NCBI GenBank assembly: GCA_028710695.1 | Contig: JAQTTP010000004.1 | Span: 57,102 to 89,101, forward strand | Source: Candidatus Iainarchaeum sp. | GTDB lineage: Archaea; Iainarchaeota; Iainarchaeia; Iainarchaeales; 0-14-0-20-30-16 | DNA: 32,000 nt | Direction: 5' to 3' | Part shown: one piece after another, positions 1 to 32,000 of the stretch | Position numbering within the stretch: position 1 is the stretch's first letter | How the letters are laid out: every line of letters begins with the position of its first letter | Program-made: the position numbers and the translations under genes | The notes under the pieces: model-generated | Seen by the model: the letters and a program-made list of their open reading frames with translations, nothing else | The model's database searches: none | What the model was told of the DNA's origin: nothing

Positions 1-1512
1 TTTTCATTTTCAAGACTTAGGCCAAAAGGAGATGCAGTAAAGAGCACTCAGGGTGTGGCTTCAGGTCCTGTGTCATTTATGAAAGTATTTGACGCCGCAA
101 CAGAAGTTATAAAACAAGGTGGGAAAAGGCGTGGTGCAAATATGGGTGTACTAAGAGTAGATCACCCAGATATTATTGAGTTTATTACTTGTAAACAGCA
201 AGAAGGAAATATTGCAAATTTCAATATTTCAGTAGCAATTACTGATGAGTTTATGGATGCGTTAGATACTAATAGTGAATATGATTTAGTTAACCCTAGA
301 ACCGGCGATGTAGTAAAGAAATCAAGTGCAAAGTCAGTATTTGATTTGATAGTAACTATGGCTTGGAACAATGGTGAGCCAGGAGTAATATTTATTGATG
401 AAGTTAATAGAGGCAATAAAGTACCTAATATGGGGACAATAGAATCAACTAACCCTTGTGGTGAACAGCCTCTGCTTCCATATGAGAGCTGTAATTTGGG
501 ATCTATAAATCTGGCTGCTTTTGTGGAAGATGGAAAAATCCAATGGGATGAACTTAAGAAAGTGGCTGAATTGGGAGTAAGATTTTTAGATGATCTTATT
601 GATATGAATAGGTTTCCAACTGAGACAATTGATCTGATGTCTAAGTCAAGCAGAAAGATTGGGTTGGGGGTAATGGGTTTAGCAGATGTATTTTATCTTT
701 TGAAAATACCATATAATTCTGATGAGGCCTTGTATCTGGCGGATAAAATTATGAAATTCATTGAAGATGCTGCAATAGAATACTCTTCAAAATTGGGCCA
801 AGAAAGAGGAAGCTTCCCTGCTTTTAAAGGAAGTTTATGGGAAAGACAAAGTTATCCTTGTATGAGAAATGCGGCAATAACAACTGTTGCTCCGACAGGA
901 ACTTTAAGTATGATTGCTGATGTATCTTCAGGAATTGAGCCTTTCTTTTCTTTAGTTTATACAAAAACAGTTTTAAGTGGACAAGACTTTGTTTATGTTA
1001 ATAAGTACCTTGAAGAGGAACTGAGAAAAAAAGGATTGTATAATGATGCAATAATTTACAAAATAAAAGACGCAGGATCTTTGCAAGATATTGAAGAAAT
1101 TCCTGAAGACTTAAAAAGGGTTTTTGTTGTTTCAAGTGATATTGCTCCTGAATGGCATATTAGAATGCAGGCAGTATTCCAGAAAAGAGTTCATAGTGCA
1201 GTTTCAAAAACAATAAATATGCAAAATAATGCAACTATTGAAGATGTTTCTAAAGCATATAAGCTTGCTTATGATTTGAAATGTAAAGGTTTGACTATCT
1301 ATAGAGACGGAAGTAGGCAGGTTCAAGTTCTCACAAAAGGGGATAAAAGCCAAAATCAAGAAAAAATTACTGCAAAAGATAACCCTGTTTCAAAGCAAAA
1401 AACAATGGTAGAGATTCCAAAAGATGAGTGCCCAGTTTGTAAAAAGAAAATGGTTGCAAAAGAGGGTTGTTATACCTGTGTTTCTTGCGGATATTCTAAA
1501 TGTAGTATGTAA
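1..1512 (+). CDS. nrdJ: Class II (adenosylcobalamin-dependent) ribonucleotide reductase, C-terminal ~500 aa; the 5' end lies left of the window
   Basis: Frame 1 is open from nt 1 (FSFSRLRPKGDAVKSTQGVASGPVSFM...), so the GTG at 55 is not the true start. The active-site stretch TNPCGEQPLLPYESCNLGSINL, plus TVAPTGTLS, SKTINM and a C-terminal CPVC...CVSC zinc ribbon, are typical of class II RNR. Confidence 0.9.
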   Translation, partial: FSFSRLRPKGDAVKSTQGVASGPVSFMKVFDAATEVIKQGGKRRGANMGVLRVDHPDIIEFITCKQQEGNIANFNISVAITDEFMDALDTNSEYDLVNPRTGDVVKKSSAKSVFDLIVTMAWNNGEPGVIFIDEVNRGNKVPNMGTIESTNPCGEQPLLPYESCNLGSINLAAFVEDGKIQWDELKKVAELGVRFLDDLIDMNRFPTETIDLMSKSSRKIGLGVMGLADVFYLLKIPYNSDEALYLADKIMKFIEDAAIEYSSKLGQERGSFPAFKGSLWERQSYPCMRNAAITTVAPTGTLSMIADVSSGIEPFFSLVYTKTVLSGQDFVYVNKYLEEELRKKGLYNDAIIYKIKDAGSLQDIEEIPEDLKRVFVVSSDIAPEWHIRMQAVFQKRVHSAVSKTINMQNNATIEDVSKAYKLAYDLKCKGLTIYRDGSRQVQVLTKGDKSQNQEKITAKDNPVSKQKTMVEIPKDECPVCKKKMVAKEGCYTCVSCGYSKCSM

Positions 1513-1574
1513 CTGGGCTTGTAAGGAAATGGACTTGTTGTAGTCAGGTATTGCCTGCAGTTTAGTGGTGTAAA

Positions 1575-2057
1575 ATGATAATCTACTATTATGGCACAGG
1601 AAAGGGCAAGACTACTGCTGGGCTTGGTGCTCTTGTGAGGGCGAAAGCATATAACAAAAAGATCCTGTTGATCCAATCCCTAAAAAATAATCCTGTTGAA
1701 AGCAAATTGTTTAATGGGTTTTGCTTTGGTGATTCTTCTTTTATAAACAAAACTCCTGAGAAAAAACATTACTCTTTTGCACAAGATGCTTTTGATTTCT
1801 TTAAAGAGCAGAAGGGTAAGTATGATGTTATAATGTTTGATGAGCTTTCAATTCTTCTACACTATGGCTTGCTTGATGTTGAACAAGTTGTTGAGTCTTT
1901 ATCTGAGTTTGTAGGGCCTGAATACCCTGTTCTGATTATTACTGGACGTTATAAGATAAAGGGTTTAGAAGAAGTTGCAGATATAGTTACTGAAATGAAA
2001 GAAAAGAAACATATTTACAAGAAAGGAATAAAAGCTTTGAAGGGGATTGATTACTAG
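1575..2057 (+). CDS. cobA: ATP:cob(I)alamin (cob(I)yrinic acid a,c-diamide) adenosyltransferase, CobA/CobO/BtuR family
   Basis: Has the P-loop YYGTGKGKTTAGLGALVRA, then DVIMFDELS, VLIITGR and the C-terminal TEMKEKKHIYKKGIKALKGIDY. These are collinear with the BtuR/CobA pattern (GNGKGKTTAA ... DELTY ... VIITGR ... KHAFDAGVKAQMGIDY). A GGTG Shine-Dalgarno site lies about 7 nt upstream. Confidence 0.85.
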   Translation: MIIYYYGTGKGKTTAGLGALVRAKAYNKKILLIQSLKNNPVESKLFNGFCFGDSSFINKTPEKKHYSFAQDAFDFFKEQKGKYDVIMFDELSILLHYGLLDVEQVVESLSEFVGPEYPVLIITGRYKIKGLEEVADIVTEMKEKKHIYKKGIKALKGIDY

Positions 2058-3316
2058 TGAGCAGAATGCTGTCTGGAAAAATATTAATTTTTTTATTATT
2101 GGTTGTGGGACTTTTTTTAAGTGGTTGTGTTACTGATTCAAAGACTTCAAAACCGTCTGATTTTAAATCCGCCATAGAACCACAAAAAATTGGGCCAGAG
2201 TGCGTAGAACTTTTTTTAGGTCATAATAAACAAGATGAAAATAGAATTAATTTTGTGATAGTTGGAATTGATTTTTTTGATCTCGAGGCCGTAAAAATGG
2301 CCGGAGAAAATATATTTGATTTAAATGAACAACACAACGGCCTTTTTTCTAAACAACCTTTTAAATCAAACAAAGAAAAATTTAATGTTTGGTACGTAAC
2401 CGAACTAGGAAATTCAACACAAAGCATTGTACCTGAAGAACATCCGGCTGTTTCGGAGTCGAAAAGGCTATTAAAACTTTGTGATGTAAAAAATAAGGTT
2501 ACTCTTAGTATAATTTATGAAACTCAACCTTATGAACAGCAATTTAAATCTATACTTGAAAACCCAATAATTGCCCCAGTAAATATATTGCTGCCAAAAG
2601 ACAAGGCGGAACTTAAAGAGGGATATATTGGAACGGGGATGCATGAAATTGGTCATGCGTTAAGCAAATTTTTAAAAGATCAATGGCTTGATAAAGACTG
2701 GGACACAACTGCAATAAATGATGAATATTATACTCCTGGTTCTATAAACAAAAAAACAATTTCTGAAGGGAAAACAATAAATTTTGGAAACTGTTATGGT
2801 CAATCTACTTATAATGACTGTTTAGAAAATTCTAAATGGGGTTTTTTGATAGGAAATGGGTGTGGCCAAGACGGAGTAATTGATTGTTTGGCAGGAATAG
2901 AACAAAAATGTGAATCTCTTGAAACAATGTGCAAAAGCAAAAATTGTGAGGATGCAGAAGAAGTAAAACAGATATGTGAGAAATATTTCCCTGAACAGAA
3001 AAATTGTACAATTCAAAATCTTAAAGAGTCTAAGACTTGTAAAGATTTAGTTACTTTCACAGAACCTGCTGGAGCGCAGGAAGTGAACTGCTGGGCGGGC
3101 TGTGGTTCCAGTGATATCTGGAGACCAACATATACCTCTATAATGAGTTATTATCAAGAAGTTGAGAATTTGTCATATGGGCCAGTAAATGAAAGGATTC
3201 TTTGTCTTGCAATAAGGCACGTAACTGGGTCAGTAAGTGATTACTGTAATCAATTATGCTTGGATGGCTGTGAAAAAGGAGAAAAATGTATAAAGGGTGG
3301 CTGTAAAAAAACATAG
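2057..3316 (+). CDS. Secreted or lipid-anchored zinc metallopeptidase, M64 (IgA-peptidase)-like, with a Cys-rich C-terminal region
   Basis: N-terminal signal with a perfect lipobox, LSGC (nt 2117-2128). HEIGH zinc motif at 2642-2656, followed by NDEYY. M64-like N-domain pattern (INFVIVGIDF ... LFSKQPF ... KFNVWYV) and RPTYTSIMS downstream. Start is either the GTG at 2057 (1-nt overlap with the cobA stop) or the ATG at 2066. Confidence 0.6.
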   Translation: MSRMLSGKILIFLLLVVGLFLSGCVTDSKTSKPSDFKSAIEPQKIGPECVELFLGHNKQDENRINFVIVGIDFFDLEAVKMAGENIFDLNEQHNGLFSKQPFKSNKEKFNVWYVTELGNSTQSIVPEEHPAVSESKRLLKLCDVKNKVTLSIIYETQPYEQQFKSILENPIIAPVNILLPKDKAELKEGYIGTGMHEIGHALSKFLKDQWLDKDWDTTAINDEYYTPGSINKKTISEGKTINFGNCYGQSTYNDCLENSKWGFLIGNGCGQDGVIDCLAGIEQKCESLETMCKSKNCEDAEEVKQICEKYFPEQKNCTIQNLKESKTCKDLVTFTEPAGAQEVNCWAGCGSSDIWRPTYTSIMSYYQEVENLSYGPVNERILCLAIRHVTGSVSDYCNQLCLDGCEKGEKCIKGGCKKT

Positions 3317-3321
3317 CGCCC

Positions 3322-4326
3322 TTATTGTTTTTTTAGTAATTTTGTAATTGCTTCCGTTATTTCCTCTATATCTTTTTCAGATAAGTGATTTAAATCAAGA
3401 GTGAAGTCTTTTTGTGGTTTTATCTCTTTAAAGCTAGCTTTGAAGTCATCCACTTCTCTTGGGAGCATCATGTCTTTCTTTGTGTAGATTATTATGAACT
3501 CTTTATTTACTTTTGCTAGAAGTTTTGAAATCAACTTCTTTTGTTTATCTGCATCTTCTGTTAAATCAATTAAGAATATTGCCGCTTTTGCAAGTTTTTC
3601 TAAAGCAATAATTGTTTGCTTTTCAATAATATTTAGTTTTGAGAAGTCTCTAACTAGAAGGCCAGGGGAGTCAATAACCTGGTATTTTTCATATCTTTGT
3701 TCATACAGCCCAACTTGGAGTCTTTTGGTTGTAAATGCATAATCTCTAATTTCTACCTTGCTTCCAGTAATCTTGTTTAAGAATGTGCTTTTTCCAGAAT
3801 TTGGTATTCCTACTAAAACTGCGGTAGGATAATCTTTGAAAGATGGTGCTTTCCTTATTGTCCTTGATGCAATCAGAATGTATGATAAAGATGGGTCAAG
3901 CTTTTTTACGATTGATTGAACTCTTCCGTAAAATTCAGTTCTTAGTTTTGGTGCTGCTTTTAGATTTGTTCTTATCTTTTGGATGTAATTATTTTTCAAA
4001 CTATTAATTAAAAATTTTGTTTTTGCAACATGGCTTAAACTCTTTTTTAAAGTTTCTAAATCGATTTCGTTTAGTAAAAGTTCTTTGTAAACATCCTTTA
4101 GCTTATCAATGTTTGGGAATGGTTTTACAACCCCCTCAAGAGTTGTTTTTACTTCATCTGCAAAATGGTAAATCCTCTTTTTTTCTTTATCAGCAATAAA
4201 AAAGTGCTTTGCAACCCTGTTGTCGTTTTCTATTTTGTCAACTTCGTCTTTTACTTTCTTGATTGCATTGTCTATAATCTCTTTTGCTTTTGGGATATAA
4301 ATAGAATCGTTGTTAGTTTTAGTCAT
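3322..4326 (-). CDS. Nog1-family GTP-binding protein (archaeal NOG1-like GTPase)
   Basis: G1 GIPNSGKST, G2 YAFTTK, G3 DSPG and G4 TKKD motifs, preceded by a helical ~160-aa N-terminal domain as in archaeal Nog1 homologues. Confidence 0.8.
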   Translation of the reverse strand: MTKTNNDSIYIPKAKEIIDNAIKKVKDEVDKIENDNRVAKHFFIADKEKKRIYHFADEVKTTLEGVVKPFPNIDKLKDVYKELLLNEIDLETLKKSLSHVAKTKFLINSLKNNYIQKIRTNLKAAPKLRTEFYGRVQSIVKKLDPSLSYILIASRTIRKAPSFKDYPTAVLVGIPNSGKSTFLNKITGSKVEIRDYAFTTKRLQVGLYEQRYEKYQVIDSPGLLVRDFSKLNIIEKQTIIALEKLAKAAIFLIDLTEDADKQKKLISKLLAKVNKEFIIIYTKKDMMLPREVDDFKASFKEIKPQKDFTLDLNHLSEKDIEEITEAITKLLKKQ

Positions 4327-4431
4327 ACTATAATTAGAACGATAAGGTTTATATAGTTCGTTATATTATATAAATAGTGAACTTTCTGCTCTTTTAGCGG
4401 AGCATAAATAGATATATTAATCAGTCTTGTT

Positions 4432-4438
4432 GGAGGGG
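4432..4438 (+). promoter_or_regulatory. Shine-Dalgarno site (GGAGGGG) for the giant surface-protein gene
   Basis: GGAGGGG lies 6 nt upstream of the GTG at 4445. It sits inside the ORF-track extension that begins at the TTG at 4427, which argues that 4445 is the real start. Confidence 0.5.
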
Positions 4439-4444
4439 AATATT

Positions 4445-7400
4445 GTGAAAGCATATTTTATTGGACTTTTAGGAATCTTTTTTGTTTTATCTGCATCTTG
4501 CCTTTTTTCTGCAAGCATGTGGTATAAATTTGATGATGGCTGGGCAACAGATGGTAACGCCATTCTTAAGGTTTTTGTTGATACTGGTACTGATGGTGTG
4601 GCAAATACAGGTGTAAGTGTTGCTACTACACTAACTCTTGATAGCAATGACTGTGCTTATGCGGCAACAACTGCTGCTTATGCAGATGGTAATTATGCTA
4701 ATTTTAATTTAGACTTAAATTGTGACGGCGTTTTAGATGCAAATGGTGCAGATTTAAATATAGTAATTTCAACTACTACTCCTGCTTTGTCTAAAGACTT
4801 TGAATTCTACCTTCCTGGATTCAAAGATATGGATATTAACTTTGATGTTGGTAGTTTAGATTCAGTGGTAGATATACAAACAGATTATAATCTAGTTTTC
4901 CAACCAATTTTTTATGATGAAAACGGAACAGTAGACTCAAGTTTTGGGGGCCAATTTAAGGTTTATTTATACGACCCAAGCGGAGACTTTGTTGATTCTT
5001 ATGATGCGAATGCAGATAACAATATAATAATTCCAGTAACAGATTTCAATACAGAACCAGGAATGTATAAAATTATGGTTGGTAATGTTACTGCGGATGA
5101 GAATACTGCAGGATATAAAACTTTTGTATTTAATGTAAAATCCTTCAACTTAATTGCTTATGTTCAAAATACTGACGATGAATCAAAAGGAACTTATGGT
5201 ACTGGGGAAGATTTAGAGTTGGTTGTGTTTGCAACTGATATCAATAATACCGGAATTACTTTGAGTAAAATATACTATAAGGCGGATGCGGCAACAAGCT
5301 TTACTACTGTAAGTAGCCCTTCAAAAAAGAATACTATTTCATTAAGTGATTTTAGTGCTGGGCAGCACAATGTGAAGATAATTGGAACATATGGTGACTA
5401 TAATCAAGAAATGAATCTTGGGTTTTATGTTACAGCTTATGCTCCAGAATTTAAGCTAAAGAAGAACGATAATGCCGGAACAAAAGAAAGATTTTCTGGA
5501 GTTTATGCTCCTGCAGGCACAGTAACTTTTTTATTTGGTATTAATGACCTGACAACAGGGCAACCAGAAGATATAAACACTGTTGCAGCATGTAGACTTC
5601 TTTTAGATGGCTTAAAATATGTTGAAGCGGGAAAGAAGAACGAAACAGAAGTATCTGTGAGTGATAATAACATAAGTTATAATTCAACTGAAAAACTGTG
5701 TGAAGTAAGTATGGTTGCTCCATCTACTGAAGACACATATTTGTATGAATTAGATTTAAATGATAATTATAGTGATACTTATGATGCAGTTAATTTGGAT
5801 TCTTCAGAACAAAAGTTAACTACTCAACAGTATGTCATGTTCTTGGACCCTATTGATGCAGAATCTGCTATTGATGCAGATACAGGACAAATTGATAAAA
5901 AAGCAGACAAGTTTGAATTCTTTGATGAGAATATAGCTTATTATTTGAATGTTACAAATTTGGGTGGCGGTTCAGCAAGTGATTTGAATGTTGAAAGTGT
6001 AAATAGTTTGTATATTGTTCATGATGGTACATCAACTGCTTTAAGTGCAAGTGATTATGACTATAATTATGATACAAAATTATTAATAATTGATAAAGAT
6101 GCAACAGCATTAGATGGTGTTGCAGGCAGCTTTGAATTGCAAGCAATATTTGATACAAACTCAAATACTGGTGAGCTAATAGATGTGTTTGGTGCAGGAA
6201 AGAAAAAAACATTTAAGGTTTATGTTGATTTAAATATGGATTCACATGATGGTCCGCCTTATGTTACCCCAGATGAAAATGTTGTATTGTCGGTGACTGT
6301 AAAAAATTCATCAAATCAGACAGTGCCATATGTAACAATAAGTTTGGCAAGAGTTTATGATGTAGAAAATATGGAAGAAGTGAGTTTAGGAAGTTATAGT
6401 GCGGTAACTGATGCTTCAGGAATTGGGTATTTGAATATAGGTTCAGATATAAATACGGGTATGTATGAAGTAACAATAGATGTGAATGATGGAACAAATA
6501 CTGATGAAGGGCATGGATTCTTTATGGTAAAGAACTTCTTTGCATTTGGATTTCCCGGAGATTACCAACAAGGTGGTGCGTTCTTGGAGAACGCTTACTT
6601 GGGTATGGATGAAAATATAGATATAGCTACCTTTGTATTTAGTGGAACTGGTGCAGGATTTGGTGGAACTGAGTTTGCTGCAACTGATACTTATAGCATT
6701 CCAACAGGAACAGCAAAATTATTTTATGAAACAGACGATAGTGTAGGAATGAAATTGATTTATGTGGATATAGTAGACTTAGATACTGATGCAAACTGGA
6801 CAAAAGGGAGTGTAATAGATCCGGGGAGGATGGTAAGAATAACATCTGATGTTAGCTTAACTCCTGGATTCTATGAGGCAGTGTATGATGTAAATTGGAA
6901 TGGAACAATAGATACAGCAATTGCTCCATTTGCAATACAAGGTTTTGGATTACAAGTTTGTAATTATAATGCGGGTGGATCAGTAAGTTGTGGAGAATCA
7001 ATGACTGGTGGTGGTCAAGATCTAAAGGGTGCCCCTGACTCAAACGTTTTATGGGTTTTAAATGGTGCATCAAGTGGGGATGTTTCTCTTACAATATCAT
7101 TAGTAGATATGAAAACATTCTCTGAAGTAAGTGGGGCAGATGACCTGAATTTCTTTTTAGATAATGGAATTAATTATGATGGAAACCAGATGAACGATAT
7201 AAATTTTAATTTTAGTTCTAATGCGCAGGATAACAATAGTTATGGGGATTTTAATGTTTTGGTATATATTCCTCCTGGAACTGATTTAGGGGAATATGAA
7301 CTGAGATTTGACTTTTTGAAAGCGGGAGTTCATACAATTTATTCTAGATCGATAACTGTAAAGCAATTCATTATTTCTATGATTTCTGATCAATCAGGTT

Positions 7401-9547
7401 CAAGAGAAATGGGATACATCCAAGATTGGGAAAATGGTGGTTTTGACCATAATATTTCAAATACAAGTTCTTGGAACCTGCCTACTTTTTGTGATGGTAA
7501 TAACTTTGAAACCGGAGATATAACTTATGGTTACTTCTACTATCCTGGGCAAGGAAGTGGTGATTTCAATTATGCCGCTTTAGTGGATCTTACTGATAAC
7601 GAGGTGTTTATTGACTTAGACCAAGATTGTAACTTTGTTGATGATAATTTCAGTATTACTCCAAATGACAAAAATATAATTTCCGCTTTGATTGACGGAA
7701 ATGGAAACGCGCCAATGATAACTAATGTAACCCTTACTGGAGTAAAATATATGGAAGTTACTGGTGATATTGTTGTGGCCAGACAAACAACTAATAATTG
7801 GGCCGGAGAATATGACGTAGATAGAAATATCATAATTCCAATAAATATAAGTGATATTTCTGGAAACTATTTGCAAAATGTAAGTGTAACAGTAAATAAA
7901 GTAAAAAAGATAGATTTCTTGAACAAACAGATGGAAACTCTTTCAAGTGGATATACTGTATATAATGATAATAATACAGATCCATACGGAATGGTATTCT
8001 TGAAGATGAATTTAGAGGAAACTGGAGAATACCAATTGGAATTAGTAATTGAAGATGCAAATGGAAATAAAGAAAAACTAATGCCTTGGGAAGGACCAAT
8101 ATTCCAAGTTAAGAAGTTTTCTAGTAAGTCTGGATTTGTAAGGGCAGCAAGATACGATGAAAATGTATTGACTATAGACTTGAATGAAAATCCATATACC
8201 TATTGGCAAGGTGGGAATGTTAATCAAGCGGAATACCTAGGAATCTTTAGAGAATCAGAAAGAGATTATGATCTAGATAGTGATGGTAGTAAAGACAAGA
8301 ACTATTACTTCTATTATCCGTATCTAGATGGTGTTTATGTTGTTGATGATGACCTAAACAATACAGAGTATCCTAATGAAGTAAATGGTCTAAGACCAGA
8401 GAATCTGTCTACTTTGTGGCCAACATGTTTGGGTGATTATAATGCAACTCGTCAACAAAATGATTGTAATACAGATTCTATAATGGTATCAAGTATAACC
8501 GAAGATACAGTTCTGACTACAAACTTAATGTCACATCAAAACAAGAATTGGTCTTTTGAGGATTATAATGTAGACGACTTTGGTAGACCTCTTTTGTGGA
8601 CTACTATGGCTAACCCATTGGATACTAATATTATGGATAACACGTTTGGAACAAATAGTGGAAATCCAGGTCCTGGTGTTATGGATGGTAGTAGAGCAAT
8701 GAGAATGGATGGAAATATATGGACTACACTTCAAAATCCTGTATTTGTGTATGCAAACCAAAATGATACTATGGATATAAACATTTGTGCTGTGTCTCAA
8801 ACAGGAGGTCTTTTGAAGACAAGATTCTATTATTTGCCTGGTGGGGCATCTGATGGAAATTATTATTATAATTTTGACACAAATGTATGGGATGCAAATA
8901 TTGCAGATCCTACTTCTGGAGACTATGACTTCAATATGACTGTTGCTGGTCCTGCATGGCAATGTTTCACAACAGACATAAATACAGGGGCAATGGAGAT
9001 GATTAATATTGTTATTGCTGGAGATGATAATTCAAGCCATGTATTTTTGGTTGATGCTGTTCAAATGGATCTTAATTTGATAGGAAGAACAGTGAACATA
9101 TATAATAAAACCAATTATAGGGCGCCATCAACAGCAATAATTGCTGATTCAGATTTGACTGCTTCAGATTATGCAATGTGGGCAAATTCAGATCTGAATG
9201 GTACAACTGGTAGTGTAAATCACTACTATGAAGTATCATTTACTGATAGATTAAATCAGGATGTTAATATAGTTGATGCAAATGTATCCTCAATGTTAAT
9301 TAAGAAAAACACTTGTGCCACAACCTGGGGGAATGACGATATGACTCTGAAAGGAAAATATTCTGGAAGCAGAATTGGAAGCACAGACTTTTGGGCATTT
9401 AACTTTGGAGACTTGGGTACAGGTATTGGAGATACTAACTGCTTGAGATATGAAGTAAGAACAGATATTTCCGCATTAGTTGGGGCTTCAACTTATAAAG
9501 ACTCTACTTGGAGTAGCTTCTACATAAGTAATAACGAGGGGAGTTAG
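4445..9547 (+). CDS. Giant secreted surface protein (about 1,700 aa): repeated beta-sandwich modules plus a C-terminal jelly-roll (CBM4_9-like) region; no membrane anchor
   Basis: Single uninterrupted ORF (track: 4427..9547; the SD-supported GTG is at 4445). N-terminal hydrophobic signal (AYFIGLLGIFFVLSASCLF). N/D/T/G-rich composition with many N-x-S/T sequons. Recurrent G-x-Y...F-x-V-K-x-F module ends. The C-terminus (...SSFYISNNEGS) has no hydrophobic segment. Confidence 0.85.
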   Translation: MKAYFIGLLGIFFVLSASCLFSASMWYKFDDGWATDGNAILKVFVDTGTDGVANTGVSVATTLTLDSNDCAYAATTAAYADGNYANFNLDLNCDGVLDANGADLNIVISTTTPALSKDFEFYLPGFKDMDINFDVGSLDSVVDIQTDYNLVFQPIFYDENGTVDSSFGGQFKVYLYDPSGDFVDSYDANADNNIIIPVTDFNTEPGMYKIMVGNVTADENTAGYKTFVFNVKSFNLIAYVQNTDDESKGTYGTGEDLELVVFATDINNTGITLSKIYYKADAATSFTTVSSPSKKNTISLSDFSAGQHNVKIIGTYGDYNQEMNLGFYVTAYAPEFKLKKNDNAGTKERFSGVYAPAGTVTFLFGINDLTTGQPEDINTVAACRLLLDGLKYVEAGKKNETEVSVSDNNISYNSTEKLCEVSMVAPSTEDTYLYELDLNDNYSDTYDAVNLDSSEQKLTTQQYVMFLDPIDAESAIDADTGQIDKKADKFEFFDENIAYYLNVTNLGGGSASDLNVESVNSLYIVHDGTSTALSASDYDYNYDTKLLIIDKDATALDGVAGSFELQAIFDTNSNTGELIDVFGAGKKKTFKVYVDLNMDSHDGPPYVTPDENVVLSVTVKNSSNQTVPYVTISLARVYDVENMEEVSLGSYSAVTDASGIGYLNIGSDINTGMYEVTIDVNDGTNTDEGHGFFMVKNFFAFGFPGDYQQGGAFLENAYLGMDENIDIATFVFSGTGAGFGGTEFAATDTYSIPTGTAKLFYETDDSVGMKLIYVDIVDLDTDANWTKGSVIDPGRMVRITSDVSLTPGFYEAVYDVNWNGTIDTAIAPFAIQGFGLQVCNYNAGGSVSCGESMTGGGQDLKGAPDSNVLWVLNGASSGDVSLTISLVDMKTFSEVSGADDLNFFLDNGINYDGNQMNDINFNFSSNAQDNNSYGDFNVLVYIPPGTDLGEYELRFDFLKAGVHTIYSRSITVKQFIISMISDQSGSREMGYIQDWENGGFDHNISNTSSWNLPTFCDGNNFETGDITYGYFYYPGQGSGDFNYAALVDLTDNEVFIDLDQDCNFVDDNFSITPNDKNIISALIDGNGNAPMITNVTLTGVKYMEVTGDIVVARQTTNNWAGEYDVDRNIIIPINISDISGNYLQNVSVTVNKVKKIDFLNKQMETLSSGYTVYNDNNTDPYGMVFLKMNLEETGEYQLELVIEDANGNKEKLMPWEGPIFQVKKFSSKSGFVRAARYDENVLTIDLNENPYTYWQGGNVNQAEYLGIFRESERDYDLDSDGSKDKNYYFYYPYLDGVYVVDDDLNNTEYPNEVNGLRPENLSTLWPTCLGDYNATRQQNDCNTDSIMVSSITEDTVLTTNLMSHQNKNWSFEDYNVDDFGRPLLWTTMANPLDTNIMDNTFGTNSGNPGPGVMDGSRAMRMDGNIWTTLQNPVFVYANQNDTMDINICAVSQTGGLLKTRFYYLPGGASDGNYYYNFDTNVWDANIADPTSGDYDFNMTVAGPAWQCFTTDINTGAMEMINIVIAGDDNSSHVFLVDAVQMDLNLIGRTVNIYNKTNYRAPSTAIIADSDLTASDYAMWANSDLNGTTGSVNHYYEVSFTDRLNQDVNIVDANVSSMLIKKNTCATTWGNDDMTLKGKYSGSRIGSTDFWAFNFGDLGTGIGDTNCLRYEVRTDISALVGASTYKDSTWSSFYISNNEGS

Positions 9548-9559
9548 AGGTGATATGAA

Positions 9560-10840
9560 ATGAGATACTCAAATATAATTACAATGATTTTTGGAATTTT
9601 GTTATTGAGCACTTTTGGATTTGCCCTATCTGTCTCTTTATCTTTTAGTGACTCAAGTATGGGTGTTGGAGATTCTACAACTCTTACAGCAACAGTAAGC
9701 GGAACAGATACGGGAGTAACTGCTGAATTAAGCGGAACAGGAATAACAAGCGAGGCATTAACAACAAGCCCTGTAGCAGTTTCAGGAATATCAACACAAT
9801 CTCTAGGAAGTATATCTGATACCACAACTACAAGTTGGATAATACAAGGAAATGCTGTAGGAACATATTCTCTATTAGTGACTATTTCAGGAGATTCTGC
9901 AAGCACAACTGGAACTACAACTTTAGTAGTAAATAATCCTGCAAATATAATTTTAGATGACTATAGTTGTAACTCTGGAGATTCAAATTTATCAAGTGGA
10001 AATACATATACAGTAAGTTATACTTTGAGAAATTCTGGGGAGGAAAGTGCAACAATAACAAGTACGCCTACTTTAACTTATTTTTCAGTATATTCTAGAT
10101 CTAATGCGGATACTAGTAATCAAACTACAATAACCGGTGGAGAGACTAAATCAATAGCATTTACATTTACTCCATCTTTTGGAACAACAACAAGAACTGG
10201 AGCAATAAGTCTTGCTCTAACTGGTGCAAATGATCCAGATGACATTTCTTGTGGAAGTGTAACTCTGTATGTTGCACCTTCTACAGGGGGGACTACTGGG
10301 ACTAATGATGATGGTGATACAGATGGTGGTGTAGTAAGTGATGATGAAGACGAAGAAGAAGAGGATGATGGTGTAGTCACAACTACAACAACAACAAAAA
10401 CAATAACTACGGATAAATTTACTCTTGTTTTGCCAGAGAATGTTTCTGCAGGAGAAACAAAGGAATTAAAAATAATTGATTTAAACGGGCTTCCATTAAA
10501 GGATGTAAATATTCAGATAACAGATCCTAAGGGTGAAATTACATATAATTTGACTGATGCAAATGGTTTGTTAGATTATGAGTTCCTTTATGACGGAAAC
10601 TATGCAATAAAAGTTTACTACGGTGGAAAGACCTATAACTACACAATAACAGTAAAGCCAATAACTGCGGGTACTGAAGACACGAATGTAGGTACAACAG
10701 GTACAACAGAAGGCAAGAGTACTTGGTGGATTTGGGTAATAGTTGTAGTTGGTATTATTGCAGTAATAGTTGTTGCAGATTTATTGCACACATATTATGG
10801 AAATAAGCCTAAGAAAGGCGGACTAGCAAGATTGAAATAA
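9560..10840 (+). CDS. C-terminally anchored surface protein (signal peptide, CARDB-like domain, acidic tract, poly-Thr stalk, Ig/CarboxypepD_reg-like domain, TM anchor)
   Basis: GAGGTGAT Shine-Dalgarno site at 9547-9554, 12 nt after the giant gene's stop. Signal peptide MRYSNIITMIFGILLLSTFGFALS. Also SYTLRNSGEESATI (CARDB-like), DDEDEEEEDD, TTTTTTKTITT, and DLNGLPLKDVNIQITDPKGE...TDANGLLDYEFLYDGNYAIKV. C-terminal TM segment WWIWVIVVVGIIAVIVVADLL followed by a basic tail. Confidence 0.8.
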   Translation: MRYSNIITMIFGILLLSTFGFALSVSLSFSDSSMGVGDSTTLTATVSGTDTGVTAELSGTGITSEALTTSPVAVSGISTQSLGSISDTTTTSWIIQGNAVGTYSLLVTISGDSASTTGTTTLVVNNPANIILDDYSCNSGDSNLSSGNTYTVSYTLRNSGEESATITSTPTLTYFSVYSRSNADTSNQTTITGGETKSIAFTFTPSFGTTTRTGAISLALTGANDPDDISCGSVTLYVAPSTGGTTGTNDDGDTDGGVVSDDEDEEEEDDGVVTTTTTTKTITTDKFTLVLPENVSAGETKELKIIDLNGLPLKDVNIQITDPKGEITYNLTDANGLLDYEFLYDGNYAIKVYYGGKTYNYTITVKPITAGTEDTNVGTTGTTEGKSTWWIWVIVVVGIIAVIVVADLLHTYYGNKPKKGGLARLK

Positions 10841-10877
10841 GGTTAAAGTAATTTTTAACCTTTTCCTTCTTTATTTT
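10841..10877 (+). terminator. Hairpin plus T-tract terminator after the surface-protein pair
   Basis: GGTTAAA-gtaatt-TTTAACC stem-loop (10841-10860) starts immediately after the stop codon and is followed by TTTTCCTTCTTTATTTT. Confidence 0.4.
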
Positions 10878-10880
10878 ATT

Positions 10881-11624
10881 ATGTCTCATTTTAATACTCA
10901 TATAAAATTTGTAGAATCTCTGAATTCAAATCTTGATAAAAGATATTTGTTTTCGGGGTCCGTATTCCCTGATATTGGGCTATATGTTGATTTTTCAAAA
11001 ATAAACAAAGAAAAAGACTTTACTCATTTTTTACATTTTCCAGAGCCAAGAAGTGAAAATGGAATAAAGTTTGGAAAAGCTTTAATGGAAAAAGCAAAAA
11101 CAAAGAAGGAATTGTCTTTTGCTGTTGGGGTTTATAGTCATTTCTTTTTGGATCAAACTGTTCATTCTTATATTATGAAAAATAATTTGCCCATGGCTGA
11201 GCACATAATGCTTGAGTTTTTTAGGGCACATAATGATTTTTTAAAAAGAGTTAAAAAATTATATTTGCCAAAAGAATTTTGTGTGTCTGTGTTTGAAGAA
11301 ACATTCCCTACAGATAAAGAATATGCTATTCAGATCAGAGAAGTTGGTTGGTTGAAGTTGTTTAAATTTAGATTTATTAATGATTATCTTTTGCGGCATT
11401 TAATAAAAACAAATTATGGAGAAAAACAAAAAAAATTGTGGCTTGTAAAATTAGTTTTTTCTTTTTTTAGGGCAGGGTATAAGAAAAAAGAGGGTGAGGA
11501 CTTGTATTCTTATCTTTATCCTTCACTGATTCTTAAAAAAGTACATTTAAGTAATATGGATAGAATTATTGCAAAAACCCAAAAAGAATTTTTAAAAGAT
11601 CTGGTAGTTAATTGGAATTTGTGA
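10881..11624 (+). CDS. Hypothetical protein, possibly a zinc-dependent phospholipase C-like (PF00882-like) metal hydrolase
   Basis: 247-aa ORF with no signal peptide. N-terminal MSHFNTH, GSVFPDIG, FTHFLHF and GVYSHFFLDQTVHSYI resemble the His/Asp metal-ligand pattern of the PLC-like family. This is weak, motif-level evidence only. Confidence 0.4.
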   Translation: MSHFNTHIKFVESLNSNLDKRYLFSGSVFPDIGLYVDFSKINKEKDFTHFLHFPEPRSENGIKFGKALMEKAKTKKELSFAVGVYSHFFLDQTVHSYIMKNNLPMAEHIMLEFFRAHNDFLKRVKKLYLPKEFCVSVFEETFPTDKEYAIQIREVGWLKLFKFRFINDYLLRHLIKTNYGEKQKKLWLVKLVFSFFRAGYKKKEGEDLYSYLYPSLILKKVHLSNMDRIIAKTQKEFLKDLVVNWNL

Positions 11625-11644
11625 ATTTTAATAGTTATTGCTGA

Positions 11645-12628
11645 TTATAGGGTATTGGTATTAATCTCATCTGCTGCTTTTGATTTTATGCCTAATTCTT
11701 TTTCAATTCCTCTTGAGAGCCCATCAGTATGGCCGTGATAAGTATAAACCATCTTTGGTTTGCTTGTGCCTATGAAGTCTAAAAGACCTTTGTAATCGGA
11801 ATGTGATGACAGGTTTACACAGTTCTTTAGATTATGTCCTGTTACGTGCAAGTAATCTGCTCTTTTTCCTGAAATAAATGAAATATAATTGATCATTTCT
11901 TGATTATATTTTGATGGTGGCAAGACAACGCAATTTGCATCTCTTACCTCTTCTAAAGGTAACATGTTTTTTAGTTTTTTGCCATACAAGTTATAGACTT
12001 CATTGGAGTCTAAAGTTTCTGTTGGCAGGGCTATGTATCCGAAATTACTTTTGTTTAATTCTTTTACTATTTCTTGAGTTTTTCCTAGCCTGTGGGTTAT
12101 TATCACGGGCATTTTGTTATTACGAATAGCTTGTTTTACCCAATTGTTTATTTGGGTGTAACCCTCTGGCCTTTTTGGGAATTGGTATTTTTCTAAGCCA
12201 TATGTGCTTTCAATAATCATAAAGTCCAAATCTTCTATTGGTTTTATTGGTCTAGAAACATTTGTTTCTGTTGTGTTTATGTCTCCAGTAATTGCAAACC
12301 GTGTTTTATCATTTTCTACAAGAACTGCTGAGCTTCCAAGAATATGCCCAGAATTAAGTAAAGTGATTGTATTGCCATTGAGCTTTATTGGCTTGTTGTA
12401 CTCAGATGGAATAAAGTTTGCATCAAAATCAAGGCCTTGTTTTAGGAGTTCTATTGTTGCGGGGTGAGCAATAAAGGCATTGTATCTCCCATTTTTTGAT
12501 ATTTTTATGTGATCCGAATGGGCGTGAGTGATTATATTTAGTTCAGAATAATTCTTTTGAGAAATTGGATCTATTGTAAAAGGGACCTCTCCAGAGTATT
12601 TTACTGTAGTATTACTTATGCTTAACAT
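11645..12628 (-). CDS. Metallo-beta-lactamase fold nuclease of the beta-CASP family (short form, 327 aa)
   Basis: Has ITHAHSDHI (HxHxDH), SGHILGSS, ITGDIN, IIESTYG (beta-CASP motif A), SSHSDYKGLLDFI (motif B) and YTYHGH (motif C). Confidence 0.75.
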   Translation of the reverse strand: MLSISNTTVKYSGEVPFTIDPISQKNYSELNIITHAHSDHIKISKNGRYNAFIAHPATIELLKQGLDFDANFIPSEYNKPIKLNGNTITLLNSGHILGSSAVLVENDKTRFAITGDINTTETNVSRPIKPIEDLDFMIIESTYGLEKYQFPKRPEGYTQINNWVKQAIRNNKMPVIITHRLGKTQEIVKELNKSNFGYIALPTETLDSNEVYNLYGKKLKNMLPLEEVRDANCVVLPPSKYNQEMINYISFISGKRADYLHVTGHNLKNCVNLSSHSDYKGLLDFIGTSKPKMVYTYHGHTDGLSRGIEKELGIKSKAADEINTNTL

Positions 12629-12727
12629 TTAGATCCCTTATTTGTGATTGTAAAAATAGGGCTTTCTAGATTATAAACATTATTGATTAGTGAAATTAAA
12701 AAAATAGAAAAAAAGAGAAATGTAAAA

Positions 12728-13132
12728 TTACATTTCAACTGCATTTACAATTCCTGTTTGGCCCGGTCTTGAAGTAACTTTTACCATCATTGTTTTTTCG
12801 CCAATTTTTACTTCTACTTCTGCACCTTTAGTTAATATATTTCTTCTTACAAACTCTTTGTGTGCTTTGTTTACTTTTTCAGTAACCATTTGGCCTTTTA
12901 CTATTTTTCCAGTCTTTAATTTAACATTTACAAATTTTAGTTTTAATGGTGCAGTTTTTGTCATACCACTTTTTACTCTTAAAACCTTTCTTTTCTCTTC
13001 AGTTTGTGTTATTATTGGGTTAGAAGCATTGTTTCTTAGCTCTGATAACTTCTTTTTCTTTCGTCTTATTGTGTGGTTTATTCCGCCAGTTGGCTTTCTT
13101 CTTGATTTCTCATTAGATAACATTAAATTCAC
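12728..13132 (-). CDS. rps8e: 30S ribosomal protein S8e
   Basis: N-terminal SRRKPTGGINHTIRRKKKKLSELRN and the overall basic ~130-aa length match S8e. The true start may be the Met at 13123. Confidence 0.9.
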   Translation of the reverse strand: MNLMLSNEKSRRKPTGGINHTIRRKKKKLSELRNNASNPIITQTEEKRKVLRVKSGMTKTAPLKLKFVNVKLKTGKIVKGQMVTEKVNKAHKEFVRRNILTKGAEVEVKIGEKTMMVKVTSRPGQTGIVNAVEM

Positions 13133-13258
13133 CTTTACCTATATATATAAATAATACTTAATTATTAGTATATATTTTTAAATAAGATAGTTTTATGACT
13201 AAATGTTTTTAATATTTAGTGCGTTAATTATATTGATTTATATTTCTGGGGTGAGATT

Positions 13259-13690
13259 GTGAAGGACGATTTTTATGATTTTGACCCATTCAAATTGTTT
13301 AGAAAATTCGAAAAAATGTTCTCGGACATGGAAACTATGGATAGAAAGATAAAAGCAACAGTAAGAGAGCCATTGGTTGATGTTTCTGAAACTGAGGATG
13401 AAATTAAGGTTTTAGTTGAGCTTCCAGGGGTGGACAAGAAAGACATAGACTTGGAAGTGAAAGGAAATTTTTTGATAATTAAAGCAGGAATTTCAAGGCA
13501 AAATAAGAAAGAGCAAAAGGATTACTTGTATCAGGAAAGGACTTATCAGCAGTATTATAGAATGGTGCCTTTGACTAAAGAAGTAGATCCGAAAAAAATA
13601 GAGGCAAAGTATAACAATGGAATTTTGGAAATTATTTTAACAAAGAAAACAGAATTAAAAAAAGTAGTAACTAAAATAAAAGTCAAATAG
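13259..13690 (+). CDS. hsp20: Small heat-shock protein, Hsp20/alpha-crystallin family
   Basis: Alpha-crystallin core: DVSETEDEIKVLVELPGVDKKDIDLEVKGNFLIIKA ... AKYNNGILEIILTK. GGGGTGAG Shine-Dalgarno site upstream of the GTG start. Confidence 0.9.
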   Translation: MKDDFYDFDPFKLFRKFEKMFSDMETMDRKIKATVREPLVDVSETEDEIKVLVELPGVDKKDIDLEVKGNFLIIKAGISRQNKKEQKDYLYQERTYQQYYRMVPLTKEVDPKKIEAKYNNGILEIILTKKTELKKVVTKIKVK

Positions 13691-13700
13691 GGGGTTTTTC

Positions 13701-13976
13701 ATGGCTTTATTAGCAAAAGTTGGTGTCTTTAGTCTTGCAAAGACTTTGTCATTATATAATATTTTATTTGGTATTATTGTGGCAATAATTACTTTGATAC
13801 TAAAGATATTTTCAGTTGGTACTCTGGCAAGTTATACTTGGGGTGCTGCAGTAATATATGAAGTAGTGTTCATAATCGCTATGCCAATAATTGGGTTCAT
13901 AATGGGTATAATACTTGCCTTGATAATTAATTGGGCTCTAAAAGTTGGTGGCGGATTAGAAATAAGTCTAGAATAA
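13701..13976 (+). CDS. Small integral membrane protein (91 aa, 2-3 TM segments), unknown function
   Basis: AGGGGG Shine-Dalgarno site 7 nt upstream. Strongly hydrophobic. Lies 10 nt after hsp20 and 1 nt before the next gene, so it is likely co-transcribed. Confidence 0.6.
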   Translation: MALLAKVGVFSLAKTLSLYNILFGIIVAIITLILKIFSVGTLASYTWGAAVIYEVVFIIAMPIIGFIMGIILALIINWALKVGGGLEISLE

Positions 13977-13977
13977 T

Positions 13978-15117
13978 GTGGTGTCTGTGCCTATAACTAT
14001 GCCAATAATATTTGATAAGTTGAGGAGGAGAACTAAGAAGTCTGTGGTTAGTGTAGACTATACTGTGTTCATCTTCTTCTTTATCATTATTCTTGTTTCT
14101 CTAATCCTTTTTTCTTTTACTGACAAATTTCTTAGCGTTCTTTTTTTGTGTTTAGTTTTCTTGATATCTGTTTTATTTCACGATATAATACAGATTTTAG
14201 TTGCAAGAATCTTTAGCTATAAGCTGAAAAGATTTATTCTTTTTCCTTTTGGGTCAAAGAAAGTTTTTGATAGGCCTTTTGATAAAGCGGTACATGAGTT
14301 AGTTTATGCTTTTTCTGGGCCGATAAGTAACTTGATTCTATTATTGATTGCCTTTATAGTTGCAACTAATATTCCGGGTGCTTGGCCGCAATCCATAATG
14401 TTGAAGGAAACATTGACTGCTCAGACATTTGATGTTGCTTTAATACAATTTCCTTTGTTCGTAGTGTTTTGGATAAACTTCTTATTATTTGTTTTTAACC
14501 TTTTAGTTCCTGCTCTGCCTCTAGATGGTGGTAGGATTTTCCATTCTTTGTTAACAATATTCTTTGGAAACTATTCATCAAATAAGATACTGCCAATATT
14601 TAGTAAAGTCTTGGGTTTTATTGTAATTCTCTGTGGTTTTATATTTTGGGATATCTTGGTTTTAGTCCTGGGTGTTTTCATATATTTTATGAGTAATAAA
14701 GAAGCAAAAGAAAACGAACTTTATGTTACTCTTGAAGGTCAAAAAGCCGGAGACTATATCTCTACAAAATACCTTATGGCTAAAGCAGATGACTCTGTAT
14801 TTGATGTTTTTACAAAAATGTCTGAACAGAGAGAAGTTGATGTAATTGTTGACTTTGGAAAGGATGAATATGGAGTAATAAGTGTTGATACTATTGCTTC
14901 GATTCCTAAGTTACACTGGGCTTCTGAGAAAGTTGGGGATCATTCTAAGATAGTAGATCATGTTTTGCCTTCTGAAGGCCTGGCTTTTGTTGTTCAATAT
15001 ATGATGGAAAACAACCTGAACATTTTACCTGTTTTCAGTACAAAAGACAAACAAATAAATGGGGTTCTTAAGAGAATAGATATTGCAAGTGTAATTAGAT
15101 TAGGTAGAATTTCTTGA
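13978..15117 (+). CDS. Site-2 protease (peptidase M50)-like membrane protein with a C-terminal CBS pair; the HExxH motif is degenerate
   Basis: M50 second motif FNLLVPALPLDGGRIF (about 14500-14540) and the expected TM topology are present. Two CBS-like repeats sit at the C-terminus (GVISVDTIASI ... ILPVFS...INGVLKRIDIASVIRL). The position that normally reads HELGH reads HDIIQ (nt 14179-14193). Confidence 0.8.
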   Translation: MVSVPITMPIIFDKLRRRTKKSVVSVDYTVFIFFFIIILVSLILFSFTDKFLSVLFLCLVFLISVLFHDIIQILVARIFSYKLKRFILFPFGSKKVFDRPFDKAVHELVYAFSGPISNLILLLIAFIVATNIPGAWPQSIMLKETLTAQTFDVALIQFPLFVVFWINFLLFVFNLLVPALPLDGGRIFHSLLTIFFGNYSSNKILPIFSKVLGFIVILCGFIFWDILVLVLGVFIYFMSNKEAKENELYVTLEGQKAGDYISTKYLMAKADDSVFDVFTKMSEQREVDVIVDFGKDEYGVISVDTIASIPKLHWASEKVGDHSKIVDHVLPSEGLAFVVQYMMENNLNILPVFSTKDKQINGVLKRIDIASVIRLGRIS

Positions 15118-15221
15118 GGGCTTGACTAAAGCGGTCTTGATCCTATGAGCTGCCTAAAGCTTTATATATCTAAATAAAGTTATTTTACTTGTTTAACTTA
15201 TATAATTAAGAGGGGAAAGTT

Positions 15222-17876
15222 ATGAAGAAGATTCTTTTATTACTATTTTGTTTGATTTTTATTGCAAGTGTTGGTTTTTCCGAAACCGTTTTGTCAGGGG
15301 TGTTGAATTCTAAGCTTGATCTTGTTTCTGGAGGGGTTTATACTGTTGAGGGGGATATGTATATCCGGGCTGCAGGGCAATTTTCTATGGCTGCAAATCA
15401 AATTGGCGTGGAATTTAGGTGTCTTCCAGGAATAACAATACATGTTGAGTCAGACTTTACTGGGAATTATTTATTTGATATAAAAGGGGCTAATTTCCAT
15501 ATTGATAATTGTGTAATTGATTTTGGATTGGATAATAAAACTGCATTTTACTATGATACAGCAAGCAAAGCAAATATAACTAACACAACCATAAATAATG
15601 CGTCTGTTGCAATAAGATTGCATAAAATTGCGGATGTATCAACGATTTCTAACTTGTTTTTAGAAAACGTGACAACTGGGATATATGCTACCTCGCGATT
15701 TTCTGATCAAATTCGTGCAAATATAACGACTAATGGCTTAAGAGGCTCTAATGTAGATTATTATTTTAATTTTTCTGGAAATGTTATTTATCAAACTGGC
15801 TTATTTTTGAATATTACTGATTTATCAGTTACAGATTTTACAAAAATGGGGTTTACTTCTATTAACACCCCAACCTATACAATAAATATAGACCAAATAA
15901 ATAGCACAAGTTTGATTGATTTAACTGGATCTTTGTTTAAAGAATTGGATCTTGCAAACAGCTCTATAAATCAACTAAAAGTTACAAATAATTCTGTTAC
16001 TGATAGTGTTAAAATAGACATTTCGGATACTATTATAGATTCTTGTGGAGACTATTGTATTTATCTGGATGCAAAAGTGTTCCCTTTAACTCTTACTAAT
16101 GTTTATTTTGATTCTGGTGATTATGGGGTTAAGACTGGTAGCACAAATACTAAAGAGATATATTTTTTGTCTACAAATTCAATTTACTCCGAAATTGATA
16201 ATGCTTTGTCTTTTCGCCAAAAAACAATGACTTTTCAATCAACTGGTGATAATTATGGTGGAGGAAATGTAATTTTAGAAAATATTTCCACCCCCGAAAA
16301 TGTGGCCATTAATTCTGCAACAGGATTAGGTAATCTGACAGTAGTTAACTCTGGTGGGGCTTTAGCGGTAATAAATTCAGAATTTAGTCCTGAAAAGGGG
16401 CTATTATTATCTACTTGTAATGCCAGTAGTTTAATTGGTTTGAATAATGTTATTTTTTCTACAGATCAAGAAATAAAGGACTTTGTTGAAGGATTTTTTT
16501 CTGATGATTCTTGTTATCCTTATTTGTTGTCTGCAGGTAACACAAAAATAAATACTGATAAGTTTTGGTCTTTTAATAAATCTGCAGGTAGTGATAATCC
16601 GGATGTTACTGGTGTAATAACTGATGCTGATGCGCCAGATTTTTCAGCAATACTTGCATATGATTATCCATTATCAATTACTGGTGTAACTGCGGGATAT
16701 GCTAGATTTGACAGCTCTTCAGATGAAGATGAATTTAGTTTAGAAGGTGTTTCTTTTATTGATTTATATAATAATAGTACAAATTTAACAATTCTGAGAA
16801 GTGAAATTGAAACTATAGAATTAATTGACACAGAGGGAATAATTAAAGCAAACACAATTGGGCATTTAAGTTTAGATGGTTTAAGTGATGGTCTAAAAAT
16901 ATCAAATAACGAAATTTATTATCCTTTAGAATGTGATTCATTATCAAACACAAGTGATGTTTCATATTATGATGCAAAGGATTTGACTGCAAAAAACATA
17001 AAAGGAGTAAATGGAACAGGTGGAAACTGGTGGGCTGGATTTTCTGATAGCTCAACAAAATGTAAAAATGAAATTGATGATGCATTCTGTGATGCAAAAT
17101 ATACTTTTACTTGTAATGGAAAAACATATGATGATTTGTATCCTTTGACTTTGCTTGGGCCTACAGTAGTTGTTGATGAAGATAATGAGAATAATGATAG
17201 TTCGTCAAATTCCTCTTCAAATTCTAACTCTTGTACAAAGAACTCTGATTGTTTGGGAACAGAATCTTGTATTAGTGGGCAATGTAAAGACTTAAACTGT
17301 AAAGTTGGACAAGTAATCTCTAACTATGCTTGTGTGGATTGTTTAACTGATGCTCAATGCCCTGCAGATTCAAAGTGTAGCTTGAATAAATGTGAAAAAG
17401 TTACTTGTAAAGCTGATGAGAAAGTTGAAAGCCACAAATGTGTAAAGCTTTCAGGGAATGCAGGTTTAGGAACAGGTACAGATAAAGATATTGATGTAGA
17501 TGCTGGTGTTGATAAGGATGTTGATTCGGATGTTAATGCTCCCGGCGGCCAAATAGAAGAGCCAGGATTTTTCCAGAAATTGTCTGATTGGATAAAAGGT
17601 CATGCACTGGTATTGGGAATTGTTGGCGGAATAGTAGTTCTTTTGATCATAATTCTGATTGTAGTTCTTGTAGTGCTACATAACAAGAAAAAGAAAGCTT
17701 TGTTGGGCGAAGAAGAACCAAAAGAAGAATCAGTAGAGGCCGAACCAGAAGAGAAGGAACCTAAGGAAGAAAAAGAGCCTCAAAAGGAAGAGGAAGAACC
17801 AAAGGCTGAAGGCGAAGATAAAAGCCCTGAAGATGAAGATAGTGATAACTTAGATACCTCTGGATGGAGTAAATAA
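15222..17876 (+). CDS. Type I membrane surface protein: signal peptide, parallel beta-helix (PbH1-like) region, duplicated 5-Cys module, TM anchor, acidic P/E/K-rich cytoplasmic tail
   Basis: GAGGGG Shine-Dalgarno site. Signal peptide MKKILLLLFCLIFIASVGFS. Repetitive N-x-[ST]/I/V-rich beta-helix-like segments (NITNTTINNASVAIRL..., LENVTTGIYATS...). C-x5-C-x5-C-x4-C-x4-C-K occurs twice (17232-17303 and 17340-17411). TM segment LVLGIVGGIVVLLIIILIVVLVVL, then NKKKK and an EEPKEE-type tail. Confidence 0.8.
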   Translation: MKKILLLLFCLIFIASVGFSETVLSGVLNSKLDLVSGGVYTVEGDMYIRAAGQFSMAANQIGVEFRCLPGITIHVESDFTGNYLFDIKGANFHIDNCVIDFGLDNKTAFYYDTASKANITNTTINNASVAIRLHKIADVSTISNLFLENVTTGIYATSRFSDQIRANITTNGLRGSNVDYYFNFSGNVIYQTGLFLNITDLSVTDFTKMGFTSINTPTYTINIDQINSTSLIDLTGSLFKELDLANSSINQLKVTNNSVTDSVKIDISDTIIDSCGDYCIYLDAKVFPLTLTNVYFDSGDYGVKTGSTNTKEIYFLSTNSIYSEIDNALSFRQKTMTFQSTGDNYGGGNVILENISTPENVAINSATGLGNLTVVNSGGALAVINSEFSPEKGLLLSTCNASSLIGLNNVIFSTDQEIKDFVEGFFSDDSCYPYLLSAGNTKINTDKFWSFNKSAGSDNPDVTGVITDADAPDFSAILAYDYPLSITGVTAGYARFDSSSDEDEFSLEGVSFIDLYNNSTNLTILRSEIETIELIDTEGIIKANTIGHLSLDGLSDGLKISNNEIYYPLECDSLSNTSDVSYYDAKDLTAKNIKGVNGTGGNWWAGFSDSSTKCKNEIDDAFCDAKYTFTCNGKTYDDLYPLTLLGPTVVVDEDNENNDSSSNSSSNSNSCTKNSDCLGTESCISGQCKDLNCKVGQVISNYACVDCLTDAQCPADSKCSLNKCEKVTCKADEKVESHKCVKLSGNAGLGTGTDKDIDVDAGVDKDVDSDVNAPGGQIEEPGFFQKLSDWIKGHALVLGIVGGIVVLLIIILIVVLVVLHNKKKKALLGEEEPKEESVEAEPEEKEPKEEKEPQKEEEEPKAEGEDKSPEDEDSDNLDTSGWSK

Positions 17877-17890
17877 GGCTTTTTGGGAGT

Positions 17891-17906
17891 AACCTTTTTA
17901 AAGGTT
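17891..17906 (+). promoter_or_regulatory. Palindrome AACCTTT-TT-AAAGGTT containing a TATA-like TTTTTAAA box, placed for the 5S rRNA promoter; it may also terminate the upstream gene
   Basis: TTTTTAAA (17895-17902) is centred about 26 nt upstream of the predicted 5S 5' end (17925). This is the canonical archaeal TATA-to-TSS spacing. Confidence 0.4.
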
Positions 17907-17924
17907 TCTCCTACATATATTCTC

Positions 17925-18040
17925 TGTAAACGGCCATAGCGGCAGGGAAACACCCGGTCCCATTCCGAACCCGGAAGTTAAGCTTGCCAGCGGCAGTACG
18001 TACTGCGTAGACGCGCGGGAACAGTTGCACGCTGTTTACA
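17925..18040 (+). rRNA. 5S ribosomal RNA (archaeal type), stand-alone
   Basis: GGCCATAGCGGCAGGGAAACACCCGGTCCCATTCCGAACCCGGAAGTTAAGC matches the conserved 5S core. Terminal helix I forms between TGTAAACGGC (17925-17934) and GCTGTTTACA (18031-18040). The segment is GC-rich against an AT-rich background. Confidence 0.9.
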
Positions 18041-18043
18041 TCC

Positions 18044-18066
18044 TTATTTTTAAATTGTTTTTTTAT
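18044..18066 (+). terminator. Oligo-T termination tract after the 5S rRNA
   Basis: TTATTTTTAAATTGTTTTTTT follows immediately after the 5S 3' end; archaeal RNAP terminates at T-runs. Confidence 0.4.
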
Positions 18067-18076
18067 ATCTTCTTTT

Positions 18077-18481
18077 ATGCAATATAATGTAATAGTAGTT
18101 GTTGGTATTGTTGAAAATAATGGGCAAATCCTTATTGGTAAAAAAGCACCTACTCCTGGGCACAGATTAGATGGTGCTTGGCATATCCCTGGTGGCCGAT
18201 TACACAAGGACGAGACCGAAGAACTGGCTTTAATTAGGGAAATTAGGGAAGAGGCAGGATTAGATATAATTGTTAAAGATTTTATTGACGAAATTATCTT
18301 TGAAAATGGTAAAGTCCTTATTAGATGGTATCACTGTTCATCCGAAAATTGCAATCCGATTCCTGGCGATGACCTTGTCGAAGCGAAATTTGTCCCTAAA
18401 TCAGATATTCTGAAAGTTTTAGACCAACGTGCAATATCTTCTTTTCCGCCAAAGGTTTTAGAATATTTTTTGTTATTATAA
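18077..18481 (+). CDS. Nudix hydrolase (MutT-like)
   Basis: Nudix box GGRLHKDETEELALIREIREEAGLDI (G-x5-E-x7-REUxEExGU). Confidence 0.85.
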   Translation: MQYNVIVVVGIVENNGQILIGKKAPTPGHRLDGAWHIPGGRLHKDETEELALIREIREEAGLDIIVKDFIDEIIFENGKVLIRWYHCSSENCNPIPGDDLVEAKFVPKSDILKVLDQRAISSFPPKVLEYFLLL

Positions 18482-19219
18482 TTCTTCAAGAGCTTCTTTC
18501 TCAGATTCGTGAAGCTTTCCAGGGATTACTAGGCAGCAGATGCTGTCTTTAGGATACTTTGCTTTTGCAATCTTTTCTAATTCTTTGTATTCTACAATCT
18601 GGCTCTTTCCCATTGCATTGCAGATTACTATTGCCTTCCCTAGTTTTATCTCGCGCTCTTTGGCAATATCTAAAAGGATCTTTGTTGCTTCTGATGGAGA
18701 CATGAAATAGTTTTGTTCTTTCTTGATGTCCAAAAGTAAGATTGTGTGTAATCCAAGTTCTTGGTTCTTTAAAAAGTAGTCAAAGAAGCTCTTTGGGAAA
18801 TAATTCTTTTCTGGCCGTACAATACTTATGGTTCTTCCAAACTTGTACTCTTGTAAGCCAGTTAACATAGGGATTACTGAGAAAATGCTTATTCCCGGAA
18901 TAACCTTTACCTTAATCTTTCTGTCTTTTGCTGTTTGGATTATTTCGGAATGAGTTGTAGCAGAGGTTATATTTCCATATATACATAACGCAGTATCTTT
19001 AGTCTTTGCATGAGTGAGGAAGGGTTTTATCTCTTCTACTTCCTCTCGCGAAAGGGGAATTACCTTCTTTCCTATGATTTTTTCAAGACTTTTTTGAGAT
19101 CCTTCAGAGTATTTACTGGTGTAATCCTCTAGATACACGCTTTTACAGCCTTTTAAGGCCTCTAGGGCCTCTAAAGTAAGTTCCTTTGGGTTTAGACCTA
19201 ATCCTATTAAATAAAGCAT
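18476..19219 (-). CDS. dphB: Diphthine synthase (diphthamide biosynthesis methyltransferase)
   Basis: N-terminal MLYLIGLGLNPKELTLEALEALKGCKSVYLEDYTS and the tetrapyrrole-methylase-fold pattern (GNITSATTH, VIPGISI). Length about 250 aa. Confidence 0.9.
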   Translation of the reverse strand: MLYLIGLGLNPKELTLEALEALKGCKSVYLEDYTSKYSEGSQKSLEKIIGKKVIPLSREEVEEIKPFLTHAKTKDTALCIYGNITSATTHSEIIQTAKDRKIKVKVIPGISIFSVIPMLTGLQEYKFGRTISIVRPEKNYFPKSFFDYFLKNQELGLHTILLLDIKKEQNYFMSPSEATKILLDIAKEREIKLGKAIVICNAMGKSQIVEYKELEKIAKAKYPKDSICCLVIPGKLHESEKEALEEL

Positions 19220-19238
19220 ATTTTCACCTTGAAATCCA

Positions 19239-20108
19239 CTACAAATTCAGTCCTATACTGAATAAATCCCTTATTCCTGTTGCAAATCCAATAATACTTA
19301 TTATTATTCTAACAAAATTAAGGATATTCCTGTTTTTTGCGTTGATCGATTTTTCTATTAAAACCATAATGATAATTGCTAATAAAATCTTTACTATTGG
19401 AAAAGCCCAAACCCCAATATTTAGAATAACCCAATTACTTAAAACATGCTTTTCCCCAAATCCGAAAAAGGCAATTGCAAAGAAGGTGGCAAAGCCATCA
19501 AAAGCCTGGCTTGTTATTAGAGCAATATTTAGTTTTTCTTTAATCCATTCTGGCTTGATCTTGTAGATTATAAAAGTAATTATGCTGGAAACAACAATAA
19601 TTGCTAGTAAGGTGATGAAAAAATGCCCTGGTTCTGTAAGTAGTAAGAGATATGCCAGCAGAATAGTTCCGGCTATTGTATAGCCAATTGCTTTGAAATA
19701 AAACAAGGTTTTTTCTTTTCCAAAAACCCAACAGAGATGTAGTAAAAATAATGTTCCAAAAAACATAACTATGTATATTCCTGGAGTAACAAACCAGAAA
19801 CCCCAAGATAAAGGATCTATTGATGTTGAAACAAGCTTTATTGCAGAGTATGGCTCTTCAGCTACTCTTAATAGGGCGCCAATTAAGATATAAGGGAAAA
19901 TGGATACTAACATATCGAAATTTAGCCAGCCTCGCTTCTTGAAATATGGGTATACTACTCCAAAGCAAAATAGGAGTAAAAGTCCAATATAAGTTATTGT
20001 ACTAACCATAGTGTAGGAATCGCTTATTTGTGGAGCAATGAAATAATCATAGAAAAAACTCATTTTGATCCCTAAATAAAACAACATATTTTTTTGGGTC
20101 TGAAACAA
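19239..20108 (-). CDS. Polytopic integral membrane protein (DUF63-like archaeal membrane protein)
   Basis: About 7-8 hydrophobic segments. The N-terminal FFYDYFIAPQISDSYTMVSTITY resembles the DUF63 N-terminus as I recall it (low certainty). The probable start is the Met at 20063 (MSFFYDYF...). Confidence 0.6.
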   Translation of the reverse strand: MFQTQKNMLFYLGIKMSFFYDYFIAPQISDSYTMVSTITYIGLLLLFCFGVVYPYFKKRGWLNFDMLVSIFPYILIGALLRVAEEPYSAIKLVSTSIDPLSWGFWFVTPGIYIVMFFGTLFLLHLCWVFGKEKTLFYFKAIGYTIAGTILLAYLLLLTEPGHFFITLLAIIVVSSIITFIIYKIKPEWIKEKLNIALITSQAFDGFATFFAIAFFGFGEKHVLSNWVILNIGVWAFPIVKILLAIIIMVLIEKSINAKNRNILNFVRIIISIIGFATGIRDLFSIGLNL

Positions 20109-20186
20109 TTTTGTATCTAAAATTGCTTTCTTACCCTAATATTATATACTTTTAGTATAAATATATATAAGGTAGGAGGTGTCCTT

Positions 20187-20951
20187 ATGGAAGTAGGCAC
20201 AAAGCACTATTATGTGTTATTTATAGTACTAATAATTCTTGTTGCTTTAATTGGCACAATGTCAATGTGGGGTGGCGAGAAAAAAGATATAACTGTTTAT
20301 ACTGGTGCAGAGAATGACAAAACAATTTCAGTTAATGGCTCTGCAGATAAGAAAGTTATGCCTGATGAAGGTTATGTAAACTTTACAATTGAAACAACAA
20401 ATGACAAGGCAAAAGATGCACAGAATAAGAACGCAGAGATCTGGGATGCATTGAAATTAGAATTAGATAAAAAGAGTTATTTGAAATACGAAACATCAAA
20501 TTACTCAGTATATCCTGACCAAAAATGGAATAAGGAAACACAAGAATATGAAACAAAAGGTTACAAAGTAAGGCATTCAATAAAAATAACTTTGTCTGAC
20601 ACTTCAAAGCTTGGTGAGATAGTAGACTTGCTTGTTGGTGCAGGAGTAAATGATGTTGATTCTATATCTTTTGGATTGAAGAAAGAAACCCAAGAAACAA
20701 TAAAGGATGAGCTTTGGGCAGTAGCATTTGCTGATGCTAAAGCAGAAGCAGAAACAGTTGTTGATGCGGCAGGAGCAAATTTGACTAAGACTCCAAAGAG
20801 TATACAGATAAATAACTATAATTATTATCCGTCATATTATGAAAAAGCAGCAGGGCTGTCAATGATGGATTCTGTTGCTGCAGAGACAAGTATTTCTCCT
20901 AAGGAGTTAGAGGTTTCTGTATCTTTGAGCGTAATATTTAGTTATGAGTAG
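20187..20951 (+). CDS. SIMPL-domain (DUF541) protein with an N-terminal membrane anchor
   Basis: Strong GGAGGTG Shine-Dalgarno site (20175-20181). TM segment HYYVLFIVLIILVALIGTM. SIMPL pattern: GYVNFTIETTNDKAKDAQNKNAE..., KGYKVRHSIKITLSD, GVNDVDSISFGL, ...DAKAEAE. Confidence 0.8.
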   Translation: MEVGTKHYYVLFIVLIILVALIGTMSMWGGEKKDITVYTGAENDKTISVNGSADKKVMPDEGYVNFTIETTNDKAKDAQNKNAEIWDALKLELDKKSYLKYETSNYSVYPDQKWNKETQEYETKGYKVRHSIKITLSDTSKLGEIVDLLVGAGVNDVDSISFGLKKETQETIKDELWAVAFADAKAEAETVVDAAGANLTKTPKSIQINNYNYYPSYYEKAAGLSMMDSVAAETSISPKELEVSVSLSVIFSYE

Positions 20952-21855
20952 GGGAAACCCTCCTTCTTTTTATTCTTTTATTTCTTTTTATATATTTATG
21001 ATATCACAGAAACCAAAGCTTACTTTGCCATTAAAGGAAACTCTAAAGAAAATACTAACCCCTAAAGAGTTAGAAAAAGCAATTACTTCTTATGATACTT
21101 TGGGAGACATTGCAATTATAAAAATTCCAGATGAACTTCTGAAAAAAGAGAAAAAGATTGCACAAGCTTTAATGGCTTCGAATTCTAAAATAAAAACAGT
21201 TGTGAAAACAGATAGTATTCACGCAGGAAAGTATAGAACCCAAAAAGTGAAATACCTTGCTGGTAAAAAGACCTTTTTGACTTTTGTTAAAGAGTCCGGG
21301 TGCGTGTTTAAAATAAGAGTTAGTGATAGCTTTTTTTCTTCTAGGCTGAGCTTTGAAAGAACAAGAAATGCTCAGAATGTGAAACCTGGAGAAGATGTCT
21401 GTGTTTTCTTTTCTGGGGTTGCTCCGTTCTCAATAGTTATTGCAAAAAACTCTAAAGCAAAGAAAGTAGTGTCTGTAGAATTGAATCCTAAGGCACACAA
21501 ATATGCATTGGAGAACATAAAGCTAAATAAGGTGGAAGATAGAGTAATAGCCATAAAGGATGATGTGAAAAAGTATGCTCTAAAAACAAAAGACAAATTC
21601 GATAGGATAATTATGCCTCTTCCAAAAGATGCACATTTATTCTTTGATTCTGCCTTAAAGGTTGCGAAGAAGGACTGTATAATTACTCTTTATAACTTTG
21701 TTCCTAAGGATAATCCTTATACTGAATTAGAAAAAACAATTAAGGGAATTGCAAAGCAAGAAGGCAGAAAGATAAAGATTGAGTTTAAGAGGCAGGTAAG
21801 AGATTTCTCTCCTGCTGTGATACAAGTAGTGTTGGATATTAAAGTGTTGAATTAG
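20944..21855 (+). CDS. trm5: tRNA (guanine37-N1)-methyltransferase Trm5 family (Met-10+ like class I SAM methyltransferase)
   Basis: Has YDTLGDIAIIKIPDELLKKEKKIAQAL, FFSSRLSFERTR, GEDVCVFFSGVAPFSIVIAK and VSVELNPKAHKYALENIKLNKV. The real start is probably the ATG at 20998 (MISQKPKL), just after a TATA-like TTTTTATATATTT. Confidence 0.8.
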   Translation: MSRGNPPSFYSFISFYIFMISQKPKLTLPLKETLKKILTPKELEKAITSYDTLGDIAIIKIPDELLKKEKKIAQALMASNSKIKTVVKTDSIHAGKYRTQKVKYLAGKKTFLTFVKESGCVFKIRVSDSFFSSRLSFERTRNAQNVKPGEDVCVFFSGVAPFSIVIAKNSKAKKVVSVELNPKAHKYALENIKLNKVEDRVIAIKDDVKKYALKTKDKFDRIIMPLPKDAHLFFDSALKVAKKDCIITLYNFVPKDNPYTELEKTIKGIAKQEGRKIKIEFKRQVRDFSPAVIQVVLDIKVLN

Positions 21856-21858
21856 GTT

Positions 21859-23016
21859 GTGATATTTGTGGGAAAGTGGAAGCCAGAGTTGTGGACAACA
21901 TATAGGGGAAATAATACATACCCAATCTATAACTGGTTCTATTTTACTGAAGCTTATTCAAGAGGGATTGTAAATAAGTACATAAAGAAGTACGAGATTA
22001 AAGGAAAAGTTCTTGATCCTTTCTGTGGAACAGGAACTACTTTGCTTGTTGCAAAAGAAAATGGCCTCAAAGCTACGGGATATGACCTTTCTAAATTAAT
22101 GGCTTTGGTAAGTAAAGCAAAAACACAAGAGTATGATATTGAAAAACTAGAAAGCCAAGTTGTAGAGTTTTTTGGTTTGGAAAAAAAGAAACAAGAGGTT
22201 AAAGTTCCAGATTGGATAAAGCAATATTTCCATAAAGAAGTGCTTGATTCTCTATTGGAATTAAAAGAAAGAATTAATACTTATAATACAGAATACAAGG
22301 AATTCTTCCTATTGGTCCTTATGCGAACTTTGGATACAGTATCTAAAGCTAAGAAGGTTGGAAAGTCTCTGCAGAAGAGGGTTGTACCGATTTTCAATGT
22401 TTATGCTGTTTATGAGAAGTTGGCAAAAGCAATGATAAAGGATTTGAAGAGAGCAGAACGTAAGAAATTGTTTAGTGGGGCTGCTGAGGTTTACAATAAT
22501 TCAATGTATGAAATCCCCGAAAATAAAAAGTATGATTTGATTATTACTAGCCCGCCTTACTTGAACAAAACAGAATATACTAAAAGATTTGGGATTGAAC
22601 TTTGGTTCTTGGGTGAAGAAACCTATTTGCAGGGTTTAGGGAATGAAAAAGAGCAGAAGCAGAACAAAGAGTGTTTATTTTATACCACTTACTTTGCAGA
22701 TATCTTGGACAAGATCCGGGATGGTTCCGAGCACAAGATGGTAAATTATAGTGTTGATAATTATTTCTCAGGGCTTGAAGCTTTCTTTAAGAAAAGTTAT
22801 TCCTTGCTAAATAAAGGTGGGCTTTTGGTAGTGGTTATTGCTGGCGGCTGTTTTAAGAACTATGCTGTTGATATTTACGATTATGTTTGCAAGCTTTCTG
22901 ATAATTTAGGCTTTAAGTTCGTTGAGAGCGAAGTAAATAGAGAGCTAATTTGTCATAAGAATAGAACTCAAAAGATCGGAAAAGTAAAAGAGTTTACAAT
23001 TGTGCTGAAAAAATAA
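21859..23016 (+). CDS. Amino-methyltransferase (N6-adenine/N4-cytosine type, SPPY catalytic motif); no partner nuclease, so DNA versus RNA substrate is unresolved
   Basis: Motif I DPFCGTGTT (22015-22041) precedes motif IV SPPY (22549-22560) by about 170 aa. GTG start 3 nt after the trm5 stop. Confidence 0.7.
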   Translation: MIFVGKWKPELWTTYRGNNTYPIYNWFYFTEAYSRGIVNKYIKKYEIKGKVLDPFCGTGTTLLVAKENGLKATGYDLSKLMALVSKAKTQEYDIEKLESQVVEFFGLEKKKQEVKVPDWIKQYFHKEVLDSLLELKERINTYNTEYKEFFLLVLMRTLDTVSKAKKVGKSLQKRVVPIFNVYAVYEKLAKAMIKDLKRAERKKLFSGAAEVYNNSMYEIPENKKYDLIITSPPYLNKTEYTKRFGIELWFLGEETYLQGLGNEKEQKQNKECLFYTTYFADILDKIRDGSEHKMVNYSVDNYFSGLEAFFKKSYSLLNKGGLLVVVIAGGCFKNYAVDIYDYVCKLSDNLGFKFVESEVNRELICHKNRTQKIGKVKEFTIVLKK

Positions 23017-23041
23017 TAAAAAAATAAGATGTGTTTCTAAT

Positions 23042-23398
23042 CTACTTCTTTTGGTATTTAGAAACAAGGTCGAAGATTTCTTTTTGCTTTGCTTCAGGGC
23101 ATTCAAATCTCTTTGATAGGATTGCTTCTAAGATTTCCTTTTCTTTAGGCATTACGTTTACTATGTTTACTGCAACGTTCTTTGGGGCGCCTAATTCTAC
23201 TAGCTCTTTTATTAGCTTTTCAGAATCTTTCTTGTTTAGTTTTTCAAAAGTTGAAACATATTTAAGAGTAGTTTCTTGTTCATAAATTGGTTCTTTTTCT
23301 ACTTCTTTTTTTTCTTTTATTACTTTCTCAATCAATTCCTTTGCTTCTGCAAAAGAAATTGGCTCTTTAGTTTCAACATGTTTAGGCATTAGAATCAC
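23042..23398 (-). CDS. rpoF: DNA-directed RNA polymerase subunit F (Rpo4)
   Basis: ISFAEAKELIEK ... YEQETTLKYVSTFEKLNKKDSEKLIKELVELG ... AVNIVNVMPKEKEILEAILSK is collinear with archaeal RpoF. It has the conserved position immediately downstream of rpl21e. Confidence 0.85.
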   Translation of the reverse strand: MILMPKHVETKEPISFAEAKELIEKVIKEKKEVEKEPIYEQETTLKYVSTFEKLNKKDSEKLIKELVELGAPKNVAVNIVNVMPKEKEILEAILSKRFECPEAKQKEIFDLVSKYQKK

Positions 23399-23399
23399 T

Positions 23400-23705
23400 T
23401 TAGTCCTTTACTTCTTTTAGGTGCTCTATATCTACAATAATTGTTTTCTTAAGTCTTGGAAAGCTAAGCATATAACTTGCTTGTCCTACTTTCTCGTCAA
23501 CTGTTCCGATTTTTCCTAAGAATCTTCTTGCAGGCATACCTTTTTGGTATCTTCCATTTGCTTTTACAACTACTTTGGAACCGACACTTAATTCTTTTAG
23601 TCTTTGTTCTACAGTTAATTTCTTTCCTTTAAAACTATCTCTTGTATTAGCCATTGGGCCTTTTGGTTTCTTATTTGCCATTGAATCACACTCATTATTT
23701 TTCAA
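23400..23705 (-). CDS. rpl21e: 50S ribosomal protein L21e
   Basis: TRDSFKGKK ... GSKVVVKANGRYQKGMPARRFLGKIGTVDEKVGQASYM is an L21e pattern. The likely start is the Met at 23681 (MANKKPKG). Confidence 0.9.
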   Translation of the reverse strand: MKNNECDSMANKKPKGPMANTRDSFKGKKLTVEQRLKELSVGSKVVVKANGRYQKGMPARRFLGKIGTVDEKVGQASYMLSFPRLKKTIIVDIEHLKEVKD

Positions 23706-23822
23706 TTACTTATAGGAATATTTTTATTAGTTAATACTTATAAATATAAGTTAAAAGATTAAATACAGAAGTATGAAAATGTATATAAAGATATACTAGG
23801 CCCAAAGGCAGATTGTGATTAT

Positions 23823-25505
23823 ATGGATATATTTAAGATAGTAGTGACGACAATTGTGGCTTTAGTTATAATTGCCTTGATTTATACCTTCTTTATAGCT
23901 CCGAAGCCGGTTCCTGAAGAAGAATTAGCAAATAAACTGCTTTTGGCTTATAATAATCCAGGAACTTTTGTAAAAGGAGAAGTAACCTTATCTGAAACAT
24001 TAAACTACTACCAAATAAAGGACCATTTGCCTTCACAGCTTGAAATTGTGTATAATTATTATTCTTTAGTTCCAGATTTGAACATAATAACCTTATCTCC
24101 TGTTCCAAGTATTGATTTGTATAAAAAGTTGTCTATAAAGCCCCAGAAAAACAAAGATTACAAGTTTTCAACCATTTGTTATCCTTCTTTCTTGAGTTTT
24201 GACGAGCAAAGTGGGGGGGAAATGTACTGTTTGATAATATTTGGGCTTGAGAAAGATGACTCTAAAGCTCCAACTGTGGACTTTTCGATGGAAAATACAA
24301 TTTATGATTATAATCTATTTGAAAATTATTCTTTACAAGCAAAAGACTTTTTTAATTTAGATACCAAGAAAGAACTATATTTATTAGTAAACGACAGCCC
24401 AGAATACATAGAAACCTTTGATATTGGAGACCTTTACAACAACAAAGACTTTTTTACAGGTATTGATTTGAACGCACAAGGAAAAACAGAAGTGTCTTTT
24501 GCTTTTGAGAATGTTGGAAACTATTATGCTCTTTTGTATTATTCCTGTCCTGAGCTAGTTCAAAATCTGGGTCAAATAAGAGATAACATAATTACTAATT
24601 TTCCTTTGTGTAATCTTTATACACAAGACCTGGTTTTAAAAGTAAAATCAGATTATGGGTCTTTATCTAAAACCTGTGTTGCAACAACAGCATTGGGTGA
24701 GAATGAATATAATTTTTCTGAAGGGGTTTGTATTAAGAAATTTGGCTGTAGCAACTGCTTAGCGCCATCTATGTGTGCAGAGGCCTGGCATAAGAAAGAC
24801 AACAAAGAATATATTTCTTATAAGCAAGATGTTGCTTTGAGTAATGAGGTAATGTCTTATGATGAGTGTGTTGGTGGAACTAGCTCAAATAATAGTTCTT
24901 TAATTAATGTGCCAACCACTCCGCCAGCTACAAATCTAAATCTTGAAATAGATTCCTCTTTTTTGAATAAAGTGCAAAAGTTTGGTGGAAAAAGAAATGG
25001 ATATAACTTTATTGTGATTCATGATGGTGGAACTTGGGGTACCTCAACTTCAGGGCAAGCAGTAAATAGTGTTATAAATATGTGGAACAACGGAAACACG
25101 TCTACTCATTTTTATATCTCTTGTGAAGGAAAGATATTTGAGTTTTTGGACCCCGTCAATGTGGCTTGGCATGCGGGCTGTAATGATGGATTTATAAAAA
25201 ATGTAAATGCTTATTCAATTGGAATTGATTTGAGAAATTGTGAGAAGTTTACTTCTGGGCATTATACTTCAGAACAAATGCAAAGTTTAAGTAGTCTTTT
25301 AAATTCACTGTCTTCTCAATATGGTATTCCCCTTTCAGACAAATCAGTAATTGGCCATTTTGAAGTTGGATGTCACGATGATCCTTATACTGACTTCTCC
25401 TGGACTTCCTTGCCTGGAATTACAGTAAACCACAGAACAAGTTCCTATTATTATAATAAAGGAAATCAAGAAGCATCGGCTTGGGTTGCACAGATGTTTT
25501 CATAA
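23823..25505 (+). CDS. Membrane-anchored N-acetylmuramoyl-L-alanine amidase (Amidase_2/PGRP fold) with a ~350-aa uncharacterised middle region
   Basis: N-terminal TM segment IVVTTIVALVIIALIYTFFIA. The C-terminal domain (about nt 24990-25400) reads YNFIVIHDGG ... STHFYISCEGKIFEFLDPVNVAWHAGCN ... NAYSIGIDL ... VIGHFEVGCHDDPYTDFSW. This is collinear with the AmpD/T7-lysozyme pattern and keeps the H/H/D zinc ligands. Confidence 0.85.
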   Translation: MDIFKIVVTTIVALVIIALIYTFFIAPKPVPEEELANKLLLAYNNPGTFVKGEVTLSETLNYYQIKDHLPSQLEIVYNYYSLVPDLNIITLSPVPSIDLYKKLSIKPQKNKDYKFSTICYPSFLSFDEQSGGEMYCLIIFGLEKDDSKAPTVDFSMENTIYDYNLFENYSLQAKDFFNLDTKKELYLLVNDSPEYIETFDIGDLYNNKDFFTGIDLNAQGKTEVSFAFENVGNYYALLYYSCPELVQNLGQIRDNIITNFPLCNLYTQDLVLKVKSDYGSLSKTCVATTALGENEYNFSEGVCIKKFGCSNCLAPSMCAEAWHKKDNKEYISYKQDVALSNEVMSYDECVGGTSSNNSSLINVPTTPPATNLNLEIDSSFLNKVQKFGGKRNGYNFIVIHDGGTWGTSTSGQAVNSVINMWNNGNTSTHFYISCEGKIFEFLDPVNVAWHAGCNDGFIKNVNAYSIGIDLRNCEKFTSGHYTSEQMQSLSSLLNSLSSQYGIPLSDKSVIGHFEVGCHDDPYTDFSWTSLPGITVNHRTSSYYYNKGNQEASAWVAQMFS

Positions 25506-25554
25506 AGGGAATATTTATATTGTTAAGTGAGTTTTATATGTTAACAATAATTGT

Positions 25555-26169
25555 TTGAAGGTGGATGTTTTGCATATTGTTGAAAAGGCATTAACTCGTT
25601 TCTTAATAAAACTTGTTTTTTGTGTTTTACTAATCTTGTCTTTATTGTTTTTGGGATTCTTGCCTACCTTCTGGATACTTGCTGGTTTATTTGTGCTTGT
25701 ATTGATTTTAACAAAGGGAATAAAATTCCAAAAATTCCATGCAATTTTAACGAAGCTTGAAAGAGAATATGAAACTGGCTTTGCAGGAAAAGAAACTTTT
25801 ATTGTGTTGTTGGGTTTTATATTTTTCTTTTTAATTGTTTGGCTATTACAATACTTTATCGCATTCCCAGTAGAACAGATTGCAATAATTGGATTGATTC
25901 CATTAACATTTGGAAACAATTTAGTAAAGCCATTACAAACTTGGCTTAGAAACCATTTGCACTTTATTAGTCATAAGATGAGTATTGAGGGTTTTGTAAT
26001 TGCGACTTTGATTAATATCTTGGCATATTATCTTTTGTTGCCATACAATATAGTTGTTTTTATTTATCTTGCATTAATTGCAAGCCTGTTTGATATGATA
26101 CCATACATTGATAGCAACTATACAATACCTATATTTACATCATTAGCATTTTTGCTGTTTTTTATATAA
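25555..26169 (+). CDS. Polytopic membrane protein, possibly polyprenol (dolichol/phytol) kinase-like (COG0170-like)
   Basis: Hydrophobic throughout. LEREYETGFAGKETFIVLLG, HKMSIEGFV and a C-terminal DMIPYIDSNYTIPIF resemble dolichol/phytol kinase family motifs, but the central D-x-x-A-x-x-x-G motif is not evident (FGNNLVKPL). The start is uncertain (TTG at 25555). Confidence 0.45.
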   Translation: MKVDVLHIVEKALTRFLIKLVFCVLLILSLLFLGFLPTFWILAGLFVLVLILTKGIKFQKFHAILTKLEREYETGFAGKETFIVLLGFIFFFLIVWLLQYFIAFPVEQIAIIGLIPLTFGNNLVKPLQTWLRNHLHFISHKMSIEGFVIATLINILAYYLLLPYNIVVFIYLALIASLFDMIPYIDSNYTIPIFTSLAFLLFFI

Positions 26170-26189
26170 ACTATTTTATGTGATCAATT

Positions 26190-26882
26190 ATGCAAGGAAT
26201 CGTTTTATGTGGGGGCTATGGTACAAGGTTAAGACCCATTACTTATTCAGTCCCTAAACCTCTGGTAAGATTAGGCCAACATACTCTTCTTGATTATATT
26301 TTAATGAACTTAAATAATAGCAAGGTTGACAAAGTTTATCTTGCAGTATCATATCTAAAAGAAAAAATAATTTCTCATATAGACAAAGTAAAGGATAATT
26401 ACAATTTTGAAATTGATTTTTTATATGGTAATGATGGAGATGGAACTGCGGGTGCAATCCTAAATGCAAAAGATCTAATGGACGAAAACTTTTTTGTTAC
26501 TGTGGGGGATAATATAACAAATGTTAATTTTGATGATTTCTATAAACATCACGTAGAACATAAAGCTCTTGCTTCTATTGCTGCAAGAGAAGATGTAAAG
26601 AAATACGACTATGGTGTTTTAGATCTTGCAAACGATAAAGTAATTGGATTTAGAGAAAAACCAGAAACTAAGTTTATCATGAATACTGGAACCTTTTACT
26701 TTAAACACAAAATCTTTGATTATATTGAGCAAGGCGAAGATATATCTGGAGATGTTTTCCCAAAAATCTTGGCTAAAAATCAGCAGATCTATTGTTATAT
26801 GTCTGACTTCTTCTGGTATGATATTGGAACTCTAAAGAAATATAATTATTATAAAAGAAATTTGCATTACTTTAAGTTCTAA
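26190..26882 (+). CDS. Sugar-1-phosphate nucleotidyltransferase (NTP_transferase family)
   Basis: N-terminal GIVLCGGYGTRLRPITYSVPKPLV (the G-x-G-T-R-L-x-P-x-T signature); about 230 aa. Confidence 0.85.
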   Translation: MQGIVLCGGYGTRLRPITYSVPKPLVRLGQHTLLDYILMNLNNSKVDKVYLAVSYLKEKIISHIDKVKDNYNFEIDFLYGNDGDGTAGAILNAKDLMDENFFVTVGDNITNVNFDDFYKHHVEHKALASIAAREDVKKYDYGVLDLANDKVIGFREKPETKFIMNTGTFYFKHKIFDYIEQGEDISGDVFPKILAKNQQIYCYMSDFFWYDIGTLKKYNYYKRNLHYFKF

Positions 26883-26891
26883 AAGCAAGCA

Positions 26892-29315
26892 TTAAGAAGT
26901 AGCTAATTCACTCGGTGCTAGATTCTGTGCAATAGTCGAGGGGTTGCTTGGCCAATACTTTGCAGTATCGAATCCTTTTAATAAGCTGTTTCCTGAAAAT
27001 GGACTTATGGCTAAATTATTTCCTGCGTTTACAATTATGAAATTCTTTGGAAATGAATTTGTATTTTTTTTGTCAATAGAGTATTGTGTTCTGTTTGATA
27101 GTGTTCCAATAAGTACTTGTTCTACTCCTTCTACTTGTGAAAGATAATATACATGTGTGTGGCCTGCAAAGTAGGTTGCGCCAGCACTTTTTAATGCAGA
27201 AATTATTTTATCTCTATTATATTGAACATAAGACTTTGCATATGTAACATCTGATAGCGGATAATGTGCAAATACCAACACATTACTGTAACCCTTGTCT
27301 GTGGCATTATTTAACTCTGAAATCAGCCAATCAGCATCTAATTGACCTCCATTGCCTGAGCCAACAGCATACCAGATGATGAATCTGTTATTGTTGTATG
27401 TAAAAGCATAATACTTTGGAAATGTTCCTGTGAAATTAAGGTTTGAACTATTGCCTTTTTCTAACCCCGCAATTATGGAATCTTTTTTTGGACTCCAAAA
27501 ATTATTATATTGTTGATAATCGTGGTTTCCAACTACCGGCAAGAAAAGTAAATTTGTTTTGCTTAAGCTGTTGGATAGCACAGCAAAGTTGTCTTTTCCT
27601 TGCTGTATTGCGGCTTGTTCATCTGTTGAAACTCCGGATTCTCCTTTCACACTTTCTATTAAATCTCCAAGTCCGATTACAAAAGAGACATTATTGCTCT
27701 TTGCAAGAGACATTGCTTTTTCGAGATATTCTGTGTTTGTTTTGCTTGTAGTCGTTATATGCGTATCAGAAACTACTGCAAATGAGAAGCTTCCTGCAGA
27801 GCTGTTTGTTTTTTTGTTTTTATCTAATTCAGTTTTAAAAAAAGTATTTAACATTTTTTCTACTTGGCATAAAATGTTTCCAGAAACTGTACCCATTTCA
27901 CAAAGCGATACTTGCTTTACAGTAGTGGTGGTTGTTTTTGTTTTTGTAGTTGTAGTAGTTGTTGATGTAGTAGTTGTGCCTGTTTTTTTGAATATTAAAA
28001 TCGCGGTTGGAACTTCTCTTTGTGATTTTCCATCATCTTTGTAACCCCAATAATAAATATTTTTTTCTGGAGCTATTAAAGTTGAACTTCCTCCTCCATC
28101 TAAGTTAATTATTGATTTACATTTAGAATCAAAAGTTGTTGGATATGTTGCTCCTGCTTTGTTGAAAACAGCAAGCAGAAGTTTGTTGTCATTAGTAACA
28201 CAAGCATAAGTTGCAGAATGTGATCTATTGCTACAATAGTTATTTCCAAGATCACATTGCTTTGTTCCATTATACTTTAGTGCTGCACTTTGTAGTGCAT
28301 AATCTGGTTTGCTTGTAGGATATTTTTGTTTATATTCTGTGTAGTTAAGGATTTCAGGAATATTATTATTGATCACCAAAAAGTTATCTGGAAAATGTGG
28401 TGGATTCATTAAATGACAGTCCCATTCTTGATTTCCTAAATAAGAATATTTTTCTTGTTTGTTTTCAACTACAAGCCCAAGCGGGACATTAATCTCATCT
28501 GGTTTTGAGCAATCATATCCTGCAGACTTATCATTTACATTAAAGAAGGATGCATTTACTCCAATTACTGCCCCTGATTTTTCAACCATCTCTTGAACAG
28601 TTGAAGTTAAGCTTCCAGTGATGCTTTTTGCGGTAACTACTTTTATTGTATATTGACTTGGATCTATTTCTACTATGTGAGCTTCTTTGCCATTGTATGT
28701 TGCGTTTGATAAAGAGTATGTGCTAGAAACTGTTTGTGACCCGTTTGTCCATTTAGTGAATTCAACACTTTCGCTTATAGGTTTCAATGTTTTTAAGTCT
28801 TGCATAATCCTTTGATAATTTGCATTTTCTTGTGAAACTAAATTATTTTGTGTTAGCCATCTTGCAACGAATGCACCAGTCCTATGTTTTCCCCACCAAC
28901 AATGAACATAGACATCGTTCTTTGCAGAATCTAACCAGCTGAATGCTTTTGTAATTTCTGAATTGTATTTCTGGTTTTTTTCCATTATCACCGAACCAAG
29001 ATTTATGAATGCATAGTCAAAACCCTCATCTTTTAAAATTGTTAAATAACTCTTGCCTAAACTAGTGGTTGTTGAAGTACATTCTCCACCTAAAACAATT
29101 ATTTTATTTACTCCTTTGCTCTTTAGGGAGTCAAGAGTTTGTTTTAATACTGTGTAGTCGCAGACTTTGTATTCTGCACTTTTTCCTGGATGTCCCCCAG
29201 TATAAAAACTAGATTTTGTATTATTGTAATGTTGTAAGTTATAAGCATCTGCAAATGACAGAGGGACTATTATTACTGTGAAAAGCAGCAATAAAAAAAT
29301 TACCTTTTTATACAT
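26892..29315 (-). CDS. Secreted tri-domain enzyme: PTP/DSP-like phosphatase + phosphodiester glycosidase (NAGPA/DUF2233-like) + calcineurin-like metallophosphoesterase
   Basis: Signal peptide MYKKVIFLLLLFTVIIVPLSFADA. PTP loop HCWWGKHRTG (nt 28875-28904). GVNASFFN (about 28535-28575) and INLDGGGSST (about 28084-28110). Poly-Thr linker (27921-27983). Metallophosphoesterase motifs FAVVSDTHI, GLGDLIE, VVGNHD and GHTHVY (about 26990-27790). Confidence 0.85.
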   Translation of the reverse strand: MYKKVIFLLLLFTVIIVPLSFADAYNLQHYNNTKSSFYTGGHPGKSAEYKVCDYTVLKQTLDSLKSKGVNKIIVLGGECTSTTTSLGKSYLTILKDEGFDYAFINLGSVIMEKNQKYNSEITKAFSWLDSAKNDVYVHCWWGKHRTGAFVARWLTQNNLVSQENANYQRIMQDLKTLKPISESVEFTKWTNGSQTVSSTYSLSNATYNGKEAHIVEIDPSQYTIKVVTAKSITGSLTSTVQEMVEKSGAVIGVNASFFNVNDKSAGYDCSKPDEINVPLGLVVENKQEKYSYLGNQEWDCHLMNPPHFPDNFLVINNNIPEILNYTEYKQKYPTSKPDYALQSAALKYNGTKQCDLGNNYCSNRSHSATYACVTNDNKLLLAVFNKAGATYPTTFDSKCKSIINLDGGGSSTLIAPEKNIYYWGYKDDGKSQREVPTAILIFKKTGTTTTSTTTTTTKTKTTTTTVKQVSLCEMGTVSGNILCQVEKMLNTFFKTELDKNKKTNSSAGSFSFAVVSDTHITTTSKTNTEYLEKAMSLAKSNNVSFVIGLGDLIESVKGESGVSTDEQAAIQQGKDNFAVLSNSLSKTNLLFLPVVGNHDYQQYNNFWSPKKDSIIAGLEKGNSSNLNFTGTFPKYYAFTYNNNRFIIWYAVGSGNGGQLDADWLISELNNATDKGYSNVLVFAHYPLSDVTYAKSYVQYNRDKIISALKSAGATYFAGHTHVYYLSQVEGVEQVLIGTLSNRTQYSIDKKNTNSFPKNFIIVNAGNNLAISPFSGNSLLKGFDTAKYWPSNPSTIAQNLAPSELATS

Positions 29316-29396
29316 ATGCCTCTACCTACTATAAATATAGAGACGAGATTTATAAATATATAACTATCGAAATTTTTGAAGAGATGATCTTTGGTA

Positions 29397-29430
29397 AGGG
29401 TTATCGAGCGGCTAGCCGCGAAGATGGACC
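29397..29430 (+). other. GC-rich imperfect stem-loop of unknown function (possible small RNA or structured pre-tRNA leader)
   Basis: GGGT-T-ATC-GA-GCGGCTAGCCGC-GAA-GAT-GG-ACCC. It has a perfect 12-nt palindrome (29407-29418) with flanking complementary ATC/GAT and GGGT/ACCC, in a 152-nt spacer that is otherwise AT-rich. Confidence 0.3.
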
Positions 29431-29467
29431 CAATTTTGCCAACCTAGGATTTTGTTAAAATCCCGGT

Positions 29468-29541
29468 GACCCGGTGGCCTAATTGGATAAGGCACCAGCC
29501 TCCTAAGCTGGCGATTGCGAGTTCGAGTCCCGCCTGGGTCG
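29468..29541 (+). tRNA. tRNA-Arg (anticodon CCT), 74 nt, no encoded CCA, no intron
   Basis: Manual cloverleaf: acceptor GACCCGG/CTGGGTC (one G-U), D stem GCCT/AGGC, anticodon stem CCAGC/GCTGG with loop CTCCTAA, 5-nt variable loop, T arm GCGAG-TTCGAGT-CCCGC (one A-C mismatch), discriminator G. Confidence 0.88.
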
Positions 29542-29548
29542 TTCTATC

Positions 29549-29577
29549 CTTTTTCTTTCTTGCCAAGAAAGAAAAAG
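29549..29577. terminator. Perfect 14-bp inverted repeat (polypyrimidine arm / polypurine arm) immediately after tRNA-Arg; probable terminator
   Basis: CTTTTTCTTTCTTG-c-CAAGAAAGAAAAAG. The 5' arm is itself an oligo-T-rich tract starting 8 nt after the tRNA. Confidence 0.45.
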
Positions 29578-29625
29578 CATAAGTTCACCAAAAAGAAAGA
29601 ACCGGAAGTTACGGTCTCCCAAAGA

Positions 29626-29654
29626 AAACTCTGGTGCCATGAATGGCACAGTTT
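29626..29654 (-). terminator. Hairpin plus T-tract, a likely terminator of the minus-strand endonuclease IV gene
   Basis: Read on the minus strand, GTGCC-ATTCAT-GGCAC (with an outer AAACT/AGTTT extension) is followed by TTTTCTTT, about 35 nt downstream of the nfo stop codon. Confidence 0.4.
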
Positions 29655-29686
29655 GTTAAAAGGCTCTTCTGGGTCCCACCTGGATC

Positions 29687-30523
29687 TCATAATGAATAGT
29701 AATATTTTTTCATAAGCAGGGCATCTTTTTCAATGTTTGGGCTTTCGCAGACTATTGCCCCTTTTACTTTGTAATCTTTTAATGCTTCCATTAGTCCCTT
29801 GTAGTTAAAATCAGAATCTGCTAGGTTTAGATGGTTTCTCTCTCCCTTTGCAGAATAGTTTATTCCTGAAAGATGCATGTGTAAATTGCTTAGGGCTTCT
29901 TTGCCAAGACCTTTTTCTATTTTTTCTAAAATGCTGTCAAATTCAGGTTTAGTGTTGAACTTTCCGCCATATCTTGCATGTATGTGTGAGAAGTCTACAC
30001 AAGGCAAAACTTGATCTATTTCTTGGGATAAAGAAATGATCTCATCCAAGTTTCCGAATTGTGTTTCTTTTCCTGTGGTTTCTGGCCTAATCCAAATTTT
30101 TAATCCCATTTCTTTTACTTCTTTTACAATTGTTTTTAGGTTTTTTTTGATGTTCTTATAGGTTTCTTCTTTGTCCATTCCTTGATAGAACCCAGCGTGG
30201 AATGTTAAAGAGTAAGCTCCAGAAAGGTATGCTTGTTCCGCACTGTCAACTATCCGTCTTATGCTTGCATCTATTTTGTCTTGTTCAAAAGAATTAAGGT
30301 TAATGAAAAAAGGACCATGTGCAGTTAGTATAAGATCTTTTTTTGTTTCTTTAATTTGTTTTGCAAGTTCAAGATTTTTTCTAAGGCCATGAACATATTC
30401 TAATTCCATACCATCTAGTTTTAATTTTCTTAAATCTTCCAAAGCAGAAAGAGTTGTTGCGGAAATGTTTGGTCTGCCTGCTGTCAAAAAATTAAGTTTG
30501 TCCATTTTTTGCATATTATACAA
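29687..30523 (-). CDS. nfo: Endonuclease IV-like AP endonuclease (xylose isomerase-like TIM barrel, AP endonuclease family 2)
   Basis: Metal-ligand pattern across the barrel: LTAHGPFFINL, SLTFHAGFY, IRPETTGK, CVDFSHIHAR, HMHLSGINYSAKGERNHLNL. Confidence 0.75.
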   Translation of the reverse strand: MYNMQKMDKLNFLTAGRPNISATTLSALEDLRKLKLDGMELEYVHGLRKNLELAKQIKETKKDLILTAHGPFFINLNSFEQDKIDASIRRIVDSAEQAYLSGAYSLTFHAGFYQGMDKEETYKNIKKNLKTIVKEVKEMGLKIWIRPETTGKETQFGNLDEIISLSQEIDQVLPCVDFSHIHARYGGKFNTKPEFDSILEKIEKGLGKEALSNLHMHLSGINYSAKGERNHLNLADSDFNYKGLMEALKDYKVKGAIVCESPNIEKDALLMKKYYYSL

Positions 30524-30565
30524 AACGAAAATTAGTATTTAATATTATCTTTATACAATTCTTAC

Positions 30566-31687
30566 ATGTTCAGCTCAAAACAAGCATTAAGCGAAAAAAA
30601 GAAGGAACTCTACTCAAAAACAAAAGAAAGAATGGAATCAATAAAGTATAAAGTGGAGTCAGAATTTAATACATCTAATATGCTTTTTGTTAGTGATAGG
30701 CTAATAAATAATTCTTATTACAAAGGCCCAATAACAAAGCCTTTGGGAATAGAGCAAGTTAAGAATTTAGATTATGACGGAATAATGGATTCACTGATTT
30801 CTAGTTGCTTGTCTTTTGATACCTCTCTGATAAATGAAAGAAAAAAAGAGGAATTGAGGTACCTATCTTTATCACAAGATCCAATGAAATTAGATTATTC
30901 TTTAGAAAACAAAAAATTTGTTTTTGAACATAATGCGGAAATGAAACCAATTGGAATTTCAGGAACAATAAGAGATATTGCAATTGAGGATAATGTAAAA
31001 ATTCCTGGCCCAGTTGATAAGCTAATAAATGATGAAGTTAGAGCAAATTATGCTTTAAACCAGCTTAGCAAAAAAGGGTTTGAGGTGGAATATTTATCAA
31101 ATGTGCTATCTTCTGGATTCCTGGGGATTGATAAAAAACTTGTCCCTACTCGTTGGGGAATTACTGCAACAGATGATACTATTGGAAAAGAACATATAAA
31201 AGAAATTCGTGAGTTTCCAGAATTAAGCGAAATCCAGATGTTTACTAACGAATTTCTACATAATGTATTTTTCATAATCCTTCTTCCCGGAAAGTGGGAG
31301 TATGAACAGTTTGAGCTTTGGGAATCTGAATCTGGCTTTAACTTTAACCAAGAATATGAACCTTTTTTTGGCAGAACTAATTATGCAAAAGACCAAGGCG
31401 GCGGATATTATGCTGCAAGAATTGCAGTAACAGAATATCTGAAAAGTATAAAAAAGCAAGCAAGGGTTTTAGTTATAAGGTACATAAAGAAAGAGTATTT
31501 CTTTCCGGTTGGTGTCTGGCAAGTAAGGGAAAATGTCAGAAACTCTTTTAAAAATAGTTTGAAGGTAGATAATATTAGTGAAGCAAAGCAGGAAATAGCT
31601 AAGAGTTTGCAAGTTGATATTTCAAATGTTTACAAGTGTTCACATCTATTGATACAAAGAAGAATTTGTGATTTCTATGGTTCTTGA
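30566..31687 (+). CDS. nreA: NreA-family archaeal DNA repair protein (DUF650/DUF651) with a C-terminal PCNA-interacting (PIP) box
   Basis: VPTRWGITATDDTIGK, DQGGGYYAARIAVTEYL and FPVGVWQVRENVRN resemble Nre family conserved blocks as I recall them. The C-terminal QRRICDFY (nt 31655-31678) fits Q-x-x-[ILM]-x-x-[FY]-[FY]. Confidence 0.65.
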   Translation: MFSSKQALSEKKKELYSKTKERMESIKYKVESEFNTSNMLFVSDRLINNSYYKGPITKPLGIEQVKNLDYDGIMDSLISSCLSFDTSLINERKKEELRYLSLSQDPMKLDYSLENKKFVFEHNAEMKPIGISGTIRDIAIEDNVKIPGPVDKLINDEVRANYALNQLSKKGFEVEYLSNVLSSGFLGIDKKLVPTRWGITATDDTIGKEHIKEIREFPELSEIQMFTNEFLHNVFFIILLPGKWEYEQFELWESESGFNFNQEYEPFFGRTNYAKDQGGGYYAARIAVTEYLKSIKKQARVLVIRYIKKEYFFPVGVWQVRENVRNSFKNSLKVDNISEAKQEIAKSLQVDISNVYKCSHLLIQRRICDFYGS

Positions 31688-32000
31688 AAATTGTCTATGT
31701 GGAAAGAAAGGAGTTTACAAAGTAGAACATGGCTTCCTTTGTAAAATCTGCTATTTGCGACAGATAGAAAATAAATTATTTAGGTTTGTAACCAAGAATC
31801 AACTTATTTCCCCAAACAAGAAATATCTTTTTATTTGTGACTCAAGTGCAGATAAAGTTAAATTAAATCTTTTAGAAAAATTATTTACAAAATTTGGGCT
31901 TGAGAATTTTAAAACCCAGTCCTCCAAATTTACTTGTGATTATAAAAAAGATTTGGAACAATTAGCAAAAAAGTCTAAAGGCCATACAATTATTCTGCCT
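31677..32000 (+). CDS. Partial CDS (first 108 codons, runs off the right edge): zinc-ribbon plus PP-loop-ATPase-like (TtuA/Ncs6-like) N-terminus with a degenerate PP-loop
   Basis: The ATG at 31677 overlaps the nreA stop by 11 nt, and the frame is open to nt 32000. MVLENCLCGKKGVYKVEHGFLCKICYLRQIENKL... resembles the CxxC...CxxC + helix N-terminus of TtuA/Ncs6. The expected SGGKDS position reads CDSSADK. Confidence 0.45.
   Translation, partial: MVLENCLCGKKGVYKVEHGFLCKICYLRQIENKLFRFVTKNQLISPNKKYLFICDSSADKVKLNLLEKLFTKFGLENFKTQSSKFTCDYKKDLEQLAKKSKGHTIILP

Follow-up and report, generated by a model that had tools for sequence, protein, structure and literature searches.

The window analysed here, a 32,000-nucleotide stretch of archaeal DNA from a genome of 0.9 Mb that is 86% complete, carries on its forward strand three consecutive genes for an Hsp20, a 91-aa membrane protein and an M50 (site-2 protease, S2P) homologue with a pair of CBS domains (Table 1). 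Genes 1 and 2 are separated by 10 nt. The first-pass annotation had described three tightly packed genes with a second spacer of 1 nt; the shared + strand and the 10-nt spacer stand, but the 1-nt value holds only if GTG 13978 is the start of gene 3. Because the in-frame GTG 13987 and ATG 13999 are equally possible starts, the second spacer may be anything from 1 to 22 nt. Relatives of the M50 homologue begin with either MSVPIIF or MPIIF, and residues 1–20 are modelled with a pLDDT below 50.

Table 1 Features of the three-gene locus, in window coordinates
Feature	Position	Strand	Evidence
Hsp20/alpha-crystallin small heat-shock protein, 143 aa (gene 1)	13259..13690	+	PF00011 E=1.1e-18
91-aa two-TM hairpin membrane protein, divergent DUF3566/CofA-like (gene 2)	13701..13976	+	AF2, gene order, profile search
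M50 (site-2 protease) homologue with C-terminal CBS pair, 379 aa, predicted pseudoprotease (gene 3)	13978..15117	+	PF02163, 3b4r, AF2
D27 (GAC), end of N-terminal strand/start of TM1	14056..14058	+	His in 99% of 70 canonical relatives
H68-D69-I-I-Q72 at the HExxH zinc-binding/catalytic motif of TM2	14179..14193	+	codons, alignments
E107, nearly invariant Glu of M50-CBS proteins	14296..14298	+	alignments
N174-LLVPALPL-D183-GGR, NxxPxxxLDG-type motif, third metal ligand Asp	14497..14535	+	alignments
Tandem CBS domains, about residues 258-375	14749..15102	+	PF00571, AF2, Foldseek

We found that residues 57–218 of the gene 3 product match the Peptidase_M50 profile PF02163 over positions 2–220 of its 221 (E=9e-13; 48.5 bits against a gathering cut-off of 27.2; Pfam), and that the protein matches the S2P structure 3b4r in a phmmer search against the PDB (E=7e-18). 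The AF2 model (pLDDT 91.2, pTM 0.83) places strands 83–89 and 92–97 after TM2, forming the re-entrant beta-hairpin of the S2P core fold, and its best Foldseek match is 3b4r_A (E=1.3e-9, TM 0.79, rmsd 2.9 Å), followed by SpoIVFB (8vjm/8vjl). C-terminal to the transmembrane (TM) core lie two stretches that match PF00571 (CBS; Pfam), a region for which both the AF2 secondary structure and Foldseek matches to the CBS pairs 2ef7, 2p9m and 3kpb indicate the same domains. CBS domains in this position are characteristic of the CBS-type S2Ps, referred to here as group III. The profile score, the two CBS stretches and the fold match to 3B4R bear out the M50 and CBS architecture that the first-pass annotation had proposed. 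The protein has the PF02163 score, the S2P core fold and the NxxPxxxLDG-type motif of the M50 family, but the HExxH of TM2 is absent. Judged by its sequence, the gene 3 product is an M50 homologue that would not be assigned demonstrably to the set of active peptidases.

At the position of HExxH, the codons CAC GAT ATA ATA CAG encode H68-D-I-I-Q72. In the phmmer searches against the PDB, each of these residues falls in the matching column of HELGH in both MJ0392 (3b4r) and SpoIVFB (8vjl), and the register is the same in the three alignments to Pfam, to the Methanocaldococcus jannaschii S2P 3B4R and to SpoIVFB. In a 91-sequence alignment, the first His of the motif is invariant, and the Glu and the second His are conserved in at least 90% of sequences. 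The reading proposed from the letters, in which Glu has become Asp and the second His has become Gln while the Asp of LDGG is kept, is thus upheld by the M50 alignments. This register and these two replacements also back the accompanying suggestion that the protein may be inactive or a protease of altered chemistry. No second HExxH was found anywhere in the protein. The only other His-Glu pair is H106-E107 (HELVY), which we rejected as a displaced catalytic motif or Glu: it aligns to a conserved Glu before TM3, has no second His, and its H106 is Gln in two members of the clade of relatives that share HDxxQ.

Other conserved positions are retained. The E107 column is invariant or at least 90% conserved across alignments, and its equivalent is the region holding SpoIVFB E83, a residue that has been implicated in water entry and CBS contact (PMC11486902). 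The NLLVPALPLDGGR motif is present, with D183 encoded at 14524–14526, and N174, P181, D183, G184, G185 and R186 are identical in the HDxxQ clade and in 70 canonical relatives. The switches fixed in the clade are H27D, E69D, H72Q and T202N, whereas LDGGR, N174 and E107 are unchanged; around position 27, the sequence of canonical neighbours is ELHWSF or ELHSTF. The sister genus has Phe, Trp or Leu in place of the Pro that stands five positions ahead of the ligand Asp, a loss that fits relaxed catalytic constraint.

HDxxQ is present in all seven genomes of the window's GTDB family and in metagenome relatives down to 41% identity. The clade reads HDIIQ, HDLAQ, HDLMQ, HDFVQ, HDGFQ, HDLPQ, HDTVQ or HDLVQ, and nine independent assemblies encode H-D-x-x-Q with synonymous codon differences among them (CAC or CAT for His, GAT or GAC for Asp, CAG or CAA for Gln). 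By contrast, HExxH was found in every sister-family orthologue of the same order that we examined and in 250 of 269 retrieved homologues; the other 19 are made up of nine HDxxQ-clade members (full-length in six cases, fragmentary in three), nine fragments truncated at the N terminus and a single protein with QELGH. Clade members have intact reading frames, and the least saturated pair gives a dN/dS of 0.03, four more pairs give 0.07–0.10 and a sixth gives 0.29. The clade-wide loss of the catalytic motif, combined with low dN/dS, is one of two features that mark S2P pseudoproteases, of which EGY3 is the type case; the other, a lack of proteolytic activity, is predicted here from the loss of one zinc ligand and of the catalytic Glu. 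A sequencing or assembly artefact, a strain-specific lesion, a decaying pseudogene or an HExxH elsewhere in the protein is therefore exceedingly improbable: the nine assemblies, their synonymous codons, the intact frames, dN/dS values far below 1 and the missing second motif all speak against these explanations, and we found nothing in favour of them. The orthologue comparison called for at the outset thus came out in favour of a selected, family-wide trait.

In the tree, the HDxxQ clade is monophyletic (100/100) and falls within the DPANN M50-CBS proteins; its internal branches are short, and its stem, at 1.46 substitutions per site, is the longest branch of the tree. Gene 3 is a family-specific descendant of an ordinary group-III (CBS-type) S2P. 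Its active site was altered a single time, in the common ancestor of a DPANN-type family with small genomes, through the replacement of HExxH by HDxxQ and of His27 by Asp; a phase of rapid sequence change came next, after which strong purifying selection kept the new state constant. The clade is small, being confined to one family of uncultivated archaea, called DPANN-type here on the basis of the window's small genome, and to two or three clusters at 50% identity among 1.8 billion representatives.

The gene 2 product, modelled by AF2 with a pLDDT of 95.5, consists of a strand (residues 2–4), two helices (9–36 and 47–83) and a final strand (86–88), and contains neither His nor Cys. Homologues of this protein are encoded directly upstream of the M50 gene in 7/7 family genomes. 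The same gene also lies directly upstream of HExxH orthologues in genomes G026, G032, G074, G099 and G117, and thus in at least four other families, and within 2 kb of HExxH orthologues in G049, G064 and G097. Because it accompanies intact orthologues, the small protein is older than the change in the active site. It is this protein, not Hsp20, that is the conserved partner of the S2P homologue, a point that the first-pass annotation had overlooked. The linkage between the small protein and M50 is specific to this archaeal order. Members of the small-protein family also occur without any M50-CBS protein, for example in many genomes of family f31, and we rejected more distant DUF3566-like genes (in Methanolobus and others) as M50-linked, as no M50 neighbour was found in the three contexts examined. 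We infer from gene order that the small protein and the S2P homologue interact. Upstream of canonical orthologues, we also observed genes for DUF3566-like, DUF4013 and Yip1 proteins.

The two TM helices of the 91-aa protein agree with the small-protein architecture of DUF3566/CofA. Its own sequence gave no match to PF12089 at E<=1 (Pfam); the scores are 12.4 bits for a family-mate and 23.4 (G026) and 20.1 (G032) for the small proteins paired with canonical orthologues, against a cut-off of 22.2. A profile of the clade's small proteins retrieves PF12089-annotated proteins at E=4e-6, and S-x-A-K and N...GG-x-E-x-E end motifs are common to the small proteins and DUF3566/CofA-type proteins. Through the profile and these intermediates, the 91-aa protein appears to be distantly related to DUF3566/CofA. 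Homology to BofA found no support: no BofA-family match was obtained at E<=1 (Pfam), nor any significant fold match in the PDB.

The linkage to Hsp20 is of a different kind. Gene 1 matches PF00011 over residues 42–142 (67.6 bits, cut-off 20.8) and the archaeal Hsp20 model NF041800 at E=2e-25, under the equivalog cut-off. Each genome has a single PF00011 match, and gene 1 is the only Hsp20 found in the window's genome. Hsp20 adjoins the module in the window's own genus, g1 (3/3 genomes and two metagenome contigs); in the sister genus, which has the same HDxxQ protein, Hsp20 is on another contig or was not found. We therefore rejected Hsp20 as an integral part of the system in general, and the coupling on which the first-pass annotation had built shrinks to a trait of one genus. 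The role as a membrane-stress holdase that had been attached to this coupling may apply, but as a conjecture.

Our preferred explanation, which we consider probable, is that the M50 homologue is a pseudoprotease that works with its small membrane partner. Since the second zinc His is gone and the general-base Glu has been shortened to Asp, cleavage of peptide bonds has most likely been lost or become very poor. The parts that would hold a client are kept, namely the re-entrant beta-hairpin, the LDGG helix, the water-channel Glu and the presumably nucleotide-sensing CBS pair. The protein would act jointly with the 2-TM DUF3566/CofA-like protein encoded just upstream, which, given its presence upstream of intact orthologues, may originally have been a substrate or regulator, or may be an adaptor. 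Within this family, the two proteins would make up a stable complex that does not cleave, possibly one that binds or scaffolds TM segments or that regulates the M50 proteases still active in the genome. The window's genus alone has the pair placed after its single Hsp20 gene, and expression there is probably part of the heat-shock response.

One set of observations counts against a pseudoprotease. The strict invariance of H68, D69, Q72 and D183, together with the retained water-channel Glu, exceeds what a scaffold needs, so the site could still bind metal and hydrolyse. Asp is a conservative replacement for a general base, and Gln is able to ligate metals. The main rival, which we regard as unlikely, is that the protein is still an enzyme: HDxxQ and D183, perhaps with D27, would form a re-tooled, oxygen-richer site whose metal is not tightly bound zinc, Asp69 would be the general base, and cleavage within the membrane would go on with changed chemistry or specificity. 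The upstream 2-TM protein would then be substrate or regulator, as in sister families. The invariance of H68, D69, Q72, N174, D183 and E107 across about 41% identity at a dN/dS of 0.03–0.1 would suit such an enzyme, as would the preservation of the entire core fold and CBS pair and the occurrence of the same partner gene beside active orthologues; moreover, each replacement (Glu to Asp, His to Gln, His to Asp) is chemically related and one nucleotide change away, rather than random. However, every S2P characterised so far needs both His residues of HExxH to ligate zinc and uses the Glu as its catalytic base. We know of no natural active zincin with HDxxQ. The long stem branch indicates a change of function, and the NxxP proline has also been lost in the sister genus. 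A catalytic-Glu variant, SpoIVFB E44Q, was used for the structure of the SpoIVFB:pro-sigmaK complex (PDB 8vjm; PMC11486902). A bolder reading, to which we give still less credence, is that HDxxQ, D183 and H27D make up a re-engineered metal centre of one His plus oxygen donors, built for a metal that is not tightly bound zinc, so that the protein would either hydrolyse with a new specificity or serve as a metal or ion sensor coupled to the CBS pair, with the DUF3566-like protein as its target or its intermediary.

Two canonical M50 proteases are encoded elsewhere in the genome (HEFSH, 448 aa; HELSH, 196 aa), as is a DUF3267/M50B-like zincin; the search for a canonical S2P that had been recommended thus returned two, and S2P proteolysis is still present in the cell. 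A second M50-CBS protein was not found in any family genome. The coexistence of these proteases raises the question of whether the dead S2P regulates them by competing for or handing over substrates, much as iRhoms do for rhomboid clients, and does not itself act in the manner of a chaperone. Regulation of active relatives is common among pseudoenzymes (PMC9355673, in general; PMC3149277 for iRhoms), but here the canonical paralogues belong to other M50 subgroups (in the 448-aa protein a long insert separates HExxH from the xDG motif, and the 196-aa protein is a minimal form), are unlinked on other contigs, and have substrates that nothing ties to the HDxxQ protein. We consider this explanation improbable, and it is a sub-case of the pseudoprotease reading rather than a true alternative.

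The closest known relatives, MJ0392 (PDB 3B4R) and SpoIVFB (PDB 8VJL/8VJM), share with the gene 3 product the PF02163 domain, a TM core with the re-entrant beta-hairpin, the ligand Asp of NxxPxxxLDG, the Glu before TM3 and a C-terminal CBS pair. The window's protein differs from them in its HDxxQ, which lacks the catalytic Glu and the second zinc His, in having Asp instead of His at position 27, and in sitting on the longest branch. EGY3 is a chloroplast S2P pseudoprotease of plants that is induced by heat and high light, and its authors describe it as the only pseudoenzyme of its family, found in plants only (PMC9355673, PMC10978774). Similar to EGY3, the HDxxQ protein is a conserved M50 homologue without HExxH and has a link to stress, here the co-located Hsp20 of one genus. 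By contrast, the window's clade is archaeal, CBS-type and, judged by its position in the tree, of independent origin, and it has HDxxQ as its replacement motif and a conserved small membrane partner.

For the small protein, the closest comparison is CofA (DUF3566, PF12089), a protein of Actinobacteria such as Corynebacterium glutamicum. CofA binds PBP1a through the TM domain of the latter (PMC7205459). Both small proteins are almost wholly two TM helices, and those paired with canonical orthologues score close to or above the PF12089 cut-off; however, the presumed partner here is an S2P homologue, not a PBP, these archaea have no murein, and the window's own protein, which gives no PF12089 match at E<=1, is linked to the family through a profile and intermediates. 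The inhibition of SpoIVFB by BofA and SpoIVFA may serve as a working model of how a small membrane protein could dock into the core of an S2P, although the 91-aa protein has no sequence relationship to the BofA family and the Bacillus subtilis protease is active, its inhibition being relieved by signalling. The iRhoms and Derlins likewise retain the fold of an intramembrane protease, have lost catalysis, still bind clients and regulate the fate of membrane proteins (PMC3149277), but theirs is the unrelated rhomboid serine-protease fold, they are eukaryotic, and there is no homology.

Plant EGY3 is the only S2P-family pseudoprotease that we found described in the literature, and the HDxxQ clade is probably an independently evolved archaeal case. 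It is sharply bounded, has a conservative and strictly selected motif, and can be compared directly with intact orthologues. Archaeal CBS-type S2Ps, mjS2P among them, have no known natural substrate or partner (PMC11486902). The recurrent 2-TM DUF3566/CofA-like neighbour is a concrete candidate partner or substrate for this class of intramembrane protease. If the re-engineered metal centre were real, the DUF3566-like, DUF4013 and Yip1 proteins encoded upstream of the canonical orthologues would provide archaeal group-III S2Ps with their first candidates for a natural substrate or regulator.

The third of three closely packed genes encodes a homologue of the site-2 proteases (S2Ps) in which, as the first-pass annotation had claimed, HDIIQ occupies the position of HExxH. 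Residues H68-D-I-I-Q72 are encoded by CAC GAT ATA ATA CAG (14179–14193), and a phmmer search against all PDB chains paired the segment SVLFHDIIQILVAR with SVVLHELGHSYVAK of the M. jannaschii S2P (3b4r, E=7e-18) and with VLIHELGHAALAV of SpoIVFB (8vjl). In a 91-sequence alignment, the five motif columns were an invariant H, E in at least 90% of sequences, x, x and H in at least 90%. The AlphaFold2 model built from this alignment was confident (pLDDT 91.2, pTM 0.83), and its top PDB matches were 3b4r (TM 0.79 over the target, rmsd 2.9 Å) and SpoIVFB, with CBS pairs next. The annotated M50 core with a CBS pair and a retained LDGG aspartate also held, through profile matches and an intact second metal-ligand motif (N174-LLVPALPL-D183-GGR). 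We found no HExxH anywhere else in the protein. The sole other His-Glu pair, H106-E107 (HELVY), was rejected as a candidate: it aligns to a nearly invariant Glu preceding TM3, and H106 is replaced by Gln in two members of the HDxxQ clade, which comprises the gene 3 orthologues of the GTDB family and their metagenome relatives. In SpoIVFB, E83, in the region matching E107, is in contact with the CBS domain and forms part of the lining where water enters (PMC11486902).

Features of the locus, of the genome (G000) and of related loci (L numbers, retrieved contigs)
Feature	Location	Strand	Match or motif
Gene 1, Hsp20, 143 aa	13259–13690	+	PF00011, E=1e-18
Gene 2, small membrane protein, 91 aa	13701–13976	+	ORF
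Gene 3, Peptidase_M50 and two CBS stretches, 379 aa	13978–15117	+	48.5 bits (cut-off 27.2)
Canonical M50, 448 aa	G000 C26:12456–16253 (L001 1468–2814)	-	HEFSH...PFDGG; PF02163, 103 bits
Minimal M50, 196 aa	G000 C3 (L003 1075–1665)	+	HELSH...PPLDG; PF02163, 45 bits
DUF3267/M50B-like zincin, 175 aa	same assembly		HEFTH; PF02163 search
Insert of ~300 nt between small-protein and S2P-homologue genes	L006:3702–4000 (same in L007, L013)
Polytopic membrane-protein gene directly 5' of canonical M50-CBS	L019:667–1350
Same	L021:650–1381
Same	L026:355–1065
Soluble protein, ~95–110 aa	L019:335–634
Same	L020	- (frame)	113 aa
Same	L021:378–662
Same	L022:1108–1410

On the 5' side the three genes are flanked by a gene for ribosomal protein S8e, divergently oriented, and on the 3' side by a gene for a large surface protein. 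The annotated 10-nt first spacer agreed with the ORF coordinates. The second spacer is 1 nt, as annotated, if GTG 13978 is the start, but ranges up to 22 nt because GTG 13987 and ATG 13999 are also in frame, relatives of gene 3 start MSVPIIF or MPIIF, and residues 1–20 are unstructured in the model. Within positions 13688–13703, GGGGG TTTTT C ATG follows the Hsp20 stop, and its G-run is a Shine-Dalgarno-like signal for gene 2. T5 runs can serve as weak archaeal terminators, and this one might reduce expression of both membrane genes relative to Hsp20. In a 78%-identical relative, the ~300-nt insert looks by eye like short inverted repeats or hairpins in succession (gcaaatttctgtgcaaacagaaatttc and aacttttcgaaagaaaagtt, for instance) and may represent a structured RNA or a MITE-like element; its position between the two genes indicates that their translational coupling is not obligatory.

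We found the HDxxQ protein in seven of seven genomes of the family, spanning two genera (HDIIQ, HDIIQ, HDLAQ, HDLMQ, HDFVQ, HDGFQ and HDLPQ), and in metagenome relatives, so orthologues do share the substitution. The nearest database relatives (93, 78, 44, 42 and 41% identity) were all HDxxQ; the next tier, at about 25–30% identity, had HExxH, and among orthologues from the order's other families, all those inspected had HELxH. The codons of the three key residues varied synonymously across nine independent assemblies (CAC/CAT, GAT/GAC and CAG/CAA), and Nei-Gojobori dN/dS was 0.03 for the least saturated pair, 0.07–0.10 for four pairs and 0.29 for one. The clade-wide motif, the synonymous codons and the low dN/dS, a mark of strong selection, exclude an artefact or a pseudogene. 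HDxxQ is thus a real, selected feature.

The clade is small and has a single origin. When 1.84 billion representatives were searched exhaustively with a profile, only three from the clade turned up (632, 452 and 361 bits) before scores fell to 184 bits. HExxH was present in 250 of 269 retrieved homologues; the other 19 were nine clade members (six full-length HDxxQ proteins and three fragments), nine N-terminal truncations and one unrelated QELGH protein. The last, P0113 (387 aa, metagenome, bacterial-type M50-CBS), has Gln in place of the first zinc His. In a maximum-likelihood tree, HDxxQ proteins were monophyletic (100/100) and fell among archaeal M50-CBS sequences, separate from bacterial outgroups, on the longest branch of the tree (1.46 substitutions per site), with short internal branches. 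Ten clade members and 70 canonical (HExxH-bearing) relatives were each fixed for a different residue at H27D, E69D, H72Q and T202N, plus A95K, P101F and L61F; H68, P90, G92, E107, G114, N174, A179, P181, D183, G184, G185, R186 and E242 were the same in both groups. As read from these sequences, the site switched once, long ago, change then came in a burst, and the new state has since been strongly conserved. In the sister genus (L014–L017, L008 and L009; FNLFIFAMPMDGG), F, W or L replaces the Pro that stands five residues ahead of the ligand Asp and that the window's genus retains (FNLLVPALPLDGG), a second step in the erosion of the active site.

Every clade member has a gene for the small membrane protein ahead of its S2P homologue. 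Gene 2 itself had no family match in a domain-profile scan; its AlphaFold2 model (pLDDT 95.5) shows two TM helices forming a hairpin, with a short strand at each terminus, and had no significant PDB match. A nine-member gene 2 profile retrieved the clade and small proteins annotated as PF12089/DUF3566 (E about 1e-6 to 1e-3), and S-x-A-K and N...GG-x-E-x-E end motifs were common to the whole alignment. DUF3566 is the CofA family; CofA of C. glutamicum has two TM helices and binds PBP1a at the latter's TM domain (PMC7205459). In five genomes from four other families (G026, G032, G074, G099 and G117), a gene-2-like gene lies directly upstream of a HELxH, His27 M50-CBS gene; PF12089 scores were 23.4 bits in G026 and 20.1 bits in G032 (cut-off 22.2). 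Since the gene also adjoins catalytically intact orthologues, the DUF3566-like and S2P-CBS pair predates the active-site change. In G049, G064 and G097 it shares the strand of M50-CBS and lies within 2 kb of it, and in G007, G020 and G033 it is unlinked; the protein type also occurs in genomes without M50-CBS, and three contexts of distant relatives had no M50 linkage.

Other canonical orthologues, in sister families, instead have in the 5' position a membrane-protein gene of the DUF4013 type (E=2e-22, 3e-25) or a Yip1 gene (E=3e-9) followed by the DUF3566-like gene. DUF4013, Yip1 and DUF3566-like proteins are all candidates for the substrates or regulators of CBS-type S2Ps in archaea. Two genes upstream of canonical M50-CBS in four sister-family genomes, we also observed a ~95–110-aa soluble protein with a shared 'ETP..(V/L)M.K......S(L/F)(F/Y).(S/N)GKI.VK' segment. 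The Hsp20 linkage held only in part. Gene 1 is the only sHSP gene detected in its genome. An Hsp20 gene lies upstream of the module throughout the window's genus (G000, G001, G002 and two metagenome contigs), but the sister genus, with the same HDxxQ protein, has a divergent NYN-domain gene and Memo/AMMECR1 genes as flanks, and a single Hsp20 was on another contig or not found.

A canonical S2P had been sought elsewhere in the genome (0.9 Mb, 86% complete), and whole-genome searches found the 448-aa and 196-aa proteins. These and the 175-aa zincin lack CBS domains. About 200 residues are inserted between the two motifs of the 448-aa protein, possibly PDZ-like, although Pfam found no PDZ there. 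As none of the family genomes yielded another M50-CBS (they are 76–86% complete, so absence is not proven), the HDxxQ protein appears to stand in this family for the canonical M50-CBS that sister families carry.

In S2Ps and other zincins, the His residues of HExxH are zinc ligands and the Glu is the general base. On this established mechanism and work on SpoIVFB (PMC11486902), losing one of three zinc ligands and shortening the general base would most likely abolish or cripple proteolysis. The main alternative, though unlikely, is that the site has been re-tooled into a metal centre and remains catalytic for hydrolysis, consistent with its residues all being invariant and the replacements all conservative. 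We consider it reasonably probable that gene 3 encodes a pseudoprotease that has kept the ability to bind clients embedded in the membrane, senses nucleotides through its CBS domains and acts with the 2-TM partner, the pair being co-expressed with an sHSP in one genus; a regulator of the M50 paralogues would be a sub-case. The gene 3 product resembles group-III S2Ps (mjS2P and SpoIVFB) in how it works and derives from them, but their defining HExxH is absent, so it should be classed as a homologue of M50 that is predicted not to be a peptidase. Among S2P pseudoproteases, the available literature describes only EGY3, which is reported to occur only in plants and is induced by heat and high light (PMC9355673, PMC10978774). 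By comparison, the HDxxQ clade would have arisen independently, in archaea; its signature is different and conservative, and its partner is defined.

Follow-up and report, generated by a model that had tools for sequence, protein, structure and literature searches.

A predicted secreted DPANN protein that joins a Cys-phosphatase-like domain to a NAGPA-type phosphodiester glycosidase and a metallophosphoesterase

Large extracellular murein-hydrolase proteins have been described in DPANN archaea, as have archaeal peptidoglycan hydrolases that kill bacteria (PMC8204110, PMC10936187, PMC12352652). For the extracellular calcineurin-like domains of the ShfP radiation, fusion to NAGPA has been noted and teichoic acids, eDNA or lipid head groups have been predicted as targets, with PhoD as the precedent for teichoic-acid cleavage (bioRxiv 10.1101/2024.03.27.587046). 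The reaction of NAGPA is restricted to sugar-1-phosphate diesters, and roles have been assigned to its DGGGS motif and its phosphate-binding Arg (PMC13474241). Here we describe an 807-aa protein that has the metallophosphoesterase (MPE) and NAGPA modules in common with the large DPANN murein-hydrolase proteins and adds a Cys-phosphatase (PTP)-like domain. It is encoded in a 32,000-nucleotide stretch of DNA (the window), and its secretion signal, domain identities, catalytic motifs and rarity, together with the architectures of its relatives, were computed.

Giant proteins of Woesearchaeota and Nanoarchaeota, such as MBT4823688.1 (P0152, MPE-SLT-NAGPA) and PIN86129.1 (P0007, MPE-NAGPA-NAGPA), are likewise secreted DPANN proteins with the same MPE subfamily, and the NAGPA domain of P0152 is specifically related to that of the 807-aa protein. 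They differ in placing the MPE first and NAGPA after it, which is the opposite order, in their length (1,100-2,500 aa against 807 aa), in having no PTP-like domain and in carrying SLT or other peptidoglycan hydrolase domains. No such hydrolase domain was found in the 807-aa protein with Pfam or NCBIfam, which places it outside the fam00969-like DPANN murein-hydrolase proteins (PMC8204110). ShfP proteins resemble it by architecture, in that an extracellular calcineurin-like domain is combined with other surface modules, but they come from bacteria, have many wall-binding domains (Ig, LTD, SLH or others) and are without a reported PTP domain (bioRxiv 10.1101/2024.03.27.587046). A functional analogy may also be proposed with PhoD and GlpQ of Bacillus/Staphylococcus, secreted phosphodiesterases that break down wall teichoic acid to free its phosphate and glycerol phosphate; these belong to families or subfamilies other than that of the MPE described here, and the resemblance would be one of function.

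The gene occupies positions 26892..29315 as a single 807-aa ORF (ATG start, stop included) on the minus strand, as do all features of this protein given below. Its product is identical to NCBI MDD4983789.1, annotated as 'metallophosphoesterase [Candidatus ainarchaeum sp.]'; the host, an AT-rich, Iainarchaeota-like DPANN archaeon, carries the same name at NCBI. The CDS encodes a signal peptide, a PTP-like domain, a NAGPA domain, a Thr linker, a Cys hinge and an MPE domain, and all motifs quoted in a first-pass annotation of this DNA are present in the ORF at verified coordinates. That annotation also proposed secretion, in agreement with a predicted Sec-type signal peptide (aa 1-24, 29244..29315) that we recognised by eye, with MYKK, a hydrophobic core and ADA before Y (MYKK-VIFLLLLFTVIIVPLSF-ADA|Y), and that is kept in both relatives, P0002 and P0003; the protein has no membrane anchor. 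A putative archaeal promoter (29328..29356, minus strand), read from the sequence alone, has the TATA-like boxes TTTATA and ATATTTATAG, with GGTAGAGG immediately 5′ of the ATG; the promoter and terminator scan is of the sigma-70 type and not applicable to an archaeon. The linker previously given as 20 residues of poly-Thr exists as a Thr-rich linker, TGTTTTSTTTTTTKTKTTTTT (aa 445-465, 27921..27983), but has 21 residues, of which 17 are Thr. Its codons are mixed ACN, and it differs in length and sequence between orthologues. It is followed by a conserved two-Cys segment (VKQVSLCEMG..ILCQVEKMLNTFF, aa 466-493, 27837..27920), which in the natural two-domain variant is the C-terminal tail.

The three domain assignments made earlier all hold, through Pfam for NAGPA and MPE, and through profile, AF2 and Foldseek evidence for the N-terminal Cys-based PTP/DSP-fold phosphatase domain (aa 25-190, 28746..29243). 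For the latter, further evidence was required because every Pfam PTP/DSP family scored below its cut-off on the 807-aa protein (best scores/cut-offs: PTP-NADK 23.6/27, DSPc 22.9/33.5, Tc-R-P 19.3/27). A five-sequence profile of the domain matched SsoPTP (E 4e-12), followed by vaccinia H1, PTPMT1 and PFA-DSP1. The AF2 model of the domain (pLDDT 81.5, pTM 0.83) found only Cys-PTP folds among its top Foldseek matches in the PDB (E 1e-5 to 1e-4, TM 0.5-0.62), the best being PRL-1, Cdc14, SsoPTP, PFA-DSP1, VHZ and Siw14, and it places the P-loop at a strand-to-helix junction (strand 111-118, then helix 122-135). This P-loop, HCWWGKHRTG (aa 138-147, 28875..28904), reads H138-C139-WWGKH-R145-T146-G147 with C139 and R145 as catalytic residues, which is the HCx5R(S/T) signature, and five sequences (three orthologues and two stand-alone homologues) all share its H, C, G, R, T and G. 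The general-acid Asp some 30 residues before the catalytic Cys is not conserved: the aligned position is Val, in a loop whose alignment is uncertain, and the acid loop reads IMEK, IMSK or IMDK, the nearest acidic residue, E112, being replaced by S or D in the orthologues. The general-acid Asp is present in the two stand-alone homologues, P0117 and P0146, which exceed the Tc-R-P cut-off at 50-58 bits. Fold, size and the HCxxGxxR(T)G P-loop are thus common to the domain and to SsoPTP (2i6i), PRL, PFA-DSP1/Siw14 and Tc-R-P (PF22785, polymorphic-toxin DSP-PTPase); unlike these, it is predicted to be secreted, is fused, lacks a conserved general-acid Asp and remains below the Pfam thresholds.

The second domain (aa 205-445, 27981..28703), which contains six Cys, is a NAGPA/DUF2233 phosphodiester glycosidase by Pfam, where PF09992 scores 45.3 bits over aa 247-442 (cut-off 25, E 1.4e-11), and by profile, with matches to the structures 5h3k, 3ohg, 6pky and 6pku (E 1e-21 to 2e-18). 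It includes GVNASFFN (aa 252-259) and NLDGGGSS (aa 404-411); within the latter lies the DGGGS motif D406-S410 (28086..28100), equivalent to human D286-S290, and R433, 27 residues past D406, is the counterpart of human R316. Across 13 aligned NAGPA domains, the D, the first two G and the S of this motif show little or no variation, the third G is found in at least 70%, and the Arg in most, not all. The 'RT' motif Arg (the Arg of the R-T/S motif, four residues ahead of the conserved Cys/Gly strand) is absent, with A368 (SHSATYAC) at this position here and Ala in both orthologues, while 10 of the 13 aligned domains and the aligned structures 3ohg, 6pky and 5h3k have Arg. Compared with the NAGPA 'uncovering enzyme' and bacterial DUF2233 proteins (6pky, 6pku, 3ohg, 5h3k), the domain shares the fold family, DGGGS and the phosphate-binding Arg, and differs by the Ala in place of the 'RT' Arg, an extra Cys-rich insertion and the fusion to two phosphoesterases. 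No equivalents of the human GlcNAc-binding residues E226, T227 and T260 were placed in the domain, and its substrate is certainly not the glycans of lysosomal enzymes. Outside the clade, the nearest NAGPA relative is the Woesearchaeota protein P0152/P0004, with 40% identity in the NAGPA domain and a common six-Cys pattern.

The C-terminal calcineurin-like MPE domain (aa 499-807, 26895..27821; motifs SDTH, GDLIE, GNHD, AHYP and GHTH) matches Metallophos PF00149 at 37.9 bits (cut-off 21.5, E 3.4e-9, aa 511-723). The four canonical metal motifs claimed for it are confirmed by alignment, in which the ligands D517, H519, D551, N597, H684, H719 and H721 as well as H598 are all found, in the five-motif pattern DxH / GD / GNH(D/E) / H / GHxH. 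That all active sites are intact is only partly true, because the PTP domain is without a conserved general-acid Asp and the NAGPA domain has Ala at the 'RT' Arg; the MPE ligands, the P-loop, DGGGS and the phosphate-binding Arg are in place. The best structure match of the MPE profile is the purple acid phosphatase/phytase 6git (E 8e-22), followed by TRAP, SMPDL3A, Rv0805 and GpdQ. Membership in the purple acid phosphatases was rejected, as the GDxxY Tyr ligand and the DxG first motif are absent, with GDLIE and SDTH in their place; the subfamily as a whole has the consensus GDM(I/V)x, without Tyr. Purple acid phosphatases are simply the top-scoring solved relatives of the domain. On the triple fusion, PHROGs returned only generic exonuclease-type MPE matches, PADLOC no defence-system match, and NCBIfam a single, meaningless sub-threshold match to the PolD small subunit.

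Next to this domain content, we found that the triple fusion is essentially unique. An exhaustive HMMER search was required because the family is too divergent for a word-index search, in which the full-length query gave three matches and two domain segments added none (poly-Thr words are suspected of crowding the candidates). Among 1.84 billion representatives, this search recovered one further protein with all three domains, 51-55% identical and in a syntenic locus, so that two proteins are known, both from one small DPANN clade; a scan of JGI metagenomes added no other relatives. A relative that is 75-78% identical naturally lacks the MPE domain, and the three activities therefore need not form one obligate unit. 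The full-length AF2 model, from a three-sequence alignment, had a pLDDT of 40.8 (about 22 in the NAGPA region) and was kept out of the fold search, and a composite alignment of full-length and domain-fragment sequences was dropped, the PTP and NAGPA fragments having fallen under the MPE region.

The domain combination is unusual as a triple, but the MPE and NAGPA pair is found repeatedly in DPANN and bacterial surface proteins and is already in the literature (bioRxiv 10.1101/2024.03.27.587046). We found this pair in some bacteria and in giant secreted proteins from Woesearchaeota and Nanoarchaeota; besides P0152, it occurs in P0007, P0008, P0009, P0016, P0121 and P0096. In 48 long proteins with the MPE subfamily, the partner domains were GDSL esterase (12), NAGPA (8), SLT (8), Peptidase_M15_4 (7), C39_2 (5), M23 (3) and, with two each, Glucosaminidase, M74, Amidase_2 and NlpC/P60, in architectures such as MPE-GDSL-M15-M23-NlpC/P60 and SLT-MPE; the named sources of these fusions are mostly Woesearchaeota and Nanoarchaeota.

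Two genes from the triple fusion, a 560-aa membrane-anchored protein (23823..25505, plus strand) carries a C-terminal Amidase_2 domain (Pfam E 1.6e-18; PHROGs endolysin/amidase families). This domain is present in this genome only, the L001 and L003 orthologues stopping at residue ~351 without the amidase. The triple-fusion locus lies amid housekeeping genes with conserved synteny, and no obvious conflict island is seen.

Two of the three domains are found again in related archaea, joined there to enzymes that cleave the bacterial wall, and we therefore consider the stripping of phosphate-linked sugar polymers from such walls to be the most likely function. We give an even chance to the reading that the 807-aa protein is a secreted modular enzyme attacking phosphodiester-linked glycopolymers, most likely those of bacterial cell walls; its substrate, order of action and biological purpose we infer. 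Candidate substrates would be wall teichoic acids and their GlcNAc-1-P linkage units, sugar-1-phosphate polymers and capsules. Like the lysosomal uncovering enzyme, the NAGPA domain may cleave the C1-O bond of an alpha-GlcNAc-1-phosphodiester, which would free the sugar or the attached polymer and leave a phosphomonoester on the wall. The dimetal MPE could cleave polyol-phosphate or sugar-phosphate linkages, either as a phosphodiesterase or as a monoesterase, and the Cys-phosphatase would take off exposed phosphomonoesters or phosphoanhydride-type phosphates. The outcome would be phosphate and sugars for an organism of little biosynthetic capacity, and stripping of the wall may open the peptidoglycan to murein hydrolases such as the Amidase_2 protein.

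The first-pass annotation had named phosphodiester-linked glycopolymers as the target and described a processive machine, and its interpretation is supported in part: the target is backed indirectly, at the level of sequence, by what the nearest MPE and NAGPA relatives are fused to and by the Amidase_2 protein close by, an argument of guilt by association, while processivity found no support. Several observations stand against a wall-glycopolymer target. Pfam recognises neither a wall-binding nor a peptidoglycan hydrolase domain in the 807-aa protein, the locus lies among housekeeping genes, the PTP general acid and the NAGPA 'RT' Arg are absent, and the MPE is lost in a relative. Human NAGPA takes off terminal GlcNAc; the GlcNAc of a linkage unit bears a substituent, and a wider pocket would therefore be needed. 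In addition, DPANN archaea whose host is known live on archaea, not bacteria.

The absence of wall-binding and peptidoglycan hydrolase domains would also suit a general extracellular phosphate scavenger, in which the MPE and PTP-like domains act on any organophosphate (eDNA/RNA, nucleotides, phytate, phospholipid head groups) and NAGPA merely widens the range to sugar-phosphate diesters, without a specific link to the bacterial wall. DPANN genomes are believed in the literature to be nutrient-scavenging, the best structures for the MPE profile are purple acid phosphatases/phytase, TRAP, the nucleotide/lipid phosphodiesterases SMPDL3A/B, Rv0805 and GpdQ, and the fold matches of the PTP domain include the inositol-pyrophosphate phosphatases PFA-DSP1 and Siw14. 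We nevertheless regard this as unlikely: the closest MPE relatives are overwhelmingly joined to murein hydrolases and not to nucleases or nutrient-binding domains, the Tyr ligand specific to purple acid phosphatases (GDxxY) is missing, with GDLIE instead, and NAGPA acts specifically on sugar-1-phosphate diesters (PMC13474241).

A target among archaeal surface glycoconjugates, of the producer or of an archaeal host, appears decidedly unlikely. The protein would then serve maturation or remodelling, much like the 'uncovering' step of eukaryotes, and might trim sugars attached by phosphodiesters to S-layer or N-glycans or recycle sugars linked to dolichol phosphate. This would fit the sugar-1-phosphate nucleotidylyltransferase that is the conserved tail-to-tail neighbour in three genomes, followed by a ~202-204-aa putative membrane protein, but the entire region is syntenic and the adjacency is therefore non-specific. 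It would also fit the surrounding housekeeping genes and the fact that DPANN brought into culture to date are episymbionts of archaea; however, the MPE and NAGPA relatives occur in proteins with domains specific to bacterial murein, and a muramoyl-L-alanine amidase domain has been added nearby in this genome. We know of no archaeal substrate for such an amidase except in pseudomurein producers.

The affinity of the PTP domain to the polymorphic-toxin DSP-PTPase Tc-R-P, its nearest Pfam family (P0003 has a precomputed match, and the stand-alone homologues reach 50-58 bits), raises the question of an antibacterial effector that poisons wall synthesis at lipid-linked precursors in the outer leaflet of the bacterial membrane, in the manner of TelC-type lipid II phosphatase toxins. 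NAGPA would cut GlcNAc from undecaprenyl-diphospho-GlcNAc-type carriers and the Cys-phosphatase would then hydrolyse the leftover pyrophosphate. Phosphatases that act on phosphoanhydrides without a general acid do exist, the PTP loop has no conserved general acid, and NAGPA–TelC (lipid II phosphatase) fusions have been described in Bacillota conflict systems. We hold this effector to be very doubtful, since its substrate is wholly speculative, a delivery or targeting domain and an immunity gene are absent, access to lipid carriers would be limited by the outer membrane or, in Gram-positive bacteria, by the thick wall, and the gene is conserved amid housekeeping genes. Similarly slim is the chance that the protein and the adjacent, newly gained muramoyl-alanine amidase serve as a cross-domain weapon against bacteria or as a tool for feeding on them, in which the acid-less Cys-phosphatase acts on pyrophosphate-linked substrates, for example undecaprenyl-PP-GlcNAc-type carriers or the phosphate that NAGPA cleavage leaves on MurNAc; to our knowledge, such chemistry is undescribed for PTP-fold enzymes. 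Finally, although the source is a metagenome-assembled genome and a close relative has two domains only, the three-domain ORF is almost certainly no assembly chimera, sequencing-error fusion of neighbouring genes or chance ORF, because a collinear, full-length 841-aa orthologue with three of three domains and the same neighbours is encoded in an independent assembly, represented by GCA_964480435.1 and an ENA contig, and the frame is open without a break across both linkers.

If the stripping of bacterial wall polymers is the correct reading, DPANN archaea would carry, besides murein hydrolases, a wider set of enzymes against wall phosphodiester polymers, comprising MPE, NAGPA, GDSL esterase and here a Cys-phosphatase, and the case for some DPANN lineages feeding on or attacking bacteria would be stronger. 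Compact enzymes of this kind could serve for teichoic-acid or capsule stripping. The two- and three-domain variants, together with the lineage-specific gain of the amidase, offer a clean case of modular domain gain and loss via low-complexity linkers. For the widespread and functionally obscure NAGPA/DUF2233 family of bacteria and archaea, the same reading would provide a concrete physiological substrate.

The fusion gene (26892-29315, minus strand) is a single open reading frame that starts at ATG and runs for 807 codons without a break. Its product opens with MYKK, followed by a 17-residue hydrophobic core and, by eye, an ADA-Y junction, an arrangement that is conserved in its relatives and is a predicted Sec signal peptide of typical form. 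The single signal-peptide protein proposed in the first-pass annotation is thus upheld, and the motifs it quoted for the first two domains were all found, at aa 138-147, 252-259 and 404-411; the poly-Thr linker, claimed to span 20 residues, is a Thr-rich stretch at aa 445-465 with 17 Thr out of 21 residues. A hydrophobic C-terminus is lacking, and the predicted fate of the protein is therefore release or loose attachment to the surface. It is identical to NCBI MDD4983789.1, where the sole annotation reads 'metallophosphoesterase [Candidatus ainarchaeum sp.]', a label that presumably stands for Candidatus Iainarchaeum (Iainarchaeota, DPANN/Nanobdellati). Upstream of the ATG, TATA-like boxes and a GGTAGAGG element, seen by eye, form a putative promoter, and tRNA-Arg(CCT) (29467-29542, plus strand) lies directly upstream on the opposite strand, so that the fusion gene is apparently transcribed on its own. 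The window has a G+C content of ~33% and encodes archaeal markers (NOG1-type GTPase, DUF63, Nre_N/Nre_C, TYW2 and 5S rRNA).

Like the secretion signal, the domain identities and motifs, together with the architectures of the relatives, were established computationally. The third domain is indeed a calcineurin-like metallophosphoesterase (MPE): its Pfam score of 37.9 bits exceeds the cut-off of 21.5, and all dimetal ligands are present (D517, H519, D551, N597, H684, H719 and H721, plus H598). By profile, its best solved relatives are purple acid phosphatases and phytase (E 8e-22), followed by TRAP, SMPDL3A/B, Rv0805 and GpdQ. It is not itself a purple acid phosphatase, since the Tyr of that family is absent and the motif reads GDLIE.

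The middle domain is a NAGPA/DUF2233 phosphodiester glycosidase, as first proposed, with a Pfam score of 45.3 bits (cut-off 25) and a 13-sequence profile that matches solved DUF2233/NAGPA structures (E 1e-21 to 2e-18). In human NAGPA, mutating either the DGGGS motif (D286-S290) or the phosphate-binding Arg (R316) abolishes activity (PMC13474241). Both are present in the fusion protein, as the largely invariant D406-S410 and as R433. For E226, T227 and T260, through which the human enzyme contacts GlcNAc, no counterparts could be placed in this domain. The Arg of the widely conserved 'R-T/S' motif, which is retained in the Woesearchaeota NAGPA relative, is replaced by A368 in the SHSATYAC segment (aa 364-374; 28194-28226, minus strand); all three orthologues carry Ala here, and the nearby H366 is invariant.

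The first reading is least secure for the PTP-like domain, on which none of the Pfam PTP/DSP families reaches its own cut-off. The assignment to a Cys-based phosphatase nevertheless gains support from several sides: the three orthologues share the P-loop, two stand-alone secreted homologues from the exhaustive search (P0117 and P0146) pass Pfam Tc-R-P with 50-58 bits, and a 5-sequence PTP-like profile matches SsoPTP (E 4e-12). Furthermore, an AF2 model of the domain (pLDDT 81.5, pTM 0.83) retrieved only Cys-PTP-fold structures as its top matches in a Foldseek search of the PDB (PRL-1, Cdc14, SsoPTP, PFA-DSP1, VHZ, Siw14 and DUF442). A conserved general-acid Asp is missing: where the stand-alone homologues have PMNAD or PMNDS, the aligned loop reads IMEK, IMSK or IMDK. 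After alignment, DGGGS, R433, the P-loop and the MPE ligands are all in place, whereas the 'R-T/S' Arg and the general acid are not. Members of the PTP superfamily without a general acid tend toward good leaving groups such as phosphoanhydrides, and substrates of the phosphoanhydride type are a lead for this domain.

Using a profile of the three orthologues, we searched 1.84 billion representatives of ~15 billion proteins with HMMER and obtained 295 hits at E<=1e-3. Only P0002, an 841-aa orthologue from an independent assembly (51-55% identical), matches end to end, bearing out the view that the triple fusion is unusual. The match of P0003 (490 aa, 75-78% identical) is limited to the PTP and NAGPA part, and the remaining hits match, without exception, over a single domain or over MPE plus NAGPA. 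A scan of the GTDB species representatives returned P0002 and P0003 as the only relatives, and the JGI metagenomes scan returned none. The exact architecture is new and confined to one small DPANN clade; its parts and the pairing of MPE with NAGPA are a known theme.

The P0003 gene (420-1892 of the related locus L003; also 156-1616 of L004) ends after ...EKMLNTFFNMKITNS (the conserved ...EKMLNTFF segment). It is not cut off by a contig end: the convergent NTP_transferase gene follows, 15 nt beyond its stop. As a natural two-domain protein, P0003 shows that PTP plus NAGPA can stand alone and that the MPE is facultative. With the MPE present in the more distant P0002 and missing from the closer P0003, the simplest history would be an ancestral triple fusion followed by secondary loss of the MPE.

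The three loci are syntenic, each with Nre, AP_endonuc_2, the fusion gene, NTP_transferase, a putative membrane protein of ~202-204 aa and a Cys-rich membrane-anchored protein of ~350 aa. The sugar-1-phosphate nucleotidylyltransferase (NTP_transferase) and the 204-aa hydrophobic protein (polytopic by eye, no Pfam match), at 25555-26882 on the plus strand, lie tail to tail with the fusion gene in all three genomes. Two genes from the fusion gene, a 560-aa protein (23823-25505, plus strand) combines an N-terminal hydrophobic helix, by eye a putative membrane anchor, and a 351-aa Cys-rich domain with a S/T/N/P-rich linker and a C-terminal Amidase_2 domain (muramoyl-L-alanine amidase, endolysin-type). 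The anchor and Cys-rich part are common to both related genomes (88% and 47% identity), where the orthologues stop at about residue 351; Amidase_2 is found only in the source genome, as though this archaeal lineage had acquired a peptidoglycan amidase of its own. In this lineage a stretch of 5.5 kb thus encodes two surface proteins in each of which a low-complexity linker attaches an additional hydrolase at the C-terminus.

Elsewhere in the window, a Zn-dependent phospholipase C domain (PF00882, E 1.9e-9) makes a 247-aa protein (10881-11624, plus strand) a candidate for another envelope-directed hydrolase. Two very large plus-strand ORFs lack a significant Pfam match (1,706 aa, 4427-9547; 884 aa, 15222-17876), the latter with weak sub-threshold matches to Protocadherin, Syndecan and others at ~795-860, near its C-terminus. 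Both, together with the 426-aa ORF (9560-10840) adjacent to the former, which has a weak CARDB/Ig-like match, may be DPANN surface proteins. The 5S rRNA gene (17926-18040, plus strand; 92 bits) stands alone, with no adjoining rRNA genes within the window. An N6/N4 DNA methyltransferase (PF01555; 21859-23016, plus strand) has no obvious restriction partner in the window; its gene is also kept at the syntenic loci L001 and L003.

The strongest non-orthologous match (E 1e-65) is a 1,280-aa secreted Woesearchaeota protein, P0004/P0152, composed of MPE, SLT and NAGPA, whose NAGPA domain is 40% identical to that of the fusion protein and shares six Cys with it. MPE and NAGPA also occur together in P0007 (Woesearchaeota; two NAGPA domains), P0008 (with SLT), P0009 (KSB1 bacterium; with Glucosaminidase and C39_2), P0016 (with GDSL), P0121 and the P0096 cluster (Cyclobacteriaceae). 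When the 48 hits of at least 550 aa were scanned against Pfam, Metallophos was found in 45, and the partners were Lipase_GDSL_2 (12 proteins), NAGPA and SLT (8 each), Peptidase_M15_4 (7), Peptidase_C39_2 (5), Peptidase_M23 (3), and Glucosaminidase, Peptidase_M74, Amidase_2 and NlpC/P60 (2 each). Given these murein-hydrolase partners, domain composition indicates that the MPE subfamily nearest that of the fusion protein is a standard component of multi-enzyme proteins dismantling bacterial walls. Several are 'Swiss-army' secreted proteins: P0021 (MPE-GDSL-M15_4-M23-NlpC/P60), P0036 (MPE-GDSL-M15_4-M23-C39_2), P0031 (MPE-GDSL-M15_4-M74), the 2,519-aa Woesearchaeota P0011 (SLT-MPE) and the NAGPA-containing P0016. 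The named sources of the multi-enzyme MPE proteins are mostly Woesearchaeota or Nanoarchaeota.

As to substrate, order of action and purpose, we infer, at even chances, a secreted enzyme for phosphodiester-linked glycopolymers, probably those of bacterial walls. Human NAGPA breaks GlcNAc-alpha-1-P diesters at the C1-O bond, and a phosphomonoester remains (PMC13474241). The NAGPA domain would detach sugars or whole polymers from their phosphate anchor; hydrolysis of polyol- or sugar-phosphate diesters and removal of exposed phosphate would then fall to the MPE and the Cys-phosphatase. What is gained could be a supply of phosphate and sugar, easier access for murein hydrolases, or both. Extracellular calcineurin-like domains fused to NAGPA are described in bacterial surface proteins, with PhoD as a precedent for teichoic-acid cleavage (bioRxiv 10.1101/2024.03.27.587046).

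General phosphate scavenging, in which phosphate supply would be the whole purpose, seems unlikely beside the wall-hydrolase company of this MPE subfamily, and action on archaeal glycoconjugates somewhat more so. An attack on lipid-linked wall precursors, for which Bacillota conflict systems with NAGPA fused to TelC, a lipid II phosphatase (bioRxiv 10.1101/2025.01.14.632903), offer a parallel, is improbable. That the three-domain ORF is a gene-model artefact can practically be dismissed, with an open frame throughout and an end-to-end match in another assembly.

Under the wall-directed reading, the fusion protein would join a wider set. Large extracellular murein-transglycosylase proteins are known from DPANN (PMC8204110, PMC10936187), and archaeal peptidoglycan hydrolases kill bacteria (PMC12352652); the MPE and GDSL parts of the DPANN giants are seemingly undiscussed in the literature found on these proteins. 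The DPANN-wide set of MPE, NAGPA and GDSL modules on murein hydrolases may be a more interesting finding than the fusion protein.
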